Assembly (NCBI GenBank): GCA_031254335.1
Contig: JAIRUP010000014.1
Coordinates: forward strand, 3,043-67,042
From: Rickettsiales bacterium
GTDB taxonomy: Bacteria > Pseudomonadota > Alphaproteobacteria > Rs-D84
Length of the DNA stretch: 64,000 bases
Direction of reading: 5' to 3'
Shown here: piece by piece, positions 1 through 64,000 of the stretch
Layout of the letters: the number at the start of each line of letters is the position of its first letter
How positions within the stretch are numbered: position 1 is the first letter of the stretch
Position numbers and translations under genes: made by a program
Notes under the pieces: generated by a model
The model's input: the letters and a program-made list of their open reading frames with translations, nothing else
Database searches by the model: none
What the model was told of the DNA's origin: nothing

Positions 1-53
1 GCCGAACGACAACCGCCAGCCGCACCGCCGCCGCGCGCGGTCAAATCCAACCC

Positions 54-3000
54 ATGGTCGGCTCCGCGCCCATCAGCGGCGCGCTCCGTGGCCGCTCTGC
101 AATTAATAAAAACAACTCCCCCCTTGCGGGGGAGTCGCGGGGCGCCGCGCGCTCCGCGGTGGGGGGTCGAACCGCCCGCTCGGCCGTCGCGAACGCCCAG
201 GTGGATATAAACACACCCTACGGCAAATGCCGCGCTTCGTATTTCTCGTGCATGGATGAATTCTGCGCGAACCGCGACGCGCAGTTCCGCCGTTGCGCGT
301 GTTCGGCGCGCGTGGAGGGCCTTATGAAATTCCAAACGGAGCTGGAAGGCGTCCAGAACATGATGAAGGACTATAACGAGAATCTTCTGCTTGTGGGCGT
401 GTCGGCCGAGCAGGCGGTCGCGGCTATGCAGGCCAGCGGGGGCGAGGACGCCTTCGGCGAAGGGGACACCGGAACGGCGAACAAGAATATTTTGAACAAA
501 TTGTCGGCGGACATAGACCGCCCGACGAAACCCAAGATTTCCGAAGCGATAAGGATAGACATGGACATGAATTTCGCGATGTCGGACGAATGGGCCGGCG
601 GCCAGTCGCGCGCGAGGGAGCTGTTCGGCAAGGATTTATACGATTTCACGGCGGCGTCCTGCAAGAAGATTTCGGCGGACGATTGCGGCGCGAACGATTT
701 GGGCATGGCGGTCTCGGCGTATCAAATGTCGATAGAGCAGGATTGCCTGGCGGTAGAGCGGGGATACGGAAAAATCGCGGACAACGCCATGCGCGGCGTC
801 GCGGAAAGCGGCGCCTTGCTGGACGAGGCGCGTCTTAACGCGGACCAAATACGGAACTCGGACACGGCGTCGGAATGCCGGACGAAGCTGGAAGCGCAAA
901 TGCGTCTTCCGGGAGTCTGCGGCCCCGAGTATGAGCTTTGTATCGATGTGTCGGGCCGGTTTGTGAACAAAGGGTCGGGAAAGCCGATTCTGACGCCGGA
1001 TTTCTGGAAGATAGAGGGCGACGCGGCGAAGAACGTGGCGTCCTTCCGCCGCCTGCTTGAATCGAAGCGGCCTTTGGTGTCGCGCGCGCTGGCGGCGTGC
1101 CAGAAAGACGCGGACGCGGTCTGGACGGGATTTGCGGACGATTTCATCGGTAATGTGAAGGTCGCGCAAACTCGCATGCTGGATTTTGTGCGCCAGGATT
1201 GCACGAAGCTGATAGCGGCGTGCTATAATCAGGCGTCCGCCGGTCTGGAAAACATATCGGACCTGTCGCTAAGCGTTTTGGCGGTTGAAAGTTTCGCGTC
1301 GCAAAAGGTTATATGCCAAAATGTAACGGACAGCTGCCAGGCGATATTGAAATCGGATGTGCCGGACTTGCAAAGCATAGTGTCGAACCAGGAAAGGGAA
1401 TTGCTGCGGAAAAAATGCCTGGACGAAGGGAAGAATTGCATAATGCGGGATTGTATCGCCTATGACGGAAGATTGTGGCTCGGCTGCATTCCCGGCGAAG
1501 CGTCGAACGAAGCCTGCGATGCCAATCCCTATTGCAGAACGGCGCGCGACAACAGGGCAAGGATGATTGGCGAGCCGGATGGAAAGGGCGGTTCGGACTA
1601 TACCCTTGTGAACGAACACGGATGCCTGACCAAAGTGCGCGCCTGCGCCGGGGAATCGTTCAAGCCGACGCTGGCGAACTGCGGCAAAGACGAAAATGAC
1701 AAAGCGTATAGAAATCTTGGGTTCGACAACTGGACGGACTGCATGAACACCGACCATGTCGTCAAATTCATCTGGGGCGATTGGCGGGGCGATTGGAGGG
1801 GCGATTGGAATAGCGATAAAATTTATACTTCGTCCAGTGCCCTCCGCCCGAAAAACTCCACGGTCTTGAACTATTTCTATCACGAATTCCAGGCTCCTGA
1901 AATAGCAGTCGACTACATCTGGAACGACGAGACCTGCGCGCTGATGGGCAACGACGCAAACTGCCTGTTCCCGAACGACCAGGGCTTCGAATCTGCGACA
2001 ACCCAGCTTAAGAAAGACACCCTCGTCGCGCGGGAAATGCTTAAACGGTATTTTATCGAGAATTTCAACTATATGATTGGCAGCACGGGCCAAAGAACGC
2101 CAAGCGAAAAATTTTCTGACCTCGAAACCAGATTGAAATTGTATCTCGGCCTGAAAGGCGACATAACCCAATTCGCCGACATGTTCGGAAGCGCTGCGAA
2201 ACAAGCGACAACTCTTTGGCAGGAAAGTTGCACTTATGATTATAATATTGAAGATTCATGTGATAATAAATTCAATAATGAACCTAATGATATTTTCAGC
2301 CAAGTTGCTTTCCCCTCCGCCTCCTTCCTCTCCTGGCTGGCCATGTGGCCCAAGAACCGCACCTGCCCCTCCGGCCGATCCAACAACCAGAACAATTCGA
2401 ATATGTTCTATTCCAACGCCGCATACGCCTACAACCAGCAATTCTTCCTATGCGCCGACGACGATTGCAGCTCGGGCTCATGCCCCGGCGGCCGATGGGG
2501 CGGCCTGTTTGACAGAAACAAAGCCGCTAATTGCGACCCCGGCAAAGAATATAGGGACGGCGATTGCGGGGACTGCCGCGAAGGCTACTACAAGCCGAAT
2601 GCTGGCACCGCCGCCTGCACCTTATGCAATCGGATGGCCGCCGACAAAAACAACGAGCCCGTCAGCTCTGGTGCGGTCGACTGCGTTGCATGCAAGGCTT
2701 CTCCTGGACAATATTGCGCGGGCGGCGCATTGAAACCCTGCCCGGTCGGATACAAATGCCCGGGCGGCGAGGCTTCTGCGGCGGCCTGCCTGCCCGGCGA
2801 AACATCGAACGCCGGGTCTTCCTCGTGCAGGGAATGCGTTGCTGGCGAAATCTGCCCCGGCGGCGCCGCGCCCGGCCAATGCCCGTTCATGAATGAACCG
2901 ACGACGAACCCGCTCGCTGCTTGGTCCGGTAGTTCTGTTACTTATATATTCGACCTGCCGACATCGCCGTCTAGGGCCGCGTCAATAACTGCCTGTTCCC

Positions 3001-4802
3001 GAACGATGCCATGCAGAAATGAAAACGACAACAGCATCGGCATCCAAACATGCTGGTCGCAGTCCATCTTGGGCACCAATTGGATTGATACATATACATC
3101 CTCATGCGGGACGACGACATGCCGGACTATTGCTTGCGGTCAAGGTATGGAGAAAGTCGGCGAAACATGCGCACAATGCCCCGCCGGAAAATACAAAAAC
3201 ACAATCGGAGATACCGCCTGCCTTCCCTGCGCCGACGGATACTATTCGGACTCTCCGGGTCGGTCGTTATGCAGCCCTTGCCCGACAGACAAAATATGCC
3301 CTGATAAAGCCAGCTCCCCTGAACTTTGCGGGCAGGGAAACTGGTGTGCATCTAATACCCGGCATCCATGCGCCGCCGGAACTTATAGTGCCCAGCCGTC
3401 AAGGACTACCCAATGCGACAACCAATGCCCTGCCGGCTATTACTGCCCTCCGGGTTCGATAAATGGCTCTGTGCCGGGCAACTTGTGTAAAGAGGGCTGT
3501 TATTGCCCGCAAGGTTCGGGTGCCAGCGCGGATGCCAATTGTCAGAACTTCTGCAATGCCGGATATTTGTGCCTTGCCGGCTCTATAACGGGAACAGGGA
3601 TAACCACGCTTTCTAATGGTAAAACGAATCCATGCGGCAAGGACAATTACTGCCCCCTCGCAACTTCAATCGATACTTTGACAACCGAGCGGAAACAGTG
3701 CGACAGCAAATATACGACCGACGCTAACGACGCCCGATTGAACGGACAAAGCCATCCGGACGCTCCGCCGTCGTCTGACACGGCGTACCTGGAAAGTCAT
3801 TGCGCCATTGGTTGCGGACAAGACGGCTTATATGTGAATACTTTGAAGGGTGAATGCGTCCAGCTCGCAACCGACGACTCGAATTGCAGATATGTCAAAG
3901 CGCATGCGGTCAGCCAAACGCAGACTTCGGAAACTGCATCTAAGATTTCAACCTGCCCGTCTGGTTGCAATCTGAACAGGAACACTGCCGGCATAGACGG
4001 TTGCGCGGCGGCAGACTTGGATTGGAATATGAACAACGGAAAAGGAAAGCGAACCTGCTGGCTTGCTGCTGCAATAAACGTATACAATCCGACTGTAAAC
4101 GAAGCCAATACCGCAAGATGCGACTCTATAACCACGACTTCCTGCAATGCCGGCTACAAATTCAATAGTGCCGGTTCCGCTTACAACCAATGTGAAATCT
4201 GCCCCATCGACACATACAAATCCGCGGAATCGCTTGCAACCGCCTGCACTGCCTGCGCGGACGGTTATACGACCAACAACGGACAGGGCAAAACAAATCA
4301 ATCCGATTGCATTATAACCTGCCCTGCCGGTCAATATGTAGCGACCGCCGGACATGGCTGCGTCGCTGTTCCGGCCGGCACATACAGCTCGTCTCATACC
4401 GTCGCCCAGGGCAGCATAAGCCCCCCCCCCCCGTCCGACCCCGTAAAACAGTGTCCAGACAACTGTGTCAATGCCGACCAGAATAATCAAACCGCGATAA
4501 CCGGCTGCCGCAACAACAATGCGTCTTGGACCGTAAGCAACGGAGCGGGGACAATGTCTTGCGGCGCGACTGCGGCAAGTCCGACCTGCGTTCCATCCGG
4601 CAGCGCGACAACGCAATGCTCCGGACATGCGATAACTTCGTGCAACGCGGGATATTATATGACCGGGTCCGGGACAGCTGCGGCCTGCACGGCCGTGGGC
4701 AACGGTTATGCAAGCCCGCAAGATTCGCTTACAAGAACGCAATGCGCTGCGCCGACCGGCTGCTCTAATGCGGACAAATCGGCCTGCGTCGCCTGCCCCT
4801 AA
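54..4802 (+). CDS. Giant secreted cysteine-rich protein of more than 1580 aa, with an N-terminal domain followed by tandem CxxC..G.Y repeats; the 5' end probably lies upstream of the window
   Basis: The reading frame stays open back to position 3, and there is no signal peptide within the window. From about 2500 to 4800 it carries dozens of repeats such as CPAGYY and CxxCxxGxY, matching the ephrin-receptor-like / furin-like / GCC2_GCC3 pattern. The N-terminal roughly 550 aa are homologous to the 20160-21425 protein. Confidence 0.8.
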   Translation: MVGSAPISGALRGRSAINKNNSPLAGESRGAARSAVGGRTARSAVANAQVDINTPYGKCRASYFSCMDEFCANRDAQFRRCACSARVEGLMKFQTELEGVQNMMKDYNENLLLVGVSAEQAVAAMQASGGEDAFGEGDTGTANKNILNKLSADIDRPTKPKISEAIRIDMDMNFAMSDEWAGGQSRARELFGKDLYDFTAASCKKISADDCGANDLGMAVSAYQMSIEQDCLAVERGYGKIADNAMRGVAESGALLDEARLNADQIRNSDTASECRTKLEAQMRLPGVCGPEYELCIDVSGRFVNKGSGKPILTPDFWKIEGDAAKNVASFRRLLESKRPLVSRALAACQKDADAVWTGFADDFIGNVKVAQTRMLDFVRQDCTKLIAACYNQASAGLENISDLSLSVLAVESFASQKVICQNVTDSCQAILKSDVPDLQSIVSNQERELLRKKCLDEGKNCIMRDCIAYDGRLWLGCIPGEASNEACDANPYCRTARDNRARMIGEPDGKGGSDYTLVNEHGCLTKVRACAGESFKPTLANCGKDENDKAYRNLGFDNWTDCMNTDHVVKFIWGDWRGDWRGDWNSDKIYTSSSALRPKNSTVLNYFYHEFQAPEIAVDYIWNDETCALMGNDANCLFPNDQGFESATTQLKKDTLVAREMLKRYFIENFNYMIGSTGQRTPSEKFSDLETRLKLYLGLKGDITQFADMFGSAAKQATTLWQESCTYDYNIEDSCDNKFNNEPNDIFSQVAFPSASFLSWLAMWPKNRTCPSGRSNNQNNSNMFYSNAAYAYNQQFFLCADDDCSSGSCPGGRWGGLFDRNKAANCDPGKEYRDGDCGDCREGYYKPNAGTAACTLCNRMAADKNNEPVSSGAVDCVACKASPGQYCAGGALKPCPVGYKCPGGEASAAACLPGETSNAGSSSCRECVAGEICPGGAAPGQCPFMNEPTTNPLAAWSGSSVTYIFDLPTSPSRAASITACSRTMPCRNENDNSIGIQTCWSQSILGTNWIDTYTSSCGTTTCRTIACGQGMEKVGETCAQCPAGKYKNTIGDTACLPCADGYYSDSPGRSLCSPCPTDKICPDKASSPELCGQGNWCASNTRHPCAAGTYSAQPSRTTQCDNQCPAGYYCPPGSINGSVPGNLCKEGCYCPQGSGASADANCQNFCNAGYLCLAGSITGTGITTLSNGKTNPCGKDNYCPLATSIDTLTTERKQCDSKYTTDANDARLNGQSHPDAPPSSDTAYLESHCAIGCGQDGLYVNTLKGECVQLATDDSNCRYVKAHAVSQTQTSETASKISTCPSGCNLNRNTAGIDGCAAADLDWNMNNGKGKRTCWLAAAINVYNPTVNEANTARCDSITTTSCNAGYKFNSAGSAYNQCEICPIDTYKSAESLATACTACADGYTTNNGQGKTNQSDCIITCPAGQYVATAGHGCVAVPAGTYSSSHTVAQGSISPPPPSDPVKQCPDNCVNADQNNQTAITGCRNNNASWTVSNGAGTMSCGATAASPTCVPSGSATTQCSGHAITSCNAGYYMTGSGTAAACTAVGNGYASPQDSLTRTQCAAPTGCSNADKSACVACP
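101..172 (+). repeat. Family-A palindromic element (CTCCCCCCTTGCGGGGGAGTCG..GGTGGGGGGTCG) inserted in-frame in the giant gene
   Basis: The same bipartite palindrome recurs at 13059, 13421, 32236, 37416, 39327 and 39881. Each copy is preceded by an AT-rich TAATAAA-like motif. Confidence 0.8.
1776..1811 (+). repeat. Three tandem copies of a 12-bp repeat (GGCGATTGGNGG) encoding GDWRGDWRGDWN
   Basis: Tandem units read directly at 1776-1787, 1788-1799 and 1800-1811. Confidence 0.8.
4421..4432 (+). repeat. Poly-C12 homopolymer inside the giant gene, encoding PPPP
   Basis: Twelve consecutive C residues counted in the sequence. This is a potential slipped-strand tract. Confidence 0.7.
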
Positions 4803-4803
4803 C

Positions 4804-4948
4804 CCCCTTGTCACCCCAGGCAACCGCGCCGAAAGGCGGGGCGACCATGGGTCTCCGACCCCTTCCCTATTGTCATGGTCGGATTTAATCCGACCATCCA
4901 GGTAATAAGCTGTCGCCTCCGGCGACACATCCCTTCTTCCTTCTTCCT
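4804..4948 (+). repeat. Composite family-B element made of a C-like 5' part, the hairpin TGTCATGGTCGG..CCGACCATCCAGGTAAT, a second hairpin TGTCGCC..GGCGACA and a TTCTTCC tail
   Basis: The modular structure is shared with copies at 6111, 37768, 39603, 40444, 51512 (inverted), 58166 (inverted), 21447 and 38283. Confidence 0.75.
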
Positions 4949-4971
4949 TGTTTTTATGATATAATTCTTGT

Positions 4972-6108
4972 ATGAACATGACCCGCCGCGAATTTTTCGG
5001 ACTCGCTGCCGCGTCCGCCGTCGCTGTCGCGTTTCTTCCGCGCGCGGCCTTCGCCGCGGCGTCGAACTCTCTCCGCGCCGTCCGCACAGGGAAACAAATC
5101 GATAAAACGCGCATAGTGATTGAAACCGCGAAAAAGCCGTCGTATTCGCTGGCCTATCCCGCGGGCGCGCTGGAAATCACATTGAAGGACACGGACGGTT
5201 CGGCCGCGCCGGAAATGGCAAGCGGCACGCTGGTGTCGAATATAACGGTTGCGGCAAGCGGCGGCGATACGGTTGTAAAAGCCGCGCTTAGCCGCCCTAT
5301 ATATGAAATCCCGAAAAAGCAAACGATGATTTTGGAGCCGGGCGGAAGCAACAAGAACTATCGCCTTGTTCTGGACTTCGGCGCGGACGGGGAAGAATCC
5401 GGCGCGGCCGCGCCGGTCGCGACGAAACAGAACGACAAGAAAATCATAGTCCTCGACGCGGGGCACGGCGGCAAGGACCCCGGGACTATTGGAAAGAACA
5501 TGAAAATAAAGGAAAAGGACATCGTGCTGAAAGTCGCAAGAAAATTGCGCGACAGCCTGAATGGACAATACCGCGTGTATCTGACGCGCGACAAGGACGA
5601 ATTCCTGAACTTGAACACGCGCGCGGCGTTTGCGGAATCCAAGGGCGCGGACTTGTTCATATCGCTCCACGCGAACGCGAATCCGTCCAAGAAGACTCAG
5701 GGCTTTTCGACATATACCTTGTCGAAGAAAGCGTCGGACGAGGAAGCGATGAAAACGGCGGAGGCTGAAAACGCGGCGGATAGAATCGCGGTGGATAATT
5801 TCCAGAAGTTCGAGCAGGAAATAAGAATGGCCTTGTCGTCCTTGCAGCAGCAGGTGGTGGCGGAAAGCTCGGTCGCGTTCGGGTCGAATCTGGTGAAGAC
5901 GACTAAATCCAGCGGAATAAAGTTGCAGGATAACCCGCTAAGATACGCGCCGTTCGCGGTCTTGAAATCGAGCGTTCCTTCGGTGCTGGTTGAATTGGGC
6001 CACCTGTCGAATGCGGAAGAGGAAAAACTTCTGAATTCCGACCCGCATCAAAACAAGCTGGTTTCTGTAATCAAAAAAGCCATCGACAATTTCGAGTTTC
6101 TCTCCTAA
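4972..6108 (+). CDS. amiC: N-acetylmuramoyl-L-alanine amidase (AmiC/AmiA type) with a Tat signal peptide
   Basis: It has an RREFF twin-arginine signal followed by an A-F-A cleavage site. The amidase_3 motif reads IVLDAGHGGKDPG. Confidence 0.8.
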   Translation: MNMTRREFFGLAAASAVAVAFLPRAAFAAASNSLRAVRTGKQIDKTRIVIETAKKPSYSLAYPAGALEITLKDTDGSAAPEMASGTLVSNITVAASGGDTVVKAALSRPIYEIPKKQTMILEPGGSNKNYRLVLDFGADGEESGAAAPVATKQNDKKIIVLDAGHGGKDPGTIGKNMKIKEKDIVLKVARKLRDSLNGQYRVYLTRDKDEFLNLNTRAAFAESKGADLFISLHANANPSKKTQGFSTYTLSKKASDEEAMKTAEAENAADRIAVDNFQKFEQEIRMALSSLQQQVVAESSVAFGSNLVKTTKSSGIKLQDNPLRYAPFAVLKSSVPSVLVELGHLSNAEEEKLLNSDPHQNKLVSVIKKAIDNFEFLS

Positions 6109-6110
6109 CC

Positions 6111-6215
6111 CTTTGTCATGGTCGGGCCTGACCCGACCATCCAGGTAATAAATTGTCGCCACAGGCGACACAATACTTCTTCCTTCTTACTTCCTACTTC
6201 TTCCTCATCCCCGTC
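6111..6215 (+). repeat. Family-B composite element; its TTCTTCC tail encodes the last codons (MRKK, stop) of the HAD gene on the opposite strand
   Basis: It shows the pattern CTTTGTCATGGTCGGGCCTGACCCGACCATCCAGGTAATAAATTGTCGCCACAGGCGACA followed by TTCTTCC repeats. Confidence 0.75.
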
Positions 6216-6865
6216 CTCGAATCAACCCAAACCTGTTCCTTTGCAAGCCTCATCATCGGCAAATCCGACTTTGAATCGGAATACGCCCGAACAACTTCCA
6301 AAGTTCCCCTCCTGTGGAGGGGTGCCCGACTTGTCCGCCGAAGCCCGAAGGGCGAAGGTGGAAGGCCGGGGTCCATTGTGTGATTCATTATTATTGTGCC
6401 GTTCGCCCACTCATCCAACCTATCCACCTTCCATTCCCCCCAGCACGGCTTGTCGTATCTCCAAGGCTTAGCCTTGTCCATGACGGAACTTATGACGGCG
6501 TCGAATCCCAAATCCGCGACCAGCGGAGGAAGCAGAAAATCCGGGCTGGCGGAAATGCAAACAACCGTCGCGCCGCGCGCTTTTTCCTCGGCGATTTTTT
6601 CCGCGGCCCATCCGAATCGGTTGCGCCTGTGTTCCTTTATGAATCCCGCCGCATACTTCCGCGCCATGCCGGGGGTCAGGTATCTGCGCATGGCCTCGCG
6701 GCACCATTTTCCGTTTGGATTCAGAAGTTTTCCAACCGCGCCGGCGATAAGCCAGGGCAGAAATAAAAACTGGCGGAAACTTCTGAAAAAAGTGTATTTG
6801 TAAAATTCGGCGTTCGCGTCCCTCGCGGACAGCGTCCCGTCAAAATCGAAAAGCACTATTTTCAT
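6194..6865 (-). CDS. HAD-superfamily hydrolase
   Basis: The N-terminus reads MKIVLFDFDGTL, the HAD motif I. Confidence 0.65.
   Translation of the reverse strand: MKIVLFDFDGTLSARDANAEFYKYTFFRSFRQFLFLPWLIAGAVGKLLNPNGKWCREAMRRYLTPGMARKYAAGFIKEHRRNRFGWAAEKIAEEKARGATVVCISASPDFLLPPLVADLGFDAVISSVMDKAKPWRYDKPCWGEWKVDRLDEWANGTIIMNHTMDPGLPPSPFGLRRTSRAPLHRRGTLEVVRAYSDSKSDLPMMRLAKEQVWVDSRTGMRKK
6296..6400 (+). repeat. Family-C element (..TTCCCCTCCTGTGGAGGGG..GACTTGTCCGCCGAAGCCCGAAGGGCGAAGGTGGAAGGCCGGGGT..)
   Basis: A near-identical copy is inserted in-frame in hemW at 12708-12787. Partial copies lie at 16385 and 37297. Confidence 0.7.
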
Positions 6866-6904
6866 AATCTCTGCTCTTGTTATATTTTTATTATAACACT
6901 CGAA

Positions 6905-6945
6905 AAATATTAGCGCAATCGCGTTTTCGAGAGAAAATCAAACGC
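6905..6945 (+). repeat. Partial family-D repeat (TTAGCGCAATCGCGTTTTCGAGAG..) that supplies the stop codon and C-terminus of the RND gene
   Basis: It shares about 20 nt (CAATCGCGTTTTCGAGA) with copies at 58262, 38401 and 61050. Confidence 0.55.
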
Positions 6946-9900
6946 CTTGCTCCTCAGCTTCTCCATCGCCACGAAAAGCGCGGGCGTTAATACAAAAGCG
7001 AACACCAACGCGGCCAGCATACCGCCGACTATGACGGCTCCCATAGAGGATTTCATTCCCTCCGCGGACCAAAGCTGCGGCACCATTCCGGCCATGACCG
7101 CGACCGAAGTCATTATAATCATGCGCGACCGCTCGTTGTATATTTTCCAAAGAACCTTCTTCATGTCGCCTCCTTTTCGGATTTCCGCGACGGCCGGTTC
7201 GAGAACTATGATGTTGTTGTTGACGGCAAGCCCCACAAGCATGATGATGGAAAGCATGGCGGCGATGTTCAGCGACGCGCCCGAAAGGAACATCATTATG
7301 AAAACGCCCGAGAACGAAGTCAGGATTCCGGTCGCGATTGTGAACGGATGAAGCATGGAATTCATGATTGCGGCGAGAAGCATGTATGTAAGGATGACCG
7401 CAAGCAGGAACGCGCCGGCCATCTCGCCGGTGGTTTCGGCCTGAATCTCGCTCATTCCGGCGTAATAGAATCCGTATCCGGGCGAAAAATCGAATCGGTC
7501 CAGTTCCGCGGTTATCTTGTTTTGCACGGGACCCATGGTGGATTTTCCAATGATGACCTGAATCTCGCTCACGCGGGACTTGTCGCGGCGGTAAATGTTC
7601 GGGGACGCGGGCGCGCGCTTTATCTCGCCAAGCTCGGACAAAGGCACAAGGCCCTTCACGGTCTTGACCGTTATGTTCTCGAACATGTCCGGGTTCACGA
7701 ATTCGTCGGCGACGGAAACGATGATGGGAACCTCTTCGCCGCTGTCGCGGAACTTGTAGGTGTCGTTGCCGTAAAGGGCGGCGCGAAGGACGGACGCGGC
7801 CTGAACATTGTTGATGCCGTAAAAGCTCATCGTCTTTTCGTTCGGAATGAAGCGGAATTCATAACCGGGATTGGTCGCGGACAGGCGGGCGGATTGGATT
7901 TCCGGAATATTGTTCAGGGCGTGAATCGCGCGCGCGGCGTATCCCTCGCGGATTTCGTCGTTGTCGCCGTATATGTTGATTGTTATGTCCGCGGCGAAGC
8001 CCTGGATTTTTCCGGCCTTTACCTGAATGTCTGCGTCGACGATTCCGGCCATCTTTGGAACGATTCTTTGGGCCAGAAGTTTGTCGGATATGCTCCGCTG
8101 CCCAAGTGGTTTAAGGGTCGCGACGACTGTGATGTTTTCCACGCCGCGTTGGCCGATTTGGGTCGCCGTGGATATTACTTCGGGGAATTGCGAAAGTTTC
8201 GATTCGATTTCCTCGGCGATTTCAAGCGACTTGGCGTATGTCGCTCCGCGCGGAGCGGCGGCGATTACGGTTATTTCGGACACATCGGTTTCGGGCTTGA
8301 ATTCGTTTCCGACAAAGGGCAATAGCCCCATGGACAATATCAGAATCCCGAACGCCGCGCCGATTGTGGCCATGGGCCGTCTGAACTGGAACTCGAATAT
8401 CTTTTTGAATAGCCCTTCGGCTTCTTTTTCCGTCGGGTCTTTTTTCTTTTTTTCTTTTTTGACGCGAAGCAGCAGGCTAATCATCATGGGCGTAAGACTG
8501 AACGAGAACATGATGGAAAGCAAAGTCAGATAAACGACCGTCATTCCGAACTGGCTCATGAACATTCCGGCGATTCCGTCCATCATCGCAAGCGGCGTGA
8601 AAACGGCCATGTTTGTCCCTGCGCCGGCGAGAACGGCGGCGGCGACGCGGCCGGTCCCGCGGACGGCGGCCTCCGCGGGCGGCGTTCCCTCGCCCATCAG
8701 CATAAGCGCGCTCTCGATTATTATGATTGCGTTGAATATAAGCGAGCCGAGCGCGGTGGCCATGGCAAGCATGGTGAACGAATTTATGGTGAATCCGCTG
8801 GCGTTCATGAAGAAGAATCCGGCGACCAAAGACGCCGGTATGACGGCGCATGCGATTATGGTCGTGCGCCAGTTGCGCGTGAACGCCAAAAGCACGGCGA
8901 TGGTGAGAATCATTCCAAGAAGTATCCCGTTGACGGTGGAATTGGTTTCGTTGGTTATGGCGACGGCGGAATCGCTGACGATTTTAAGCCGCGCCGATTC
9001 GCCGAGTTCGGCCCGAAGAGCGTCGGTGTATTTTTTTATGTTCTTGTTGACGGCTTTCGAGATTTTAACGGCGTTTCCGTCGGAAGCCTTGACGATTGAA
9101 ATCATGACCATGTCGGTCCCGTCCATGCGCGCGCCGGACTCCTGCTTGCGGGACGAATCGGAAACGGATGCGACATCTTTCAGGCGGAACCTGCCGCCCT
9201 CGGAAGTTGTTATGGAAAGGTTGGCGATGTCCTGGACGGTCGCGAATTCGCCGACGAATCGGACGGACATGCTTCCCGCGCCGTATTCGATTCGCCCGCC
9301 CGGGAAGTTGAGGTTGCTTTGGGACAGCGCGCCGGTTATGTCGGAAATCCCGATTCCGCGCGACATCATAAGGACGGGGTTAAGGTCGATTCGAATCGCG
9401 CGCTCGCGCCCTCCGGCGACTTTGGCGGAAGCGACGCCGGCGATGCTTGTCAGCTTGTTTGCAAGGACTTCCTCGGAATAGGTGAAAGCCTTTTTAAGAA
9501 ATTCGTCGCCGCCCTGGCCGGAATCGAAAATGACCATGTCCACGACGGATTCGGTCATGACATTCAGCTTTTCTATGCGCGGTTTTTTAAGTTCCGCGGG
9601 AAGGCTCGAAACTATCGCCTCGACCTTGTCCTTTACTTCCAAAAGTTTGTGGTTGATGTCGGATTCCATTGTGAATTCGACCATGACGAAGCCGCCGCTC
9701 TCGAAAGCCTGGGACGACAGCCGTTTGATTTGCGATACTTCCGCGATTGCGTTTTCGATGGGTTTAAGAACCTGCTCCTCGACTTCCAGCGGATTCGCGC
9801 CGGGATAAATCAGGGTGGCGGACACCATGGGAAAATCCATTGCGGGCGCGCGCTCGACATTCATCTTTGGCAAAGACCACGCGCCAAGGATGACCCAGAA

Positions 9901-9951
9901 AAGAACGAACATCAAAGTTGTGACGGGCCTGTCTACGAAGAATTTAATCAT
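6910..9951 (-). CDS. RND multidrug efflux permease (AcrB/HAE1 family)
   Basis: It is 1013 aa with 12 TM segments and two large periplasmic loops, characteristic of RND pumps. The last codons (KTRLR, stop) fall inside a family-D repeat. Confidence 0.85.
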   Translation of the reverse strand: MIKFFVDRPVTTLMFVLFWVILGAWSLPKMNVERAPAMDFPMVSATLIYPGANPLEVEEQVLKPIENAIAEVSQIKRLSSQAFESGGFVMVEFTMESDINHKLLEVKDKVEAIVSSLPAELKKPRIEKLNVMTESVVDMVIFDSGQGGDEFLKKAFTYSEEVLANKLTSIAGVASAKVAGGRERAIRIDLNPVLMMSRGIGISDITGALSQSNLNFPGGRIEYGAGSMSVRFVGEFATVQDIANLSITTSEGGRFRLKDVASVSDSSRKQESGARMDGTDMVMISIVKASDGNAVKISKAVNKNIKKYTDALRAELGESARLKIVSDSAVAITNETNSTVNGILLGMILTIAVLLAFTRNWRTTIIACAVIPASLVAGFFFMNASGFTINSFTMLAMATALGSLIFNAIIIIESALMLMGEGTPPAEAAVRGTGRVAAAVLAGAGTNMAVFTPLAMMDGIAGMFMSQFGMTVVYLTLLSIMFSFSLTPMMISLLLRVKKEKKKKDPTEKEAEGLFKKIFEFQFRRPMATIGAAFGILILSMGLLPFVGNEFKPETDVSEITVIAAAPRGATYAKSLEIAEEIESKLSQFPEVISTATQIGQRGVENITVVATLKPLGQRSISDKLLAQRIVPKMAGIVDADIQVKAGKIQGFAADITINIYGDNDEIREGYAARAIHALNNIPEIQSARLSATNPGYEFRFIPNEKTMSFYGINNVQAASVLRAALYGNDTYKFRDSGEEVPIIVSVADEFVNPDMFENITVKTVKGLVPLSELGEIKRAPASPNIYRRDKSRVSEIQVIIGKSTMGPVQNKITAELDRFDFSPGYGFYYAGMSEIQAETTGEMAGAFLLAVILTYMLLAAIMNSMLHPFTIATGILTSFSGVFIMMFLSGASLNIAAMLSIIMLVGLAVNNNIIVLEPAVAEIRKGGDMKKVLWKIYNERSRMIIMTSVAVMAGMVPQLWSAEGMKSSMGAVIVGGMLAALVFAFVLTPALFVAMEKLRSKAFDFLSKTRLR

Positions 9952-10523
9952 TTTACTTTGACTCCGTCCATAAGGTTCGCGGTGGATGATGTTATAAGTT
10001 GCTCTCCGTCGGAAATTCCGCCGGCTACAAGAACGCGCTCGGCGTCGGTCGCGGCGACTCTGATTTTGCGGCGGACGGCGTTGCCGTTCGAGTTAATCCA
10101 AACGAAGTTGTCGTTGACGGCGGAACGGGGGATGAAAATCCCGCGCGATGGTTCCTCGGCCGAATGCTCGCCGCTGAGTTTGCCGGACACGCGAACCTCG
10201 TAAAGGCCTGTGTCGAAGTCCAGGTTGCCGGATATGAAGGTTATCTTTTCGTCCGAAACGGCCATGCCTTTTTTAAGGCGCAGCTTGATTTCCAAAGGAA
10301 CGAAGGCTCGGCCCGATTTTAGCGACAGCGGGAATTTAAGGGCGTCGGATTCTCTTTTGATTTCCATGGTTTCTACGGGAATCCCGTCTTGAACATGGAT
10401 GCGGACTATGTTGCTCACCTCCCTGTCGCCCTCTTTGACAAGCGCGGATATGCGGTATATTACAAGCGCGGCGACAAGCGCGGCGCAAAGGATGACAAGG
10501 TTTCGTTTAAGCAGTTTTTTCAT
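9948..10523 (-). CDS. Short periplasmic adaptor (membrane fusion protein) of the RND pump, lacking the alpha-helical hairpin
   Basis: It has an N-terminal TM anchor and beta-rich MFP-like domains but is only 191 aa. It overlaps both the OMF gene and the RND gene by 4 nt. Confidence 0.55.
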   Translation of the reverse strand: MKKLLKRNLVILCAALVAALVIYRISALVKEGDREVSNIVRIHVQDGIPVETMEIKRESDALKFPLSLKSGRAFVPLEIKLRLKKGMAVSDEKITFISGNLDFDTGLYEVRVSGKLSGEHSAEEPSRGIFIPRSAVNDNFVWINSNGNAVRRKIRVAATDAERVLVAGGISDGEQLITSSTANLMDGVKVK

Positions 10524-11860
10524 CGGTTTTCACCCGTAAGTTTTTTGATGGTCTCATATGCGATTGCGATTTGCATGCGCGTGTTCAGAAGCGCGATTTC
10601 AAGCTGAACCAGGGACGACTCGACATCCGAAAGCTCTACCGCGCTGGTCTGCCCGGCGGCGAATCGGTCGGCGGACATCTTATAGGTCCTTCGGGCCAGG
10701 TCAAGCGCGCGCTCCTGCGTCTTGGCGTTTTCGATAAGGTAGTTGTGCTTGTTGGTCGCCTCGATTAAATCGTTGCGGCGCATCTTCTTGGACTTGTCAA
10801 GGTCCTGCATGGCGCGGTCGGCCTCGCGCGCGTCCTGGGTCGCCTGATACCGCGCAAGCCCGCCGTCGAGAATCGGAAGGCTGATTGCAAGGCCGACGCT
10901 GGCGTTCTTGCTGTTCTGCCCGTTCCAAACATCGGCCGCCTCGTGCATCATGACATAGTTGTAGGATGCGGTCGCGGCAAGGGTCGGCATCCATCCGGCG
11001 TATTTTGATTTCATGGACGCGCGCGAGGCGTTGTAGGATTCCTGATATATATCCCATTCCGGATGGGCGTATATTTCGGAATCCGCGGCCTTCGGGAATT
11101 TGGATGGAATCTCGTCGACCAAAACGACGACCGCGTCGTCGTCGATGTCGGCCATGATTTTCAGCATGCGCATGGCGGAATCCGCGTTGAATTTCGCGTC
11201 GGCCAGTTGCGCTTCCTTTACGACCACATCGGTGGAGATTTTAAGAAGGTTGGCCTTGTTGGCGCGGCCCGCGCCCATGGTCAGCGCGCGTTGGTTCTTC
11301 TTGGCGTTGAGAAGGGATTGTCCGACGATTTCCTGAATATGCGCGGCCATCTTCGCGCCGTAATAAATCTGAACGGCCGCGACGCGCATCTCGCGGCGTG
11401 CAAGCTCGGCCGAGGACTCGGCGATTTTGATTGCCGAGCGCGCGGCATCAAGCCCGTATCCGATTCGGCCGAAAGTGTAAATCGGCTGGGTCAGGTCAAG
11501 TCCGACCATGCCGATATTGTCGGGCACGCGGAACCCTCCGGCGGTGGGGATGAATCCGATTTGGCTTCCGATTGAATTCAGGACCGGCATATCTGGGAAT
11601 TCGATGTATCTGGGTTTTCCCGGCTCGTCCACATTGATGTTGTTCATGTATGTCCCGGACGCGGAAAGTTTGGGGAAGCGGTTCGCGCGCGCGGCGTTGA
11701 AAACGGCTTCGGACTTTCTGATGTTAAGGTCGGCCTTTTTGACATCATGGCTGGCGTCCATGATTTTCTGAACGGCGGATTCAAGGCCAAGTTTCACGGT
11801 CGCCGCGCCCGCATTGAATGATATAAGGATTGCGATAAGAATCAGGGATGTTTTTTTCAT
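10520..11860 (-). CDS. TolC-like outer-membrane efflux protein (OMF family)
   Basis: There is a signal peptide, and at 446 aa with a repeated helical/beta architecture it is typical of OEP/TolC proteins. Confidence 0.75.
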   Translation of the reverse strand: MKKTSLILIAILISFNAGAATVKLGLESAVQKIMDASHDVKKADLNIRKSEAVFNAARANRFPKLSASGTYMNNINVDEPGKPRYIEFPDMPVLNSIGSQIGFIPTAGGFRVPDNIGMVGLDLTQPIYTFGRIGYGLDAARSAIKIAESSAELARREMRVAAVQIYYGAKMAAHIQEIVGQSLLNAKKNQRALTMGAGRANKANLLKISTDVVVKEAQLADAKFNADSAMRMLKIMADIDDDAVVVLVDEIPSKFPKAADSEIYAHPEWDIYQESYNASRASMKSKYAGWMPTLAATASYNYVMMHEAADVWNGQNSKNASVGLAISLPILDGGLARYQATQDAREADRAMQDLDKSKKMRRNDLIEATNKHNYLIENAKTQERALDLARRTYKMSADRFAAGQTSAVELSDVESSLVQLEIALLNTRMQIAIAYETIKKLTGENR

Positions 11861-12291
11861 TTCATTTTTTCCAGCATTTCATTGACGGTCGTAAGGGCGG
11901 CGGCGAACCGCGCCTCGTCGCGCGCGGAAAGGTTTTTAGAAAGGTCGTTTATGCGTTCCAAGAACTTGTCTATGGCGTCGACTGCGGCCTTGTTTCCCGC
12001 GGCGGTCAGGGAATACCAGACATTCCGATGGTCGTCCATGCTGGTTTCGCGCGCGACCAGGCCCTGCTCTTCAAGGCGACGAACGGTCGTGCTGATGTTC
12101 GCGGCGGACATATACGACGCGCTGGACATTTCTTTAAGGGTCGTCCTCCCTTTCAGTTTAAGCCCGATTACGACCTCCAAGAACTGCTTGGACTTTTGCG
12201 CCATCGGCACATCTTTCGCGGCGACGCTCGCAAGGTGGCGAAGCGCGTTCACATTCTCCAAAAGCAGATAAGAGTGTTTCTTGTATGCCAT
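11857..12291 (-). CDS. MarR-family transcriptional regulator
   Basis: It is 144 aa with a winged-helix MarR pattern. It is the first gene of the efflux operon, and an AT-rich divergent promoter region follows at 12292-12410. Confidence 0.75.
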   Translation of the reverse strand: MAYKKHSYLLLENVNALRHLASVAAKDVPMAQKSKQFLEVVIGLKLKGRTTLKEMSSASYMSAANISTTVRRLEEQGLVARETSMDDHRNVWYSLTAAGNKAAVDAIDKFLERINDLSKNLSARDEARFAAALTTVNEMLEKMK

Positions 12292-12410
12292 TAAAAACCA
12301 CCATTTATTTTTAATTTAGAATATTTATATAATAAAAACATTCCTAAGTCAAGCATAAATTCCTAAGCCGCTTGCAGATTACGACTTCTTGGCGTATAGT
12401 CAATGGAAAT

Positions 12411-13550
12411 ATGATAAAAGTTCCGCCGCACCATTTGTATATCCATGTCCCGTTCTGCGAAAGGAAATGCCCCTATTGCGCGTTCCATTCAAGCGCGGAA
12501 AAACCGGATTGGGACAAATACGCGGCGGATATAATCGCGGCGATAAGCGAAAGCCCGGGCTGCGAAGTCCCGACGATATTCTTCGGCGGCGGCACGCCAA
12601 GCCTTATGCCGGCGGCGACGCTTGAAAAAATCCTGAACGCCGCGCATAAGCATTTCACAGTTTCGCCCGACGCCGAAATCACAATCGAAATGAATCCCGG
12701 AACCCTTGAATTCCCCTCCCGGGAGGGGGTGGCCGACTTGTCCGCCGAAGCCCAAAGGGCGAAGGGGGAAGGCCGGGGTGGGAACCAACTATCCGATTAC
12801 AAATCTCTCGGCATAACGCGAATCTCGGTCGGCGCGCAAAGTTTTAATGACGGCGAATTGCGTTTCCTCGGGCGCATACACGACGCGAAGCAGGCGCGCG
12901 AAACCATAACGGCGGCGCAGAACGCGGGCTTCGAAACATCGGCGGACTTTATATACGCCCTGCCCGGCCAAACCGTGGCGGATGTCGAGAAATTATGCCG
13001 TGAAATAAAATCCATGGGCCTGACCCACGCCTCGCTCTACGAACTCACCCTCGAACCTGGTAATAAACTCCCCCCTTGCGGGGGAGTCGGCGACGAAGTC
13101 GCCGGTGGGGGGTCGAAAACGGAGATGTGGCTTTCCATCGGACATATCCTTAACCGCTATGAAGTGTCCAACTACGCCCAGCCCGGCCATGAATGCAAAC
13201 ATAATTCGGGAATCTGGGCGGGAGAGCCTTATATAGGCCTGGGCCCGTCCGCCGCCGGCCGCATATTCGACGGGACTAACTGGTATGAACAATATACTCC
13301 TCCGTCATCACTTCTTCCTTCTTCCTTCGTCCTTCTTCCTTCCCATGACCGCGCGGTTGAAAAAGTGATAACGGGCCTTCGCACCAAGCGCGGCGTCCGC
13401 CTTTCGCCGGATGTCCTGGAAATATTAAACTCCCCGCTTGCGGGAAAGTCGAAAAAGCGCGAGCTTTTTCGGTGGGGGGTCGATTCGCTTGCCCTTTCCG
13501 ACTCCGGCCTTTTAATACTGGACTCCCTGCTGCCGGACATGATAAAATAA
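12411..13550 (+). CDS. hemW: Radical-SAM heme chaperone HemW (HemN-like), carrying four in-frame repeat insertions
   Basis: The CxxxCxxC motif reads HLYIHVPFCERKCPYCAF. The start is set at MIKVPP (12411); the ORF track places it at 12372. Insertions lie at 12708-12787 (family C), 13059-13118 (A), 13299-13345 (TTCTTCC tail) and 13421-13483 (A). Each is a multiple of 3 nt and stop-free. Confidence 0.8.
   Translation: MIKVPPHHLYIHVPFCERKCPYCAFHSSAEKPDWDKYAADIIAAISESPGCEVPTIFFGGGTPSLMPAATLEKILNAAHKHFTVSPDAEITIEMNPGTLEFPSREGVADLSAEAQRAKGEGRGGNQLSDYKSLGITRISVGAQSFNDGELRFLGRIHDAKQARETITAAQNAGFETSADFIYALPGQTVADVEKLCREIKSMGLTHASLYELTLEPGNKLPPCGGVGDEVAGGGSKTEMWLSIGHILNRYEVSNYAQPGHECKHNSGIWAGEPYIGLGPSAAGRIFDGTNWYEQYTPPSSLLPSSFVLLPSHDRAVEKVITGLRTKRGVRLSPDVLEILNSPLAGKSKKRELFRWGVDSLALSDSGLLILDSLLPDMIK
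12708..12787 (+). repeat. Family-C element in-frame in hemW (PSREGVADLSAEAQRAKGEGRGGNQ)
   Basis: It matches the 6296-6372 copy. Confidence 0.8.
13059..13118 (+). repeat. Family-A element in-frame in hemW
   Basis: CTCCCCCCTTGCGGGGGAGTCGGCGACGAAGTCGCCGGTGGGGGGTCG. Confidence 0.8.
13299..13345 (+). repeat. TTCTTCC-type tail repeat in-frame in hemW (PSSLLPSSFVLLPS)
   Basis: The same TTCTTCCTTCTTCC motif appears at 4930, 6178, 18140 and 21500. Confidence 0.7.
13421..13483 (+). repeat. Family-A element in-frame in hemW
   Basis: CTCCCCGCTTGCGGGAAAGTCG..GGTGGGGGGTCG. Confidence 0.8.
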
Positions 13551-13554
13551 AGCC

Positions 13555-14079
13555 ATGCGTAACATTGAAAAAATTCTTGAACATAACGGGAAATTCGTCG
13601 CGGAAAAGCAGTATGAAAAATTCGCCTCGACGAAATATCCGGCTCAAAAGCTGGCGATTTTAACCTGCATGGACGCGCGGCTGACGGAACTTTTGCCCGC
13701 CGCGCTGGGCTTGAAAAACGGCGACGCGAAAATCATAAAGACGGCCGGGGCGATAATATCGCACCCTTACGGCAGCGTCATGCGCAGCCTGATTGTCGCG
13801 GTCTTCGCGCTCGGCGTGGAAGAGGTTTTGGTGGTGGGCCACCACGACTGCGGAATGCAGAATTTCGACGCGGAGAAATATATGCCGAAGCGGGCCTTGA
13901 ACGAAGCGCGGGAATCCGGCGTGGATGTGGACAAGTGGCTGCAAGGATTCGCCAGCGCGGAAGAATCCGTCCGCCGGTCGGTCGATATGATAAGGAACCA
14001 TCCGTTCATGCCTGGCGACATATCGGTGCGCGGCTTTGTGATGGACCCGACGACCGGCAAGCTCGACCCCGTCGCATAA
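13555..14079 (+). CDS. can: Beta-class carbonic anhydrase
   Basis: Zinc-ligand motifs read CMDARL and HHDCG. Confidence 0.8.
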   Translation: MRNIEKILEHNGKFVAEKQYEKFASTKYPAQKLAILTCMDARLTELLPAALGLKNGDAKIIKTAGAIISHPYGSVMRSLIVAVFALGVEEVLVVGHHDCGMQNFDAEKYMPKRALNEARESGVDVDKWLQGFASAEESVRRSVDMIRNHPFMPGDISVRGFVMDPTTGKLDPVA

Positions 14080-14151
14080 TTTTGTCCTATTTAATATCTA
14101 GAATAAACGCTTTCTCGTTGCAGCATTCTACCGCCATCGCGGCTTTTCTAA

Positions 14152-15099
14152 TCATTTCGTTTTTCCCAATATGTCGAACAGCAAAGCCATCCTGATGTAA
14201 AGTCCGTTTTCGACTTGGTTGAAGAAAACGGCCCGCGGGTCGCCGTCGACGCAGGTTGCGATTTCCTCGTTTCTCGGCAGCGGGTGCATGAGTATGGTGT
14301 CTTTCGAGAATTCGTTCAAGGTGTTTTTGTTTATGGTGAGCATAGAGCGGGAAATATCGTCGCCGTTAAGCCTTTCCTTTTGTATGCGGGAATGGTAAAT
14401 CAAATCGACATCGCGCGGAAGGGTGTCAAGCGAGTAATGCTGGACATATTTCGCGCCGTTGCTTTTGATATACTTTTGGTATTCCGGTTCAAGTGCCAGC
14501 TCTTTCGACGACACGCCGTGAATCTCCTTGTTCCCAAGGCTTACCAGCATTTTAATCAGCGAATGGTTGGTCCGCCCGTATTTAAGGTCGCCAAGGAAGG
14601 CGGGCTTCAAATCTTCAATCCGCCCCTTGTTTTTGTAGATTGTGTAAAGGTCGAGAAGCCCCTGGGTGGGATGTTCGGATTTTCCGCTTCCGGCGTTGAT
14701 GACGGGAACGCTGGACACTTTGGCCGCGCGGACGGCGGAATCGTCGGCCGGATGGCGCATGATGATTCCATCGGAAAGGCATGAAAGGGTCCGGACGGTG
14801 TCTTCGATGGTCTCGCCCTTTTTCCCGGAAGAGTTTTCGTTTGCGTTTTCTGTTTCAAGCGTCCGGCCCCCAAGGCGTTGAATCGCGGAAACGAAGGAAA
14901 GGCGGGTCCGCGTGCTTGGCTCGAAGAAGATTGCGGCGATATATTGTCCGTCCAAAGTGCTTCTGTATAGTTTGGGACTGCTCCTCATATGGTCCGCCAG
15001 GGAGAAAAGTTTGAAAAGATAAGTCTTGTTGAACTGGTCTGCCTTGATTATGTGTTTTATCTTCTTGCTCATTTTGCTGCTCCTTTTTTTCTCTGTCAT
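14152..15099 (-). CDS. pyrB: Aspartate carbamoyltransferase catalytic subunit
   Basis: The STRTR, HPTQ and HPLP motifs are present; HPLP points to ATCase rather than OTCase. The start may be the internal MSKKIK. Confidence 0.75.
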   Translation of the reverse strand: MTEKKRSSKMSKKIKHIIKADQFNKTYLFKLFSLADHMRSSPKLYRSTLDGQYIAAIFFEPSTRTRLSFVSAIQRLGGRTLETENANENSSGKKGETIEDTVRTLSCLSDGIIMRHPADDSAVRAAKVSSVPVINAGSGKSEHPTQGLLDLYTIYKNKGRIEDLKPAFLGDLKYGRTNHSLIKMLVSLGNKEIHGVSSKELALEPEYQKYIKSNGAKYVQHYSLDTLPRDVDLIYHSRIQKERLNGDDISRSMLTINKNTLNEFSKDTILMHPLPRNEEIATCVDGDPRAVFFNQVENGLYIRMALLFDILGKTK

Positions 15100-15160
15100 C
15101 CCCGGGCTTGACCCGGGGTCTCGGCAACATAAAAAAACTCCCCTGCCGGGGAGTTTTTAG
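15097..15160 (+). repeat. Family-B variant hairpin (CCCCGGGCTTGACCCGGGG) plus a second hairpin CTCCCCTGCCGGGGAG flanked by A-run and T-run
   Basis: The inverted repeats were read directly. The second hairpin is terminator-like in both orientations. Confidence 0.5.
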
Positions 15161-15185
15161 ATGATTCCGATGTTGCGAACGAATT

Positions 15186-15213
15186 TTGACATATTTTTCC
15201 TTGTCTATATAAG
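15186..15213 (+). promoter_or_regulatory. Candidate sigma70 promoter (TTGACA-N16-TATAAG) upstream of the tRNA pair
   Basis: -35 at 15186-15191 and -10 at 15208-15213. Confidence 0.35.
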
Positions 15214-15327
15214 GGCTACGATACAAATATTCCCATTCCTTGTCAAGCCCCTTGTGTTGACCGGGGAATCCCGGCATATAAAATGACTTGCAATTTCGCA
15301 GTCCCGCCATTAACATTGGACAGTTTT

Positions 15328-15412
15328 GCGGATATGGCGAAATTGGTAGACGCGCAGCACTAAGGATGCTGTGGGGCAACCCTTGGGAGTTCGAGTCTCC
15401 CTATCCGCACCA
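15328..15412 (+). tRNA. tRNA-Leu (class II, long variable arm); the anticodon reads AAG
   Basis: Acceptor stem GCGGATA/TATCCGC with ACCA. Anticodon stem CAGCA/TGCTG with loop CTAAGGA. T-arm GGGAGTTCGAGTCTCCC. It aligns with E. coli tRNA-Leu. Confidence 0.75.
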
Positions 15413-15494
15413 CTGATTTTGCCCAAGCTGCGCTTGGTCGCAAAATCAAGTGTCCGCCGTAGCCTTGGCGAAGGTGGACGGGAAAAACAGTTAA

Positions 15495-15568
15495 GGCCCG
15501 GTGGCAGAGTGGTTATGCAGAGGACTGCAAATCCTTGTATGCCGGTTCGATTCCGACCCGGGCCTCCA
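15495..15568 (+). tRNA. tRNA-Cys (GCA)
   Basis: Acceptor stem GGCCCGG/CCGGGCC with TCCA. Anticodon loop CTGCAAA. T-arm GCCGGTTCGATTCCGGC. Confidence 0.85.
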
Positions 15569-15571
15569 AAT

Positions 15572-15606
15572 TAAAAAAGACCCTTTCGGGTCTGTTTTTA
15601 TTTGGA
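15572..15606 (+). terminator. Rho-independent terminator after tRNA-Cys
   Basis: Hairpin AGACCC-TTTC-GGGTCT followed by a T-run. Confidence 0.7.
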
Positions 15607-15678
15607 AGTCTTGGCAAGGAATCGTGCCGAACGGAATTTTACATTTGACAAACTACTATATCTTGTCATAATCGGCCT

Positions 15679-16359
15679 ATGAATAAAATACAATCCGCAC
15701 CCAAAATAATAGAGCTCTGCCCGAATATAAAGCATATACTCGGCGTCGGCGACTGGAACCAGTATTTCCAGAAATGGCTGAACGGCGGCTTCTCGGAAGG
15801 CGGGCGCGGCTGGTGCAGGGACAATTATTTCAGCATAGACCTTGCGCCGTTCAATCCGTTGCGCTGGGAAAACTATCTTCCGCGGTTCTTCACCGGGGAG
15901 GAATTGAGCTTCATGGGCAAATTCACGATGACCGCCGACGCCTGGCATGAAGACCTTGTCGGTTCCGGCTGGCTGCATTTCGGCGTCAACGAGGCCGGGG
16001 ATTTATGCATCAGAATTTCCGGGCCAAGAAAGGAATTGGGCGACGATGATTATCCCGCCACGGACTGGCTGGCGACATATTGCGATTTGAACGGACAGGT
16101 CAAGCAGGACGCCCGCCGCGCCTTTTGGGAAAAATTCGTCCGCCCGGTCTGGGAAAACAAAGGGCGTCCTAATCTGTTCGCCCGGCGCGTCGCGGAAATG
16201 CTTGCGGCCGAGCGCGCCGCGGAAATGAAAACATGGCCGACGCCGGCCGAAAGGCTGGACGCGCTGATTGCCGAGCGCGAACGGCTGTATCGCCCGCTTA
16301 AAATTCCATCCCGCCGGGACGCCGTCGCGCGCGCAATGGCGGAAAGAACAAAAAAATAA
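15679..16359 (+). CDS. Hypothetical protein of 226 aa (orphan) immediately downstream of the tRNA pair
   Basis: Clean ORF with no recognisable motif. Confidence 0.45.
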   Translation: MNKIQSAPKIIELCPNIKHILGVGDWNQYFQKWLNGGFSEGGRGWCRDNYFSIDLAPFNPLRWENYLPRFFTGEELSFMGKFTMTADAWHEDLVGSGWLHFGVNEAGDLCIRISGPRKELGDDDYPATDWLATYCDLNGQVKQDARRAFWEKFVRPVWENKGRPNLFARRVAEMLAAERAAEMKTWPTPAERLDALIAERERLYRPLKIPSRRDAVARAMAERTKK

Positions 16360-16360
16360 A

Positions 16361-16432
16361 ATCCCTAATTTGTCATCCCTGCCCCAAGTTCCCCTCCTGC
16401 GGAAGCCTGACTGTCGCGCTTTCTGCGCAGGC
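16361..16432 (+). repeat. Degenerate B/C-type element (TGTCATCCC..CCAAGTTCCCCTCCTGCGGAAG..TGTCGCGCTTTCTGCGCAGGCAT)
   Basis: It shares the C 5' segment and a hairpin-2-like module. Confidence 0.5.
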
Positions 16433-16462
16433 ATAAAAAATCTCCCCGGTTTTACCCGGGGA
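16433..16462 (-). terminator. Rho-independent terminator (minus strand), downstream of the 16691-17836 gene
   Basis: A-run, then hairpin TCCCCGG-TTTTA-CCGGGGA on the plus strand, which gives hairpin plus T-run on the minus strand. Confidence 0.5.
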
Positions 16463-16690
16463 TACAAAGTGTTCATAGAAGGAGGAAGGAAAGGAGAAAC
16501 GAACACTTTAAGCTGTTTGCCTTTTGCGGCTTAAAGGTCCCTGGGGCCTAGAGGAGAGAGAATGTAGGAGGGAGTCTAGTTCCCCAGGGATAAAGACGAG
16601 GGGACTCTTTTTTATTCCCTCGACAATGCAAATATAAACCATATTTTGCATTTGTCAAGTATTAAATAAAAAATATTTTTGTCGATATAT

Positions 16691-17836
16691 TTACTGACAT
16701 TCCCCGGCAATCGAACCGCTTGCGAAAGCCCAATGCAAATTGAATCCGCCTAAATCTCCTGTTATGTCCAAAACCTCGCCCGCGAAATACAAGCCCGGAC
16801 ACAGTTTGGATTCGAATGTCTTGGATGAAATTTCGTCGGTGGAAACGCCGCCAAGCATAACTTCCGCGCTGTCGAACCCGCGGACCTTGACATTGGGGAT
16901 GACGAAATCGTTTATTTTTTTCGCCAACGCCTCCAACTGTATGTCTTTATAGTCCGCAAGGTTTTTATCATAATCTTCCGAAATCCATTTGGCGAATCGC
17001 ACGGGCAAATACGCGCCCAAAACGGTGGACGGCGATTTCGCGCCATCCGTGTTTTTCGCGCCAATCAACAAATCCTTCGCCGGAATCCCGGGCATAAAAT
17101 TTATGCGGACGCCCTTGGACAAGTCGAGAAGCGACGCGCGGTAGGCGGCCGGGCCCCCGATTCCGAAATGCGTGAACAGCAGCGAATCGTTTATCCCGTT
17201 TATCCGAACCGTCAACGCCATGCCCGCGAACTCCGCCGGGAACGCGCCGGTTTTTAACCCGGCCAAGCCCGGACGGACGGGTTCGATTTTATGCCCGAAT
17301 TTCCTGGCGATTTTCATTCCGGAATCGGACGCGCCCAGCGAAGGGAACGAAACCCCGCCAGTCGCGACAACAACTGTCGTGCCGGCATAGGCGGGAATCC
17401 CGGATTGTAAAAAAATCAAAAATTCATTGTCCTTTTTCTCCACATCCCTAACCTCCGCCCCAAGCGCAATATCCGCTCCGCGCGCGTCGGCAAGCATGGC
17501 CTTGACCAAAACTTCCGCGCCGTCTTTGCAGAAAAATTGCCCGGGATTTTTTTCGATGTATTTTATTCCATGCCGCTTGGCCCAGTCCAAAATGTCGGCG
17601 GGGCGAACGCGCGCCAGGGCGGATTTTGCGAAGTCGGGATTCTTTCCGAAATAGCGGGACGAGTCGGCCGCCGAATTTGTGAAGTTGCAGCGGCCTCCGC
17701 CGGAAACGGAAACCTTTCGCAAGGGCGCGCCGCCGTCCAAAACGAGAACGCTTTTGCCGCGGGCAAGCGCGGCGCGCGCGGCGGCCAGCCCTGCCGCCCC
17801 CGCCCCGATAATTATGACATCATATTTTTTGGTCAT
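16691..17836 (-). CDS. NAD(FAD)-utilising dehydrogenase of the HI0933 / BaiN family (flavoprotein)
   Basis: The N-terminal FAD-binding motif reads MTKKYDVIIIGAGAAGLAAA. Its start overlaps the cysS end by 17 nt. Confidence 0.75.
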   Translation of the reverse strand: MTKKYDVIIIGAGAAGLAAARAALARGKSVLVLDGGAPLRKVSVSGGGRCNFTNSAADSSRYFGKNPDFAKSALARVRPADILDWAKRHGIKYIEKNPGQFFCKDGAEVLVKAMLADARGADIALGAEVRDVEKKDNEFLIFLQSGIPAYAGTTVVVATGGVSFPSLGASDSGMKIARKFGHKIEPVRPGLAGLKTGAFPAEFAGMALTVRINGINDSLLFTHFGIGGPAAYRASLLDLSKGVRINFMPGIPAKDLLIGAKNTDGAKSPSTVLGAYLPVRFAKWISEDYDKNLADYKDIQLEALAKKINDFVIPNVKVRGFDSAEVMLGGVSTDEISSKTFESKLCPGLYFAGEVLDITGDLGGFNLHWAFASGSIAGECQ

Positions 17837-19193
17837 TTACAATATGCCCCGCCGCCGCCAGTTTGTCGCGCAATTCATCGGATTTCTTCCAATCCTTCGC
17901 GGCGCGCGCGGCGGCGCGCTGGTCCAGCAACGCCTGAATCTCGGGTGTGATTTCCGCGGCAGGCCTCGTCGCGCTCTCTACAAGGCGAAGTCCCAAAAGC
18001 TCGTCCGCATATTTTGCGACCGCAAGTTTCACCGCGTCCGGTTCGTCCGATTTCAGAACCGCCTGCAATTCGGCCAGCACATTCGCCGTATCAAGATTAT
18101 TCGATATGATGTCTAATAATTTATTGTTTATTTCAATACTTCTTCCTTCTTCCTTCTGCCTTCTGCCTTTCTCCATCGCCGCCGCCACCTTGCGCACAAG
18201 ATTCCTGTATCCGGCGGCGGCGGCGTCCAACGCCTCCCAGGAAAATTCCAGCTGGCTTTTGTAATGCCCGGTCAAAAGGAGATAGCGGTATGCCATCGGG
18301 TCATAGCCTTTGGATTTAAGCAGCCCAAGGGTCAGAAATTCGCCTTTCGACTTGCTCATCTTGCCGCCCTTTTCGTTCAGGAACTCGCCGTGCAGCCAGT
18401 AATTAACCCAAGGCGCGCCGACGATTGGCTCGGACTGCGCGATTTCGTTGGTGTGATGAACCTTGATGTGGTCGATTCCGCCGGTGTGAATGTCGAAATG
18501 CGCGCCCAGGGTCTCCGCGCTCATGACGCTGCATTCGATGTGCCAGCCGGGAAAGCCCCTGCCCCACGGGCTGTCCCATTCCATGTCGCGCTTGGCGTCG
18601 GTTGGGGAAAATTTCCAAAGGGCGAAATCGGTCGGATTTTTTTTGCCGGCGTCGGATACGCGCGCGCCGCCGCGCAGCTCGTCCAAATTCTGATGGCCCA
18701 GCTTTCCGTAATCGGGGAATTTGGAAGTGTCGTAATAAATGCCGTCCCCGGGAATCTCGTAAGTGTATCCCAGGTCTTCCAGCTTTTTAACCCATGCGAT
18801 TTGCTGGGCGATGTAATCGGTCGCGCGCGGCATGTTGGCCGGCTCCGGAATGTTCAGGTCGCGCAAATCGCCGCGAAAGGCGGCCTCGTAGAATTTGGCG
18901 ATGTCCCAGGCGGTCTTTCCCTCGCGCCGCGCGCCCTTTTGCATCTTGTCTTCGCCGGCGTCCTCGTCGGACACAAGGTGTCCGACATCGGTTATGTTTA
19001 TGGTGTTGTTGACTCTGTATCCGTTGGCGATGAACATCCGGCGAAGTATGTCGGAATTGACGAACGCGCGAAGGTTCCCGATGTGGGCGAAGTCGTAGAC
19101 GGTGGGCCCGCATGAATAGATGGAAACTTGGCCCGGAACGCGCGGCTTGAACTCTTCGGCTTTAAGCGACATCGTGTTGTAAAGTTTTATCAT
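17820..19193 (-). CDS. cysS: Cysteinyl-tRNA synthetase
   Basis: HIGH motif (CGPTVYDFAHIGN) and KMSKS are present. The C-terminal region carries an in-frame insertion (MEKGRRQKEEGRSIEINNKLLDI) encoded by the TTCTTCC tail plus an AT-rich module at 18106-18172. Confidence 0.9.
   Translation of the reverse strand: MIKLYNTMSLKAEEFKPRVPGQVSIYSCGPTVYDFAHIGNLRAFVNSDILRRMFIANGYRVNNTINITDVGHLVSDEDAGEDKMQKGARREGKTAWDIAKFYEAAFRGDLRDLNIPEPANMPRATDYIAQQIAWVKKLEDLGYTYEIPGDGIYYDTSKFPDYGKLGHQNLDELRGGARVSDAGKKNPTDFALWKFSPTDAKRDMEWDSPWGRGFPGWHIECSVMSAETLGAHFDIHTGGIDHIKVHHTNEIAQSEPIVGAPWVNYWLHGEFLNEKGGKMSKSKGEFLTLGLLKSKGYDPMAYRYLLLTGHYKSQLEFSWEALDAAAAGYRNLVRKVAAAMEKGRRQKEEGRSIEINNKLLDIISNNLDTANVLAELQAVLKSDEPDAVKLAVAKYADELLGLRLVESATRPAAEITPEIQALLDQRAAARAAKDWKKSDELRDKLAAAGHIVNDQKI
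18106..18172 (+). repeat. AT-rich module plus TTCTTCCTTCTTCCTTCTGCC tail repeat, in-frame inside cysS
   Basis: Same tail motif as the B-family tails. Confidence 0.65.
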
Positions 19194-19212
19194 GTTTTAT
19201 TCCTATAATGAC

Positions 19213-19240
19213 TTGACAAACCCGGGCGTAAGGCTATAAT
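19213..19240 (+). promoter_or_regulatory. Near-consensus sigma70 promoter (TTGACA-N16-TATAAT) for the argB-like gene
   Basis: -35 at 19213-19218 and -10 at 19235-19240. Confidence 0.55.
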
Positions 19241-19269
19241 CAATCTGAATTTAATTATGGAGAAAACCA

Positions 19270-20063
19270 TGAGCAAAGTCAAACCCGGATTCAATGTTAC
19301 AATCGTAAGCGGCGCGCTGCTTGACAACCAGTCCATGCTTGAAAAGTTCGTCCATGACTTCGCGCACCACCGGGACCGCGGGCACGCGCTTGTCCACGGC
19401 GGGGGCGAGGAAGCGGACAAGTTCATAAAAAAGCTGGATATGCCGATATGCAAGGTGAACGGGAACCGCATAACGGACGAGCGAACCCTGGCCGAAATCA
19501 CGATGGTGTTCACCGCGCTTAATGGAAAGCTGATAAGATTGTTGGACAAGGACGCCGGCGAAAGCTATCACTGCAAGGAATATGTGGGCATGCCGCTTTG
19601 GGGCGCGATTGCGGGTTCGAAGAAAAAGCCGAAAACGAACGGAACGGATTACGGGCTTGTCGGACGGGTAGAGCCGGAAGACATAACCGAAGACACTCTT
19701 GATACGATAAAGGACGGATTTATACCGGTCATGTCGCCCATCACTTATGATTTTGGAAGGAAGCTGTGGCTGAATTCCAAGTCGAATTTCATCGCGGCCT
19801 CGCTGGCGGTTCGGTTAAGCGGCGAATACGATGTGAACCTTCGGTTTTATTCCAGCGTGATGGGCGTTCGCCTTGGGCGCGGCCAAGGGGAATTGGTCCC
19901 TGAAATAAACGAGGGGCTTTTCAACGAATTGCGTCGTGAAAATATGCTGACGCCGAATATGGTGCAAAAGCTCGAAGCTGGATTCTATGCGCTGAACTTG
20001 GGCGTTGGCAAGGTAAGCATAACGAATACATTCGCGGAACGCGGCACCGCCCTCGCCCGCTGA
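19270..20063 (+). CDS. argB: Amino-acid-kinase family protein, probably acetylglutamate kinase
   Basis: It has HGGG and an LN..N..AA..LA pattern. The start is chosen at the ATG 7 nt downstream of a GGAG box (the ORF track gives 19257). Confidence 0.55.
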
Positions 20064-20159
20064 ATCGTCACCCCCGGGTCTTCGCCCGGCCAACTCGTCT
20101 ATTTTGTGATTGCTTGCATGCCCCTTTTCTGATAAAATGGTGGAAAGAGGGAATTTTAA

Positions 20160-21425
20160 GTGAATGTTAAAAAGCTGATATTGGTCGGAATGATGGCGAT
20201 TGTGCCGTTCGGCGCGTTTGCGGTGCCGTCTGCGCAGCTGGCCCAGCCGACGGCCGGAACGCGCGGAAACGCGGGCAAGGCGCAAAGCTATCGCAACCAG
20301 CAAATCCAGCAGTATTATATGGTGAACACGCCCGATGTCGATACGGCGTGCCGCGCCAAGATTTACCAGTGCCTCGCGGACTATTGCGGCGATATGACCA
20401 TGCTTCCGGGAACCTATCAGGGCCGGTGCGATTTCGTCTCCGAGGGAGAGCTTTATAATTGGGCGCTGTTATGCATACAGAAAGATTCCACGGATTTGAT
20501 GCCCCAGTATAATGTCTATACCAAGGCGCAGGGGAAACCCGTGAATACGGCGGCGCGCCTGTGTCCGACCTATATCCAGCAGGAAATTATGTCTTACCTT
20601 TCGATGATGAACATGTCGGAAAAATTGGCCCAGCAGCGGTCAAGCGGCTGCATGGATGCGCGGGCGGAATTGGCGGCGGCCCTGTCGTGCCATGAAACGA
20701 CGATGATTTACGCGATGGAAAGTTCCAGCATGCTTGAATCTATGCTGACGGACAGTTGCGGCTCGGGCGTGTTGGGCGGAAGCCGCGCTATGGTCCAGAA
20801 ATTCTTGAATGCCGGAAATGTCGGCGGCAATGTGTGGGGTTGGGTGGACAAGATTATAAGCATGGACGCGCTGTTCGGGTCTGAAAAGGCGCGCGGCTGG
20901 GAAAGCGCGGTTGACGCGATTGCGGCGGGCTATGTGAACAGAATGAACGCGGCTTGCGGCGAAAATATGCAGTTCCAAGCGGTGCAAAGATATGTCGATA
21001 CCAGCCCGACATTGTTGCAACAAGCGGCGACTGCGTTCGTAAGCTCGCAGTTTAACGCGACGACCGACCCGAAGCAATTGACGGCGGGCGGCAAAGGCGG
21101 CGCGGCGGCGTTCCCGTCGGCCGGCGGCGCGGGCGCGGCAAGCTCTGCGAAACAGCTGATTCTGACGGTGAACTCGAATTACGCGGTGTATGATTTCAAT
21201 ACGGCGGCCCAGGTCGTGCAAGCGGGGCTTACGAATCCTATAACGACGCAGAATCCGTTTTTGACATCGCAGCAAATGAATACTATGCAGAACGCCAGAA
21301 AAACTGGAACGAAAGTATTTTTGCTTAAAGATAATTCAAGGTGCTTCATAATCGCGGTCGACGCATTGACCGAGGCCGAGAACAACCTGCTAGCCCCCCA
21401 CCTCGCCACCTGTTCCTATAATTGA
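20160..21425 (+). CDS. Secreted protein paralogous to the N-terminal domain of the giant 54-4802 protein
   Basis: GTG start with an AAGAGGG ribosome-binding site and a signal peptide (MMAIVPFGAFA). The segment TPDVDTACRAKIYQCLADYCGD aligns with TPYGKCRASYFSCMDEFCAN in the giant protein. Confidence 0.7.
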   Translation: MNVKKLILVGMMAIVPFGAFAVPSAQLAQPTAGTRGNAGKAQSYRNQQIQQYYMVNTPDVDTACRAKIYQCLADYCGDMTMLPGTYQGRCDFVSEGELYNWALLCIQKDSTDLMPQYNVYTKAQGKPVNTAARLCPTYIQQEIMSYLSMMNMSEKLAQQRSSGCMDARAELAAALSCHETTMIYAMESSSMLESMLTDSCGSGVLGGSRAMVQKFLNAGNVGGNVWGWVDKIISMDALFGSEKARGWESAVDAIAAGYVNRMNAACGENMQFQAVQRYVDTSPTLLQQAATAFVSSQFNATTDPKQLTAGGKGGAAAFPSAGGAGAASSAKQLILTVNSNYAVYDFNTAAQVVQAGLTNPITTQNPFLTSQQMNTMQNARKTGTKVFLLKDNSRCFIIAVDALTEAENNLLAPHLATCSYN

Positions 21426-21446
21426 TATGACGCGTGGAATCCTTGT

Positions 21447-21515
21447 TTATCCCGGACATAGCAGGTAATAAAAACTGTCTATTATAATAGACACAATCCT
21501 TCTTCCCTCTTCCTT
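21447..21515 (+). repeat. Degenerate family-B element with a perfect palindrome TGTCTATTATAATAGACA and a TTCTTCC tail
   Basis: Modular similarity to B copies. Confidence 0.5.
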
Positions 21516-21521
21516 TTTCCC

Positions 21522-21549
21522 TTGCACTTCCCCAAACACCTGCTATAAT
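21522..21549 (+). promoter_or_regulatory. Candidate sigma70 promoter (TTGCAC-N16-TATAAT) for rho, followed by a C-rich, G-poor leader
   Basis: -35 at 21522-21527 and -10 at 21544-21549. The leader 21555-21616 is C-rich and rut-like. Confidence 0.45.
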
Positions 21550-21616
21550 ACACCCATCAACCGGCGTCCGCCGGCCTGAATACCCCACAATTTAATACGA
21601 ACAAAAAGGCATTGAA

Positions 21617-22885
21617 ATGCTAGTCAAAGACTTGAAGTCCAAATCCGCGAAGGAACTATTGAAAATCGCCGAGGCCGCGGGGGTGGAAAACCCGTCGCAG
21701 CTGAACGCGCAGCAGCTTCGCTTCGCCATCGCGAAAACCGCGCTGCTAAGCGACCCCGATACGGCGCAAACCGGCACGGGCGTGCTGGAAAGAATGCAGG
21801 ACGGCTTCGGATTCCTAAGACAGCCCGAGGCGAATTACCTCGCGGGCCCGGACGACATCTATGTGAATCCGGCGTTAATCAGACAACATGGTCTCAGAAC
21901 CGGCGACCTTATAGAGGGCGAAATTTCCGCGCCGGCCGAAGGCGAACGCTACCTCGCGCTTAAAAATATAATAAAGGTGAATGAAGAAGAGCCGGCCGAA
22001 ATTCTGCACCGCGTGTCGTTCGACGACATGACGCCGCTCTACCCGGACGAAATGCTGAAAATGGAAACGGACGGCGACACGGAGAAAGGCCGTTCCTTGT
22101 CCGCGCGTGTCATCGATTTGATTTCGCCGACCGGCAAGGGCCAGCGTTCGTTGATAGTCGCGCCTCCGCGCACGGGTAAAACGGTCATGTTGCAGAACAT
22201 CGCGCATTCGGTCGCGACGAATTATCCGAAAGTGAAATTGATAGTCCTTCTGATAGACGAGCGCCCGGAAGAAGTTACCGACATGCAAAGGAATGTGAAG
22301 GGCGAGGTGATTTCGTCGACATTCGACGAGCCCGCGACGCGCCATGTCCAAGTCGCGGAAATGGTAATAGAAAAGGCGAAGCGCCTGGTCGAAGGCGGCG
22401 AGGATGTCGTGATTCTTCTGGACTCTATCACCCGCCTCGCGCGCGCGTTCAATACGGTCGTACCAAGCTCGGGCAAGGTCTTGACGGGCGGCGTGGACGC
22501 GCACGCGTTGCAAAGGCCGAAGAAATTCTTCGGCGCGGCGCGCAATATAGAGAACGGCGGCTCGCTTACGATTATAGCGACGGCGTTGGTGGATACGGGC
22601 TCGAAAATGGACGAAATCATATTCGAGGAATTCAAGGGAACGGGCAACTCGGAAATCATCTTGGACCGCAAGCTGTCGGACAAGCGCGTCTATCCCGCCA
22701 TCGATATAACGAAATCCGGAACGCGGAAGGACGACCTGCTGGTGGACAAGCCGACGCTTTCCAAAATGTGGGTGCTTCGCCGCATAATCAATCCGATGGG
22801 AACATTGGAAGCGATGGAGTTCTTGTTGGATAAAATGAGAACGACGAAAACGAACGCTGACTTCTTCAACACCATGAACGGGTAA
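21617..22885 (+). CDS. rho: Transcription termination factor Rho
   Basis: The N-terminal RNA-binding domain, Walker A (PPRTGKT) and RecA-like core are present. Confidence 0.95.
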
Positions 22886-22889
22886 ATTT

Positions 22890-23726
22890 ATGAAGAATAA
22901 AAATCCGAAAGTGTCGGTCTTGACGCCGATTTACAACACGAACCCTGAACACCTGCGCCAGGCCGTCGAATCCATCCTCGCCCAGACATTTTCCGATTTC
23001 GAGTTTATAATCCTTAACGATTCCCCGGAAAACAAGGAACTTGCGAAGATAGTGAAATCGTATAAAGACCCGCGCGTCGTCTATGTCGAGAACAAAAGGA
23101 ATATCGGGATTTCCGCCAGCAGGAACCGGCTTTTGGAACTGGCGCGCGGGGAATACCTGGCGATTTTCGACCATGACGATATATCCATGCCGGACCGCCT
23201 TGAAAAGGAAGCGGGGTATTTGGACAAGAACCCATGGGTCGGGGTGGTAAGCGGCAATGTGCTTTTCTTCCCTAAAAAGCGTATCACGAAATGCGTGGCG
23301 GATAATCTAAGAATCAAGCAATCGCTTATGTTCGGCATGACGGTTCCGCATACGGCCTGTATGCTTCGGAAAAGCGTTCTGATTGATAACGGGGTGCGTT
23401 GGGAAGAAAAATATTCCCCGGCCGAAGACTATATGCTGATGGTTCGCCTGATAGAGCATGCCATGTTTCATAACTTCCGGGACATATTGGTCCGGTATCG
23501 CTCTTTTGAAGGCAACACGACCCACCGACAATTCGATAAAATGAGGGACGCGGACGCCATGATAAAATGCGTGGCGTATGCGAAGTATCCGTATTTGGTG
23601 CGGTCCGGCGGAAGAAAATATTGGCTAAGGCTGTTCGGGGTTCCGCTTGTCCGAATCAAATTGGAATTCCGGAAAATGAAATTCTACCTTTTCGGCTTTA
23701 TCCCGGTGCTTTATATCAGGGGATAA
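22890..23726 (+). CDS. Family-2 glycosyltransferase
   Basis: GT2 N-terminus VSVLTPIYNT followed by a DxD region. The C-terminal tail contains LFGFIP. Confidence 0.75.
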   Translation: MKNKNPKVSVLTPIYNTNPEHLRQAVESILAQTFSDFEFIILNDSPENKELAKIVKSYKDPRVVYVENKRNIGISASRNRLLELARGEYLAIFDHDDISMPDRLEKEAGYLDKNPWVGVVSGNVLFFPKKRITKCVADNLRIKQSLMFGMTVPHTACMLRKSVLIDNGVRWEEKYSPAEDYMLMVRLIEHAMFHNFRDILVRYRSFEGNTTHRQFDKMRDADAMIKCVAYAKYPYLVRSGGRKYWLRLFGVPLVRIKLEFRKMKFYLFGFIPVLYIRG

Positions 23727-23752
23727 GCGAAGTTCGCGGGACCTTGTCGTTC

Positions 23753-24448
23753 TTACTTCCGCTCGGCGCAGGGTGCCGTCTCGCGCTGTTTCTCGAAAAC
23801 TATGATAGAGTTGTAGAAACACATGCTGTGCGTGATTGCCGTGAATTGCGGAACGGCTTTTTTCTTGTCCCAGGCTCCGTCCCAAAACCAATAGTTCAGA
23901 TAGTCTATGTGCCTTTTTGCGAAATCGACGAATGTTTCCTTGCTGTCTATGAAGCTCTTCCAATAATTGGTGTGCAAATCCTCGCACAGATAAACTCCGT
24001 CCTCGGCGATTTTGTCATAGCATTCAAGGAAGGTGTTTATCTGTTGCTTGGTGGTGTGTCCGCCGTCGTCGATAAGGATGTCGATTTTCGGAAGTTTTTT
24101 CATAAGGCCGCGCATGAATTTTCTGTCGCTTTGGTCGCCGATGAAAATATGGATTCCGTTTTTAGGGTCGGCGTATTTTTTGGCGGCCGGGTCTATATCA
24201 AGGCCGTAGACGGCGACCTTGCTTCCGAAATATTTCTTCCACATCTTGACGCTGCCGCCCTTGTCGATTCCGATTTCAAGGATATTGACTTTTTTGCCTA
24301 TGTATTTTGAGAAATGGCGGTTGTAGATTTGGAAATAATGGTGCCATTTGTGTATGGAGCCGTCGGAAGTCTTGTTGAATATGTCATAAAGTTTATTCTT
24401 CTCGACATCTTTTGCGCGGAACGGAATCGCCGGAACGCGCTTGGACAA
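23753..24448 (-). CDS. SAM-dependent methyltransferase, CmcI / TylF-like (sugar O-methyltransferase type)
   Basis: Motifs read VNILEIGIDKGGS, DLIDDGGH and LHTNYW, as in the CmcI family. Confidence 0.6.
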   Translation of the reverse strand: MSKRVPAIPFRAKDVEKNKLYDIFNKTSDGSIHKWHHYFQIYNRHFSKYIGKKVNILEIGIDKGGSVKMWKKYFGSKVAVYGLDIDPAAKKYADPKNGIHIFIGDQSDRKFMRGLMKKLPKIDILIDDGGHTTKQQINTFLECYDKIAEDGVYLCEDLHTNYWKSFIDSKETFVDFAKRHIDYLNYWFWDGAWDKKKAVPQFTAITHSMCFYNSIIVFEKQRETAPCAERK

Positions 24449-24505
24449 ATGGTCCGATTCAATTACTCCCCCCCCTCATCCTATTGAATATCGCTGGTTT
24501 TTTCA

Positions 24506-26146
24506 TTACTTGCTCCTTTTTATCAATGGAATGAACCCGAACAGGCGGTAAATATCCAAGCCCGGCTTGTGCCTGACAAGCATGACGGGGAAAAAGCCGA
24601 ACAGCCTGTAAATCGTTCTGCCCGGTTTTCTGCGCACCCGCATCCACGCGAACATCGGCGGGCGCGGAAGTTCCAAGGCCTTTCTGTTTTTTGCCTCGAT
24701 GTCGAATCCTTTGTGGTTGCGGCAAAGCACGACATACTGCCCGACATGGGAATGCGGGTCGCGGAGAATTTTTCGCCGGGTCTGGGCGGACAGCTCCCTG
24801 AACGGATTGAAGTCCAGCATCATGCCTTTGGGGAAAATTGTGTTCCTTGTTTTTTCCACCAGCAGGTTTGCGTCGGCCAGCTCGCGCGCGATGCTGTTCC
24901 AAGTGAAGAAATGGATATGGGTGCGGTCGAGAAGTCCGACATCCTTATAGTCGAATCTGTCGCAAAGCAGCGCGGCCTTTACCGAAGCGTGCGCGATGTT
25001 CGGGATGGACAATGCGAACGCGCCGCCGGGTTCGAGGGATTCGCGCAGTTTGGCAAGCGTCGCCATCGGGTCGCGCAAATGTTCCAGCACATCGCCCATG
25101 ACGATGAAGTCGAATTTTCCAAGGTGCGCCAAATCGGCCGCCTTGAAATTGTCCATGTCCGCGCGCTCGCACTGTTCGAAGCAGCCGGTCGCTTTGGCTA
25201 TGTCGACGGATTCCTGGTTGTAGTCCAAACCGACGACTTTGCATTTTTTCGTGTCATGCAGAAGTTTGCCCAAATCCCCGCACGCGCAGCCTATGTCCAG
25301 GACGCGCGAGCCGGGCGTTATGTAGTCGTATGCGAACGCCATGGCGTCGTTGCGCGCCCCGATTATTTCCGAAAGGTCCCTCTTGTATATCGTCCCGCGG
25401 TTGTCTTTGACGGTCGGCAGAATGCATTTCGCGCTCTTGTCCCCGTCGGCTCCAAGAAGCTGGATAACGCAGCCGTATGGGTGGGACGGCTTCGGATATT
25501 TGAATCTGAAAATATCCATGTTCTTCTCGATTTGCAAAGCCTGCTCTGGCGAAAGTTTTTCTATTATGTTGTGGTGTATGCAGTCAAGGGCGGCGATTTC
25601 TGTTTTGATTCCGTGGTTTTCGTTGGCCGCGACGCTGAAATCCTCGACATACAGATGGAAGTCGAATTTTTCGTCGAAGCGCATTTTATGCTTTTTGACC
25701 AGGGACGAATGGACGATAAGGCACTGCGCGTCAAGGGTGTCGACGGGCGTCCCGGTCTGGCTGTGCCGGTTCCAAAGGGTTCTGGACCTTTTTCCGTCGC
25801 GGGACATTTCGCGGATTGTGCCGCAGAAAATCATTTTGTTTTCTCGCGGGATATATTTCGCGCCGATTGGTCCGTAAATCTTGCCGGTGTCAAGCGCGTC
25901 CAGCTTTGGGATTATGTCTTCGCGCATTTCCCAGTCGTTGTGGCAGAAGACAAGCCATGCGTCGGATTTTGCGGCGTCGGTTTCAAGAAACTGGTTGTAT
26001 CTTTTTGATATGTGCTGGTTGTCCGTCCTGTTGTCCAAAGGAAATATCGAAATGTCTCCGTTGTCCCGGACAAAGGGATTCCGCCGGACGCATTCGTCGT
26101 AAAGCGCGTCGTTGTTGTTGACCGAGATGAATATTGCCTTTGTCAT
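24506..26146 (-). CDS. Bifunctional protein with a glycosyltransferase-like N-half and a class I SAM methyltransferase C-half
   Basis: Motif I reads VLDIGCACGDLG and there is a DVLEHL motif. The start is chosen at MTKAIF, giving an ATGA overlap with the upstream stop; the ORF-track extension to 26311 is rejected. The C-terminus has YRLFGFFP and YRLFGFIP tails. Confidence 0.65.
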   Translation of the reverse strand: MTKAIFISVNNNDALYDECVRRNPFVRDNGDISIFPLDNRTDNQHISKRYNQFLETDAAKSDAWLVFCHNDWEMREDIIPKLDALDTGKIYGPIGAKYIPRENKMIFCGTIREMSRDGKRSRTLWNRHSQTGTPVDTLDAQCLIVHSSLVKKHKMRFDEKFDFHLYVEDFSVAANENHGIKTEIAALDCIHHNIIEKLSPEQALQIEKNMDIFRFKYPKPSHPYGCVIQLLGADGDKSAKCILPTVKDNRGTIYKRDLSEIIGARNDAMAFAYDYITPGSRVLDIGCACGDLGKLLHDTKKCKVVGLDYNQESVDIAKATGCFEQCERADMDNFKAADLAHLGKFDFIVMGDVLEHLRDPMATLAKLRESLEPGGAFALSIPNIAHASVKAALLCDRFDYKDVGLLDRTHIHFFTWNSIARELADANLLVEKTRNTIFPKGMMLDFNPFRELSAQTRRKILRDPHSHVGQYVVLCRNHKGFDIEAKNRKALELPRPPMFAWMRVRRKPGRTIYRLFGFFPVMLVRHKPGLDIYRLFGFIPLIKRSK

Positions 26147-27477
26147 TTTCGCGTATCCTCTATTGCTTGGCGGGTGGCGTCCAGGAATGAATATCCGTAT
26201 TTCATGTCTGGTTCGAGATACATGGCTTCGGCCCATTCGTTCCAGGCTGAAACGAAGACGAACCGCTCGTCCTTTTGCTGGCGCGTCCAGCGGCAAAGGT
26301 CGGTTATCCATGTTTTGTAAAGCCCCGGCGACACGGGATACAAATGCGCTTCGGTGCTTATCTTGCGGGCGGTGTTGTCGTATCCGGTCATTGCGCCGCG
26401 ATGTATGGGATATTCGGCTTCATACATGTATTTTTTTGATTTTATATAATCTTCGATTTTAAGGATTTTGATGTTGCCGTTCGGATTGACAATCGTATCG
26501 ACCTTTTCTTTCCTGATTGGACAGCGCGTGTTCGTCGCAAAGTCGGCGAAAGCGTCGGCGTTATATTTGGTCGGAAGGTCCTCGGGCTTGTCGTTGTCGC
26601 AAATCAGAATTATATACGGCTCGGCCGTGCCGCGGTTGGCGCATTCTTTTTTAAGCGCGGCGATGAAATCGCCGACGCCCTTGTATTTGTTGTGCTTGTA
26701 GACGGTAAGCGCGGGGCGTCCGTCGATTTTGATATATCGCGGGTCTTGGAAAAACGGCAGGATGTCGTCCAGGAACTTGGCGGCTTCGCCCGGCGCGTGG
26801 TATGCATCATAGACTTTGCTGCCTATGCTTGTGCTGGCGATGTCCGGGTGCCAGTTCTGCGTCCAGTTCTCGTTCGCCCAGAAAAGCATGAAGGGCATAT
26901 CCAGCGATTTGTCGGACAGGAAATTGAAAATCGGCTTTTCCATTATTCGGTCGCCGTGGAACCAATAGTAATAAAAGCAGAATCCGTATATTCCGTATTG
27001 CCTTGCCAATTCCGCTTGGCGGTGCATTACGGCGGTGGTATCCAAATTATAGAACCCGGTGTCTATCGGAAGTCGCGGTTGGTAATGCCCGCAGAACTGC
27101 GGAACGGCTTTTGTTGTGTTTGTCCATTCTGTGAATCCGCGTCCGAACCAGTTGTCGTTCATCGGAAAGGAATAGAATTGTGGAAGATAATACGCGATGA
27201 CTTTCGGGTCTCCGGGTTTCCGCTCGAAATTGCGGTCGGAAAGCGGGACGAACTGGCTTTTGTCGTTGATATGATTCAGGCACCAGTCAAGATATTCCTT
27301 GCGCGCCTTGTCTTTGTCGACGCGGTTGTATAGCTTGGCCCGAACGGACGAATCACGCGCCTCGCGGAGCGCGAAGTATTTGTTTCGGACTTCCTGATAT
27401 TTTTCCCACTTTATCAAATGCAGGTTCGCCGTCAGTTTCAGCGCGTTTTTGTATATCCTGTAAATATGGAAATTCAT
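26143..27477 (-). CDS. WbsX-like / GH99-like polysaccharide biosynthesis protein
   Basis: The motif YYLPQFYSFPMNDNWFGRGFTEW is typical of the Glyco_tran_WbsX family. Confidence 0.65.
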   Translation of the reverse strand: MNFHIYRIYKNALKLTANLHLIKWEKYQEVRNKYFALREARDSSVRAKLYNRVDKDKARKEYLDWCLNHINDKSQFVPLSDRNFERKPGDPKVIAYYLPQFYSFPMNDNWFGRGFTEWTNTTKAVPQFCGHYQPRLPIDTGFYNLDTTAVMHRQAELARQYGIYGFCFYYYWFHGDRIMEKPIFNFLSDKSLDMPFMLFWANENWTQNWHPDIASTSIGSKVYDAYHAPGEAAKFLDDILPFFQDPRYIKIDGRPALTVYKHNKYKGVGDFIAALKKECANRGTAEPYIILICDNDKPEDLPTKYNADAFADFATNTRCPIRKEKVDTIVNPNGNIKILKIEDYIKSKKYMYEAEYPIHRGAMTGYDNTARKISTEAHLYPVSPGLYKTWITDLCRWTRQQKDERFVFVSAWNEWAEAMYLEPDMKYGYSFLDATRQAIEDTRK

Positions 27478-27923
27478 TGTTTTTTCCTGAAAGAATTTAT
27501 GTCGATGACATTGTTTTGTTGCGCCTTGTCCTCGTCGTTGTCGAAGGGAAGGTTTTGCTGGACGGTGTCGTCGGGGCCGTTGTCGACGGGAACGAATCCA
27601 AGGACGAAATTGACGGACGGGTCCTTGAATTCGACAAGGGAATTGAAAGGGACGATGATGTAAAAGGGTTGGCCTGAAAACGCAAGGCTGACGCCGAATC
27701 CGGTCTCGCCGACATTGAGGTTCGAGAAGGAATGTTGCAGAACGATGGTAATGGTGTCGGGATAGCGGGCGCGCAGAAAGTCGGGAAGTTTGACGCCCTT
27801 GAATCCGGTCTTGAAGGTTATGTAGAAATGTGTGGAGTCGCCAAGCCCGTTCAGCTGCACTGCGCGCAACGCCTCGCGCGCTATGAAAATTTTGGAGCGT
27901 TCGATAATCTCGTCATAGTTCAT
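27474..27923 (-). CDS. sspB: ClpXP adaptor SspB-like (stringent starvation protein B)
   Basis: The pattern LPDFLRARYPDTITIVLQ..FSNLNV..FGVSLAFSGQPFYIIVPFNSL matches the SspB fold signature, with an acidic C-terminal tail. Confidence 0.55.
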   Translation of the reverse strand: MNYDEIIERSKIFIAREALRAVQLNGLGDSTHFYITFKTGFKGVKLPDFLRARYPDTITIVLQHSFSNLNVGETGFGVSLAFSGQPFYIIVPFNSLVEFKDPSVNFVLGFVPVDNGPDDTVQQNLPFDNDEDKAQQNNVIDINSFRKKQ

Positions 27924-27960
27924 GCGGGAATGATAAACCCGCGCCCGTGGTTTTTCAAGT

Positions 27961-28797
27961 TCAATTTATTTTCCTAATGGCGCGAAGGCGCGCCGAGCGG
28001 GCGCGCGGGTTGGCGGCGACCTCGCTGTCGCTCGCCGCGTCGCCGCGGACGACGGAAACGAATTCGGGCGTGTCCACGGCTGGAAGGCGCGGGTCGCCCT
28101 TGGCTTCGGTCAGGCTGCGCATGAAGTCTTTGACAAGCCGGTCTTCAAGGGAATGGAAGGAAACGACCGCCAGGGTCCCGCCGGGTTTCAGCATGACGGA
28201 CGCCTTGCCCAAAGCCGTCTCGATTTCGTCCAGCTCGTCGTTCACATAAATGCGGAATGCCTGGAATGTGCGCTGGGCGGATTTCGGGTCGTAAGAGCCG
28301 CGCTCGATTGCGGCCTTTAATTGTCCGGTGGTGGACAAGGGCCGCGCCAGGATGATTTCTTCCGCGATGAATTTCGCCTTTGGCTCCTCGCCGAATCGCT
28401 GCATGATTTTAATCAGCATATCCTTGCTGGCGGAATTTATGAAGTCCGCGGCGGATTCGCCCTCTCGCGACATACGCATGTCCAAAGGCCCGTCAAGGCG
28501 GTGCGAAAATCCGCGCTCGGGCTCGTCAAGCTGCATGGAAGACACGCCAAGGTCGAATACGATTGCATCGGGCTTGACGCCCGCTTTGTCGATTTCGGAA
28601 AACGGCGCGCGAATAAGCCTGACGCCGGCGACCTCGGATACGGTCGGGTCGCGGTCGAAAGCGACGACGGTCGCGCCGCGCTCCAAGAACGCCTCTGAAT
28701 ACCCGCCCGCGCCGAAAGTCGCGTCGACAATCGTCTTGCCCTTGATGTCGCCGAGAGCTTCCAAAACTTGCCCAAGCATTACGGGAATGTGCTTCAT
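27961..28797 (-). CDS. rsmH: 16S rRNA (cytosine1402-N4)-methyltransferase RsmH
   Basis: It has the HIPVML and FGAGGYS motifs. The start is at MKHIPV, giving an ATGA overlap with the dnaE stop; the 75-codon upstream extension in the ORF track is rejected. Confidence 0.8.
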   Translation of the reverse strand: MKHIPVMLGQVLEALGDIKGKTIVDATFGAGGYSEAFLERGATVVAFDRDPTVSEVAGVRLIRAPFSEIDKAGVKPDAIVFDLGVSSMQLDEPERGFSHRLDGPLDMRMSREGESAADFINSASKDMLIKIMQRFGEEPKAKFIAEEIILARPLSTTGQLKAAIERGSYDPKSAQRTFQAFRIYVNDELDEIETALGKASVMLKPGGTLAVVSFHSLEDRLVKDFMRSLTEAKGDPRLPAVDTPEFVSVVRGDAASDSEVAANPRARSARLRAIRKIN

Positions 28798-31700
28798 AAC
28801 AGCTCCATCTTCGGCGAAAGGCGCGCCATGCTTTCCAAAGCGGCGGGCGTAAGGCGGTATGTTTTGGGCAAGGTTATGGTGGTGATTTTTCCGCCGGAAT
28901 GAACGGATATTTTTATCTTGGAAATTCCCGGGCGAAGGGCGTCCAGCATGGTGTGCAAGTCGCGCGCGGAATTTTCGTCGTGGATTTCGATGGACGCGCC
29001 GGATACTTCGCCCGCGACCCATTCCGCAAGCGGAATGGCGTTGTCTATTATGATTGACACGCGCTCGTCGCGGACGCTGGTCCGCGCGTTTATCATGACA
29101 AGGCTTCCGTCGGAAATATTGTTGAAGATTTTATTGATGTCGTTTCCGAAGGACACGGCCTCGACATTGCCGTCAAGGTCGGAACCTTTGACGACAAGCA
29201 TTTTCTTGCCGGCTTTCGTCATGCGTATTTTCGCGTTCTCCACGAACATGGGAACCATGATGTTGGTCCGGTCTGGAAGGCTTTGGATTTTGGAGGAAGA
29301 TTTGACCATGCCGCTCTTCGCGAAAAGGTTTTTGTATTGGTCCAAAGGATGGGCGGAGATATAGAATCCCAGCATGGCGTATTCGCCGGCCAGCTTGTCG
29401 CCGAAGGACCACGGCGCGGCGTCGTCAAGCTGCTTGGACAATTTGTTGTCGATTACATCGTCGGAGCCTGCGGCGTCGAACAGGGATATTCCGGCGGCCT
29501 TTGCGCCCGCGGCGTATCCGATTATTCGGTCCATGTTCTGGAAAAGTTTTGCGCGGTTGGCGTCGAGCGAATCCAAAGCGCCGGACTTCACAAAGGCTTC
29601 CAGCACGCGCTTGTTCAGCATGCCTTCGGTTCGTTTTGCAAAGTCGGTAAGGTTCTTGAAAGGCCCGTTCGCCTTGCGTTCGTTTGCGATTTGTTCGGCC
29701 GCGGCGACGCCGACGCCTTTAAGCGCGGCCAGGGCGAAAACGATGCTGCGCCCGCGTGTCGTGAATAAAGCGTCCGAGGAATTGATGTCGGGCTGCGCGA
29801 TTTTAAGGCCGAAATTCGCGGTCGCGTCGTCGATGAACATGGACAGCTTGTCGGCGTTGTCGCGGTTGTGGCTCATGCTTGCGGCGATGAATTCGGCGGG
29901 ATAGTTGGCTTTGAGATAGGCGCATTGGTTTGATATTACGCCATAGCAGACCGAGTGTGATTTGTTGAATCCGTATTCCGCGAACTTCGCGAAAAGGTTC
30001 CAAATCTCCACGGCTTCCGATTCGGACATGTTGGAAACTTTGACGCAGCCGCTTGTGAATTTTGGGCGGATGGATTCCATCAGGTCTTTAAGTTTCTTGC
30101 CCATGGCCTTTCGAAGTCCGTCGGCCTCTCCCGGGGTGAATCCTGCAAGGCGTTTTGACGCCTCCATGATTTGCTCCTGATAAACAAGGATTCCGTAAGT
30201 CTCTTTAAGGAATTCTTCGGTCTTCGGGTGCGGATAGTGGATGGGCTGTCGGCCGTGCTTCCGCTCGATGAAGTCGGGAATGTTGGCCATGGGACCCGGG
30301 CGGTAAAGCGCGATGACGGCGACGATTTCCTCGAACGCGGTGGGGCGCATCTGGCGCAGCGCGTTGCGCATGCCCTGGGATTCAAGCTGGAAGACTCCGG
30401 CGGTCTTCGCCTCTTGGAAAAGTCTGAAAGTCTTCTCGTCGTCCAGCGGAATGTTGTCGACATCGATAAGAACGCCGTGATTGTCTTTGATAAGACGCGC
30501 GGCGTATTTCAGGATTGTCAAAGTGGACAAGCCCAAAAAGTCGAACTTGATAAGGCCGATGTCTTCGACGATGCCCATGTCGTATTGGGTCGCGGGAATT
30601 CCGTTGGACGGGTCCTTGTAAAGCGGCGCGAGTTCGACAAGCGGCCTGTCGCCGACGATGACGCCGGCGGCGTGAACGCCCGCATGGCGGTAAAGCCCTT
30701 CCAGCTGCGACGCGATGTCCACGACCTTGGCCAGCTCTTCGGAACCGGCAATCATCTCCTGCATCTGCGGGGTCTTCGCGATGATTTTGGGCAGCGGGTC
30801 TTTTTCCATCATGTCGATAAGCTTGGCCAGCTTGTCGGCCTTGGCGTAAGACAACCCCATGACCCGCGCGACATCGCGGATGGTTCCTTTGGCTTTGAGC
30901 GAGCCGAAGGTTATGATTCGGGACACCTGTTCGTAATTGTATTTTTTCTGCATGTATTCGATGACGCGCTCGATTCCGTCGGGGTCGAAATCGATGTCGA
31001 AATCGGGCATGGAAATTCGGTCGGGGTTAAGGAACCGTTCGAACAGAAGGCGATACTTGAAAGGGTTCACGGCGGTTATTCCCAAAGCCCACGACACGAC
31101 GGAACCCGCGCCGGAGCCTCGCCCGGGCCCGACCCAGACATCGTTGTCCTTGCACCAGCTTACATAGTCGGCGACTATTAAAAAGTATCCCGGGAATTTC
31201 ATGCGAACTATGACGGACAGCTCGAATTCGGCCTGGTCGAAGTATGTCTTGCGGGTCGCCTCGTCGGTAATGCCTTCGGTGTCCAAGTGGGCGGCAAGGC
31301 CGAGCATGGTCTTGTCCCGAAGCATGGCGCACTCCTGCTCGAAGTCGGGCGCGAATTTGGGAAGCAAAGGGGGGCGTTGCGGAATCACATAAGCGCAGCG
31401 TTTCGCGATATTGACGGTGTTGGCTATGGCCTCGGGAAGGTCGGAGAAAATCTCGCGCATCTGTTCGGCGGATTTGAAATAGTGTTCGGGCGTCTCGCGG
31501 CGGCGGTCGGGGTCGATGATTTTGGTTCCGGCTGCGATGCAAAGAAGCGCGTCCTGGGCTTCGAAAGCGTCGGGCGTCTCGAAGAAAATATTGTTGGTGG
31601 CGACAATGGGAATGTTTTTTTCATAAGCGATATTTAACAGTTCTGGTTCGGATTTGATTTCGGATTCCAACCCGTGGCGTTGAAGTTCTATGTAAAACCG

Positions 31701-32216
31701 CGTGGGAAGAATGTCGGAAAATCTCGAAGCGAATTCGCGCGCAAGATTGTCCTGATTGTTAAGTATGGCGTGGGCGACGGGCCCCTTCGCGCCGCCGGAT
31801 AGGCAAATCAAACCCTCGGACGCGGCGGCCAGTTCGGAGAAAGTTATATAAGGCCCGAGATGGGCGTTTCCATCGCGGAGATAAGCGTCGGTTATAAGTT
31901 TGGAAAGATTCTTGAAGCCTTCCTCGGACTGCGCAAGCAAAGCGATTTCGGAAAGCTGCGAAGCGCGAAGGGTCGCGGGTTGGGCGGTGTCGTGCTGGTT
32001 GAAGGAAATGGTCGCGCCAATAATCGGCTGAATGCCTTCGGTTCGGCAAACTTTGGAAAATTGCGGCGCGCCGAAAAGGGCGTTGGTGTCTGTAATGGCG
32101 ACGCTTGGCATGCCCAACCGCTTTGCTATTCCAGGAATTTTCTTGACGGGAATGGCTCCTTCCGCCAATGAATAAGCGGAATGCAACCGAAGATGTATGA
32201 ATTTATTATCCGCCAT
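28794..32216 (-). CDS. dnaE: DNA polymerase III alpha subunit
   Basis: It has a PHP domain (HLRLHSAYSL), a polymerase core and an OB fold. The start is set at MADNKF (32216). The ORF-track extension to 32423 runs through a family-A repeat in the leader. Confidence 0.9.
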   Translation of the reverse strand: MADNKFIHLRLHSAYSLAEGAIPVKKIPGIAKRLGMPSVAITDTNALFGAPQFSKVCRTEGIQPIIGATISFNQHDTAQPATLRASQLSEIALLAQSEEGFKNLSKLITDAYLRDGNAHLGPYITFSELAAASEGLICLSGGAKGPVAHAILNNQDNLAREFASRFSDILPTRFYIELQRHGLESEIKSEPELLNIAYEKNIPIVATNNIFFETPDAFEAQDALLCIAAGTKIIDPDRRRETPEHYFKSAEQMREIFSDLPEAIANTVNIAKRCAYVIPQRPPLLPKFAPDFEQECAMLRDKTMLGLAAHLDTEGITDEATRKTYFDQAEFELSVIVRMKFPGYFLIVADYVSWCKDNDVWVGPGRGSGAGSVVSWALGITAVNPFKYRLLFERFLNPDRISMPDFDIDFDPDGIERVIEYMQKKYNYEQVSRIITFGSLKAKGTIRDVARVMGLSYAKADKLAKLIDMMEKDPLPKIIAKTPQMQEMIAGSEELAKVVDIASQLEGLYRHAGVHAAGVIVGDRPLVELAPLYKDPSNGIPATQYDMGIVEDIGLIKFDFLGLSTLTILKYAARLIKDNHGVLIDVDNIPLDDEKTFRLFQEAKTAGVFQLESQGMRNALRQMRPTAFEEIVAVIALYRPGPMANIPDFIERKHGRQPIHYPHPKTEEFLKETYGILVYQEQIMEASKRLAGFTPGEADGLRKAMGKKLKDLMESIRPKFTSGCVKVSNMSESEAVEIWNLFAKFAEYGFNKSHSVCYGVISNQCAYLKANYPAEFIAASMSHNRDNADKLSMFIDDATANFGLKIAQPDINSSDALFTTRGRSIVFALAALKGVGVAAAEQIANERKANGPFKNLTDFAKRTEGMLNKRVLEAFVKSGALDSLDANRAKLFQNMDRIIGYAAGAKAAGISLFDAAGSDDVIDNKLSKQLDDAAPWSFGDKLAGEYAMLGFYISAHPLDQYKNLFAKSGMVKSSSKIQSLPDRTNIMVPMFVENAKIRMTKAGKKMLVVKGSDLDGNVEAVSFGNDINKIFNNISDGSLVMINARTSVRDERVSIIIDNAIPLAEWVAGEVSGASIEIHDENSARDLHTMLDALRPGISKIKISVHSGGKITTITLPKTYRLTPAALESMARLSPKMELL

Positions 32217-32235
32217 TTTCCATTTGCCATCTTTA

Positions 32236-32395
32236 TGATTAACTCCCCCCCCTTGCGGGGGAGTCGTCGCGCCGGCGCGAAGCGCAGGCGGACGGTGGGG
32301 GGGGGTCATCCCTCGACGGTTCGCGCCGAAGACGGACGACTCATCCCTTCTTGCTTCTATCTTGAAAATATACCCCTTCCCTTTCATTAAGTCAA
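32236..32395 (+). repeat. Family-A element plus CATCCCTTCTT-type tail in the dnaE 5' leader
   Basis: AACTCCCCCCCCTTGCGGGGGAGTCG..GGTGGGGGGGGGTCA followed by a pyrimidine-rich tail. Confidence 0.7.
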
Positions 32396-32409
32396 CACCC
32401 TTTAACCGC

Positions 32410-32437
32410 TTGATTCCCCACAAATATTTGATATAAT
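32410..32437 (+). promoter_or_regulatory. Candidate sigma70 promoter (TTGATT-N16-TATAAT), plus strand, divergent from dnaE
   Basis: -35 at 32410-32415 and -10 at 32432-32437. Confidence 0.45.
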
Positions 32438-32443
32438 TAACAA

Positions 32444-32585
32444 AGCGCGGGCGAATTGCCTGCGTTGGGGTGTGAAGACCTTTTCAAATGACTCTTGCTT
32501 CGGCAGGAGGTCGGCGCAAGCCGAACTATCCATTTGAATAGTCTTCACCCTCCTGCCACTTATTTTATAAGTGGCATTTTTTTTA
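32444..32585 (+). ncRNA. Candidate small RNA of about 140 nt: promoter, two mutually exclusive helices, then a strong intrinsic terminator
   Basis: Helix A pairs GTGAAGAC (32472) with GTCTTCAC (32541). Helix B pairs GGCAGGAGG (32502) with CCTCCTGCC (32549). The terminator hairpin GCCACTTA-TTTTA-TAAGTGGC is at 32555-32575 and is followed by 8 T. Confidence 0.35.
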
Positions 32586-32603
32586 ACCGAACAGGATGAA
32601 TCT

Positions 32604-32729
32604 ATGGCATACAAGAAAGCACCCGCCACACATACGGTCGTGAAGGAACTGAGAAAGTTCATGGATACCTTTTCGTTTTCCAAAACTCCAAAAAGAATTG
32701 AAATCAAAAAGTTATTGTTGCTCCAATGA
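32604..32729 (+). CDS. Possible 41-codon basic peptide (MAYKKAPATHTVVKELRKFMDTFSFSKTPKRIEIKKLLLLQ)
   Basis: ATG with an AGGATGA ribosome-binding site upstream, just after the terminator. It is not in the ORF track because it is shorter than 60 aa. Confidence 0.2.
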   Translation: MAYKKAPATHTVVKELRKFMDTFSFSKTPKRIEIKKLLLLQ

Positions 32730-32752
32730 GAATAAATGCAACACTTTTCATA

Positions 32753-33541
32753 TCATGCCTCCGCAACCTTGTCAATAATCGTCCTAATATCATGATTGTG
32801 GCTCTTGCTTAGGATTCCGAAGATTTTCAGCATTTCAAGGAATATCCCGATGTTCTTGGAGTCGATTATGAAATCGGCGGTTTCTTTTGCTCTCGCTGTT
32901 CGTCCGATAATGGAAGAATTAAGCTCGGAAATTCTAAACCATACTCTCACGATTGCACCAATTCCTTGCGCATAGCCTCGGGGCAACAACTCTATGTCCA
33001 ATTTATAATTTTTATTAATCTCTTTATATAATCGGATATAACGCTTTACAGATTTGAACTCTTCAAAACCGAATTCCATATTGAAAATTATTTTCGTTCC
33101 GCGGCCGGTTCTTGCGGGTTTGTCCTGCTTTAACTTGGAACGCAGAGATTCTTCAACAAAATCCGATGTTTTGGATATTTCTCCTTTTATCTTTGATAAT
33201 TCGTTCTTGGAAACAAGACCTGTTTGGCATGCATAAAAAATTATGTCCGATAATTCCCATGATTTAAGTTTTTTGTCGCCAAGCTCCAACTCAAGCGCGC
33301 CATTAATATCTTTATCGTATCCGTCTGCCTTTGTGTCGCCCAAAGATGTCTTTGATTTTACAGCGTATCCTATCATCCAATCGCACCACGCATTTTTAGG
33401 AACGCTCTCGTCGCGGACTTTCACAATAGGATAATCAGAGTCCTTGTCATCCTTGCGCAAAATAAGATTATACCTCGCCGCCCGGACCGGGAAGGTCATG
33501 ATAATTCGCTTGTTCGCATTATCAATCTTTTTTATCCACAT
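32753..33541 (-). CDS. Hypothetical protein of 262 aa in the low-GC island, translationally coupled to the DNA methyltransferase; a restriction endonuclease partner is conceivable (ELELGDKK could be a PD-(D/E)xK-like motif)
   Basis: It overlaps the methyltransferase 3' end by 20 nt. The region is AT-rich relative to its flanks and has no recognisable domain. Confidence 0.35.
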   Translation of the reverse strand: MWIKKIDNANKRIIMTFPVRAARYNLILRKDDKDSDYPIVKVRDESVPKNAWCDWMIGYAVKSKTSLGDTKADGYDKDINGALELELGDKKLKSWELSDIIFYACQTGLVSKNELSKIKGEISKTSDFVEESLRSKLKQDKPARTGRGTKIIFNMEFGFEEFKSVKRYIRLYKEINKNYKLDIELLPRGYAQGIGAIVRVWFRISELNSSIIGRTARAKETADFIIDSKNIGIFLEMLKIFGILSKSHNHDIRTIIDKVAEA

Positions 33542-34658
33542 AGTGTTCCCCTAACAAATTCTTGAAATATGAATGTATCAGCAGGTCTTCGGACACATTG
33601 TCGTCGCCGTAATCCGCCGCCAAATGCTTCAAGAATCCCCACTTGCGCAAGCTCTTTCTGACAAAAGCGTCCCGCAGGCGGTCGAACGCCGGATAATCTA
33701 TCATGACATCGCTGTTCCCGAAATAGTATGGAATGTTCGGGATATATTCCTTGAACACATCGGCATAGCAATAAAACGCCAGCTTGCCCTTCGGAACGCG
33801 GATGGAGTTATAAACTTCGTTCTCGATAAAAGTCCGCGTGCGTTTAAGGGCGTTTATGTCGCGCATGGTCCAAAAGTGCGCGACAAAATCTTTTTCATTT
33901 TTGTTCGGATATTTCGTTATATAGTTGCTTAGCTTGTCAAACTGCCCAATTCGGAATCGCTTGTTGTCTTTTGTCTTGAAAGCGTGATTGCAAATTGAAT
34001 CGTAAGTCATGCCGTTCCCGCGTTTATACAACGCAATCACTATCGGGAATTGGGTCGCTTTGGAAGTCGCCGAAAACTCTCCGCTGCTGATGACAAGGCT
34101 GTCAATCAAGCTGTAATTATCCTTAAATTTCCCAAGCCCCTCGAAGTTCGCCTTCTTAATCAGATAGGACAAAGGATGCAGAACGCAAATATAATCCGCA
34201 GCCAACTTGTCATAGGACAGCAAAAACGAAATCCCCAAATCGCGGTGTTTCAAGTCCGGGTCTATCTCGCAATTCTCGCGTTTTATGCCGTTGCGTATGA
34301 TAGAGGTCGTGTCGTTATAAGGCGGATTCCCGACAATTATCAATTTGTCGGAATCGCCCAAGCCATACTGCCCGCGCCCGACATCTTTCAAGCTGTTGTG
34401 ATGAAATAATCGGCGATTATCCGTGTTTTTTTCGGCCTGAGCCAAAGCCGTCTTATCGCAATCCGCGCCGATAGAGCCGGGCATGACAAGAAAATTTCCA
34501 TACCCGCAAGAAGTATCCAAAACAGTATATTCCGCCGCGTTTCCTATATTTTTGCGAAGCATGTCATAAACGATTGATACGACGCTTCCCGGCGTGTAAT
34601 AACTGCCGTAATTTATGGTGTCTTCGTATCCAAGATGAGATTGTTCCCGCCTTAACAT
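33522..34658 (-). CDS. Gamma-class N6-adenine DNA methyltransferase (TaqI-like motif order X-I-IV)
   Basis: Motif X reads YYTPGSVVSIVYDML. Motif I reads VLDTSCGYGNFLV. Motif IV reads IIVGNPPYN. Confidence 0.8.
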   Translation of the reverse strand: MLRREQSHLGYEDTINYGSYYTPGSVVSIVYDMLRKNIGNAAEYTVLDTSCGYGNFLVMPGSIGADCDKTALAQAEKNTDNRRLFHHNSLKDVGRGQYGLGDSDKLIIVGNPPYNDTTSIIRNGIKRENCEIDPDLKHRDLGISFLLSYDKLAADYICVLHPLSYLIKKANFEGLGKFKDNYSLIDSLVISSGEFSATSKATQFPIVIALYKRGNGMTYDSICNHAFKTKDNKRFRIGQFDKLSNYITKYPNKNEKDFVAHFWTMRDINALKRTRTFIENEVYNSIRVPKGKLAFYCYADVFKEYIPNIPYYFGNSDVMIDYPAFDRLRDAFVRKSLRKWGFLKHLAADYGDDNVSEDLLIHSYFKNLLGEHYVDKKD

Positions 34659-34673
34659 TAAAATTTTTGTCCT

Positions 34674-37268
34674 TTACTTCAACTTCCCGCAGCAGTGCTT
34701 GTATTTAAGGCCCGACCCGCAGGGACAGGCGTCGTTGCGGTTTAGCGCGGCGTCGGCCTGCTCGTGCTGCTTCTTCATCTCGTCGATGTCGGATTCGGAC
34801 ATTTCAAGTTTGCAGATATATGCGACCAGCGCGCGCTTGAAATTCGCCATCATCTCCTCGAACAGGGCGAAGGCTTCCTTCTTGTATTCGTTCAGCGGAT
34901 TTTTCTGGCCGTATCCCCGAAGGCCGATTCCGGTCTGCAAATAATCCATATTCTGCAAATGCTTTTTCCATCCGGCGTCAAGGACATGGAGCGCGATTTG
35001 CTTTTCTGCCGAGAACATCCCGTTGCCATACCTCTGCCGCTGGCTCTCATAGCGGCGTTTCGCAAGGCGCAAAAGTGTCTCGAACGCCTTCATCTCGGTA
35101 ATTTCGGCGTTGGTCTTCCAGTCGCCGATGTCGGTTATGTCCATACCGAACAAGCGGATGAATTCGGAATGCATGAGTTCGATGTTCCATTCGTCGGGCC
35201 GGGATTTTTCGGGGATTCCGGCTTCGGCCACCTGCTCGACCACATCGGTAATGATGTCTTCGATGAATGGTTTAAGGTCGCCGTCTTTTACGGCGATAAA
35301 TTCGGCGCGCTGCTTGTAGACGACTTTGCGCTGGTCGTTCATGACATCGTCGTATTTAAGAAGTTCCTTGCGCGATTCGAAATAACGGGCCTCGACGCGC
35401 TTCTGGGCCTTTTCCAAAGCCTTGGAAATCCATGGGTGCGTGATGGCCTCGTCGGGTTTAAGGCCAAGTTTGACCAGCATTCCGTCAAGCCTCTGCGCGC
35501 CGAAAATCCGCATCAGGTCGTCTTCCAGCGAAAGGAAGAATTTGGAGTCGCCGGGGTCGCCCTGCCGCCCGGACCGCCCGCGAAGCTGGTTGTCGATACG
35601 GCGCGACTCGTGCCGTTCGGTGCCGACGACATAAAGCCCGCCCGCGCGCAGAACAAGGCCTTTGTTGATTTCGACCTCGTCGTAAATGGCCTGCTTTTTC
35701 GCCTCGAAGTCGGGGCCCGCGGGGTCCAAAGCGGAGATTTCCTCTTCGGCGTTTCCGCCGAGTTTGATGTCGGTCCCGCGCCCGGCCATGTTGGTTGCGA
35801 TGGTGATGGCTCCGGGCCGCCCGGCCTGCGCGATGATTTTGGATTCCATGGCGTGCTGTTTCGCGTTCAGGACATTGGGCGAAATTTTAAGCTCGCGCCG
35901 GATGATTTCGGCCAGCTCTTCGGACTTTTCGATGGTGATGGTTCCGACCAGAACGGGCTGCTTGCGCGCCTGGCACTCGCGGAGCGTCTCGATAATCGCG
36001 CGGTGTTTTTCGGCCTTGGTGCGGTATATTTCGTCGTGATGGTCGACGCGGGCGATGGCGCGGTTGGTGGGAATGGACACGACGCGGAGCTTGTAAATCT
36101 CCTCGAATTCCACGGCCTCGGTCATGGCGGTCCCGGTCATGCCGGAAAGGGTTTCATACAAACGGAAAAGGTTTTGATAGGATATGGATGATACCGTCTG
36201 GTTTTCGGGCTGAATCTCCACGCCCTCTTTTGCCTCGATGGCCTGGTGCAGCCCGCGCCCGAATCGGCGGCCGGAAAGCACGCGGCCGGTGAATTCGTCG
36301 ACAATCATAATCTGGCCGTCGCGCACGACATAATTGACATCAAGCTGATACATGTATGTCGCGAGCAAAGCCTGCTGAATATGCATGACCAACGCGGCGT
36401 TAAGGGCGTCGTAAAGGTTCCCGCCTTGAAGCAAGCCGGCGTCGGACAGCATCTTTGTTATGGCGTCCACGCCTATGTCGGTAAGGGTCACATGGCGGTC
36501 CTTCTCGTCCTTCTTGATGTGTTCGGGCGCAAGCTGTTTCACAATCGCGGCGATTTTGGAATACAGTTCGGAAGAGTCCTCGGCCTGGCCGGATATGATG
36601 AGCGGAGTGCGCGCCTCGTCGATAAGAATCGAATCGACCTCGTCCACAATCGCGAAAAACAAAGGCCGCAAAACCTGCTGTTCGGCCGAGAATTTCATAT
36701 TGTCGCGCAAATAATCGAAGCCCAGCTCGGAATTGGTTACATAAGTGATGTCGCAGGCGTAGGCCTCGCGCCGCTCGTCGTCGGTCATGTCGTGCTGGAT
36801 TATTCCGATTGTCATGCCAAGGAATTTGTAAATCTGGCCCATCCATTCGGCGTCGCGGTTGGCGAGATAGTCGTTGACGGTTATAAGGTGCGCGCCTTTC
36901 CCGTGCAGTGCTTTGAGGTAAAGCGCAAGGGTTGCGACAAGGGTCTTTCCCTCGCCGGTCTTCATCTCGGCGATTCGCCCGTCGGACAAGACCATCCCGC
37001 CGACAAGCTGAACATTGAAATGGCGCAAACCGATTGTGCGGATTGAAGCCTCGCGCACGGCGGCGAAAGCGTCGGGAATGATGTCCTTTTCGGACGCGCC
37101 GGCGGCAAGCCGCGCGCGGAGTTTTTCGGTGGACGCGCGAAGGTCGCTGTCGGACATGTTGTGATATTTTTGTTCAAGGTCGTTTATGAAGGAAACGCTG
37201 CGGTCGTAACCTTTGACAGCGCGGTCGTTCGCCGACCCGATGATGGCTTTCAATATTTTATTCAGCAT
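34674..37268 (-). CDS. secA: Preprotein translocase ATPase SecA
   Basis: DEAD-like motor motifs are present. The C-terminal zinc-binding tail reads CPCGSGLKYKHCCGK. Confidence 0.95.
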   Translation of the reverse strand: MLNKILKAIIGSANDRAVKGYDRSVSFINDLEQKYHNMSDSDLRASTEKLRARLAAGASEKDIIPDAFAAVREASIRTIGLRHFNVQLVGGMVLSDGRIAEMKTGEGKTLVATLALYLKALHGKGAHLITVNDYLANRDAEWMGQIYKFLGMTIGIIQHDMTDDERREAYACDITYVTNSELGFDYLRDNMKFSAEQQVLRPLFFAIVDEVDSILIDEARTPLIISGQAEDSSELYSKIAAIVKQLAPEHIKKDEKDRHVTLTDIGVDAITKMLSDAGLLQGGNLYDALNAALVMHIQQALLATYMYQLDVNYVVRDGQIMIVDEFTGRVLSGRRFGRGLHQAIEAKEGVEIQPENQTVSSISYQNLFRLYETLSGMTGTAMTEAVEFEEIYKLRVVSIPTNRAIARVDHHDEIYRTKAEKHRAIIETLRECQARKQPVLVGTITIEKSEELAEIIRRELKISPNVLNAKQHAMESKIIAQAGRPGAITIATNMAGRGTDIKLGGNAEEEISALDPAGPDFEAKKQAIYDEVEINKGLVLRAGGLYVVGTERHESRRIDNQLRGRSGRQGDPGDSKFFLSLEDDLMRIFGAQRLDGMLVKLGLKPDEAITHPWISKALEKAQKRVEARYFESRKELLKYDDVMNDQRKVVYKQRAEFIAVKDGDLKPFIEDIITDVVEQVAEAGIPEKSRPDEWNIELMHSEFIRLFGMDITDIGDWKTNAEITEMKAFETLLRLAKRRYESQRQRYGNGMFSAEKQIALHVLDAGWKKHLQNMDYLQTGIGLRGYGQKNPLNEYKKEAFALFEEMMANFKRALVAYICKLEMSESDIDEMKKQHEQADAALNRNDACPCGSGLKYKHCCGKLK

Positions 37269-37278
37269 ATTTTTTCCT

Positions 37279-37372
37279 TTGTCATACCAAGCAGAGTCTT
37301 CCGCCGCCCGTCACCCCCGAGAAGTCGGGGGTCCATTGTGTTAAACTGTCGCCGCAAGCGACTCATTTTACA
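37279..37372 (+). repeat. Composite element (B-like TTGTCATACC, C-like GTCACCCCCGAGAAGTCGGGGGTCCATTGTG, hairpin TGTCGCCGCAAGCGACTCA)
   Basis: Modules shared with families B and C. Confidence 0.55.
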
Positions 37373-37415
37373 AAGGAAAATATAGTGCAAACCCGTATAT
37401 AAGTCAATGCTTTAC

Positions 37416-37486
37416 TATAAATAACTCCCCCCTTGCGGGGGAGTCGAAATTTTCAAGGAAAATTTCGGTGAGTGGGGGGGGGTCAA
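37416..37486 (+). repeat. Family-A element; it overlaps the stop of the 37483-37764 gene
   Basis: ACTCCCCCCTTGCGGGGGAGTCGAAATTTTCAAGGAAAATTTCGGTGAGTGGGGGGGGGTCA. Confidence 0.75.
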
Positions 37487-37764
37487 AAATTCTCCACGGG
37501 AACTTTATAAACGCGCATGGCCTCTCCGGCCTTGTCGACTTCCGCGACAAGAATCTGCTTCGCGGTCTTCAAATGCTTGGAAACCATATAAGGCATGTGT
37601 TCAAGAAGCACTTCTTCCGTGGGCCGCCTGAAAAGAACGGCGCGTCCGCGGCCGGACGCGGAAAGCCGCGGCTCCAATTCGCCGCCCGCGCGCGCGGAAA
37701 GGACCAGCACCCAGGGCTTCCCCCGCCGCTCTATAAAATCGAAATAAGGCTCGACCGTCCGCAC
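37483..37764 (-). CDS. Small conserved protein of 93 aa, possibly of the DUF167 / YggU family
   Basis: Weak pattern similarity (VLVLSARAGG..., ...KHLKTAKQILV). Confidence 0.35.
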   Translation of the reverse strand: MRTVEPYFDFIERRGKPWVLVLSARAGGELEPRLSASGRGRAVLFRRPTEEVLLEHMPYMVSKHLKTAKQILVAEVDKAGEAMRVYKVPVENF

Positions 37765-37767
37765 AAC

Positions 37768-37820
37768 CCATCCCCTTTATTGTCATGGTCGGGCTTGACC
37801 CGACCATCCAGGTAATTGTC
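37768..37820 (+). repeat. Family-B hairpin element (TTGTCATGGTCGGGCTTGACCCGACCATCCAGGTAAT)
   Basis: Near-identical to the 6111 copy. Confidence 0.8.
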
Positions 37821-37867
37821 ATTTTATTATAGCATATTTATTTTTGCTATGCTATACACTTATCGCA

Positions 37868-38197
37868 ATGACCCAAAACGACGAGATTTTTCAGTTCATA
37901 CGGAACACGCAGGAGCGGCTGAACAACCCGGACCGCCAAGCGGCGATGCGCGCGGCGCAAACCGAGCCGACGGCGCAAAATCAGGGCCAAATACAAGACT
38001 TGAAGCTGGACCAAATCGTGTCGGATGTGTTCGTCGTGTCGCCTGCGCAGTTGGAGCTGATAATAGAATATACGGCGAAAAGCCTTGCAATCGGCCTGAA
38101 TGTTAAAACGATGTATCCGAAGATTTTACGGCTGACGGATAAAGCGTTGAAGGAAGCCATGAATAAATCGAAACGCCTCGGCGCCAAGCGAAAGTAA
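37868..38197 (+). CDS. Hypothetical protein of about 109 aa (the ORF track starts at 37844)
   Basis: Clean ORF with no motif recognised. Confidence 0.35.
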   Translation: MTQNDEIFQFIRNTQERLNNPDRQAAMRAAQTEPTAQNQGQIQDLKLDQIVSDVFVVSPAQLELIIEYTAKSLAIGLNVKTMYPKILRLTDKALKEAMNKSKRLGAKRK

Positions 38198-38217
38198 TTA
38201 CATCTCGTCACCCCGGC

Positions 38218-38226
38218 GGGGGGGGG
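38218..38226 (+). repeat. Poly-G9 homopolymer (intergenic)
   Basis: Counted directly. Confidence 0.6.
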
Positions 38227-38282
38227 CGCGATTTCGATGGATAATTTTAATAAAACTCAAAAAATAATTAGGGGCGTCGCGT

Positions 38283-38385
38283 TTCCCCCTCCCCTCCACC
38301 GTCATGCCAGCCCCCCCCCCCCTCCTCCGCCGTCATGCTGGCGAAGGCCAGCATCCAGTAATAAGTCCTGCGTTAGCAGGTTAAT
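38283..38385 (+). repeat. Family-B variant (hairpins TGCTGGCGAAGGCCAGCA and TCCTGCGTTAGCAGG) containing a poly-C12 tract at 38311-38322
   Basis: Same module order as B copies: hairpin, CCAGTAATAA, hairpin 2. Confidence 0.55.
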
Positions 38386-38387
38386 AA

Positions 38388-38556
38388 ACTCTAAAAAAGT
38401 TTAGCGCAATCGCGTTTTTGATGGATAATCGTCCAATACCGAGAAAAACCGACCGACGCTGGCCTTGGTCGCCGCCGCGGCGTGTCGGGTTTGCGACGGT
38501 AGTGGGTGATTTGACCCGGCGGACGGAAAAGTCCGCCCTGTTTTTTGTCCGCTTAT
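38388..38556 (+). repeat. Full-length family-D element of about 165 nt: conserved 5' box, long hairpin with copy-specific stem, box AGTGGGYGATTTR, and a terminal hairpin plus T-run
   Basis: Aligns with 51581-51740, 61036-61206 and 63322-63478. Short forms lie at 58240-58300, 38243-38283 and 6905-6945. Confidence 0.7.
38517..38548 (+). terminator. Intrinsic terminator formed by the 3' hairpin of the family-D element
   Basis: Hairpin GGCGGAC-GGAAAA-GTCCGCC followed by TTTTTT. Confidence 0.5.
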
Positions 38557-38565
38557 TTTTTGTCC

Positions 38566-38958
38566 TTACTCCGCCACAGGCTGGGTCTCGTCGGCTTCTT
38601 CTTCGACGACGGCGACCTCTTCGGCGGTCGCGGCGGGAATGACATCGCCGGACAATTCGGCGTCGATGGATTCAAGCATCTGGGTCTCTTCCGCGCTGTG
38701 TTCGATGTCTTTTTCTTCCTGGAATTCCTGGGTTGTGGGCTTCTTATAGCTTTGCACCAATTCGCGGCGAAGCCCCGGAATGTCGATTTTTCCGCTGGCG
38801 ATTTCGCGCAAGGCGCGCACGGTGTTCCTGTCCTTGGATTCGGGCAGAACGGAAGGAATCCCTGCGTTCAGGTCCCGCACGCGCTGGGCGGCAAGCAGGT
38901 TCAGTTCGTATTTGTTGTCCACATATTGTAAAGTGTCGCTGGTGGTTGTCCGTGCCAT
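38566..38958 (-). CDS. rpoZ: DNA-directed RNA polymerase omega subunit
   Basis: The N-terminus (NKYELNLLAAQRVRDL) matches the RpoZ signature, and there is an acidic C-terminal extension. Confidence 0.75.
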   Translation of the reverse strand: MARTTTSDTLQYVDNKYELNLLAAQRVRDLNAGIPSVLPESKDRNTVRALREIASGKIDIPGLRRELVQSYKKPTTQEFQEEKDIEHSAEETQMLESIDAELSGDVIPAATAEEVAVVEEEADETQPVAE

Positions 38959-39034
38959 ATTTTATTCCCTTTCTAATATAATTGAATATCCCGAATAATA
39001 AGTTATACTATCCTAAAATGCAAGAGTTAAATGA

Positions 39035-40321
39035 ATGCCTGTAATCGTCAAATCTTTCGGGTGCCGCCTGAACGCGCTCGAGGCCGCGAAAATCGAAATC
39101 GTGGCGTCGCGTGCGGGCCTGACCGACGCGCTGATATTCAATACCTGCGCGGTGACAGGCGAAGCGGAAGCCCAGGCCCGGCAAGCCATAAGGAAAGCGG
39201 CAAGGGAAAACCCTGGCGCGCGGATTTTCGTGGTGGGCTGCGGGGCGGACAGGAACCCGGACGGATTTGCGAAGCTGCCCAATGTCGCGGCGGTGATAAA
39301 AAACGCCGACAAATTCACCCCCGAATCATATAACCCAACTCCCCCCTTGCGGGGGAGTCGGCAAGGCGAAGCCGAGCCGGTGGGGGGTCAAAACATAACA
39401 ATCGAAAAATGCGGGCAGTTTTCAAAGGGTTTCGTCCAAATCCAAACGGGCTGCAACTATGCCTGCACATATTGTATTGTCCATACATTGCGCGGCCCCG
39501 CGCGCTCATTTGACTACGACGCAATCCTGGCGCAAACAAAACAGCTGACTTCAAGCGGTTATTCCGAAATCACCCTTACCGGCGTGGACATCGCCTCCTA
39601 CAAGTTCCCCTCCCCTGTCATGGTCGGGCAAGGACCCGACCATCCAGGTCATAAATCCCGCGATAGCGGGTTATTATCACTCATCCAAAAACTCTTGACC
39701 GACGACCCCGACATCCAACGCCTCCGCCTGTCATCCCTTGACCCGGCGCACGACTGGTCGGATTTAATCAAACTTATGAAAGAAAACCCGCGGCTTATGC
39801 CGCACCTTCACCTGTCCATGCAGTCGGGAAGCGACGAAATCCTGCGCCTTATGGCCCGCCGCCACCGCATCGCCGACATATTGAAACTCCCCCCTTGCGG
39901 GAAAGTCGGCGGCTTTGCCGCCGGTGGGGGGTCAATCACCTTCTCCGTGGACATCATAACCGGCTTCCCGGGCGAAACGGACGAACTCTTCCAAGAAACC
40001 CTAGCGACCCTCGAAAAGCTCCGCCCTATAAGAATCCACGCATTCCCGTTTTCGCCGCGCCCCGGCACGCCGGCGGCGACATTTCCAAACCAAGTCCCGA
40101 AATCGGTGGCGAAAGACCGGGTGCGGGAATTAAACGCGCTTGGGACTAAATTCCTAAATGAATTCATGGTTTCCCAACTTGGCCGCCCCACCCAAGTCCT
40201 AATGGAAAGGGGCGGCGTGGGGCGCACCCCGAACGATATAGAGTTTCTTTTTGACGCGCCCGAAGGGGCGATTTTGACCCTTACCCCGACCGAAATAAAA
40301 GACGCAAAATTCAAGGCCTAA
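39035..40321 (+). CDS. MiaB-family radical-SAM tRNA/ribosomal methylthiotransferase (MtaB/RimO-like), carrying three in-frame repeat insertions
   Basis: It has an N-terminal MTTase domain (KSFGCRLNALEAAKIE), the CxxxCxxC motif IQTGCNYACTYCIV, and a TRAM-like C-terminus. Insertions lie at 39327-39393 (A), 39603-39682 (B) and 39881-39934 (A). Confidence 0.8.
   Translation: MPVIVKSFGCRLNALEAAKIEIVASRAGLTDALIFNTCAVTGEAEAQARQAIRKAARENPGARIFVVGCGADRNPDGFAKLPNVAAVIKNADKFTPESYNPTPPLRGSRQGEAEPVGGQNITIEKCGQFSKGFVQIQTGCNYACTYCIVHTLRGPARSFDYDAILAQTKQLTSSGYSEITLTGVDIASYKFPSPVMVGQGPDHPGHKSRDSGLLSLIQKLLTDDPDIQRLRLSSLDPAHDWSDLIKLMKENPRLMPHLHLSMQSGSDEILRLMARRHRIADILKLPPCGKVGGFAAGGGSITFSVDIITGFPGETDELFQETLATLEKLRPIRIHAFPFSPRPGTPAATFPNQVPKSVAKDRVRELNALGTKFLNEFMVSQLGRPTQVLMERGGVGRTPNDIEFLFDAPEGAILTLTPTEIKDAKFKA
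39327..39393 (+). repeat. Family-A element in-frame in the methylthiotransferase gene
   Basis: AACTCCCCCCTTGCGGGGGAGTCGGCAAGGCGAAGCCGAGCCGGTGGGGGGTCA. Confidence 0.8.
39603..39682 (+). repeat. Family-B element in-frame in the methylthiotransferase gene (PSPVMVGQGPDHPGHKSRDSGLLSL)
   Basis: TGTCATGGTCGGGCAAGGACCCGACCATCCAGGTCATAAATCCCGCGATAGCGGGTT. Confidence 0.8.
39881..39934 (+). repeat. Family-A element in-frame in the methylthiotransferase gene
   Basis: CTCCCCCCTTGCGGGAAAGTCGGCGGCTTTGCCGCCGGTGGGGGGTCA. Confidence 0.8.
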
Positions 40322-40443
40322 CCCATATAACTCCTTGTTTTAAGCCATAATAAAGCATACAATAATTTATCGGCCAAAATCAATAACTTATACAGAAAAA
40401 TCCCCAAAAACCGGTTTCAGCTATAATCAAACACTTATTTGGC

Positions 40444-40530
40444 ATTTCATGTGAAATGGCGCGCTCCGCGCACCATTTCACATTATAATTGTCATGGTCG
40501 GGCCAGGACCCGACCATCCAGGTTATAATC
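40444..40530 (+). repeat. Palindrome (TGTGAAATGGCGCGC / GCGCACCATTTCACA) followed by a family-B hairpin
   Basis: Read directly. The B hairpin is TTGTCATGGTCGGGCCAGGACCCGACCATCCAGGTTAT. Confidence 0.7.
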
Positions 40531-40569
40531 AATATCATTTTGCGGGAAGCCTTATATGAAAATTTTCCC

Positions 40570-40597
40570 TTGCACAATACCTCACCTTTGCTACAAT
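40570..40597 (+). promoter_or_regulatory. Candidate sigma70 promoter (TTGCAC-N16-TACAAT) for the porin gene
   Basis: -35 at 40570-40575 and -10 at 40592-40597. A strong AAAGGAG ribosome-binding site precedes the ATG at 40650. Confidence 0.45.
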
Positions 40598-40649
40598 TCC
40601 CTCGGCGTCACCTAAGGACGCTTTTCATAAAACTCAAAAGGAGAAAAAT

Positions 40650-41801
40650 ATGAAAAACATAGTGAAGGGTCTTGCCATAGCGACTGCGGTTCTAACCGGC
40701 GCGAACGGCACGGCCGGTGCACAAAGCACGAAAAACCTCGAAAACCCCTTGTATATCCCGACGGCGGGCGAAGTCTGGTCCAAGACTGCGGCCGGCCTGG
40801 TGTATAAGGAAACCGACCACACTGACGCGCTGAAAGCCAAGGACCAGGCGGGACAAACGGAATTCCCGATTTGGAACCTGTATCAGGACTTGGGCGTCGG
40901 AATCACGGACCGCTTGAACGCGCGGGGCGGGGTCCGTTATACATATAACGACGAAACCGGCCGCAAGGGCTTGTCGGGCGGAAACGCCGGGCTTTCCTAC
41001 CGCGTGTTCGAAGGCGCGGCGACCAATGGCATAGTCTTTGATGTCTATGGCTTGGCCGGTCTGGGCGGTCTGTCCGAAATGACGGGCGAGTTCATCATAA
41101 ACGGGAACAAGAAATACTTCAATTACGACAACTATTCGCACGGCAGATACAGCGCGATTTTCGGTGCCTCTATCGGAAAGCAGTTCGATAAATTGTCGGT
41201 CGGCGTCTATGGCGATGTTGTCCGGGTCTTCGGGAACGACAACAACGAAATCCGCCTTGGAACCAGCAAATCGATAATGGAAGCAAACTTGGCTCCGCTT
41301 GGTGGTTCAACTGCGATTACGGCATGTTTGGCAAACCCGGGCGCGGGTTCCTGTCCGGCACTTCTTACAGGTTTCAATGCTAATGTAGCCGCGCAAACGG
41401 CCTATGCGATAACGCAAATGCCGGACAGCATAGCGGTCAATCTGAAATCCACGACGGAATATAACGCCGGACTTAAAGCGTTGTATGAAATCGACCAAAA
41501 ATGGTCGGTCGGCGGAACATTCGCCTATAAGTTCCACGCGGACAACGGCGTTGAATCGATTGCGACCAAGATAGCCAACCCTTATGCCGCGAACTTCGCC
41601 AAGGTATTGGCCGCCGGCATGGAGAACATGGACGACGGATTCGCTGAGTATATCGTCGGAGTCCTTGGCGCGTATCAAATAAACGCCGCCGTCCAAACGG
41701 CCGTCTATGCGGAATACACCTTTGACACGGCGCATGCGAACTCGCAATCGGGTTCGGATGTCAAGGCCGAGCTGGGTGTCCGCCTGAACGCCCGGTTCTA
41801 A
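40650..41801 (+). CDS. Outer-membrane beta-barrel protein / porin
   Basis: There is a signal peptide (AGA-QS) and alternating amphipathic beta-strands. The C-terminus ends in the aromatic residue F (..VRLNARF). Confidence 0.7.
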   Translation: MKNIVKGLAIATAVLTGANGTAGAQSTKNLENPLYIPTAGEVWSKTAAGLVYKETDHTDALKAKDQAGQTEFPIWNLYQDLGVGITDRLNARGGVRYTYNDETGRKGLSGGNAGLSYRVFEGAATNGIVFDVYGLAGLGGLSEMTGEFIINGNKKYFNYDNYSHGRYSAIFGASIGKQFDKLSVGVYGDVVRVFGNDNNEIRLGTSKSIMEANLAPLGGSTAITACLANPGAGSCPALLTGFNANVAAQTAYAITQMPDSIAVNLKSTTEYNAGLKALYEIDQKWSVGGTFAYKFHADNGVESIATKIANPYAANFAKVLAAGMENMDDGFAEYIVGVLGAYQINAAVQTAVYAEYTFDTAHANSQSGSDVKAELGVRLNARF

Positions 41802-41835
41802 TCGAACTAAACAAAAAACTAAAAAAGCTAGACGC

Positions 41836-41867
41836 GAAAAACCCGCCGCCCGGCGGGTTTTTCTTTC
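41836..41867 (+). terminator. Rho-independent terminator after the porin gene
   Basis: Hairpin CCCGCCG-CC-CGGCGGG followed by TTTTTCTTT. Confidence 0.7.
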
Positions 41868-41937
41868 GCTTGACCAAGACGCGAAAAAATCTCTATAATG
41901 GCGTTATCCTAGGGGAAATGGGGCTAAGGAGCATATC

Positions 41938-42084
41938 ATGAGGAAATTTCTTTTACTGTTCGTGTTCGCGCTGGCGACGGCGGGTTGCGGGCAGATTTAC
42001 GAGAAGGACCCGGTCGGCGTCGGGTATAGCCAGGACGAATTGAAATTGTCGCCCTGCGCCTGCATGATTGTGTATCGTGGATAA
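41938..42084 (+). CDS. Small secreted peptide or lipoprotein of 48 aa (MRKFLLLFVFALATAGCGQ...)
   Basis: AAGGAG ribosome-binding site 6 nt upstream, a signal peptide with Cys at position 17, and a TATAAT at 41894. It is not in the ORF track because it is shorter than 60 aa. Confidence 0.35.
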   Translation: MRKFLLLFVFALATAGCGQIYEKDPVGVGYSQDELKLSPCACMIVYRG

Positions 42085-42835
42085 TAGAAAGAACGCTGTC
42101 CCCTCCCCCGAATATCCCCAGCGTTTCGACATTCCGACAAACCCCGAAAACCGGCAGCTCGCGCTTTCGCGCCTTCTTGCGATTTGGACGCTTGCGCTTG
42201 CGGCGGTTCTGGCCGCGCTTGCGGGCGGGATTTACCTTGCGAAAAAATACCAGAACTCGCAGGCCCTTATCATCGTCCGAAGCCGCGACAATTCCGCATG
42301 GAGCGTTCTGGACGAGGTCCAGGATATAAACTCGGCCTATCTGATTCAGGAATATGTGGCGCGGGAATTCGTGCGCCGCTGGTTCGCGGTGGCGGCAAGC
42401 GAGGGCGCGAACGACGCGGCTTGGAAGACCTGCGTCCTGGCCAAATGCGGACAGGTGGACGAGAATATCCAAGGCGAAATCTGCTGCCAGACAACCCCCG
42501 AAATCTTCGCCGGATTTATGAATTCCCAGGTCCCCGAATACAGAAAAATCTTCGAGTCGCGCCGCGCGCGCGGCGTGGCGGCGGACGCGGGCGGCGCCCC
42601 GGATGTCCGCGCCAAGCCCTTGTCCCGCCCGGAGTTCGACGGCCAAGGCACGGTATGGCGTCTGCGTTTCGATGTCGTGAATTACGCCGTCAAACCTGAC
42701 GGAACCCAAAGCGAAACAAGCCGCGAACCCGTTGTGGCGTTCGTCCGCATAGGAACGAACGCGCAGGTCTATCCTAAAAATTTGGGGCAATATGTCGCCG
42801 GCTTCGATTACTTTTGGCGAGAGGTCCGGGAATGA
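42068..42835 (+). CDS. Bitopic membrane protein, VirB8-like (NTF2-fold) candidate; the start is uncertain (TTG in the ORF track)
   Basis: A single N-terminal TM (LAIWTLALAAVLAALAGGIYL) is followed by a periplasmic domain. The C-terminal NLGQYVAGFDY resembles the VirB8 NPxGFxV box. It is paralogous to the next gene. Confidence 0.4.
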   Translation: MCIVDNRKNAVPSPEYPQRFDIPTNPENRQLALSRLLAIWTLALAAVLAALAGGIYLAKKYQNSQALIIVRSRDNSAWSVLDEVQDINSAYLIQEYVAREFVRRWFAVAASEGANDAAWKTCVLAKCGQVDENIQGEICCQTTPEIFAGFMNSQVPEYRKIFESRRARGVAADAGGAPDVRAKPLSRPEFDGQGTVWRLRFDVVNYAVKPDGTQSETSREPVVAFVRIGTNAQVYPKNLGQYVAGFDYFWREVRE

Positions 42836-43443
42836 AAAACCTTCTGAATCTCTTGGCGGTCCTGCTGATAATCGCGCTTGCGGGCGCGGCGGTTTTTCTA
42901 TCGGCGGAAATTTACACCGCGGCGAAAAAATCCGAAGTCGTCCCGGTGGTTTTCCAAACCTCGAACTATGCCGAGGGTCGCGCGGACATAGTGCCCTTTG
43001 ACGAAATCCCGGACGATGAGGCCGTCGACTGGCTTGTCCGCCGCTGGATTGTCGAGGCCTATTATGTGATTCCCGACATGGCGGATGTCCGGACGCGCGG
43101 CGCGGAGGGGCGGGATTCCTTTATATGGTTCATGTCCGATTCACAAAGCGCGGTCTTCGAGACATGGCGGCAGTCGGTCTTCCCGGATATAGAGGAACTG
43201 GCGGCAAAGCGCGGCCTGCGCGAGGTCCGCGTCCAGAAAATCGCGAAGGAAGGCGACTATTACCGCGTGGATTTCCGGCTTGATTCATGGACCGCGCCGG
43301 ACAAAAGAAGGACCGAAACGAGGACGGCCTATGTGCGGGTCGAATTCGAGCGCGGGCTGCGCCCGAACGCCGAAAGGATTCTTAAAAACGGCGGCGACGC
43401 TTCGAAAATCTTCAAGTTCCGCGTGAACGATTTTCGGATTTGA
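42832..43443 (+). CDS. Bitopic membrane protein, paralog of the 42068 gene
   Basis: The start MKNLLNLLAVLL gives an ATGA overlap with the upstream stop. TM and domain architecture are the same as in the 42068 gene. Confidence 0.45.
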   Translation: MKNLLNLLAVLLIIALAGAAVFLSAEIYTAAKKSEVVPVVFQTSNYAEGRADIVPFDEIPDDEAVDWLVRRWIVEAYYVIPDMADVRTRGAEGRDSFIWFMSDSQSAVFETWRQSVFPDIEELAAKRGLREVRVQKIAKEGDYYRVDFRLDSWTAPDKRRTETRTAYVRVEFERGLRPNAERILKNGGDASKIFKFRVNDFRI

Positions 43444-43474
43444 CGGCGGAGGGTTATTGGATTAATATGAATAT

Positions 43475-44329
43475 ATGCTGAAAAGGATTCTGATTTTCGC
43501 CGCCGTTATTATGCTCGCCACGCCGCTCGCGCGCGCGGACGACGAGGATGCGGGCGACGACCCGTTTTTGGACGACTTCGACATGTATGCGCCGACGGAC
43601 GATTTCGGCGGAAGCGATTTGCTGGACGGCGACATCGAAAGCCGCGCGGCGTCGTGGTTCGACTGGCGCGATTTGCCGGAACGGTTTTCGCTGAACCCGA
43701 ATTCGTCGTTCGCAAGCGTCGGCGATTTCGACATATCGGGCATCATGCTCGGGATGTCGTTCGAGAGCGCGCGCGTCCTGTTCTTCCGCGAGGCCGCGAT
43801 TTATTCGCCAGCCGCGAAGAACGCGATTGTCTATTCCATCCCGCGCGAATGGCGGTTCAATTTGGATTACGAATGCCGCCGGCAGAAAATATTCGCGCCG
43901 CGGGATTTGGAAAGCTGCATAAACACCGCGGCGAAAAAACGCGGATTTTTGTATCCGTCCGAAATGCGGCTGGAACGGCCTTCGACCGGGGAATCGATTA
44001 CGGTTTATTTCACTTCGAACGCGACCGACAATGTCGTTTGGAAAATATCGTATTCCAACGATGTGAACAAGCTGCCCGGCGCGGCCGAAAAGTTCGAGAA
44101 CCAAAGGGATAAGAAAATCCTGGCGTTCTGGCAGATGATTCTTGAAAAATACGGGCCGCCCAATTCCGGCAACGATATATGGGCGTCAAGCGACAATCCC
44201 GCCGACCCGTTCATGACCGCGGGATACGGCGAATTGGGCCTTATCGACATCGGTTTGCGCAGCCTTGACGACATAGAGAACAACGATGATTCCCGCGAAA
44301 GATTCCGCGCAAAGCCTTACTCGTTTTAA
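43475..44329 (+). CDS. Secreted hypothetical protein of 284 aa with an acidic N-terminal region
   Basis: Signal peptide MLKRILIFAAVIMLATPLARA. No domain recognised. Confidence 0.45.
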   Translation: MLKRILIFAAVIMLATPLARADDEDAGDDPFLDDFDMYAPTDDFGGSDLLDGDIESRAASWFDWRDLPERFSLNPNSSFASVGDFDISGIMLGMSFESARVLFFREAAIYSPAAKNAIVYSIPREWRFNLDYECRRQKIFAPRDLESCINTAAKKRGFLYPSEMRLERPSTGESITVYFTSNATDNVVWKISYSNDVNKLPGAAEKFENQRDKKILAFWQMILEKYGPPNSGNDIWASSDNPADPFMTAGYGELGLIDIGLRSLDDIENNDDSRERFRAKPYSF

Positions 44330-44666
44330 GCGATACAAACAGGGATTGCTGGCCGAATTTTTGGCGGCTGCGCTGCTTCGCGTCAAAGGCTATGCGATTT
44401 TGGAGAAACGATTCAGGACCGGCAACGGCTCCGGGCGCGCCGAGATAGACTTAATCGCGCGGCGTGGAAACACAATCGTTTTCGTGGAAGTTAAAAGCAG
44501 AAAAACAATAGAAGACGGGCTGCTTGCGATTCCGCCCGCCCAGCAAATCCGCCTTCGCCGCGCGGCGGAATCGTATCTTGCCAAGCGCGCCCGCGGCATG
44601 GACGCGCGGTTCGATGTGATTATAGTCGCCGGATTCGGAATCCGCCATTTTAAGAATATGTTGTAA
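44286..44666 (+). CDS. yraN: YraN-family (UPF0102) endonuclease-like protein
   Basis: The pattern GEAAE..LL..KGY.IL....R...GEIDLIAR.G....FVEVKSR is conserved. Confidence 0.7.
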   Translation: MIPAKDSAQSLTRFKRYKQGLLAEFLAAALLRVKGYAILEKRFRTGNGSGRAEIDLIARRGNTIVFVEVKSRKTIEDGLLAIPPAQQIRLRRAAESYLAKRARGMDARFDVIIVAGFGIRHFKNML

Positions 44667-44727
44667 TTTCGAATATTATTTTGGCATTATGCCTTTTTAT
44701 GGGGAAATATTCAGTAGGAAGGTCTTC

Positions 44728-45159
44728 TTATCGGCTATGCTTGGCGGCGATGGCGTTTTCTATGACCGCTTTGTTTTTCATGATTTTTTGGACGGCGGCG
44801 GCGTTGCCGCGGGCTATGTCCATCATGGATTCAAGGTCGCTTTTGATGGCGGACAATTCGGCCGCGCCAAGCTTGTGCGGCCAGGACGACCACTTTTCGC
44901 CCAAGACTATATCCTGCACGAAGACCGGGCTGCCGTTTATCGCGGACATGACCGCGGTCCCGCAGGTGCAAAGCGGATAATACACATTGATTTGGTGTCC
45001 CTTGTGGTTTTTCAGAAACTTCTTCACGCCGCTGAACAAAAAGTCCTTGGGCTTCAAATGGAAGAGGACCGTGGAAGTGTCGTCGCCGTTGCCCGCCTCG
45101 ACATAGATTCTGTTCCCGGACTTATAGGCGTCGTTCAAATACCATTTCTGGACTATCAT
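44728..45159 (-). CDS. Hypothetical protein of 143 aa with a C.CG motif (PLCTCGTAVMSAING)
   Basis: The start MIVQKWY gives an ATGA overlap with the argC stop. The longer ORF-track form overlaps argC and is rejected. Confidence 0.4.
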   Translation of the reverse strand: MIVQKWYLNDAYKSGNRIYVEAGNGDDTSTVLFHLKPKDFLFSGVKKFLKNHKGHQINVYYPLCTCGTAVMSAINGSPVFVQDIVLGEKWSSWPHKLGAAELSAIKSDLESMMDIARGNAAAVQKIMKNKAVIENAIAAKHSR

Positions 45160-46094
45160 CGGACAAGGCCTTTGGTTTCCGCGACGCCGAGGGCGATGTT
45201 CATGTTCTGGACGGCCGCGCCGGACGCGCCCTTGCCGAGGTTGTCGAACACGGCGCAAACCAGCGCCTGCTCTTCGTTTCCGAAGACATGGATTTCCAGG
45301 TTGTTGGTGTCGTTGCATCTTTGCGCGTCCAGTCTTCCGGCGTTGAGGCAGTCCGCGCTTCCAAGCGGCATGACCTTTATAAAGGTCTGTCCCGCGTAAT
45401 GGTCGGACAATACTTCGTGGATTTTCTTCGCCGAATGGCGTCCGCTGTCCTTGCAGTCGAACGGGACCATGGTGTTCATTCCCTGCGCGATGTTGCCAAG
45501 AATCGGAACGAAGAGCGGCGCGGACTTAAGCCAGCACTGCTCTTTCATTTCCGGCAGGTGCTTGTGCGAAAGGCCAAGCGCGTAAGGCATGGGGCTGTTC
45601 AATGCTCCCGCGGCGGCCTCGTATTCTGCAATCATCTTTTTTCCGCCGCCGGAATAGCCCGTTATGGACTGGCACATAAGGACGGCTTCATAGGAGATGG
45701 TTTCGTTCGATATAAGCGGCCAGACTATGCTTATGAAGCCGGTCGCGTGGCAGCCGGGATTCGCAATGCGTTTCGATTGCGATATTTGCTTGCGCCGTTT
45801 TTCGTTTCTTTCGGGAAAGCCGTAGACCCAGTCCGGGTTGGTGCGGTGCGCGGTGGACGCGTCGATAATTATTGTGTCGGGATTTTCGACCAGGGACGCG
45901 GACTCTTTCGCGGCCGCGTCGTCAAGGCACAGGAACACGACATCGGCCCTGTTCATGTAATCTTTTTTGGCCGCCGGGTCTTTGCGCAGCTCGTCGGGAA
46001 TCGTCATGACTTCCATGTCGTCGCGGGCGGCCATGCGCTCGTCTATTTTAAGCCCGGTGGTTCCGCCCCGTCCGTCTATGAATGCTTTAATCAT
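45156..46094 (-). CDS. argC: N-acetyl-gamma-glutamyl-phosphate reductase (short type)
   Basis: The N-terminus reads DGRGGTTGLKIDE and the catalytic Cys region reads NPGCHATG. Confidence 0.8.
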   Translation of the reverse strand: MIKAFIDGRGGTTGLKIDERMAARDDMEVMTIPDELRKDPAAKKDYMNRADVVFLCLDDAAAKESASLVENPDTIIIDASTAHRTNPDWVYGFPERNEKRRKQISQSKRIANPGCHATGFISIVWPLISNETISYEAVLMCQSITGYSGGGKKMIAEYEAAAGALNSPMPYALGLSHKHLPEMKEQCWLKSAPLFVPILGNIAQGMNTMVPFDCKDSGRHSAKKIHEVLSDHYAGQTFIKVMPLGSADCLNAGRLDAQRCNDTNNLEIHVFGNEEQALVCAVFDNLGKGASGAAVQNMNIALGVAETKGLVR

Positions 46095-46145
46095 AATGCG
46101 CTCCTTTTTTGATTACAATCAGTCAAGCACACTAATTTGTATTTG

Positions 46146-47933
46146 TCAAGCGTCATGCTTGGTGGTTATAAATCCGTCCACTTGTAAATTCCAAAGGTTC
46201 GCGTAAATTCCATTTTGTTTGATTAGCTCGGCGTGCGTTCCCTGCTCCACTATTTTGCCCTTGTCCAGGACTATTATCCTGTCCATCTGGCGAAGCGTCG
46301 AAAGCCGGTGCGCGACGACCAGCGCGGTCTTGCCGTCCAGGAATTTCTTCATAGAGTTTTGGATTAGGGTTTCGGTTTTGGAGTCCAAAGCCGATGTCGC
46401 CTCGTCCATCACGACAATCGGCGCGTTCTTGCAGATAGTCCTCGCAATCGCCACGCGCTGGCGTTGTCCGCCGGACAATTTTATTCCGCGGTCGCCGACC
46501 GGCGTGTCGTATCCGTTCTCCATCTTCATTATGAATTCGTGCGAGCCGGCCTGTTTCGCCGCGGCGACTATGTCGTCCTTTTTCGCGCCTATTGCGCCGT
46601 ACGAGATATTCTCGGACAAGGTGCGGTTGAACAGGACGCTTTCCTGCGGCACGAATGAAATCGCGCCGCGAAGCGAATCCTGCCGGACGCTCCGTATGTC
46701 CTTGCCGTCGATGGAAATCTTTCCGGCGTTTATGTCATACAAACGCATAAGCAAATAAAGAAGCGTGCTTTTTCCGCCGCCGGACAATCCCACGATTCCG
46801 ACTTTTTCGCCGGGCATTATGCAAAGGTTCAGGTTCTTGAAGACGAACGGCCCGTCCTTGTCGTATTTGAACGAGATATTGTTGAAGTCGATACGGCACT
46901 TTTTGGGGTTAAGGCATTTCGCGGCCGGCGCGTCGGTTATCATGATTGGCTGGGATATGCTTTTATAGGCCTGCGCGACATCCGCAAGGTCGCCGCTGAT
47001 GTCGGGCAGCTTCCAGGTGGTGCGGCGCACCAGGCTCATCATCGTCCCGAAGGACATGAAGGCGAACGCGATGTCGCCGAGTTTAAGGTCGCCGACCGTG
47101 TAAAGCCACACCAGCAAAAATGTCAGGCCGATAAGGCACGCGTTCTCGAACGAGAACGGAAGTATCCAGAATTTCCGCTCGTGATAGCTTGCGATTTGGC
47201 GCGCTTTGTTGTGGCTGCCGCGGACCTTGTTCAGATACCTAGCCTCGACATCGTTGCGCGAAAAAAGTTTTATGTTCATGAAGTTCGATATGCTGTCCAC
47301 ATAGTTCGCCGTTACGATTGCGCCGATTTTTGACGCCTTCTTTCCGCTGGTCCAAAGGTCCTTCACATGGAGCGAACAGTGAATCAACCTGACGCCGGCG
47401 CACACCGAGAACAGCGTCGCCACCGCCCAATGGACTTTGAGGAGCAACGCGGCATTGACCGCTATGGCCAGGGCCAGGGAAAATATTTCGCTTACATGGT
47501 CGATTGCGATTTTCTGGTATTTGTTGTATATGTATCCGGCCTGCTCCACCAAAAATCCGGCGGAATTGTCCTTGAAGAACGCGATGGTCTGGCGCGACAG
47601 GCGGCGGTAGATTATGTCCGCGACACGGCTTTTTATAATGGGTGAAAAGTGGCCGCGCATCCACGACGACACTATGTCCGATGTAAGCCACGCGAGGTGC
47701 ATTCCCGCAATCAGAAGCAGAACGGGAAGCATTTGCTGTATAAGGGGCGTGTCCGCCGACGCGGTTTCGATTCCGTCCACCAGCCAGCGGACTGTTAAAG
47801 CGGGAAGGATTCCGCCCAAAACTTCGTTGATTGCGTAAAGAATCAGAAGCGCGGAAACATAAATCCAGAACTTCTTGGACAGCCACCAGTAAAACCCGAG
47901 TATGGTTTTGGGAAATAAATCGATTTTCTTCAT
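46146..47933 (-). CDS. ABC exporter, fused permease-ATPase (MsbA-like)
   Basis: It has a 6-TM domain, Walker A (GLSGGGKST), the signature LSGGQRQR and Walker B (VVMDEATS). Confidence 0.85.
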   Translation of the reverse strand: MKKIDLFPKTILGFYWWLSKKFWIYVSALLILYAINEVLGGILPALTVRWLVDGIETASADTPLIQQMLPVLLLIAGMHLAWLTSDIVSSWMRGHFSPIIKSRVADIIYRRLSRQTIAFFKDNSAGFLVEQAGYIYNKYQKIAIDHVSEIFSLALAIAVNAALLLKVHWAVATLFSVCAGVRLIHCSLHVKDLWTSGKKASKIGAIVTANYVDSISNFMNIKLFSRNDVEARYLNKVRGSHNKARQIASYHERKFWILPFSFENACLIGLTFLLVWLYTVGDLKLGDIAFAFMSFGTMMSLVRRTTWKLPDISGDLADVAQAYKSISQPIMITDAPAAKCLNPKKCRIDFNNISFKYDKDGPFVFKNLNLCIMPGEKVGIVGLSGGGKSTLLYLLMRLYDINAGKISIDGKDIRSVRQDSLRGAISFVPQESVLFNRTLSENISYGAIGAKKDDIVAAAKQAGSHEFIMKMENGYDTPVGDRGIKLSGGQRQRVAIARTICKNAPIVVMDEATSALDSKTETLIQNSMKKFLDGKTALVVAHRLSTLRQMDRIIVLDKGKIVEQGTHAELIKQNGIYANLWNLQVDGFITTKHDA

Positions 47934-47951
47934 GTGGGAATTATAGCATAT

Positions 47952-49850
47952 TCAGCGGCCGTTTCCTATGATTTTATCGATATAGTGTTGAAGCGTTTGC
48001 TCGGCTTCGCCGCGGAACATTTGCAGGAAATTTTCCATTTCGCAGGTCCCGAAATCCTTCTCGTAAATGTATTTGATGTTTTTGACGAACGGGCAAAGCG
48101 ACCAGTCCTGCTTTATAAGCGCGGGGCAGCGCGATTTGATTTTAAGCGGATTTTTTCCGTGGTTCGGGAATTCGCAGTGAATCTTGGCCGCTTCGGCGGA
48201 GCTTGAATGGTGGTATTTGACATACACGCGCTTCATCTTCCAGCTTACCCGTTTGTAAAGCCACTCTCCTTCCAGGTCCGGGTATTCGCCGTTTTCCTTG
48301 TCGACCCAAAGGCGCAAATATCGCTTGCCGTTTATGGTCGTCAGGTCGTAGATTGTCTTTTCGATTGTATAGCTTCGGGATTTTTTCAAGTCCATGAACA
48401 TCATGACGGCGGGGCATATTTTTTTTCCAAGCTCGTTCTTGGCCCTGCGCTTGTCGCGGGTCCTGTCCCGGGATTCGCGCTCTGCGGGCGTTATGCTTGT
48501 GGCGTTGCCATAGCGGTTTTCGTATTCGCCGCTGTCCCTGCGGGCTTGCCTTTTTTCAAGGTTGTAAATGCGGCGCGTCTCGCGGCGCATATGCGCGCGC
48601 ATTCTGGCCGCGCCGCGCGTCAGCTCGCCAAGCAGCTTCATGTCGACATCGATTCCGCGCGCGGCGGGTTCGCTTTTGATTACATCCATGTTCAGCTTGG
48701 AAAGTTTCAAAGGGGTTATGGAAAAATCCGCCAAAAGCCCGATGTATCTGAACGCGGCGGGCGTGATATACGCCTTGCCCCGCATTATAGATTCCAGCTG
48801 CGCCTCGCTGAAAAGCCCGCCCAGCTTCGCCATGAACGATTCCAAAGAATCGCTCTTCGTCGAAATATAAAGTTCCGTGAAGACTTCGGCCAGGGAATTT
48901 ATGCGCGTCTTCGATACGCCCCACGCTATCTTCAAATTGTCGGCAATCAGATACTGGCCGAGCATTTTCCTGTCGCGGTCGACATTGTCGCGGAATTCCT
49001 CGAACGAGCTGGACGGCGGAATATATTTCCCGGCGGATTTTTTCCTGGCTCCCGGCTCGGAAAGGCTAAGGCCGAGCTCTTTCAATACTTCGCCGAGGCC
49101 GGCGGCGTTGTCCCCGTCGAATCCCTTTTCGAGCATGAGTTTTTTTATCGCCGCGAAAATTTCGCCGGCGTCCTTGAAGTGGCTTGTCGCGTCCATCTTG
49201 AATTCCAGCCCGGCCATGATATGCTTCGTTCCGTCCGGCGATTTTTCCGTCTTTTCCAACGCGGGCGCGTCTATCGTTTTGGTGGGCAGTCGCAGCATGG
49301 CGCAGGCCTGTGTGTCGCCTTCGCGGTAATAAATCATGCCGCCGAAGAAATTATATGCGTCAAGGGCGGACTTCATCCTGAATTTGGAGATGTCCAAACG
49401 CCAATGCTTTGTTATGATTCCGAAAATCCTGTCCGAAAGCCACGGCCTTAATGCCGAAGGGTCGCATTCGTGTTCCCAGTCGGTCCGGGGAAGGACTCCG
49501 TCGAAGCTTGGATAATCGACCTTGATTATGTCTTCGCGCGCGGGGACGAAGCGTTCGATAAGCCCGTCGCCGCGGATGTATTTCTTTTGCGGAAGAACGC
49601 GTATTGGTTCGGGCAAAGGCTCTTCGCCGTCTGGGATTTTTTCGCGCTTTCTTATAAGGATGAATTTGTCGGTCGCCTCGTAATAGCGCGAGCCGCGGCC
49701 GTCGTCGTAGATATTGACGCAGCACAAGCCCGGGCGAAGCTCGTCGTGGGCGGCGACGGCTTGGGCGCAATCTGCGAAAATACGGATGTCGAGAGATACG
49801 GCCACTTCGGTTTCCTTTGTCGCATTCTCCCTTGGCGGAAATGCTAGCAC
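47952..49850 (-). CDS. Large hypothetical protein of 632 aa with a Cys-rich C-terminal tail
   Basis: Long clean ORF with no recognisable catalytic motif. It has a Lys/Arg/Glu-rich central region. Confidence 0.5.
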   Translation of the reverse strand: MLAFPPRENATKETEVAVSLDIRIFADCAQAVAAHDELRPGLCCVNIYDDGRGSRYYEATDKFILIRKREKIPDGEEPLPEPIRVLPQKKYIRGDGLIERFVPAREDIIKVDYPSFDGVLPRTDWEHECDPSALRPWLSDRIFGIITKHWRLDISKFRMKSALDAYNFFGGMIYYREGDTQACAMLRLPTKTIDAPALEKTEKSPDGTKHIMAGLEFKMDATSHFKDAGEIFAAIKKLMLEKGFDGDNAAGLGEVLKELGLSLSEPGARKKSAGKYIPPSSSFEEFRDNVDRDRKMLGQYLIADNLKIAWGVSKTRINSLAEVFTELYISTKSDSLESFMAKLGGLFSEAQLESIMRGKAYITPAAFRYIGLLADFSITPLKLSKLNMDVIKSEPAARGIDVDMKLLGELTRGAARMRAHMRRETRRIYNLEKRQARRDSGEYENRYGNATSITPAERESRDRTRDKRRAKNELGKKICPAVMMFMDLKKSRSYTIEKTIYDLTTINGKRYLRLWVDKENGEYPDLEGEWLYKRVSWKMKRVYVKYHHSSSAEAAKIHCEFPNHGKNPLKIKSRCPALIKQDWSLCPFVKNIKYIYEKDFGTCEMENFLQMFRGEAEQTLQHYIDKIIGNGR

Positions 49851-49908
49851 CCGAAAATGCTTGCGTCAAGCCCCCGTTTGGGCTATCTTTTTGGAAAAGG
49901 GGAATACA

Positions 49909-50442
49909 ATGCGAAAACTTTTAACGGCGATTTTTATGATTGCCATAACCGCGGGAGCGAATGCGATGGACAAGGAAAACACCATATATCTGGACCTTAA
50001 AGACGGGCGCGTTGTTATAGAGCTTGACCCGGGCGTCGCGCCGAATCATGTCGCGCGCATAAAGGAATTGACGCGCGCGGGATTTTACGACGGCGTGAAA
50101 TTTCACCGCGTGATTCCGGGATTCATGGCGCAGACCGGCGACCCGACCGGGACGGGTTCCGGCGGAACCGGCAAAAAGCTGATGGCGGAATTCAATAGGA
50201 CGCCGCATGTCAGGGGCGTGGTCTCGATGGCGCGCGCGAACGATGTTAACAGCGCGGACAGCCAGTTCTTTATCGTTTTCGCGGACGCGCGGTTTCTTGA
50301 CGGGCAATATACGGCCTTCGGCAAAGTGTCGAGCGGCATGGAATTCGTGGATAAGATAAAGGCGGGGACAAGCGCGAACAATGGCGCGGTATCGGACCCG
50401 GACACGATTGTTAAAATGCAAGTCGCATCCGACGCGGAATAA
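49909..50442 (+). CDS. ppiA: Cyclophilin-type peptidyl-prolyl cis-trans isomerase, periplasmic
   Basis: It has a signal peptide, and the segment HRVIPGFMAQTGDP...GKKL.AEF is the cyclophilin signature. The start follows an AAAAGGGGA ribosome-binding site; the ORF track starts upstream at 49714. Confidence 0.8.
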   Translation: MRKLLTAIFMIAITAGANAMDKENTIYLDLKDGRVVIELDPGVAPNHVARIKELTRAGFYDGVKFHRVIPGFMAQTGDPTGTGSGGTGKKLMAEFNRTPHVRGVVSMARANDVNSADSQFFIVFADARFLDGQYTAFGKVSSGMEFVDKIKAGTSANNGAVSDPDTIVKMQVASDAE

Positions 50443-50448
50443 TACGGC

Positions 50449-50991
50449 ATGAGAAAATTGTTGGTTAATATCATTTGCGCCTTTGTGCCGTCCGGGAAAT
50501 ATAGGAGACGCCTGCGCAGAATGCTGTCGTATAAAAAACCCCAAAAAAAATACGACTGCATATTTTCCTTCGGTCATGCGTGCAATACGGCGACTATGCT
50601 GAACCGCATCGGATTGCGCAAGTTCAGCGCGCCGCTCGATTGGGTATATGGCTGCGATTTCCAAGAAAGGTTCGCTATGTTCCTAGAAGGATTCCCGCAT
50701 TTTTTTGACAAGAAAGACTTGAAATTCCTTGAAACATATAAAATAGGCGATAGGACGACGGCGGTATATAAAAATACCAGGACAGGAATAGTGTTCAACC
50801 ATGATTTCGCGGCGGAGGTCGGATTTGATTCGGAATATCTGACGGTTGCTGAAAAATACGCCAGGCGCATAAGCCGCCTTATTGGAAAAATAAATAAATG
50901 CAGGCGCACGCTTATTGTATATGCCGAAGAACGCGGGGGGGGGTCGTATCTCTCTCGCCCGGTCTTCCGCGCCCTGCGCTGGGGGCAGTGA
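50449..50991 (+). CDS. DUF1796 family protein (putative papain-like cysteine peptidase), possibly truncated at a poly-G9 tract
   Basis: The motif DCIFSFGHACNTATMLNRIGLRKFSAPLDWVY matches DUF1796. The poly-G tract at 50935-50943 lies near the 3' end. Confidence 0.55.
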   Translation: MRKLLVNIICAFVPSGKYRRRLRRMLSYKKPQKKYDCIFSFGHACNTATMLNRIGLRKFSAPLDWVYGCDFQERFAMFLEGFPHFFDKKDLKFLETYKIGDRTTAVYKNTRTGIVFNHDFAAEVGFDSEYLTVAEKYARRISRLIGKINKCRRTLIVYAEERGGGSYLSRPVFRALRWGQ

Positions 50992-51142
50992 CTATCGGTT
51001 TTCGGGCATAATATATGTCCGCCCGAAAAAGGCATAAACCCTAGGGATTTTGCGGGGCATATAGAGTCAGAGCAGGAAGAATCCCGCAGAACTGCGGGCT
51101 TTGCGGCCTTATTCGGCATAGACCATATACATCTAGTAATTC

Positions 51143-51232
51143 TGGCGGACGGGGTGGGATTTGAACCCACGATACCCTTGCGGGTATGCCGCATTTCGAG
51201 TGCGGTACAATCAACCGCTCTGCCACCCGTCC
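51143..51232 (-). tRNA. tRNA-Ser (CGA), class II
   Basis: On the reverse complement: acceptor stem GGACGGG/CCCGTCC with GCCA, anticodon loop CTCGAAA, a long variable arm, and T-arm GTGGGTTCAAATCCCAC. Confidence 0.85.
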
Positions 51233-51269
51233 GTTTGGAAAAGTATAATTGGATTTTGCGGAATTGCAA

Positions 51270-51500
51270 TCAGTTTTTTAGGCGGTCTTTTCTTTTCAGA
51301 AGCTGGGCCGTGCGGTAAATCTGGATGAAAATCAGCGCGGCGTTCAGGAACATTATGGAATACGAGCCGATTAGCGCGCCGTATATCACGAACAGGGCCG
51401 CGCCGACCGCGTTGATGGACCTTATATAAAGCCGCGTCTTCATTAAAAACGAAGTTATTACGAACAGCGACGCCGCAATTCCGATTATCTCATAGTTCAT
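51270..51500 (-). CDS. Small integral membrane protein of 76 aa
   Basis: Two TM helices, with a GAGGGA ribosome-binding site. Confidence 0.45.
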   Translation of the reverse strand: MNYEIIGIAASLFVITSFLMKTRLYIRSINAVGAALFVIYGALIGSYSIMFLNAALIFIQIYRTAQLLKRKDRLKN

Positions 51501-51511
51501 GGTTCCCTCGT

Positions 51512-51580
51512 TATATTGTGTCGCCTACGGCGACGGTTATTACCTGGGTCCTCGGGTCAAGCCCGAGGATGACAATTTTT
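51512..51580 (-). repeat. Family-B element in inverted orientation (hairpin 2 TGTCGCCTACGGCGACGG, then ATTACCTGGGTCCTCGGGTCAAGCCCGAGGATGACAAT)
   Basis: Reverse complement of the B consensus. Confidence 0.7.
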
Positions 51581-51740
51581 AATAAGGCCAAAAAAATCTT
51601 ACCGAGGTCGCGTTTTCGAGGATAAATCGTTCAATGCGCGGGAAAACCGACCCGAGTCTGGACTTGACGGTCCGCGAGGTGTCGGTTTTCCAAGCAAGTG
51701 GGCGATTTAGACCGAAAACGAAAAACCGAGGTTATGATTT
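51581..51740 (+). repeat. Full-length family-D element
   Basis: It has the 5' box CGCGTTTTCGAGGATAAATCG. The long hairpin pairs GGAAAACCGAC with GTCGGTTTTCC. It also has the box AGTGGGCGATTTAGACC. Confidence 0.7.
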
Positions 51741-51749
51741 TTTATCTTA

Positions 51750-52121
51750 TTAATTGCCGGTGCCGGAAGCCTGGACGACATCGTAGTTTTTGATTTTATC
51801 CTTGGCGTCGAACTTCACATACAGCGCCGTTATGTCATAGCTGAAATCGTCCTGGAAAAGCGAGATGATGGGGCCTGCAATCGGAACCAGCCAAATGTGC
51901 CTCCCGCTGCCGTCGACGCGGCTGTATTCATAGACTTCGTTCCCGTCCTTCTTGAACATGAGCGAGGGCGAGCCGTAAAGGTCGCGCACATCGGCCTTGG
52001 TGCTCGCGTCCTTCATCTGCTTGTCGATTTTGGACTGGCTGCTTCCCAGTTTCTCGTTGCCGATTGTGTTCGTGCAGGCCGCGGCACTAAGGGCAAGAAT
52101 TGCTATGATTAGGTTTCTCAT
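51750..52121 (-). CDS. Outer-membrane lipoprotein, BamE (SmpA/OmlA)-like
   Basis: Lipobox LSAAAC, and the pattern TKADVRDLYGSPSLM....NEVYEY resembles BamE. Confidence 0.45.
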   Translation of the reverse strand: MRNLIIAILALSAAACTNTIGNEKLGSSQSKIDKQMKDASTKADVRDLYGSPSLMFKKDGNEVYEYSRVDGSGRHIWLVPIAGPIISLFQDDFSYDITALYVKFDAKDKIKNYDVVQASGTGN

Positions 52122-52810
52122 TATCGGACCTCTTTTTCAAGCGATTGCAGTTTTTTATCGTCCAGTTCGGCGCGGGTCTTGGCGCGGACCGAGGCGAAGC
52201 GCACGATGAAGTCCTTGCCGAATTCCTCCTTCCATTCGCGGCGCTGCTCGTCGCCGATATTGTCGGAATCGTCTTCAAGTTTGAAGCTCGGCATTTTCAG
52301 GCTTCCGTCCTTGTTGGTCGCGCCCTTTTCGGGTTTTTCCATCTGGAAATGGCCGAGATAGACGACTTCCTGGGGTTTCACTGCGAAGGTTATCACCTTG
52401 TCCTGCTCGAAATGCTCGTGCGTTATGACATGGACGGTGGTCACGGTCATATTGCCCTGCCTTTGCGTGGTCGTATAAACATAGCGCAGATAAAGGTTCG
52501 TTACCTCGTATTCGCCGATGGGAAGCATGGCGGTCGCGAATTCGTCGCCGCCCAATTTCGTTTTCACGAAATACATCTCGCCGGTCTGCTTGTTCTTGAA
52601 GGACATTATATTGTCGTAGACGGTTCCGAAGAATCCGTCGCTGGAAAGGTTGTCGGACATCGAAAGTATGATTTGCCCGCGGCCGCCCTGCTCGAATATT
52701 TCGGAATGGTGTTGCAGCGACGCGTTCAGGAGGTTGCCCTCGCCCGGAGTTTTCGGGAACGAGCATGCGCCCGCCATAAGCGCGCAGCAGAGTAAGACCA
52801 GTTTTTTCAT
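52121..52810 (-). CDS. Hypothetical lipoprotein of 229 aa
   Basis: Signal peptide plus lipobox LMAGAC. Confidence 0.5.
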   Translation of the reverse strand: MKKLVLLCCALMAGACSFPKTPGEGNLLNASLQHHSEIFEQGGRGQIILSMSDNLSSDGFFGTVYDNIMSFKNKQTGEMYFVKTKLGGDEFATAMLPIGEYEVTNLYLRYVYTTTQRQGNMTVTTVHVITHEHFEQDKVITFAVKPQEVVYLGHFQMEKPEKGATNKDGSLKMPSFKLEDDSDNIGDEQRREWKEEFGKDFIVRFASVRAKTRAELDDKKLQSLEKEVR

Positions 52811-52823
52811 ATTTAGCCCTTTT

Positions 52824-55328
52824 TTATTCGTCGGACCATGTTATTTCAGGCCCGGACTCTAATCCCATCTTGAACTCTAATTCCGAAACATTCAAGACAT
52901 TTTTTATATCCGCTTCGGCCGCGCGCAAATCCGCGTCGTCCTTGATTGCCAGCCTTTTGATTCCCTTTTTCATCGAGAAATTGTTTTCGGATTTTTTGCC
53001 GCGGACGAAGGACACCAGCCCGCGGACTTTCTCGTATATTTCCGCGCCGGGCAGCGGCCATTCCCATTTCTTCCAAAGCGCGGGATGAAGGCAGAGGTGG
53101 ATTGATTTTTGGATGTCGTTTTTATTGTCCAGCGACCATTCCTTGAATTTTTGATAGGGGTGCGCCTGGAAAATTTCCTCGGCTATGAAGGGCATGAAGG
53201 GCGCGGACATCGCGGCGAATTCCAGAATCGCGTTCCGCAAATGTTTAAGCGCGGAATCGTCGCCGGCGTATGCGCGGCCTTTCACGATTTCGAGATAATT
53301 GTCGCAGAAATCCCAGAACGCCTGTTCCGTCGCTATAAGCGCGCCGGTATGGTCGTTTTGCTCGAAATATTTTTTGGATTCTTCCGCGGCCTGCTCCAAT
53401 TTTTTCGCATAGGCCAAATCGACGGGATTGTCGGACGGCAGTATCGCTATGTTTTTCGTGTCGCCGGCGAATCCATAGACGAACTTGGCGGCGTTGAAGA
53501 ACTTCATGACCAGCTTTCGCTTTTGCTCCATGATTTTTTCGTCCGCGATTCCGTCGGTCCCCCACTTCGCGCTGGCGGCCCATACGCGGATTGCGTCCGC
53601 GCCGAACTTGTCCACAAGCTCTTTCGGGACGACGACATTGCCTTTGGATTTCGACATCTTCTTCCTGTCCGGGTCAAGCACGAATCCGTTAATCCAAAGC
53701 TGTTCCCACGGAAGTTCGCCCCCGAAGTTCAGCATTGTTATAAGGACGGTGCAGAAATCCCAGGTCCTTATTATGTCATGCCCGTTCCAGCGCGCGCTGA
53801 ACGGCACCGACAGATTTTTCGCGTCGGTTTTCGCCATTGCGATTGCGGGCGTCAGCGCGCTTGTCGCCCAAGTGTCTATGACATCGGGGTCGGCGGCGAA
53901 GCCGTTCGGTTGGTTTCGTTGCGCTTCGGAGAATCCGGCGGGAACATCGGTCGCCGGGTCGCACGGAAGCTTGTCGGATAAAATCGGTTCGTCGTGAATC
54001 GGACTGCCCTTCGCGTCCAGTTTATACCAGACCGGGAACGGCACGCCGAAGAACCGCTGGCGCGAAATCAGCCAGTCCTGGTTTATTCCGTCGGCCCAGT
54101 TTATGAAGCGCGCCTTCATGTGTTCGGGCGTCCATTTGATTTTTCCGGCGGCCTGGACCATCGCCTCTTTCTTGTCCATCATGGATACGAACCATTGGCG
54201 CGAGGACACGAACTCTATCGGCGAGTCGCCCTTCTCGTAGAATTTCACGGCGTGCGTTATTGGTTTCGGCTCGCCGATTAAATCGCCGGATTCGCGCAGC
54301 ATTTCCACGATTTTCTTCCGAGCCTGCTTGACGCGAAGGCCTTCCAGTTCCGGGACGTCGAAGATTTTTCCGTCGCGCCCGATGATTTGTTTAAGGGGCA
54401 TTTTATGCGTCTTCCAAAAATTCACATCTTCCTGGTCGCCGAAGGTGCAGACCATCATGATGCCGGTGCCTTTTTCGGGATTCGCGTGTTCTGACGGCAT
54501 GATTGGGACTTCCGTCTTGAATATCGGACTGGTCGCGGTCTTGCCGAAGAATTTTTTATAGCGCAAATCGTCGGGGTGCGCGACGATTGCGATAATCGCG
54601 GGAAGAAGTTCCGGCCGCGTCGTGGCGATTGTGAATTCGTCGCTTCCGCACTTGAATCTGATGTCGTGGAAATGTCCGGCGATTTCCTTGTCCTCGATTT
54701 CGGCCTGGGCGACGGCGGTTTGGAAATCGACATCCCACATGGTCGGGGCCTCGACGGATTTCACATTGCCGGACTTGTATAGTTTGATGAAGGATTCCTG
54801 CGCAAGCCGTATAGCGTCCGGCGAAATCGTGGAATACATCAGCGACCAGTCGTATGACATCCCGGTTCCGCGGAAGATATTCTCGAATATCTTCTCGTCC
54901 TGGTCCACAAGGGCGCGGCAATGCTCTATGAAGTTCCGGCGCGATACGGGCGTCTGCGGCGCGTCGAACTTATCCTTATGCTCGGCCTTGAAATTCGGGT
55001 CGTATGCAAGGGTCGGGTCGCACTTTATATTGAAGTAGTTCTGCACGCGCCGTTCGGTCGGAAGGCCGTTGTCGTCCCAGCCGATTGGGAAGAAGATGTT
55101 TTTGCCAAGCATGCGCTGAAAGCGCGCGCCGATGTCCGCCTGGGTGTATCCGAAGATGTGGCCGATATGAAGCGAGCCGGAAACGGTCGGCGGCGGGGTG
55201 TCCAGGGCGAATGTTTCCGCGCGCGGACGGGCCGGGTCGAACTTATAAATCTGTTCTTTGTCCCAAAAGGAAGTCCATCGGTTTTCGATTGCCTGATGGT
55301 CGTATCTGTCGTCTAGTTTGTGTGTCAT
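52824..55328 (-). CDS. valS: Valyl-tRNA synthetase
   Basis: HIGH motif (SGSLHIGH) and KMSKS are present. At 834 aa it is a compact form. Confidence 0.9.
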   Translation of the reverse strand: MTHKLDDRYDHQAIENRWTSFWDKEQIYKFDPARPRAETFALDTPPPTVSGSLHIGHIFGYTQADIGARFQRMLGKNIFFPIGWDDNGLPTERRVQNYFNIKCDPTLAYDPNFKAEHKDKFDAPQTPVSRRNFIEHCRALVDQDEKIFENIFRGTGMSYDWSLMYSTISPDAIRLAQESFIKLYKSGNVKSVEAPTMWDVDFQTAVAQAEIEDKEIAGHFHDIRFKCGSDEFTIATTRPELLPAIIAIVAHPDDLRYKKFFGKTATSPIFKTEVPIMPSEHANPEKGTGIMMVCTFGDQEDVNFWKTHKMPLKQIIGRDGKIFDVPELEGLRVKQARKKIVEMLRESGDLIGEPKPITHAVKFYEKGDSPIEFVSSRQWFVSMMDKKEAMVQAAGKIKWTPEHMKARFINWADGINQDWLISRQRFFGVPFPVWYKLDAKGSPIHDEPILSDKLPCDPATDVPAGFSEAQRNQPNGFAADPDVIDTWATSALTPAIAMAKTDAKNLSVPFSARWNGHDIIRTWDFCTVLITMLNFGGELPWEQLWINGFVLDPDRKKMSKSKGNVVVPKELVDKFGADAIRVWAASAKWGTDGIADEKIMEQKRKLVMKFFNAAKFVYGFAGDTKNIAILPSDNPVDLAYAKKLEQAAEESKKYFEQNDHTGALIATEQAFWDFCDNYLEIVKGRAYAGDDSALKHLRNAILEFAAMSAPFMPFIAEEIFQAHPYQKFKEWSLDNKNDIQKSIHLCLHPALWKKWEWPLPGAEIYEKVRGLVSFVRGKKSENNFSMKKGIKRLAIKDDADLRAAEADIKNVLNVSELEFKMGLESGPEITWSDE

Positions 55329-55340
55329 GGCTTATTTTTA

Positions 55341-58216
<2,876 letters not shown>

Positions 58217-58239
58217 TTAAAATTAAATTAATAAGCTCA

Positions 58240-58300
58240 TAATGAACTCAAAAAATAATTAGGCCAATCGCGTTTTCGAGAATAAAACGCGATTGGCCTT
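58240..58300 (+). repeat. Short-form family-D element: 15-bp perfect hairpin GGCCAATCGCGTTTT / AAAACGCGATTGGCC flanked by A-run and T-run
   Basis: It sits between the fabI stop and the ligA start, and is terminator-like for fabI on the minus strand. Confidence 0.65.
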
Positions 58301-59110
58301 TTATTTTTTGGCCGCTAATATAAGGTCTTTGGCTTCATTGGATACCGAGCCGGTCGAATGATAGCCGCAGTCGACATGGTGTATTTCGCCCGTAACGCCG
58401 CTCGACAAATCGCTGAACATATAAAGTCCCGCGCCCGCGACATCGTCCAGCGTTATGTTTCTGCGCATCGGCGTCAAGAGCTCGTTCAAATCCAAAAGCG
58501 ACTTGAAGTCCCCGACCCCGGACGAGGCCAGCGTGCGGATGGGTCCGGCGGAAATCGCGTTCACGCGGATGTTCTTCGGTCCGCAGTCGGCGGCCAAATA
58601 TCTGACGGAAGAATCCAAGGCGGATTTGGCGACGCCCATCACATTGTAATTCGGAATCGATTTCTCGCCGCCGAAATATGTGAGGGTCAGAATGCTTCCG
58701 CCGTTCTTCATAAGCGGGACGCTTCGGCGCGTTATGTCGACCAGCGAATAGACCGAAATGTCCATCGTGTTCTTGAAATTTTCGCGCGTGGTGTTCGCGT
58801 AATATTCGCCGGTAAGCTCGGACTTGTCGGAAAACGCGATGGCGTGGAGGACGAAGTCCAGGCCGCCCCATTCTTTCCCTATGGCGCCGAAAAGCGCGTC
58901 CATCTGCGCGTCGTTCTGGACATTCGTTTCCATGACGAATTTCGCGCCGATGGAATCGGCCAACGGCTGCACGCGCTTTTCAAGCTGCGGGATTCCGTAG
59001 GGCATGGCGATTTGCGCGCCGTTGTCCGCGCAGATTTTGGCGATGGCCCAGGCCATCGACATATCGTTCGCTACGCCCATTATAAGGCCGCGCTTTCCTT
59101 TCAATAACAT
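58301..59110 (-). CDS. fabI: Enoyl-[acyl-carrier-protein] reductase (NADH)
   Basis: SDR fold with the N-terminus GKRGLIMGVANDMS and the catalytic Y..K. Confidence 0.9.
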   Translation of the reverse strand: MLLKGKRGLIMGVANDMSMAWAIAKICADNGAQIAMPYGIPQLEKRVQPLADSIGAKFVMETNVQNDAQMDALFGAIGKEWGGLDFVLHAIAFSDKSELTGEYYANTTRENFKNTMDISVYSLVDITRRSVPLMKNGGSILTLTYFGGEKSIPNYNVMGVAKSALDSSVRYLAADCGPKNIRVNAISAGPIRTLASSGVGDFKSLLDLNELLTPMRRNITLDDVAGAGLYMFSDLSSGVTGEIHHVDCGYHSTGSVSNEAKDLILAAKK

Positions 59111-59122
59111 TTTATGAACTCC

Positions 59123-59704
59123 TTACCAGGTTTTTTTGTCTTTCGATGTCAGCTTTGTGATGACCTCTTTCGAGCTCCAAATTTCGAGGCCCGTTTTCAG
59201 GTCCGTTATGGAAAGCGAGAAGGTGTATTCGATTTTCTTCTTTCCGTTCACTATGAAGTCGCGCTGCGAGACGCGTCCGAACAGGCTGGAATCCGCCGCG
59301 ACGACGGTCCCGTTTTTCATGGTGGTGGACTTGTTCATCATCGCGTTGTTCGCCAGCTCGCGCGAACCCGCGACCGAAGCGTTCTCGCCCGTGTTGGTCA
59401 GCTGGACGCGGCCGCCGCGGCGAAGTTCTTTCCTCATATAGTCCGTCAATTCCGCCGTGTTGATTTTCTGCATGGTGTCGTTCTTGACCTCGGCCACTTC
59501 CATTACGAATTTTCTGTCGCCTTTAAGCTCGTTCTTCATGGCGTCGTCCAGCATCAGCTTGGCGGCGCGCTGGAAGTCGTGGTCCGAAAGCTCGGCCGTG
59601 ACCCAGTTGGCGGATTCCTTGTCGTCGATTACGCGGGTGTCCACGCATGCGCCCAGCGCAAGCGTCGCGCACATTGCGGATGTTATGAATATCTTTTTGT
59701 TCAT
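59123..59704 (-). CDS. Lipoprotein, LpoB-like (penicillin-binding protein activator family)
   Basis: Lipobox LALGAC, and the C-terminal pattern ...TFSLSITDLKTGLEIWSSKEV resembles LpoB. Confidence 0.45.
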   Translation of the reverse strand: MNKKIFITSAMCATLALGACVDTRVIDDKESANWVTAELSDHDFQRAAKLMLDDAMKNELKGDRKFVMEVAEVKNDTMQKINTAELTDYMRKELRRGGRVQLTNTGENASVAGSRELANNAMMNKSTTMKNGTVVAADSSLFGRVSQRDFIVNGKKKIEYTFSLSITDLKTGLEIWSSKEVITKLTSKDKKTW

Positions 59705-59719
59705 TTTTTCTGCTCCCTG

Positions 59720-61033
59720 TTAGTTGAGTTTCCCGATTATAATACCGGGTTTTGCGGTTTGCAATGGAATTCGGACGGAAACAATCGCGTTGTTTATTCC
59801 GGCCGGAATCCGAACCTTGCCGACGCCGTCTATCTCGATTTCGCGGCTTCTCGGCATGGGAACGCGGGCGACGGCGACCGTGTTCGGAAGCGCGCCCCAG
59901 TTTCGCGTCTCCCAATCCAAATCCCGCGCCATAAGGACGGCGAACGCGGCCCGGCCGAGCAGCGCGAAGGCCATCGCGCCGCCCGCGTCGTTTTTCCCCG
60001 CGTGAGAGTGCGCGGCGACTTCGGATACGACGAATGCGGTTCCCGCGGCGGCGACCTTCGCCACCTCGAACGAGACCGAGGCGATTATGTCGCGGCGGCG
60101 AGTCTTCATAAGGTCGGTCTTCGCGATGCGCGTTATGTCGGCTAAAAGCTGGGTTTCGACCTTTTTGTTCCCGTCGGCGATTTCAAGGTTTCGGACGGCG
60201 CGGGTTCCGGCGGTCAAATCGGGGATGGAAAGGTTTATGTTCCATTTCCTTAAACTGCGCGGGGCCATTTTATGAATGGTGCGCCTGCCGACGATTCCGT
60301 CTTCCAGGACAATCCAGACATGCGGCTGTCCGGACTTCAACGCGGCGATGTCGCCTGCGACGAATTTGTTTTCCGGCGCGAAGACCATGACTCGCTTTAT
60401 ATAGTTTTCGGCGTTGCCGATGTCGCCGTTAAGGCCGCTATGCAGGGCGGAAAGCCAGGTGGCATACGGATTCGCGAAATCGGACATCGCCGCGACCTGG
60501 GCGTTTCGCTCCATCTGGGAATCGACATCCTTCACGATTGAGGACAAGGACGGCATCCCGGGAACCTTGGCGGCGGATTTCTTGAATTCCTGTTCAAGCT
60601 CGTCTATCTGTTTCGACGCGGCCTGGACGCTTTGGGTCTGCAAATAATAGGCTTGGTTGAAGAACCGGCGCGCGGCCGGGTCGTGCATGGTGAGCGCGGA
60701 CATGCCCTGATATGTCTTCATCATGATTTTCTCGAATTCCAGGGGGTCGTAGGTGGTGGATTTGGATTCCCCAAGCGCGTCGTCCGCGGCGGCGAAGCAT
60801 TGCTGCGCCTTTTCTTCGCGGCCGGCCCACATGTATCCCGCGCCGCATTGAAGCCCGGCCAGCCAGGTTTCATTCGCCAGCTCTTCGTCTTTTATGGGAA
60901 GGAATTGGGCGGCGGATTCATAATCGCCCTTCTTGAACGCGTCCATGTATTTTTCATTGCGCGAGTCGAAATTGCCGCCGCACGCGGCAAGAAGAAAAAG
61001 TATTGATAAATATGAAAAACTTATCCTAAACAT
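59720..61033 (-). CDS. Hypothetical lipoprotein of 437 aa
   Basis: Signal peptide plus lipobox LLAACGG. It is adjacent to the LpoB-like gene. Confidence 0.5.
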   Translation of the reverse strand: MFRISFSYLSILFLLAACGGNFDSRNEKYMDAFKKGDYESAAQFLPIKDEELANETWLAGLQCGAGYMWAGREEKAQQCFAAADDALGESKSTTYDPLEFEKIMMKTYQGMSALTMHDPAARRFFNQAYYLQTQSVQAASKQIDELEQEFKKSAAKVPGMPSLSSIVKDVDSQMERNAQVAAMSDFANPYATWLSALHSGLNGDIGNAENYIKRVMVFAPENKFVAGDIAALKSGQPHVWIVLEDGIVGRRTIHKMAPRSLRKWNINLSIPDLTAGTRAVRNLEIADGNKKVETQLLADITRIAKTDLMKTRRRDIIASVSFEVAKVAAAGTAFVVSEVAAHSHAGKNDAGGAMAFALLGRAAFAVLMARDLDWETRNWGALPNTVAVARVPMPRSREIEIDGVGKVRIPAGINNAIVSVRIPLQTAKPGIIIGKLN

Positions 61034-61035
61034 AA

Positions 61036-61206
61036 AATTGATAAACTAAAAAATAATTGGCGCAATCGCAATTTCGATGACAAACCGCCGAGGACCAAGA
61101 AAAACAGGTCGGCGTCTGGACTTACTCGTCCGCGACGACCTGTTTTTCGCCGTGTCATTCGGCGGTTTGGCGCGAAATTGAAAAATTGCGCTTTTATTTT
61201 TTGCCT
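61036..61206 (+). repeat. Full-length family-D element
   Basis: The long hairpin pairs GAAAAACAGGTCG with CGACCTGTTTTTC. The terminal hairpin GCGCGAAATT/AATTGCGC is followed by a T-run. Confidence 0.7.
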
Positions 61207-61392
61207 TTATCTTTTCGCGTAGAAGCCGGCGGCTACGACAACCGCGCATACGCCGATGACTATTTGCGCAATCTGCACCAAATCGCCGGACAGATAGCTA
61301 AGCAGGTCGATGCGGAATATGCCTATAAGTCCATAATTGACGGCACCGACAAGCGTTATCGGCAAAGCGACCAAGTCTATAAGTTTTTTCAT
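61207..61392 (-). CDS. DUF378-family small membrane protein
   Basis: MKKLIDLVALPITLVGAVNYGLIGIFRIDLLSYL matches the DUF378 pattern. Confidence 0.65.
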   Translation of the reverse strand: MKKLIDLVALPITLVGAVNYGLIGIFRIDLLSYLSGDLVQIAQIVIGVCAVVVAAGFYAKR

Positions 61393-61501
61393 GTTTTTCT
61401 CCTTTTTATGTTAACGGATGGATTTTACATCTTATGCGCGCATAAGTCAACGCGAAACAAATCGCGCTTGAAATCCGTTTTCTTTATGCTATAATCCGCG
61501 A

Positions 61502-63310
61502 ATGTTCGGAAAAATCGGAAAATTCTTGAAAAACAACGACGCGGAGTCCAAGGTGAAATGGTCCCTGTGGGGCCGCGTATGGCGCGAAATCGGCCGCCCT
61601 CATATTTTCGGCCTGATTGCGGGCGTCGCGCTTATGCTTGTCGCCGTCGGGGCCGAGGCGTTCTCGATAACCCTTGTGAAGCAGGCCATCGATTACGGCT
61701 TTATCGACAACAACATGTCGTTCCTTTACATACTGGGGCTTCAAATCATAGCGGCGTTCTTCTTCAAGGGCGCGGCCGGATACGCGAACACCCTTGTCAT
61801 GGCCAAAGTCGGGCTAAGCGCGGCGACAAAGCTGCGCCGCAGGATTTACGCCCACATGCTGAAACAGGACATGAGCCGCTTCAAGAAAAGCAATTCCGGG
61901 AAAATCATGAATTATTTCAGCCTTCAAGCGTCGGCTGTCCTGAACCTTATAACGGGGACATTAATCGCCTTTATCCGCGACTCGGCCACGATGGTCATCA
62001 TGTTCGGCCTTATGGTTTATTACGCCGCGCCGCTGAGTGCGCTTCTTCTGTTCATCGTGCCTTTGGTCATAATGCCCATGATAATCATCCTGCGCAAGCA
62101 GGCGAAGAATACGCGCAAAACCTTTGGAATCGCCGCGAACTCGGCGTCGTGGGTCATGCAGAGCATAAACGGAATCAAGACCATCCAGGGATACAACGCC
62201 GAGGCCGCGTCGAACAAGCGCATGGGCAGGATAGAGGACGACGCAATCCATCTTGCATACAAGGCGACCCAGCTTTCCGGAATCCGCAGCCCGATTATGG
62301 AGCTTATGATAAGCGTCTGCCTTGCCGTGTCCCTTGTCGTCGGCGGAATATTCATAACGAACGGCAATATGACGGTCGGAGATTTCACGGCGTTTTTGCT
62401 TGCGCTTACCGCGGCCTATAAGCCCGCGAAGAAGATAACCAATGTCGGCGGAAACATCCAGACCGGCGTAATCGCGGCGGAAGTCCTGTTCGACTTCCTT
62501 GACACCGACCCCGGAATCAAGGACAGGCCGGGCGCGAAGAAACTGGACGCGAAGAACGGAATCGATGTCGAATTCAAGAATGTCGGGTTCCATTATGACG
62601 ACGACCCGGAGCGCGAGATTTTGGACGATATAAATCTGTCGGTGAAAAGCGGGCAGATGTGCGCGCTTGTGGGCGCGAGCGGCGGCGGCAAGACGACAAT
62701 CATAAACCTTCTTGCGCGCTTTTACGATGTGACGGGCGGCGGTATAAAAATAAACGGGACGGACATCCGCGATTATACATTGGAATCCCTGCGCGCCAAT
62801 TTGGCCGAGGTTTCGCAGGATGTGTTCCTTTTCGACGGAACCATCGCGGACAATATCCGCTTCGGCAATCCGAACGCCACGGACGCCCAGGTCGCGGCGG
62901 CGTCCCAAATCGCCAATGTCGCCGAATTCGTCGAAAAAATGCCCGAGAAATATGAAACGGTTGTCGGCGAGCGCGGCGTCATGCTGTCCGGCGGTCAAAG
63001 GCAGCGCGTGGCGATTGCGCGCGCCGTGCTTAAAAACGCGCCGCTGCTCTTGCTGGACGAGGCGACAAGCGCGCTGGACACCCGGTCCGAGCGCATGGTC
63101 CAGGAAGCGTTGGCGAAGCTGATGGCGGGCAAGACGACATTCGTCGTCGCGCACAGGCTTTCCACGATTGTGAATTCCGACATAATCTGCGTTATCAAGC
63201 AGGGGAAAATCGTCGAGCAGGGAACGGACGAAGAGCTTATGGCCTTGGGCGGCGAATACGCCGCGCTGAAACAAATGCAGCTTGCGAAGAAAGACCAAAA
63301 ATCCGAATAA
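61502..63310 (+). CDS. ABC exporter, fused permease-ATPase (MsbA-like)
   Basis: Walker A (GASGGGKTT), the signature LSGGQRQR and Walker B (LLLDEATS). Confidence 0.85.
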   Translation: MFGKIGKFLKNNDAESKVKWSLWGRVWREIGRPHIFGLIAGVALMLVAVGAEAFSITLVKQAIDYGFIDNNMSFLYILGLQIIAAFFFKGAAGYANTLVMAKVGLSAATKLRRRIYAHMLKQDMSRFKKSNSGKIMNYFSLQASAVLNLITGTLIAFIRDSATMVIMFGLMVYYAAPLSALLLFIVPLVIMPMIIILRKQAKNTRKTFGIAANSASWVMQSINGIKTIQGYNAEAASNKRMGRIEDDAIHLAYKATQLSGIRSPIMELMISVCLAVSLVVGGIFITNGNMTVGDFTAFLLALTAAYKPAKKITNVGGNIQTGVIAAEVLFDFLDTDPGIKDRPGAKKLDAKNGIDVEFKNVGFHYDDDPEREILDDINLSVKSGQMCALVGASGGGKTTIINLLARFYDVTGGGIKINGTDIRDYTLESLRANLAEVSQDVFLFDGTIADNIRFGNPNATDAQVAAASQIANVAEFVEKMPEKYETVVGERGVMLSGGQRQRVAIARAVLKNAPLLLLDEATSALDTRSERMVQEALAKLMAGKTTFVVAHRLSTIVNSDIICVIKQGKIVEQGTDEELMALGGEYAALKQMQLAKKDQKSE

Positions 63311-63321
63311 TTGAATTTACT

Positions 63322-63478
63322 GAAAAAATGCGAGCGGTGTCGCAAAATCGAGGACAAATCGTCCAATACCAAGGGAAACCGCCGCGCGCTAGGCTTGCCG
63401 CTCCTGCGAAGGCGGTTTCCCGCTGCGTAGTGGGCGATTTATACCGATTTTGAAAAACATCGCCGCATTTTTTTGCAA
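63322..63478 (+). repeat. Full-length family-D element
   Basis: The long hairpin pairs GGGAAACCGCC with GGCGGTTTCCC. It also has the box AGTGGGCGATTTATACC. Confidence 0.7.
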
Positions 63479-63508
63479 TACGAAAGAAATTGTGATATAG
63501 TTCCTATC

Positions 63509-64000
63509 ATGCGCAACCTTCGTAATTTCCTGCTTAATGTCTATGGCGTTTCGTTCACCAACGCTTTGATGTTCATGTATCCCGTCATGGCCCTGATGTT
63601 CGTCGACAAGGGCGTTTCCGACGGCGGCGTGTCCGCCCTGCTTGCGATTTGGGCGGGTTCCGTAATGCTGATGCAGATTCCCGTCAACGCGCTGGCGCAA
63701 AGGTTTTCCCATAAAAACATCGTGATATTCGGCCAGTTCATGAAAATCGCATGCTTCATGCTGTTCATATTCTGGCCGTCGTTTTGGGGCTTCGCGCTTG
63801 GCTTCGTCCTTTGGGGCGTGCAGTGGGCGGTTTACGACGCCGTGTTCGAGTCCCTTGTGTATGAGGAACTGAAAGCCCTGAAACAGCGGAAAATCTATAC
63901 GAAGATTTGCGCCAGGCAATCCGCGTTCGGACAGGTCGCGTTCATGATTGCGATGACGGGTTCGCTCATGTCGCCGCTTGGATATGAATTCGTGGTGCTG
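63509..64000 (+). CDS. Membrane transporter (MFS-like), 3'-partial at the window end
   Basis: The frame from ATG 63509 stays open to position 64000, with hydrophobic TM-rich sequence. Confidence 0.5.
   Translation, partial: MRNLRNFLLNVYGVSFTNALMFMYPVMALMFVDKGVSDGGVSALLAIWAGSVMLMQIPVNALAQRFSHKNIVIFGQFMKIACFMLFIFWPSFWGFALGFVLWGVQWAVYDAVFESLVYEELKALKQRKIYTKICARQSAFGQVAFMIAMTGSLMSPLGYEFVVL

Follow-up and report, generated by a model that had tools for sequence, protein, structure and literature searches.

Hairpin DNA repeats, probably associated with nucleases, in a genome window of a Rickettsiales bacterium and in frame within its genes

We analysed a 64,000-nt stretch of DNA from a Rickettsiales bacterium (GCA_031254335.1, contig JAIRUP010000014.1, positions 3,043–67,042, forward strand; GC ~54%, A+T 46%), here called the window. 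It is populated by short hairpin modules that are probably nuclease-associated DNA repeats of at least two superfamilies, one made up of B-type hairpins and the other of family A and, probably, family C. In its full form the explanation that we favour, and likewise consider probable, takes B as NTS/SRM-type hairpins and A and C as DUF559-associated units, spread by single-strand nicking. All repeat copies in the window are non-autonomous. The evidence comes from the anatomy of the modules, covariation in their hairpins, their in-frame location in genes, their dispersal across genomes, the bracketing of DUF559 genes and a pronounced strand polarity.

A first-pass annotation of this DNA had described families A, B and C as modular repeats whose modules are shuffled between copies. 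We agree that the families are real and modular, far above chance: the consensus sequences quoted for them occur at or near the places assigned to them (no matches expected in shuffles), and shuffled sequence yields no match to the core of A, B or C. The proposed number of more than 25 copies is too high for these three families alone (~18–21) and is reached only when tails, second hairpins and family D (six copies) are counted as well. Family B with its variants contributes 9–11 hairpins, A seven copies and C two full ones (6304 and 12711), the shared 3′ end of C being found also at 37326. A second hairpin, TGTCGCC-N3-GGCGACA, occurs at 4911, 6154, 51519 and 37347, a TTCTTCC tail at 4933, 6176, 13311, 18139 and 21499, and a connector motif, (GG)TAATAA, lies between modules (Table 1).

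Between 4804 and 6400 the order of elements is F (4808–4856), B with second hairpin and tail, an amidase gene (4972–6108), B with second hairpin and tail once more, and C. The first of these composites, previously recorded as B plus tail at 4869, lies between a 1582-aa ORF and the amidase gene; the second begins 5 nt past the amidase stop, and its tail extends over the 3′ terminus of the oppositely encoded HAD ORF. They are the sole complete cases in the window of an arrangement that had been called frequent. The supposed combination of C and B at 37279 begins with the truncated 5′ part of a B; next come another, NTS-type hairpin (37308–37341, GTC-ACCCCCGA-gaag-TCGGGGGT-CCAT), which has only the 3′ end in common with C, and a second hairpin at 37347–37363. 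The B variant with poly-C reported at 38283 and the inverted B copies reported at 51512 and 58166 were all recovered, the latter as minus-strand B at 51514–51577 and 58169–58211. Folded as single-stranded DNA, five of six elements gave z-scores from –2.2 to –6.0, and the F variant gave –1.6. The presence of modules in frame within genes, and the near-uniform strand polarity, had both been overlooked.

Table 1. Repeat modules of the window and the genes that carry them in frame
Feature	Position	Strand	Support and context
A unit (H1 CTCCCCC/GGGGGAG, covarying H2, GGTGGGGGG tail)	113..167	+	R1 72.9 bits; 5′ end of 1582-aa ORF 54-4802
Variant NTS/SRM-type hairpin F (TTGTCACCCC-AGG-CAACCGCGCCGAAAGGCGGGGCGACC-ATGGG-TCTCC)	4808..4856	+	Fold; Coa324_bin6 relatives
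B (4870-4906), TGTCGCC..GGCGACA (4911-4927), CTTCTTCC tail	4870..4950	+	Fold z = –5.98
B (6113-6149), second hairpin (6154-6170), tail	6113..6206	+	
HAD-like hydrolase gene with C insert	6194..6865	-	Pfam PF12710, 1.2e-22, aa 4-206
C (H1 CCCCTCC/GGAGGGG, long second hairpin, G-rich tail)	6304..6381	+	Antisense, in frame in HAD gene, aa ~162-188
Family D module (TAATAA-ACTC-A6..TTAGCGCAATCGCGTTTTCGAG)	6888..6939	+	nhmmer 3.5e-12
HemW/HemN-like radical SAM gene, four in-frame modules	12411..13550	+	Pfam, PDB and ortholog alignments
C, sense, in frame in hemW-like gene	12711..12779	+	+24 aa vs orthologs
A in frame in hemW-like gene (KLPPCGGVG..AGGGS)	13065..13113	+	R1 59.2 bits
TTCTTCC tail in frame in hemW-like gene	13291..13341	+	+7 aa
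A with decayed H1 in hemW-like gene, second reading frame (NSPLAGKSK..RWGV)	13427..13480	+	R1 40.8 bits
B-type variant (TGTCATCCCCGGGCTTGACCCGGGG)	15093..15125	+	Fits published SRM pattern
cysS, cysteinyl-tRNA synthetase	17820..19193	-	Pfam 1.7e-91; PDB 3sp1, 5e-96
Tail module, antisense, in frame in cysS	18133..18169	+	aa ~341-352, variable linker
Degenerate B/hairpin/tail composite	21455..21529	+	Upstream of rho
A unit upstream of dnaE	32240..32303	+	R1 42.1 bits; antisense to dnaE
Truncated B 5′ end, NTS-type hairpin, second hairpin	37279..37363	+	
A unit, intergenic	37422..37476	+	R1 61.6 bits
B hairpin, exact consensus	37780..37816	+	Just upstream of small minus-strand gene 37483-37764
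Cluster: D 38245-38286, C12 tract + B variant 38283-38362, small hairpin, D 38380-38430, E 38431-38552	38245..38552	+	
mtaB (MtaB, MiaB/RimO-family methylthiotransferase), three in-frame modules	39035..40321	+	Pfam, alignment, AlphaFold
A in mtaB, third reading frame (TPPLRGSRQ..PVGGQ)	39336..39388	+	R1 62.3 bits; inter-domain linker
B + small hairpin in frame in mtaB (VMVGQGPDHPGHKSRDSG)	39615..39676	+	Insertion vs 11 homologs
A in frame in mtaB	39884..39932	+	R1 44.8 bits; insertion vs 11 homologs
B hairpin, intergenic	40489..40526	+	Downstream of mtaB
B + second hairpin (51514-51577, -), abutting D (51577-51628, +), E (51629-51748, +)	51514..51748	mixed	
B (58169-58211, -), then D + terminator-like hairpin (58238-58310, +)	58169..58310	mixed	B upstream of ligA
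D + E unit	61038..61196	+	
E unit (111-nt repeat, also at 51616-51726)	63330..63474	+	

Family A spans 55 nt and consists of two hairpins plus a G-tract: a conserved C-rich/G-rich hairpin (H1) is followed by a second one (H2) that is kept in shape and not in sequence, and then by the tract. The covariance model R1 finds exactly seven full-length units in the window, all of them on the plus strand. Across 111 distinct copies, 93% of cells are paired and 13 of the 16 pairs have changed on both sides, a level reached in none of 500 shuffles. An exact 22-mer of A is present in at least 108 loci from many genomes and several phyla, and the sister species that we used for comparison, Coa324_bin6, holds A, B and variants on at least six contigs, in line with the dispersal beyond the window that had been proposed. 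A units are intragenic in 51% of cases, compared with 43% of random positions. In other genomes they also form inverted pairs of ~135 bp, whereas the units of the window are all solo. Their left flanks are AT-rich and end in AA, their right flanks read TCRA, and the 12 nt upstream contain 80% A+T against 46% for the window. In three genes these upstream AT-rich bases encode residues conserved in homologs, and are thus target sequence, not part of the element. The heads of A read ACTCCCC and those of B GTCAT; in the host lineage no upstream GTC precedes H1 of A. The unit at 32240 borders a low-GC restriction-modification islet. Family C, with its C/G-rich H1, long second hairpin and G-rich tail, probably belongs to the same superfamily.

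B and its variants occupy the plus strand at 4870, 6113, 37780, 39615, 40489, 38329 and 15093, and related variants are found at 4808 (F) and 37308. Their stems covary (GGTCGGG/CCCGACC, CCTCGGG/CCCGAGG, CCCCGG/CCGGGG, GCTGGC/GCCAGC) within a common plan of 5′ (T/C)GTC, a palindrome A...T and then C(C/T)NG. The plan GTC-[A..palindrome..T]-C has eight true sites (4872, 6115, 37310, 37782, 38332, 39617 and 40491 on the plus strand, 58179 on the minus strand) where 0.14 would be expected. The degenerate pattern published for SRM, HGTCWYN(0-2)YYVSBRHN(0-5)WNVSBRGN(0-2)RNCYNB (PMC11893778), matches four sites (15094, 38331, 51544, 58176) against 0.27 expected; none of them is one of the five canonical B copies, which miss the pattern because their stems are longer (ATGGTCGGG). 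Coa324_bin6 carries GTCATTCCCGCgcagGCGGGAATCC, the core of the Neisseria NTS, and has members of the F family at loci L058 and L090/L109. Judged by these features, B and its variants (4808, 37308, 15093, 38329, 51544, 58176) are probably NTS/SRM-type hairpins. In other bacteria such hairpins are the single-stranded DNA substrate of small GIY-YIG Ssn nucleases, which act on ssDNA and not on RNA and whose gene (cd10448, ~94 aa) is usually flanked by the motif (PMC11893778, Nat Commun 2025). B shares with NTS, dRS3 and SRM the (C/T)GTC, the A..palindrome..T and the CYNG, flanks that give the hairpin an orientation, as well as mosaic clustering and enrichment in symbiont genomes. It differs in its longer canonical stem, and searches of the 64-kb window with Pfam, a regular-expression motif and tblastn, the last a weak test with an approximate query, revealed no ssn gene. 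Moreover, NTS are reported to be 2% intragenic (PMC11893778), while here one B and several SRM-type copies of Coa324_bin6 are in frame within genes.

What is most unusual about the repeats is that nine modules, about one-third of them, lie in frame within four functional-looking genes: mtaB, a hemW-like gene, a HAD hydrolase gene and cysS. In MtaB the CxxxCxxC motif is intact, and residues 192–216 and 280–301 are missing from 11 homologs. The AlphaFold model falls below a pLDDT of 50 only at residues 105–123, 194–209 and 290–298, which are the three inserts, and is confident for the remainder; the inserts are thus modelled as disordered surface loops compatible with the host fold. In MtaB of Coa324_bin6 these three loops are occupied by other elements, and an inverted A pair lies near the site of the A unit at 39884. 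The C segment of the hemW-like gene is missing from most orthologs and from PDB homologs, whose alignments break there. The tail in cysS is the weakest module assignment because its sequence is of low complexity. A and C are free of stops in all six frames, and A is read in three different ones; judging from the intact frames, the inserts would be translated. Other alphaproteobacterial MAGs have A pairs in frame in genes for DnaE, SecA, CarB, PriA, PolA and aminoacyl-tRNA synthetases.

The plus strand carries about 27 of the 29 modules, yet two-thirds of the coding bases of the window belong to the minus strand. Four of five Coa324_bin6 loci with these elements are likewise uniform, A and SRM-type hairpins together, and one (L090) is mixed. 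This near-uniform polarity, independent of gene direction, suggests single-strand, replication-linked spread. The direction in which replication passes through this region is ambiguous: the plus strand has a weakly positive GC skew (0.03), yet most genes, essential ones included, are on the minus strand.

A candidate nuclease for family A comes from other genomes, where a gene for a DUF559 (Vsr-like) endonuclease is flanked on both sides by A or A-like units in inverted orientation in 11 of 11 cases examined. All six DUF559 genes in loci selected by A have A(+) on one side and A(–) on the other, at most 60 nt away, and all five homologs from other phyla picked by protein similarity alone are bracketed by inverted C-run/G-run repeats. 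The plan of H1 plus GGTGGGGG is clear at L234 and L235, a bona fide A stands on the left at L233, and L230 and L231/232 are looser. The catalytic motifs DF, ExDGxQH and RFWN are conserved, the closest solved structure is 3HRL (3.5e-26), and DUF559 genes are reported to be enriched among genes flanked by inverted repeats (PMC9881135). We regard the partnership of DUF559 with A as an association at the level of gene neighbourhood. There is no DUF559 gene within the 64-kb window; its solo A units, like the short A+/A– pairs, are probably derivatives that lost the nuclease. To the Vsr/DUF559/DUF2726 clade of Vsr-fold (PD-(D/E)xK) nucleases belong both a homing endonuclease of a group I intron and PDB 3HRL (PMC3424549). 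The A-bracketed gene shares the conserved catalytic motifs of DUF559 and, like a homing endonuclease gene, sits inside host genes, but it has no intron or intein around it and is predicted to be a hairpin-flanked, in-frame internal segment of the host protein. More tentatively, as a possibility that we rate somewhat below an even chance, A may represent the termini of an undescribed selfish element. Its bracketed DUF559 gene, in frame in essential genes such as carB, ileS, tsaB and dnaE and lacking start and stop signals of its own, would be made inside the host protein, intein-like but with no splicing; nuclease-less derivatives would be RPE-like, and whalefall-1 would belong to the same DNA superfamily.

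The elements had originally been labelled MITE-like, a label that does not fit. Classical MITEs descend from IS elements by deletion, keep their terminal inverted repeats and depend on the DDE transposase of the IS, which mobilises them in trans and leaves target-site duplications. The elements here are short, numerous, non-coding, modular and dispersed. As had been noted, they have no transposase in the window (none in Pfam scans of 58 ORFs) and no mobilising gene there, and the ~135-bp inverted A pairs of other genomes do resemble terminal inverted repeats. Still, we consider this origin unlikely: no direct repeat, and so no target-site duplication, flanks A or B, no terminal inverted repeats occur in the window, and no relative of an IS-type transposase was found. 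B is a single oriented hairpin, all seven A units of the window are solo on one strand, the gene enclosed by inverted A units was always a DUF559 endonuclease and never a transposase in the loci examined, and near-uniform polarity is not expected of cut-and-paste DDE elements. That polarity would suit the single-strand 'peel and paste' chemistry of domesticated IS200/IS605-like tyrosine (HUH/Y1) transposases (RAYT), which spread REP/BIME-type repeats. The authors of the Ssn study themselves drew this analogy (PMC11893778), and the window repeats share with REP/BIME, REPINs, NIMEs (Neisseria) and RIMEs (Rhizobium) oriented hairpin modules in mosaic clusters with connectors, inverted doublets in some genomes, a lack of target-site duplications and, in our reading, a nuclease or transposase that is encoded once and works in trans. 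A RAYT is nonetheless a quite improbable agent here: selected ORFs scanned with Pfam, in the window and beside copies in related loci (~0.7 Mb), yielded no Y1 transposase, and the repeats have no conserved GTAG head, flanks that fit the NTS plan, many intragenic copies and strong polarity.

Selection at the level of RNA would account for the strong covariation of H2, for some D copies that are hairpin and T-run terminators and for the several copies at gene ends; A would then represent a small RNA akin to whalefall-1, while terminators or mRNA-stabilising hairpins would be the role of B and D. Whalefall-1 (RF01762) was put forward by its authors as a stand-alone non-coding RNA (Weinberg et al. 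2010, PMC2864571), and A aligns end to end with its 56-position model, having the same pyrimidine-rich/purine-rich hairpin, second covarying hairpin and G-rich 3′ tail. The matches are all full-length, but their scores of 20 to 28 bits (up to 22.4 for the best one in the window, A at 37422, and up to 28.1 in related loci) do not reach Rfam's gathering score of 37. We judge this account, too, to be quite improbable, as copies lie in frame inside coding regions, some sense and some antisense to the host gene, polarity tracks the chromosome and not transcription, inverted units bracket a nuclease gene, perfect palindromes may be maintained at the DNA level, and Ssn cuts ssDNA and not RNA (PMC11893778). 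Given its location inside genes and around a nuclease gene, A suggests instead that whalefall-1, too, may be such a DNA repeat. Finally, the intragenic segments could be native, fast-evolving loops with a coincidental or low-complexity resemblance, or the host genes could be pseudogenes. Homologs are indeed variable, with similar length, at the cysS tail and at the second A of the hemW-like gene, and the tail is of low complexity. For A, B and C this is largely refuted by 85–100% identity over 37–70 nt to intergenic copies and by absence from most orthologs, while frames are intact, catalytic residues are conserved and the rest of MtaB folds confidently (AlphaFold); we find such an origin extremely improbable.

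A close precedent for repeats placed in genes as here is the Rickettsia palindromic elements (RPE), described, as relayed in PMC10969869 from Ogata et al. 2000, as short palindromic repeats in frame in unrelated housekeeping genes. By that account the likeness is in-frame insertion with ORF and fold preserved, here with inserts modelled as surface loops, and a difference is length, 37–78 nt here versus ~100–150 bp in RPE. The window repeats are GC-rich, come from a lineage of ~54% GC outside the genus Rickettsia and have a candidate nuclease partner in DUF559. Membership in RPE is unlikely because base composition and host lineage differ, the two points on which we judged it. In the mechanism that we propose, hairpins would extrude on single-stranded DNA, probably at replication forks, a cognate nuclease encoded elsewhere in the genome would nick them, and repair or strand transfer would paste the unit beside AT-rich sites; inserts would be translated as disordered surface loops, as in RPE. 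Since A and C are stop-free in every frame, copies that keep the frame in permissive gene loops would survive. Several points speak against this reading: neither an ssn nor a DUF559 gene was found in the window, canonical B misses the published SRM pattern, A lacks the upstream GTC in this lineage and occurs in the window as solo units only, and the direction of replication is ambiguous. The pairing of nuclease and family in this genome, the single-strand or replication step and the translation of the inserts are what we infer from the patterns described above.

In-frame palindromic repeats in housekeeping genes have been known mainly from Rickettsia; here they appear in a different, GC-rich lineage and with recognisable nuclease partners, so that repeat movement and its tolerance would become experimentally testable if our reading holds. 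Repeats of this kind also matter for annotation: gene callers give spurious ORFs across them (for example, 37468–37815), the loops that they encode in host proteins confuse homology searches, and assemblies break at them. If the reading holds, at least one 'RNA' family of Rfam may need reinterpretation. DUF559, a very large uncharacterised Vsr-like family, would gain a role like that of Ssn with NTS or RAYT with REP, and the selfish-element reading of A, if true, would supply a nuclease candidate for the spread of RPE-like in-frame palindromes, a long-open question. Selfish hairpin DNA of this type would bear on how such repeats spread and on how they reshape proteins.

Self-comparison and profile searches gave a census of the repeats in the window (GC ~54%). 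Every consensus sequence quoted in the first-pass annotation was found, with no matches in 100 dinucleotide-preserving shuffles. The window holds seven copies of family A, nine B-type hairpins plus two variants (one of them the hairpin F), two copies of family C plus a shared 3′ end, four copies of the second hairpin TGTCGCC-N3-GGCGACA and five TTCTTCC tails. Families D (six copies) and E (four copies of ~110-150 nt) were absent from the earlier list. A recurrent (GG)TAATAA(A) motif connects the modules, and region 4804-6400 runs from the variant hairpin through B with hairpin and tail, the amidase gene and a second B with hairpin and tail to C. The claim that no transposase is present held for the 58 window ORFs scanned with Pfam, and Rfam at gathering thresholds returned only three tRNAs.

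Features discussed in the text, with positions in the window or, for L-numbers, in loci from other genomes
Feature	Position	Strand	Details
Cysteine-rich ORF, 1582 aa	54-4802		ephrin-receptor-like repeats (PF07699)
Variant hairpin F	4808-4856		B-type variant
HAD hydrolase gene	6194-6865	-	in-frame C, antisense
HemW/HemN-like radical SAM gene	12372-13550 (CDS from 12411)		in-frame C, A, tail, A
Perfect hairpin AAAAAAACTCCCCTGCCGGGGAGTTTTT	15140-15166		directly 3′ of B-type hairpin at 15093; between ATCase gene and tRNA-Leu
cysS	17820-19193	-	in-frame tail, antisense
Low-GC islet	32402-34658		GC 0.44 vs 0.54; between secA and dnaE; A unit at 32240 on border
R.Pab1-like restriction endonuclease gene	32753-33541		in islet
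N6 DNA methylase-like protein gene	33522-34658		in islet
Variant hairpin	37308-37341		B-type variant
Shared 3′ end of C	37326
ORF, 115 aa	37468-37815	+	from A unit to B hairpin
ORF, 93 aa	37483-37764	-	RBS-like AAGGGG, GTG start
12-cytosine run	38311-38322		within repeat cluster, C/T-rich surroundings
E copies	38398-38552; 51596-51748; 61054-61196; 63330-63474	+ (all)	D module precedes all but the last
MtaB gene	39035-40321		in-frame A, B, A
Inverted repeat, 291 nt	46222-46512; 62950-63240
ABC-transporter genes	46146-47933; 61502-63310	-; +	291-nt repeat lies between the two
L104, A(+)-DUF559-A(-)	4614-5044		in frame in carB
L022, A(+)-DUF559-A(-)	7327-7761		in frame in ileS-like gene
L029, A(+)-DUF559-A(-)	3460-4025		in frame in tsaB
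L107, A(+)-DUF559-A(-)	4748-5254		in frame in another ORF
L087, riboflavin synthase ORF	6723-7568		281 aa; another 'Rickettsiales' MAG
L060, tandem H1	~2620-2790		Acidimicrobiia SCS3bin.20

Units of A are 49-64 nt long. An almost invariant first hairpin (H1, CTCCCCC-CTTGC-GGGGGAG) is followed by TCG, a second hairpin (H2) whose sequence differs from copy to copy with pairing kept, and CGG-TGGGGGG. The window together with 46 related loci yielded 111 distinct copies; in their alignment, fitted to the model, 93.5% of cells were paired and 13 of 16 pairs had changed on both sides, which none of 500 shuffles reached; an ungapped seed of 17 sequences agrees. The hairpin of B has 9 bp and is set between the fixed flanks TTGTCAT…ATCCAGGTAAT; its stems covary among copies. 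Folded as ssDNA, A, B, C and the B composite all do better than shuffled sequences (z -2.2 to -6.0), and F weakly so (z = -1.6). In C, as in A, H1 precedes a long second hairpin, and the unit closes with a G-rich tail; C nevertheless escapes the A covariance model, so a relationship is not supported and the likeness is one of overall plan only. E is a structured repeat with a covarying long stem (AAAACCGAC…GTCGGTTTT; CAGGTCG…CGACCTG; CCGCC…GGCGG), for which RNAalifold gave 41 pairs, 14 with compensatory changes; it has no Rfam match. Since the D module ahead of E carries -35/-10-like hexamers (TTAGCG-N17-GATAAT) and some copies end in T-runs, E with D might conceivably be a small-RNA gene family.

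Several neighbouring features were recorded in the window. The hairpin at 15140-15166 is shaped like a bidirectional intrinsic terminator, with a stem (CTCCCC/GGGGAG) reminiscent of H1 of A. The cytosine run may be prone to slippage or mark a hotspot of assembly error. The true start of the cysteine-rich ORF is uncertain because an A unit falls within its first 40 codons. The low-GC islet is probably a horizontally acquired restriction-modification module. The 291-nt inverted repeat represents paralogous ATPase domains and does not belong to the hairpin families.

In-frame copies inside genes were overlooked by the first-pass annotation. All modules within the four host genes keep the reading frame; A and C are stop-free in all six frames, and A is read in three of them (KLPPCGGVG…, NSPLAGKSK…, TPPLRGSRQ…). 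Set against 11 homologs, MtaB has extra residues at 192-216 (B) and 280-301 (A); its catalytic cysteines are intact, and ...YKFPSPVMVGQGPDHPGH... is a predicted peptide across a host-insert junction. Structural support for the inserts comes from one AlphaFold model (pLDDT 78.5, pTM 0.75), in which the only segments with pLDDT <50 (105-123, 194-209 and 290-298) are the three inserts, modelled as coil. Compared with PDB relatives and orthologs, the HemW-like protein has gained 24 residues from C, 7 from the tail and ~9 from its first A, while the second A takes the place of a dispensable segment. The HAD protein has no PDB relative by sequence, so its call depends on the Pfam span and repeat identity. 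The cysS tail is the weakest case, being of low complexity, without net gain and in a variable linker.

In the sister species Coa324_bin6, whose MtaB is 59-63% identical, these three loops are occupied by other elements: an antisense F-type hairpin, an SRM-type hairpin with the second hairpin, likewise antisense, and two A units in inverted orientation. This indicates that the loops were hit by repeated independent insertion, filtered by protein tolerance. A further intragenic case is a riboflavin synthase ORF (L087) enlarged by an in-frame inverted A pair (…HSPLAGESKRTESDWVGG…TPTESPTALRLPRKGGVG…). Such an in-frame lifestyle parallels that of the Rickettsia palindromic elements, from which lineage and sequences differ.

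Full-length matches of A to Rfam whalefall-1 were consistent at 20-28 bits, below the gathering score of 37; whalefall-1 is known from metagenomes only and has been put forward as a non-coding RNA (PMC2864571). More telling for the identity of A is a nuclease. The DUF559 (PF04480) endonuclease domain was found inside CarB (L104) and an IleRS-like ORF (L022; Pfam, E ~1e-37 for both), exactly between A(+) and A(-), that is, A units in opposite orientation. The same arrangement recurs in all six DUF559 homologs of the A-selected loci (L104, L022, L107, L048, L029 and L013, an Acidimicrobiia MAG). None of the five with fully visible flanks (all except L013) has a stop codon of its own, so DUF559 is read through in frame with the host gene (carB, ileS and tsaB, for example) and, judging from sequence, the host protein would contain the nuclease as an internal segment. 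Because these loci were chosen for containing A, DUF559 homologs were also collected by protein similarity only. All five were bracketed by inverted C-run/G-run repeats, and the plan of H1 (CCTCCCCC-loop-GGGGGAGG) plus GGTGGGGG was clear in two; the set comprises L233, with a bona fide A (58.8 bits), L234 (Ratteibacteria), L235 (WOR-3) and two further metagenome contigs. Catalytic motifs are retained in the DUF559 proteins, which match PDB 3HRL at 3.5e-26. DUF559 has been placed in the Vsr clade, which also contains a group I intron homing endonuclease (PMC3424549), and its genes are reportedly enriched among inverted-repeat-flanked 'programmed inversion' candidates (PMC9881135). The window contains no DUF559 gene, and its seven A units are all solo, without nuclease.

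B resembles another nuclease-associated class. The Neisseria Transformation Sequence (NTS), CGTCATTCCCGCGMAVGCGGGAATCYRG, and the wider 'Ssn-related motifs' (SRM; 2025, PMC11893778) are oriented hairpin repeats that small GIY-YIG nucleases bind and cut exclusively in ssDNA form; they abound in symbionts, Rickettsia and Wolbachia among them, and the ssn gene is usually flanked by them (PMC11893778). B follows this plan (GTC + A…palindrome…T + CCAG) at eight window sites (0.14 expected). The published degenerate SRM pattern matched four variant copies (0.27 expected), whereas canonical, long-stemmed B falls outside it; the NTS core itself is present in Coa324_bin6. A motif regex and tblastn with approximate GIY-YIG queries found no ssn gene in the window or loci, a weak match in L087 being an unrelated 89-aa ORF. 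On sequence grounds, B is a member or close variant of the kind described in 2025.

Dispersal beyond the window was assessed in the sister species and other genomes, and the repeats were not confined to it: an exact 22-mer of A occurs at no fewer than 108 loci in species-representative genomes (~0.07 chance matches expected in ~600 Gb), and B, F and SRM-type copies lie on several Coa324_bin6 contigs. Among the matches listed, A occurs in many MAGs labelled 'Rickettsiales' or 'Alphaproteobacteria', in sponge-type Gammaproteobacteria, which carry dozens of copies each, and in Acidimicrobiia, Nitrospira, Opitutales and others. A metagenome scan with a 17-mer of B, too short a query, gave 118 of 120 matches by chance inside genes; only L134 and L229 were B-like. 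In alphaproteobacterial MAGs, A units are mostly head-to-head inverted pairs and are as common in long ORFs as random positions (33/65, 51% vs 43%); in other phyla they avoid ORFs (19% vs 59% of random positions). Pfam-confirmed host ORFs include DnaE (twice), SecA, CarB, PriA, PolA, and class I and class II aminoacyl-tRNA synthetases.

Variant arrangements were seen outside Alphaproteobacteria. In L060, a complete unit follows at least four tandem copies of H1 alone, spaced at a period of 38 nt; no alphaproteobacterial locus showed this. In the sponge-type gammaproteobacterial MAGs IRC4_bin_23 and SB0662_bin_60 (e.g. L008, L012, L020, L045, L061, L079), A-type units have TGTCA upstream, resembling the NTS head GTCA, and the tail CGGAGGGGGGG, not CGGTGGGGGG; the repeat breaks assemblies, since many contigs start or stop within a unit.

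The + strand of the window carries all seven A units, 9 of 11 B-type hairpins, and C, D, E and the tails, even though the - strand holds two thirds of the coding bases; within genes, copies run sense in two hosts and antisense in the other two. Orientation was uniform in four of the five sister-species loci with these elements (L019 all -; L025, L032 and L105 all +; L090 mixed), with A and SRM-type hairpins agreeing and no relation to gene strand. Such chromosome-scale polarity, common to unrelated families, suggests that some step takes place on a single DNA strand. We infer this step, as GC skew (+0.03 on +, at odds with gene orientation) does not fix the replication direction of the window. 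IS200/IS605 elements act at the lagging-strand template, to which the step may be likened; the polarity is also consistent with the ssDNA specificity of Ssn. The 12 nt immediately upstream of A units are AT-rich (80% A+T); in three genes this sequence encodes residues conserved in homologs and is thus the target, not part of the element.

We consider it probable that the window repeats are non-autonomous hairpin repeats of two nuclease-associated superfamilies. That they are classical DDE-transposase MITEs, as the earlier MITE-like label implies, is improbable: a check for target-site duplications found none, terminal inverted repeats are absent from the window, and the gene enclosed in other genomes is a nuclease. 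Functional RNAs, the reading proposed for whalefall-1, are slightly harder still to reconcile with the data, given intragenic copies, both orientations and chromosomal polarity; REP-RAYT systems fare no better, as Pfam scans of selected ORFs showed no Y1 gene and the head is different. Coincidental native loops or pseudogenes can be largely discounted for the intragenic copies, which are nearly identical to intergenic ones and missing from most orthologs, with the modelled fold intact.

Neither A-DUF559 bracketing, nor in-frame nesting of a DUF559 nuclease in essential genes, nor cross-family strand polarity was found in the searchable literature; the same holds for a description of the A core and its encoded peptides, and for a DUF559-hairpin repeat link in literature mentioning DUF559.

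For annotation, the repeats give rise to misleading ORFs: the 115-aa ORF is probably spurious, and the 93-aa ORF on the other strand looks like the real gene. As to how nuclease-associated hairpin repeats persist, we infer the functional steps from 64 kb of this genome: they would spread in trans through a single-strand intermediate, and intragenic copies would survive only where reading frame and a permissive loop allow.

Follow-up and report, generated by a model that had tools for sequence, protein, structure and literature searches.

In-frame repeat modules at four sites of an alphaproteobacterial hemW gene and their possible link to DUF559 nuclease genes

A single 1.1-kb gene, hemW, holds four in-frame repeat modules in the window, by which we mean the whole 64,000-nt stretch of DNA that was analyzed. 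We put at about 0.8 the probability that hemW was colonised at four loops by dispersed selfish repeat modules, which the ribosome reads as extra or replacement residues; judging from the sequence, the inserts are probably translated as extra loops. This upholds the core reading of the initial annotation, which saw repeats resembling the Rickettsia palindromic elements (RPEs) lying in frame between conserved HemW blocks. In-frame palindromic repeats have so far counted mostly as an oddity of Rickettsia plus a few further genomes. The same family is found in replication, translation and secretion genes of many uncultured Alphaproteobacteria and, being so widespread in such genes, contributes generally to loop variation as well as to annotation noise, the latter in the form of family scores below cutoffs and inflated protein lengths.

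The identification of the radical-SAM gene as hemW was confirmed. The product of ORF 12411-13550 matches the Radical_SAM domain at 8e-23 and scores 195.1 bits against the HemW model TIGR00539, which is by far its best-scoring family despite a curated NCBIfam equivalog cutoff of 205.4, and its nearest database relatives bear the name HemW. The protein has the CxxxCxxC cluster motif, GGGTPS and a HemN-like C-terminal domain; C16, C20, C23 and G59-S64 are retained, and all 57 columns that are invariant over 89 orthologs, these motifs included, are preserved. The four inserts plausibly account for the score shortfall. The dN/dS of hemW relative to its ortholog in L110 is 0.21, which is only a rough value because dS is saturated. 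The gene had also been called essential, and the genome high in GC; the in-frame insertion holds, but the essentiality of HemW is not established, and the GC content is high only in a relative sense (53.8% for the window). The source MAG, from a termite-gut metagenome, carries the NCBI label "Rickettsiales bacterium".

It is very improbable that hemW (and mtaB, described below) are decaying pseudogenes with frames that happen to be open. A HemW score 10 bits under the NCBIfam cutoff and the absence of native loop residues at three sites would be consistent with decay. However, the invariant catalytic residues are all present, the low dN/dS (~0.2) argues against it, the structure prediction is confident outside the inserts, and the same pattern is seen in the indispensable DnaE, SecA and tRNA synthetases of other MAGs. 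Furthermore, all nine modules in well-supported window genes (hemW 4, mtaB 3, HAD-IB hydrolase 1, cysS 1) are in frame, for which the chance is about (1/3)^9; a tenth, in ORF 54-4802, is in frame as well. The positions of all modules are collected in Table 1.

Table 1. Repeat modules and their host genes, numbered by position in the window.
Feature	Position	Strand	Description
hemW CDS	12411..13550	+	379 codons; open and in frame across all four elements; predicted peptide across an insert junction, e.g., LPPCGGVGDEVAGGGSK
hemW site 1, family C element	12711..12779	+	69 nt, 23 codons, FPSREGVADLSAEAQRAKGEGRG; inserted cleanly into the loop that follows NPGTL-E; computed fold: hairpin CCCCTCC-CGG-GAGGGGG, then a long imperfect second hairpin, then CCGGGGTGGG
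hemW site 2, family A left-half element	13067..13114	+	read as (K)LPPCGGVGDEVAGGGS; HP1 13067-13087; HP2 (CGGCGAC-GAA-GTCGCCG) 13088-13104; G-run 13105-13112
hemW site 3, pyrimidine "tail" module (TCATCACTTCTTCCTTCTTCCTTCGTCCTTCTTCCTTC)	13301..13342	+	read as PSSLLPSSFVLLP
hemW site 4, family A left-half element	13429..13481	+	read as SPLAGKSKKRELFRWGV, in a frame other than that of site 2; HP1 variant ACTCCCCGCTTGCGGGAAAGT 13429-13449; HP2 (CGAAAAAGC-GCGA-GCTTTTTCG) 13450-13471; G-run 13472-13479
Family C, second copy	6304..6372	+	antisense, in frame, in the HAD-IB hydrolase gene (6194-6865, minus)
Family A copy (NNSPLAGESRGAARSAVGG)	115..166	+	in frame, residues 21-38 of the 1582-aa ORF 54-4802
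Family A copy	32244..32305	+	noncoding; lies ~8 codons ahead of the true dnaE start (minus strand)
Family A copy	37424..37482	+	within the gene-poor stretch 37269-38545
mtaB CDS	39035..40321	+	three in-frame elements
mtaB, family A element	39338-39389	+	TPPLRGSRQGEAEPVGG
mtaB, CGTC-type REP plus second hairpin	39616-39672	+	VMVGQGPDHPGHKSRDSG
mtaB, family A element	39886-39933	+	KLPPCGKVGGFAAGGGS
"Tail" module	18133..18169	+	antisense in cysS (17820-19193, minus); read as GRRQKEEGRSIE
Intergenic composite	6114..6206	+	CGTC-type REP (TGTC-ATGGTCGGG-CCTGA-CCCGACCAT-CCA), second hairpin, pyrimidine tail
Further REP copies	4871-4902, 37781-37812, 40491-40523		
Further REP copies	51543-51574, 58175-58206	minus	

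Family A consists of an invariant first hairpin (HP1; ACTCCCCCC-TTGC-GGGGGAGT), the dinucleotide CG, a second hairpin (HP2) of variable sequence in which pairing is kept, and then CGGTGGGGGG, the third component, after the second hairpin, being GGTGGGGGG. Family C, found at site 1, is organised alike except that its first hairpin differs. Family A usually forms an inverted doublet in other alphaproteobacterial MAGs, and the unit seen in the window corresponds to its left half. The claim that the four hemW segments recur elsewhere in the window was borne out by motif matches far above chance: the 23-nt motif ACTCCCCSCTTGCGGGRRAGTCG of segments 2 and 4 occurs seven times (0.00 expected from shuffles), and the ACTTCTTCCTTCTTCCTTC motif of segment 3 gives eight matches at five loci (0.00 expected); the three repeat-motif counts in the window are 7, 8 and 5, all against 0.00. 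The site 1 element matches the second family C copy with 90% identity over 69 nt (blastn E 4e-19). Recent copy-and-paste is visible for family C only, because no HP2 is common to any two of the family A copies in the window.

The four sites were compared by codon alignment with the syntenic orthologs L107, L108 and L110, net changes being counted against the element-free relatives. None of the four segments is present in L108 or in L110, the closest relative (77-79% nucleotide identity across the adjacent operon), in agreement with the proposed lineage-specificity. Only one of the four supposed in-frame insertions, that at site 1, is clean; at sites 2-4 insertion is combined with replacement of native loop residues. 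The site 1 element is missing from L108, L110 and most orthologs, and ~85 further hemW orthologs have no added length there. Relative to L108 and L110, site 2 has a net gain of 11 codons, and the native TPF..P.N loop is gone. Sixteen codons stand in place of nine native ones at site 3 (net +7), and seventeen in place of fifteen at site 4 (net +2). Replacement at three of the four sites would not be expected from simple transposition, and counts against our explanation.

Occurrence of such segments in orthologs had been named as evidence against the proposal, and L107, with elements at sites 1 and 2 of its hemW, formally touches on this point. The reading stands, however, because the L107 elements are themselves repeat elements, of different sequence from those in the window. 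Their presence at identical codon positions of distant genomes could reflect old inheritance followed by losses rather than repeated insertion.

The segments as first delimited are free of stop codons, as claimed, and the quoted peptide LPPCGGVGDEVAGGGS was verified, but they are not all multiples of 3 nt (segment 1 was 80 nt and segment 3 was 47 nt), nor are they all palindromic. While the other three form hairpins (site 2 DNA fold z = -3.4), segment 3 is a hairpin-free pyrimidine tract with a minimum folding energy of 0 kcal/mol; this low-complexity tract has the weakest tie to any mobile unit among the hemW segments. In an AlphaFold model of HemW (overall pLDDT 89.3), confidence drops at site 1 (54-58), site 2 (53-75) and site 4 (~69), and thus matches the expectation for added surface loops, where the inserts had been proposed to lie. 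Site 3 is modelled confidently (89-92), with SFVLL as a strand.

Seven of the nine family A and C copies of the window lie inside genes. In the HAD-IB hydrolase gene, the family C copy together with the neighbouring AT-rich 6373-6399 contributes ~31 extra codons, and the L057 homolog of ORF 54-4802 carries an element, too. Since the cores of the intragenic family A copies vary in length (46, 51, 50, 46 and 52 nt), the frame is kept through indels at the junctions and not by the length of the element. The conserved parts of the repeats are free of stop codons in all six frames, and copies are read in each of the three sense frames, from which we infer that translation is a by-product rather than the purpose.

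The same loops of mtaB hold different elements in other genomes. A left half in the window and a full doublet in L111 stand at an identical mtaB codon, showing that singlets can derive from doublets. Family B occurs inside mtaB and between genes, and its intergenic copies then bear the segment 3 tail. The composite at 6114-6206 thereby shows the origin of the segment 3 module, as a pyrimidine tail that follows a CGTC-type REP. The tail module in cysS replaces a segment of equal length.

Several of these features might suggest that selection keeps the elements as RNA or DNA structures with a signalling role (e.g., in mRNA stability, in pausing or in protein binding) and that they are more than tolerated parasites, a reading that we consider unlikely. 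HP1 is identical in four of the seven family A copies of the window and across phyla, while HP2 varies with constant pairing; the orthologous mtaB copies of the window and L111 have the same HP1 and different, but still paired, HP2s; and 18 of the 20 repeat modules in the window are on one strand. However, the closest relative, L110, manages without all four hemW copies, and copies are found in either orientation with respect to genes and in each of the three frames. Rfam searches (whole window at gathering thresholds; hemW region with E up to 10) returned three tRNAs plus noise and no family match to the repeats, and the conservation of HP1 equally fits recognition by an element-encoded nuclease or gene conversion among copies.

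In L108, the native sequence at site 4 forms an imperfect palindrome and has TCGAAAAA in common with the window HP2. The idea drawn from this palindrome, that HP2 is built from target DNA, could not be generalised and was dropped; HP2 travels with the element, since many copies share one HP2 in other genomes. A different origin, with no insertion of a mobile unit, appears quite unlikely: the segments would have been copied from other repeats onto hairpin-prone native DNA by short-patch gene conversion or by template switching. This would explain replacement with little or no net change in length at sites 2-4, in cysS and at site M1 of mtaB, and would be in keeping with the L108 palindrome at site 4 and with the native AAATTCGCGCCATGC of site 2, which is similar to AAACTCCCCCCTTGC. 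On the other hand, site 1, the HAD-IB hydrolase insert and M2 of mtaB are plain additions of 20-31 codons, the existence of full elements with a nuclease ORF (see below) and of ORF-less doublets suits a mobile unit, and an insertion after which adjacent loop residues were lost would reach an identical end state.

We give almost no credence to removal of the elements by RNA excision or ribosomal bypass, which would leave a protein free of them. Their hairpins are stable, ribosomal bypass is known from T4 gene 60 and the yeast mitochondrial "byp" elements, and GC-rich inserts that are bypassed have precedents. Nevertheless, all intragenic copies are in frame and stop-free, which neither bypass nor excision needs; after removal, the protein would lack native residues at sites 2-4; and no take-off/landing codon pair or ribozyme was detected.

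A contig search found family A at no fewer than 106 loci in several phyla. Other alphaproteobacterial MAGs carry in-frame copies in at least 18 housekeeping genes, with hosts including PriA, IleRS, ProRS, DnaE, transketolase, AlaRS, PolA, ValRS, SecA, CarB, Ffh, TsaB, TruB, RecO, UDG and MtaB. (GC-rich sponge-symbiont MAGs have open frames by chance, so in-frame copies there are not claimed.) Among 104 complete left halves, HP2 has 74 distinct sequences, all 74 of which fold as a hairpin closed by a conserved C-G pair, with a median z-score of -4.6. So variable and yet always paired, this hairpin offers a clean example from nature of compensatory evolution in coding DNA. The peptide encoded by the doublet gave no candidate as a database query, and a full-text literature search with the motif strings found no paper.

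At six loci, family A halves flank or adjoin an ORF of ~100 codons for a DUF559/Vsr-like nuclease. The ORF lies between the halves in L023, L101, L030, L047 and L104 (2e-33 to 4e-39) and beside the right half in L014; at these related loci, outside the window, the ORFs between halves score 113-133 bits against DUF559 (PF04480; cutoff 20.6). PDB entry 3HRL, an "endonuclease-like protein", matches the ORF at 7e-26. Within IleRS, CarB and TsaB genes, the nuclease ORF itself is in frame. In the surroundings of 80 metagenomic DUF559 genes, the density of C-run/G-run hairpins is 1.81 per kb up to a distance of 220 nt and 0.05 per kb beyond it (P about 5e-69), and the layout "G-run, ORF, C-run" is found at 19 of 68 metagenomic DUF559 loci, compared to ~0.007 expected. 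Counting against the link, the flanking hairpin is absent at 30 of the 68 loci. The 64-kb window contains no DUF559 gene. Our literature search found no paper tying DUF559 to repeats or to in-frame insertion, and the link appears to be undescribed so far.

We infer that DUF559 moves the elements. Tentatively, and at somewhat below even odds, families A and C are the terminal modules of undescribed, tiny (~0.5 kb) elements that cross phyla, in which a DUF559 gene sits between inverted double-hairpins and which yield the doublets and singlets that invade genes. A small mobile element that encodes a nuclease would then have the family A and C units as its terminal repeats, and would have given rise to the ORF-less doublets and singlets as non-autonomous or decayed forms. 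The elements may spread by way of a break or nick with subsequent copying, or of a single-strand hairpin, either of which would leave ragged junctions, and the copies that survive would be only those that are in frame and stop-free in permissive loops of needed genes. If this is true, a domain of unknown function gains a role, and DUF559 is the long-sought mobilising or homing enzyme of REP-like repeats that lack a transposase. The nesting of DUF559 between hairpin modules offers a testable candidate for how such repeats move, and a first functional context for this widespread domain, which occurs at 582 or more metagenomic loci.

Several known systems share parts of this picture. MITEs are characterised by terminal inverted repeats, a target-site duplication and an autonomous partner with a transposase gene. 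Here, inverted terminal modules and longer, ORF-bearing versions exist; the ORF between the halves encodes a nuclease-fold protein and no known transposase, and visual inspection of the window copies and of the junctions of 12 doublets showed no target-site duplication. Homing endonuclease genes and inteins likewise place a small nuclease ORF in frame within genes, here IleRS, CarB and TsaB, with the same gene sites hit in distant genomes and a Vsr-like fold, as in the Vsr-like homing endonuclease family of "fractured genes" (Dassa et al. 2009, PMC2677866). Placement at the 5' end of carB, for instance, recurs in L114, L126, L144 and L179. In contrast to homing endonuclease genes and inteins, the present elements insert without an intein or intron that removes them, end in structured inverted repeats, are mostly ORF-less and are multi-copy in a genome. 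The search for a Hint or intein domain and for an intron family was negative, and membership was rejected.

Mitochondrial GC clusters, double-hairpin elements and coding palindromes (PMC6649704) are also GC-rich, mobile hairpin pairs that occur in frame in coding sequence. Their stems vary through compensatory substitutions, as HP2 does, but all these elements are organellar and unrelated in sequence to families A and C. To our knowledge, no nuclease gene of the DUF559 type is associated with them. With REPINs and their RAYTs (Bertels and Rainey 2011, PMC3116915), the families share an inverted doublet as the mobile form, singlet remnants, repeats that flank a protein gene, and a strand bias. 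However, RAYT is an HUH tyrosine transposase, whereas the flanked gene here is a PD-(D/E)xK-type DUF559, and REPINs are almost always extragenic, unlike most of the window copies. GTAG/RAYT membership was rejected on sequence grounds: there is no GTAG tag, and the ORF flanked is DUF559, the doublets being present in other genomes.

CGTC-tagged REPs are defined by a CGTC/TGTC tag, an 8-9 bp stem with an A/T start, a 4-5 nt loop and a CCA tail, and the class includes RPE-4 and RPE-6 (PMC3733652). Di Nocera et al. 2013 (PMC3733652) found REPs in frame within known proteins from several species, in some cases two per ORF, and reported no dedicated transposase for CGTC REPs. Family B fits the definition exactly, with a TGTC tag, a 9-bp stem that starts from A-T pairs, a 5-nt loop and a CCA tail. 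The initial statement that the repeats differ from RPEs thus holds for families A and C but not for family B, which belongs to the class of RPE-4 and RPE-6. Families A and C depart from CGTC and GTAG REPs in that the stem starts with AC, the tag (in alphaproteobacterial copies) and CCA tail are absent, and two hairpins are followed by a G-run; of the CGTC REP, hemW itself has the accompanying tail but not the hairpin.

The Rickettsia palindromic elements, RPE-1 to RPE-8, were reportedly described by Ogata et al. in 2000 and 2002. Families A and C have a candidate protein partner in DUF559, while we know of none for RPEs. They are also unrelated to RPEs in sequence, GC-rich, shorter (46-69 nt singlets) and spread across phyla, and RPE membership was rejected, as no NCBIfam RPE model was among the HemW, MtaB and HAD matches. 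RPEs are discussed in PMC3733652 and PMC1779305. In-frame palindromic repeats as such are an already known kind, represented by RPEs and intragenic REPs, and the insertion found here is of the RPE type: dispersed hairpin repeats lie in frame in housekeeping genes, are probably read as extra surface segments, can occur several to a gene, and have as their host an alphaproteobacterium labelled Rickettsiales.

The hemW ORF gave a Radical_SAM domain match of 8e-23 and had HemW TIGR00539 as its top NCBIfam match (195 bits, versus a cutoff of 205), in a window of 53.8% GC. Alignment with 89 orthologs showed that every invariant residue is kept, and dN/dS was ≈0.2, with dS saturated. An AlphaFold model of the protein had a mean pLDDT of 89.3, with drops that fall exactly at site 1 (54–58), site 2 (53–75) and site 4 (≈69) of the four repeat-derived stretches; site 3 was modeled with confidence as a loop and a strand. 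PDB homologs of HemW aligned on either side of site 1, but skipped the site itself.

The initial annotation had described these four segments as copies of repeats found elsewhere in the window, and this was borne out for all four by sequence identity and by motif counts compared with shuffled sequences. Segment 1 (12711-12779) has a 69-nt match to 6304-6372 at 90% identity. Segments 2 and 4 share the motif ACTCCCCSCTTGCGGGRRAGTCG, present in seven copies in the window, all on the + strand, and the segment 3 motif ACTTCTTCCTTCTTCCTTC occurs at five loci; 0.00 occurrences were expected for either. The accompanying statement that each segment length is a multiple of three did not hold as quoted, since two of the quoted segments are 80 nt and 47 nt long.

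Repeat-bearing genes, hemW element sites and AT-rich repeats in the window
Feature	Position	Strand	Description
hemW ORF	12411-13550 (ATG at 12411)	+	379 residues
hemW site 1, family C			23 codons added after NPGTL-E; L108, L110 and almost all of the 89 orthologs have no counterpart
hemW site 2, family A			16-17 codons from repeat; native TPF..P.N loop gone; net +11 vs L108/L110
hemW site 3, pyrimidine tail			16 codons in place of 9 native
hemW site 4, family A			17 codons in place of 15 native
mtaB, radical-SAM gene	39035-40321		three in-frame elements: two family A, one family B (CGTC-type REP)
HAD-IB hydrolase gene			family C, antisense; ≈8 further codons
cysS			tail module, antisense; length unchanged
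1582-aa ORF	54-4802		family A at residues 21-38
Gene-poor region, ≈1.3 kb	37269-38545		family A, family B, two AT-rich family copies; longest open frame 156 codons, crossing the family A copy (NNSPLAGES)
Additional AT-rich repeat family	6887-6939, 38254-38284, 38378-38430, 51576-51628, 58236-58288, 61034-61086		AACTCAAAAAATAATTAG..GCGTCGCGTTTTCGAG, inverted repeat CTCGAAAA/TTTTCGAG; at gene ends

Family A consists of HP1 (a 9-bp hairpin with loop TTGC), CG, the HP2 hairpin and CGGTGGGGGG, while family C has CCCCTCC-CGG-GAGGGGG, a long imperfect hairpin and CCGGGGTGGG. Family B reads TGTC, ATGGTCGGG, CCTGA, CCCGACCAT, CCA, and intergenic composites place it before a second hairpin and then a pyrimidine tail. 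Segment 3 of hemW corresponds to this tail alone and has no fold. The + strand holds 18 of the 20 modules (family A, 7/7; tail loci, 5/5; family B, 6/8), and its GC skew is positive throughout the window. The conserved parts of family A are free of stop codons in six frames, and all three sense frames are used (KLPPCGGV, NSPLAG(E/K)S and TPPLRGSR). The core is 46–52 nt long, and the frame is therefore maintained through junction indels and selection.

Codon alignment was used to compare the window with three syntenic hemW loci from other genomes: L107, L108 (duplicated as L109) and L110. The gene order HAD, RND pump, YknX, OEP, hemW is common to all, and MarR was called upstream of hemW in L108, L109 and L110, but not in L107. 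The closest relative is L110, with 77–79% nucleotide identity in the pump operon. At most of the hemW element sites, native residues are missing. The L107 gene carries elements at exactly sites 1 and 2, with the same layout but a different sequence, so that either these are old insertions that were lost twice, or the same loops were struck repeatedly. Repeated strikes are supported by site M2 of mtaB, which has differing elements at one position in the window and in L111. The peptide FPFAGEGVD.EAGRGSG, which adjoins a family A copy within the PriA of L004 (residues ≈232–270, MAG Nl494_bin11), is nearly equal to the L107 site 1 element, which is therefore also of a dispersed type.

The native L108 sequence at site 4 (ATCGAAAAAAATCCGATTTTATTC; L108 10900-10960) is an imperfect palindrome and has TCGAAAAA in common with the window HP2 (13440-13475), which may reflect target preference or coincidence. 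At the window's element sites, the loops of the element-free L108 and L110 hemW and P0123 mtaB are 2–7 residues shorter than the general ortholog consensus, which would be consistent with earlier elements having been lost imprecisely.

Five MtaB orthologs from other MAGs (P0122, P0126, P0142, P0161 and P0177) have inserts at the three loops occupied in the window. At site M3, a singlet (a left half alone) in the window corresponds to a full doublet of inverted family A halves in L111, at the identical codon and in the identical frame; singlets can therefore arise by in-place decay.

When one genome per species was scanned for the exact pattern, family A was located at no fewer than 106 loci. 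The matches listed came from 'Rickettsiales' and Alphaproteobacteria MAGs, Acidimicrobiia, Opitutales, Nitrospira, Latescibacterota and two gammaproteobacterial sponge symbionts, which have dozens of copies. Among these matches, 104 complete left halves contained 74 distinct HP2 sequences, all of which form hairpins closed by the conserved C-G pair (median z −4.6; 458 GC, 228 AT and 16 GT pairs). HP1 is invariant, whereas HP2 retains only its pairing. In an Acidimicrobiia MAG (L059, 2600-2800), HP1 hairpins form a head-to-tail array with a period of 38 nt.

Most alphaproteobacterial loci have the unit as the left half of an inverted doublet: 13–26 nt after its G-run come CCCCCCACC, another hairpin and ACTCCCCC-GCAA-GGGGGGAGT; left-half singlets are found in the window and in its termite-gut relatives. 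At many loci, a long open frame passes through the element. Hosts confirmed by Pfam were PriA, IleRS, ProRS, transketolase, AlaRS, PolA, SecA, CarB, Ffh, TsaB, TruB, RecO, UDG, a LolC/E-like permease, DnaE in two MAGs (L042 with several copies) and ValRS in two.

In five doublets of inverted, GC-rich hairpin modules, in L023 (IleRS), L101 (CarB), L030 (TsaB), L047 and L104, an ORF of ≈100 codons with the Vsr-like nuclease domain DUF559 (PF04480; 2e-33 to 4e-39) separates the G-run from the C-run, and in L014 such an ORF abuts a right half. The host frame is uninterrupted across the ORF in L023, L101 and L030. The ORF is similar to E. coli YcjD and PDB 3HRL, both of unknown function. In a reverse test on metagenomic DUF559 relatives (the best 80 of at least 582, L112–L191), the density of C-run/G-run hairpins was 1.81 per kb up to 220 nt from the ORF and 0.05 per kb at greater distances, a 36-fold enrichment (Poisson P ≈ 5e-69). 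At least one hairpin was present at 38 of 68 loci, and 19 of the 68 had a G-run 5′ and a C-run 3′ of the ORF, versus ≈0.007 expected; the association spans 39% to 67% GC. The 5′ end of carB is the site of several DUF559 elements (L179, ≈2330–3000; L126, L114 and L144). In L179, ≈43 nt of the carB start flank the element on either side, suggesting that insertion is site-specific and restores the 5′ end of the target. The 64-kb window has no DUF559 gene, and no link of DUF559 to repeats was found in the literature searched; a role as the enzyme moving the modules is suggested by association only.

The best-supported mechanism is one in which selfish repeat modules would invade genes, with copies outlasting only in permissive loops. 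Within the literature searched, a repeat family present in hemW is not described. Family B falls within the published definition of CGTC-tagged REPs, which predominate in Alphaproteobacteria, include the Rickettsia palindromic elements RPE-4 and RPE-6, are without a known transposase, and were already known to occur in frame within genes (PMC3733652). In-frame palindromic repeats are a known kind, of which hemW is a genuine, extreme case.

Follow-up and report, generated by a model that had tools for sequence, protein, structure and literature searches.

Restriction glycosylases of the PabI family

To our knowledge, restriction glycosylases are the only restriction enzymes that work by base excision, not by phosphodiester hydrolysis. 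Those of the PabI family remove adenine in a sequence-specific, methylation-sensitive manner that needs no divalent cation. They are GTAC-specific adenine DNA glycosylases with a HALFPIPE fold, in which a half-pipe dimer excises adenine and the resulting AP sites are broken (PMC7806768, PMC10273834). R.CcoLI of Campylobacter coli (PDB 7CFA) is a GTAC-specific restriction DNA glycosylase whose AP-lyase residue, Lys71, lies in an insertion beta-sheet of the mesophile type and is supported by Asp53 (PMC7806768). In archaeal systems, such as R.PabI/M.PabI of Pyrococcus abyssi (PDB 2DVY, 3WAZ), the genes are arranged tail-to-tail, the methylase is longer, and R.PabI, in which the insertion beta-sheet is absent, acts only weakly as an AP lyase (PMC4615327, PMC7806768). 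Members of the bacterial lineage carry the methylase gene upstream of the restriction gene in the same orientation (PMC4615327), and in the HpyAXII system of Helicobacter pylori the restriction gene is often decayed and replaced by hrgC (PMC10273834). According to a review from 2023, the family occurs only in Helicobacteraceae/Campylobacteraceae and in a few archaea that are hyperthermophilic (PMC10273834). The PabI family is much wider, comprising 959 clusters at 90% identity that include gut Alphaproteobacteria, Spirochaetes, Ignavibacteria, and Clostridiales (the best 120 of the 959 are listed; the residue counts given below derive from 127 homologues). PabI systems and Ku/LigD are reportedly mutually exclusive.

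A gene pair inserted behind secA

The window, i.e., the whole 64-kb stretch analysed here, carries two overlapping minus-strand ORFs between secA (34674-37268, minus strand, stop codon at 34674-34676) and dnaE (28794-32216, minus strand, with the start at 32216 fixed by alignment to L016, a relative with an empty site). They encode a methylase (M, 33522-34658) and a restriction enzyme homologue (R, 32753-33541), at the coordinates and with the 20-nt overlap that an earlier note on this DNA had given. The note had also drawn attention to the low GC content of the interval 32424-34673, and this is borne out: its GC is 0.431 compared to 0.538 for the 64 kb, a value that no other 2250-bp window reaches (mean 0.536, sd 0.023).

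In 11 relatives, secA, dnaE, and rsmH are adjacent without M or R, and the secA-dnaE spacer is ~100-165 bp in most relatives examined. The M-R pair is thus an insertion, located immediately after the secA stop codon, and similarity to the empty site of L016 ends right past this codon. The left junction (34659-34676, minus strand) consists of the secA stop followed by a 15-nt spacer with an AGGA and then the M start; as this spacer leaves no room for a separate M promoter, M and R are probably read through from, and co-transcribed with, secA. On the other side, a non-coding 3' flank (32330-32752) without counterpart in the empty site of L016 contains a hairpin with a 10-bp stem (32554-32576) and a promoter-like site. 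A 101-aa ORF at 32402-32707 contains this hairpin, has no family match in Pfam, PADLOC, or NCBIfam, and is probably spurious. The remnant of the ancestral secA-dnaE spacer (32217-32329, minus strand) carries a GC-rich palindromic repeat just upstream of the dnaE start (core 32243-32265), an element present in five copies in the window; the empty site of L016 has a similar one in the corresponding place. No convincing integration scars, in the form of direct or inverted repeats on either side of the island, were found, and Rfam over the whole window returned three tRNAs and nothing else.

Other gut MAGs carry the same M-then-R cassette, but next to other housekeeping genes, its flanks representing five different contexts in Rickettsiales-type MAGs in addition to those in Melioribacter and Treponematales, and conjugative plasmids of Campylobacter carry the canonical R. 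PabI-family cassettes are inserted seamlessly between essential genes, and both varied insertion sites and empty sites in relatives are observed, as for a mobile unit. No PabI-family homologue was found in the phage collection. The earlier note had taken the low GC as a sign of horizontal acquisition; the insertion itself is documented by the 11 empty secA-dnaE sites, but low GC is weak evidence for recent arrival. In all genomes examined, the GC content of the cassette is 8-17 points lower than that of its host, yet tracks it, and the island is already without any GATC, ACGT, or GTAC site, in line with the loss of these sites from the rest of this genome.

The window contains five GTAC sites compared to 81.5 +/- 8.8 in shuffled sequences and 48.6 under a Markov model, a ~10-16-fold depletion, and GTAC is also depleted in all other host loci carrying the cassette. 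GATC (one site) and ACGT (three sites) are purged even more strongly than GTAC in the window, so the GTAC depletion is not specific evidence, and it could be older than this variant of R.

The methylase

M is a gamma-class N6-adenine DNA methyltransferase of 378 aa, of the bacterial M.PabI/M.CcoLI type. PADLOC MTase_II (PDLC03275) aligns with almost all of it (E 7.3e-89), Pfam N6_Mtase scores above the cut-off, NCBIfam gives sub-threshold matches only, and a sequence search of the PDB gives no match at E <= 0.01. The motifs follow the gamma-class order described in the earlier note, with YYTP at residues 20-23, the AdoMet-binding motif I DTSCGYGNF at residues 48-56 (34491-34517, minus strand), and the catalytic motif IV NPPY at residues 111-114 (34317-34328, minus strand). 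Motif I is invariant or nearly so, and motif IV invariant, in alignment A3. This NPPY is the only [DNS]PP[YFW] motif in any large ORF of the window, and the scan of all large ORFs for motifs of this kind detected no other methyltransferase that could account for the purging of GATC and ACGT or protect against a re-targeted R.

M shares 49% identity over 331 aa with the Campylobacter jejuni methylase encoded directly upstream of a near-identical R.CcoLI homologue, and 55-83% with more than 100 further homologues. It is canonical along its whole length, including the C-terminal target recognition domain (TRD), with a dN/dS of 0.07 relative to the copy on L011 (dS saturated). Based on homology at 49% identity, its predicted target is most likely GTAC, modified to GTm6AC. 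An adjacent gamma-type methylase upstream of R in the same orientation is the arrangement of the bacterial PabI lineage. The overlap between the M stop and the R start, ATGTGGATAAAAAAGATTGA (33522-33541, minus strand), has a GGGGA 7 nt upstream of the R ATG, and together these imply that the two genes would be translationally coupled. The overlap is likewise 20 nt in L002, L003, L007, L011, L013, and L015, 11 nt in L008 and L010, and 4 nt in C. jejuni.

The restriction gene belongs to the PabI family

R (262 aa) had been described as unrecognisable and as a possible novel effector, and neither description holds. It matches Pfam PF09522 (RE_R_Pab1) with an E value of 1.5e-16 and 61 bits compared to a gathering cut-off of 25, and in sequence searches of the PDB it matches 7cfa (R.CcoLI) with an E value of 4.6e-11 and R.PabI with ~2e-3. 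Its NCBI name is already "R.Pab1 family restriction endonuclease". A profile of its clade matches R.CcoLI with an E value of 3.9e-97, and the clade HMM scores 153 bits on full-length R, 52 bits on the middle alone (E 3e-18, Z=1), and 87 bits on the C-terminal part. An AF2 model, built from an alignment of family members, reached a pLDDT of 76.7 and a pTM of 0.78. In Foldseek against the PDB, the top 16 matches of this model are all R.CcoLI or R.PabI (best E 2.5e-15, TM 0.66-0.80), and beyond these nothing is significant, the next matches having E >= 0.1. The model thus adopts the HALFPIPE fold, given an alignment of family members as input, and R is, by sequence and predicted fold, a PabI-family member resembling R.CcoLI and R.PabI. 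NCBIfam gave nothing for R, and a PADLOC match to ThsB/TIR (E 0.036) was dismissed as noise.

The earlier note had proposed looking for a PD-(D/E)xK nuclease. No such fold occurs among the Foldseek matches, and Pfam and PADLOC support only a PabI-type enzyme; the search was misdirected, as the PabI family excises adenine as a DNA glycosylase (PMC7806768, PMC10273834). The stretch ELELGDKK, flagged as a loose motif, does exist but falls in a poorly modelled insertion region, the one that carries the AP-lyase lysine in R.CcoLI.

R keeps the catalytic Y59, H248, and D251, corresponding to Y68/H211/D214 of R.PabI and Y52/H222/D225 of R.CcoLI, as well as I57 and F241 of the adenine pocket. F241, H248 (32798-32800), and D251 (32789-32791) lie in the conserved C-terminal part (residues 206-262; 32756-32926, minus strand), where they are invariant in the family. 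Relative to L011, this part has a dN of 0.10, equal to that of M, and a dN/dS of 0.04 (dS saturated).

Comparison with described systems

The CcoLI system shares with this locus a methylase gene upstream of, on the same strand as, and overlapping the restriction gene, a methylase with 49% identity, the HALFPIPE fold, the catalytic Tyr/His/Asp and adenine-pocket Ile/Phe, and a GTAC-depleted host genome. In contrast, R is only ~23-29% identical to R.CcoLI overall (23% in Foldseek), has the extra insertions LELEL and GRGTK, and belongs to an alphaproteobacterial gut MAG, not to Campylobacter. R.PabI has the same fold, catalytic triad, and family mechanism of adenine excision at GTAC, but shares only ~18% identity with R. 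HpyAXII resembles the locus in its conserved methylase versus poorly conserved or altered restriction gene, its strong GTAC avoidance, and its insertion into operons (PMC10273834), whereas here R stays open and homologous, with a remodelled middle.

The closest relatives form a clade with an R of 253 aa and an M of 376-380 aa in gut- and termite-type MAGs of Rickettsiales, Ignavibacteria/Melioribacter, Treponematales, and Clostridiales, e.g., P0002/P0028 on L011. Their cassettes, too, are tightly packed between housekeeping genes. Compared to this clade, the locus has an M with 83% identity, an identical 20-nt overlap, and an R whose N-terminus (MWIKKID) and C-terminal 57 aa are 89% identical. 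Yet the members of this clade keep every functional residue of R.CcoLI and are 65-87% identical to each other throughout, whereas R shares only 24% identity with its nearest relative, P0002, in residues 9-205. The cassette represents a known kind of bacterial defence against foreign DNA and is unusual, compared to the family members examined, only in the middle of R.

The divergent middle of R

The divergent middle (32927-33517, minus strand) covers the DNA-binding part of the half-pipe and includes the catalytic loop W55-x-I57-G58-Y59. Along R, DNA identity to L011 falls from ~80% at the ends to ~45% in the middle, where dN is 0.82 compared to 0.09 in a clade control. In an unchanged reading frame, the clade HMM aligns collinearly with the middle, which rejects a frameshift or unrelated sequence as its source. 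R has no stop or frameshift in its 262 codons, and the probability that the middle stays open by accident is 6e-7, with none of 20000 shuffles remaining open. The middle is also more basic (+10) than that of canonical members.

The changes affect the residues by which R.CcoLI reads its site. All eight residues reading G, T, and C, each conserved in at least 125 of 127 homologues, are replaced (K17N, R19I, E47D, Q49M, Q158G, Q164G, M166I, and Y168R in R.CcoLI numbering), the corresponding residues of R being N25, I27, D54, M56, G189, G195, I197, and R199. D53, N67, and K71 in the AP-lyase region of R.CcoLI, each kept in at least 124 of 127 homologues, differ as well, so that 11 of 16 functional residues are lost. 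The AP-lyase positions Lys71 and Asp53 align with L92 and A60 of R, with K90, K91, and K93 adjacent, in a region where residues 61-94 have a pLDDT below 50. Only 15 of 57 family-invariant columns of the middle (26%) are kept, and 42 are lost. Given these substitutions and the few columns kept, the canonical mode of reading GTAC is unlikely for this R, which could be inactive. The lost residues lower the claim of GTAC specificity, not that of family or fold membership.

A HMMER search with the middle alone retrieved only itself among 1.84e9 representatives, and no donor lineage was found. Its identity to all members is nearly flat at 17-27%, with a slightly better score against the 253-aa clade than against Campylobacter. 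When recombination and in-place acceleration were compared by dS, dS was saturated everywhere (pS 0.66-0.81). Either the middle was exchanged for that of a very divergent and unsampled family member, or it diverged in place at ~8 times the amino-acid rate of the family. A second, independent mosaic R with a different middle, P0020, was also found.

Possible roles of the cassette

The earlier note was correct in proposing a candidate restriction-modification system. Very probably, the island represents a PabI-family (HALFPIPE) Type II restriction-modification cassette with two genes, inserted after the secA stop, with a gamma-class methylase that would produce GTm6AC and a coupled, downstream restriction DNA glycosylase. 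By homology, an R dimer would clamp DNA in its basic half-pipe, unwind the site, and flip out G and A, and either an intrinsic AP-lyase lysine or AP endonucleases of the host would then break the abasic sites; M would methylate the same adenine and thereby protect host DNA. Our working view is that R acts, or acted until recently, as a functional adenine glycosylase in a manner compatible with GTAC methylation, the case for and against its activity today appearing evenly balanced.

Several other explanations bear on this reading. The earlier suggestion of a novel defence module, pairing a methyltransferase with an effector of unknown fold, draws only on the low pairwise similarity of the R middle to anything known. 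It is refuted by the matches to the PabI family in Pfam, in the PDB, and by fold, which are significant and collinear over the full length, and cassettes of this kind with a canonical R are widespread; we regard it as extremely improbable. A mosaic R could in principle also arise as an assembly chimera, since the source is a MAG contig and conserved ends might bridge the R genes of two strains. However, an independent Logan assembly (L001, SRR14710927) contains the identical secA-M-R sequence, the ends share only ~80% DNA identity with the nearest known relative, so that no k-mers are shared with a sampled second genome, and the middle aligns in frame and collinearly with family members. A chimera is accordingly very improbable.

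A further explanation concerns a loss of R function and is a reasonable, if tentative, possibility: the locus may in effect encode a solitary methyltransferase, with R disarmed by its replaced or remodelled DNA-reading segment. M would then be kept either to protect the cell against PabI systems that enter it ("vaccination") or to serve in epigenetic regulation, and R would be an inactive or non-specific DNA-binding remnant heading to decay. Conservation of M alongside frequent inactivation or replacement of R is reported for the PabI family (PMC10273834), and one Melioribacter copy (L009) has a truncated R. The extensive loss of functional residues and invariant columns and the singleton nature of the middle are consistent with such a fate, as is the 83% identity of M compared to 39% of R for the same pair of contigs. 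Yet the 262 codons have remained open beyond chance, the C-terminal part is constrained like M, the WxIGY loop, H248, and D251 are intact, and the basic middle fits retained DNA binding.

Another alternative is an active HALFPIPE glycosylase whose DNA-reading module was exchanged or re-evolved, with the guanine pocket and the T and C contacts rebuilt and the adenine-excision chemistry kept, so that its target would be a new site or a longer one containing GTAC. The selectivity of the changes points in this direction, as none of the five catalytic and adenine-pocket residues has changed and each of the eight G/T/C readers has, and the open frame, the basic charge, and the independent mosaic P0020 hint at an exchangeable segment. 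However, M is canonical with an unchanged TRD, and an R cutting outside GTAC would attack the host unless another methylase protects it, of which none is seen in the window. In addition, retention of catalytic residues is just modestly above a background of 26% in the invariant middle columns, and the sequence is a singleton without a conserved sister lineage among the 1.84e9 representatives. A changed target is hence unlikely, and a PabI-family cassette with GTAC methylation is the reading we prefer.

Implications for the PabI family

R of this cassette can be viewed as a natural experiment, in which the chemistry residues are kept and every known GTAC reader is replaced. If re-targeted, R would be the first member of the PabI family to have another specificity and, together with P0020, would point to the middle of the half-pipe as a swappable recognition module between conserved ends. 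If R is inactive, the locus would represent another route, beside frameshift and gene replacement, by which hosts disarm a very toxic restriction enzyme while the methylase is kept. An active R would show in what way the specificity of the HALFPIPE fold can change.

Identity of the methyltransferase and its partner

Two minus-strand open reading frames that overlap by 20 nt lie between secA (34674-37268) and dnaE, as an earlier note on this DNA had proposed: M (33522-34658, 378 aa), with the motifs quoted there in gamma-class order, and R (32753-33541, 262 aa). Only 15 nt separate the secA stop from the M start, while the dnaE ORF, listed from 32423, has its real start at 32216 according to alignment with a relative. 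The AT-richness of the interval is also borne out, as the GC content of 32424-34673 is 0.431 vs 0.538 for the window, the lowest among all 2250-bp windows of the 64 kb.

The partner had been regarded as unrecognisable, yet several lines of evidence place it in the PabI family. Pfam PF09522 (RE_R_Pab1) matches residues 162-259 (E 1.5e-16, 61 bits against a cut-off of 25 bits), and a search of PDB sequences returned R.CcoLI of Campylobacter coli (7cfa, E 4.6e-11) and R.PabI of Pyrococcus abyssi (2dvy, 3waz and 5iff, about 2e-3). An AlphaFold2 model (pLDDT 76.7, pTM 0.78, with low confidence at residues 61-94 only) finds R.CcoLI or R.PabI in all of its top 16 matches among solved structures (best E 2.5e-15, TM 0.66-0.80), the next structural matches having E of at least 0.1. 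PADLOC assigns the island a Type II REase model (R, 2.7e-5) and a Type II methyltransferase model (M, 7.3e-89). PabI-family enzymes are not phosphodiesterases; they excise adenine as DNA glycosylases, and the resulting abasic site is broken either by the enzyme's own lysine AP-lyase activity or by separate AP endonucleases (PMC7806768, PMC10273834).

Over 331 aa, M shares 49% identity with a C. jejuni gene directly upstream of a near-identical R.CcoLI homologue; its identity to over 100 proteins from a wide range of phyla is 55-83%. In alignment it is canonical over its full length, including the C-terminal target-recognition region, with no cluster of window-specific changes, and its dN/dS against the closest copy is 0.07. 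Bacterial M.PabI homologues are described as gamma-type enzymes with a C-terminal TRD, encoded ahead of R on the same strand (PMC4615327), as in the window. The island is thus very probably a PabI-family restriction-glycosylase and m6A-methyltransferase cassette. Such a cassette is of a known kind, at its core ordinary and already auto-annotated (NCBI holds the identical R protein as 'MAG: R.Pab1 family restriction endonuclease [Rickettsiales bacterium]'); the reading as an unrecognisable partner or novel defence fails. The secA-M-R arrangement also occurs in an independent Logan assembly.

Insertion site and mobility

With SecA as the probe, the closest genomes (67-81% identical in SecA) are MAGs of gut Alphaproteobacteria, Candidatus Enterousia among them. 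The fetched locus contains dnaE in 11 relatives, secA being followed directly by dnaE and rsmH in 10 of them, with a secA-dnaE spacer of ~40-165 bp in most, and neither M nor R occurs in any of the 80 SecA-probed loci. When the empty site of L016, the closest relative, is aligned with the window, the insertion is seen to start right after the secA stop. The M-R pair is an insertion of ~2.3 kb and not conserved at this locus in relatives. The empty sites support the horizontal acquisition to which, for the earlier note, the low GC pointed, but low GC is not good evidence of recent arrival, as the cassette lies 8-17 GC points below its flanks in every host while tracking host GC (0.22 to 0.49). 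The island also lacks GATC, ACGT and GTAC altogether (expected roughly 8-11, 6-8 and 3-8), in agreement with the host.

In 'Rickettsiales' MAGs, the M-then-R cassette is found in five different contexts, mostly with the same 20-nt overlap: hydrolase/ruvB, ABC transporter/parC (L003, L013 and L014), gyrB/ompA, clpB/contig end, and secA/dnaE in the window. At L002:8878-11754, L013:8884-12993 and L003:8884-13000, it sits virtually without spacers between housekeeping genes: the M start abuts the upstream stop, and the R stop overlaps or abuts the ruvB or parC start. This packing suggests seamless operon insertion, possibly with translational coupling to essential genes. The cassette also occurs in Melioribacter and Treponematales, and canonical R on 14 conjugative Campylobacter plasmids, while no PabI-family R was found in the phage collection. 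Another relative (L017:9689-10450, SecA 72% identical) has in its secA-dnaE spacer an unrelated ORF of 253 aa with, judged by eye, a possible kinase-like HFDLN...IDWD motif, so insertions into this spacer may be recurrent.

On the plus strand, opposite M and R, the 3' flank carries a promoter-like site (TTGATT-16-TATAAT, extended -10 TG, 10/12 matches) within 32410-32586, followed ~120 nt downstream by a strong hairpin that resembles a terminator and has a T8 tail (32554-32586). Both are antisense to a small hydrophobic-start ORF (32402-32707). The two may mark a small RNA or be fortuitous, and Rfam gave no match for this region.

A GC-rich element of ~60-70 nt, TGACCCCCCACCG-(variable palindromic spacer)-CGACTCCCCCGCAAGGGGGGAGTT, is present in five copies in the window (114-136, 13066-13088, 32243-32265, 37423-37445 and 39337-39359, minus-strand orientation), with none expected by chance. 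One copy lies just upstream of dnaE, where L016 has a similar element and where the alignment indicates that it is ancestral; another lies inside a 428-aa ORF (39035-40321), apparently in frame, giving the peptide TPPLRGSRQGEAEPVGG. The element is reminiscent of Rickettsia palindromic elements.

A divergent middle in R

The nearest cassette (L011) encodes an M protein 83% identical to that of the window, with DNA ~78% identical across M. DNA identity falls sharply to ~45% from 33526 to 32882 and returns to ~80% in the last 120 nt of R. At the protein level, the ends of R are 89% identical to P0002, the canonical 253-aa-clade R of L011, vs 24% for residues 9-205, a stretch over which Campylobacter proteins are 45-48% identical to P0002. 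The middle alone matched only itself among 1.84 billion cluster representatives. In a single-sequence search it is nevertheless collinear with the clade HMM in the same frame (52 bits, E 3e-18); judged by this collinearity, it is homologous to the family, and a frameshifted or foreign middle is ruled out.

When functional residues are mapped from the R.CcoLI set (PMC7806768), the window R keeps the catalytic Y59, H248 and D251 and the adenine-pocket I57 and F241 (its own numbering), but all eight G/T/C-reading residues differ (K17N, R19I, E47D, Q49M, Q158G, Q164G, M166I and Y168R, R.CcoLI numbering). In the alignment D53, N67 and the AP-lyase K71 are replaced as well, although K90, K91 and K93 lie near the K71 position in the poorly modelled loop and may bear on it. 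Every one of the 16 functional positions is conserved in 124 or more of the 127 family members examined, and 11 of them differ in the window R. Relative to the family consensus, its ratio of middle to ends identity is 0.34 vs a family median of 1.06, and 15 of 57 family-invariant middle columns are kept; the 120 family matches listed are the best-scoring of 959 clusters, and further divergent members may exist beyond them. Synonymous sites are saturated throughout, and the identity of the middle to the various members differs little (17-27%), with a marginally higher score for the 253-aa clade than for Campylobacter, so that segment replacement and in-place acceleration fit the data alike. A second mosaic, P0020 (L015:318-977, on a 1-kb contig), follows an M gene whose 3' end seems intact; its ends are 70% and its middle 36% identical to P0002, and 7 of 16 functional positions are changed. 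Its middle is unrelated to that of the window R and lacks the ~35-residue insertion region.

Is the window copy of R active?

There is about an even chance that the window copy is currently active. Long-standing loss of function is hard to reconcile with the C-terminal catalytic segment, which is under the same constraint as M (dN 0.10, dN/dS 0.04). For the 197-codon middle, moreover, the probability of a frame kept open at random is 6e-7 (0 of 20000 shuffles open), and at +10 it is more basic than in canonical members. These features speak against R as a disarmed remnant beside a functional M. That reading is less likely than not, but in its favour family-invariant residues are almost completely lost, no sister sequence was found, and frequent disarming of the toxic R, with M retained, is on record for the family (PMC10273834). 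It is unlikely that R is instead an active enzyme with altered recognition: the recognition domain of M is unchanged, so a re-targeted R would kill its host unless the methylated adenine is still part of the target or a further methylase gives protection.

In Melioribacter, the same M protein accompanies a full 253-aa R at L008:6121-6882 vs a 55-aa remnant call at L009:6121-6288, the latter illustrating the loss of R that is documented for this family.

Tetranucleotide avoidance

GTAC occurs five times in the 64 kb, vs 81.5 +/- 8.8 in dinucleotide-preserving shuffles and 48.6 expected under a maximal-order Markov model. It is scarce in every other cassette-bearing locus too, and similarly strong avoidance is reported for Helicobacter and Campylobacter (PMC10273834). 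However, the depletion is not specific evidence for the cassette, because GATC (one, at 2377, vs 206-349 expected) and ACGT (three, at 1033, 4078 and 54355, vs 138-188) are purged more strongly, and the window contains no R-M genes for either and no other [DNS]PP[YFW] methylases. The three have the lowest observed/expected ratios of 256 tetramers, GATC and ACGT ranking below GTAC. GATC depletion is common to several related MAG loci (L007, L011, L013 and L014); that of ACGT is much more lineage-specific. One surviving GTAC (51205) lies inside a tRNA gene (51146-51232, minus strand), where it is presumably not removable by mutation.

Breadth of the PabI family

A profile search recovered 959 clusters of PabI-family R at 90% identity; the corresponding M proteins form more than 2000. 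Source names include Rickettsiales, Ignavibacteria, Spirochaetia/Treponema, Clostridiales, Endomicrobium, Bacteroidota and Planctomycetota MAGs, and many records, by name, suggest insect-gut metagenomes. The family is thus far larger and broader than stated in the 2023 review (PMC10273834), and it is this wider distribution, together with the mosaic R, that gives the cassette its moderate interest.
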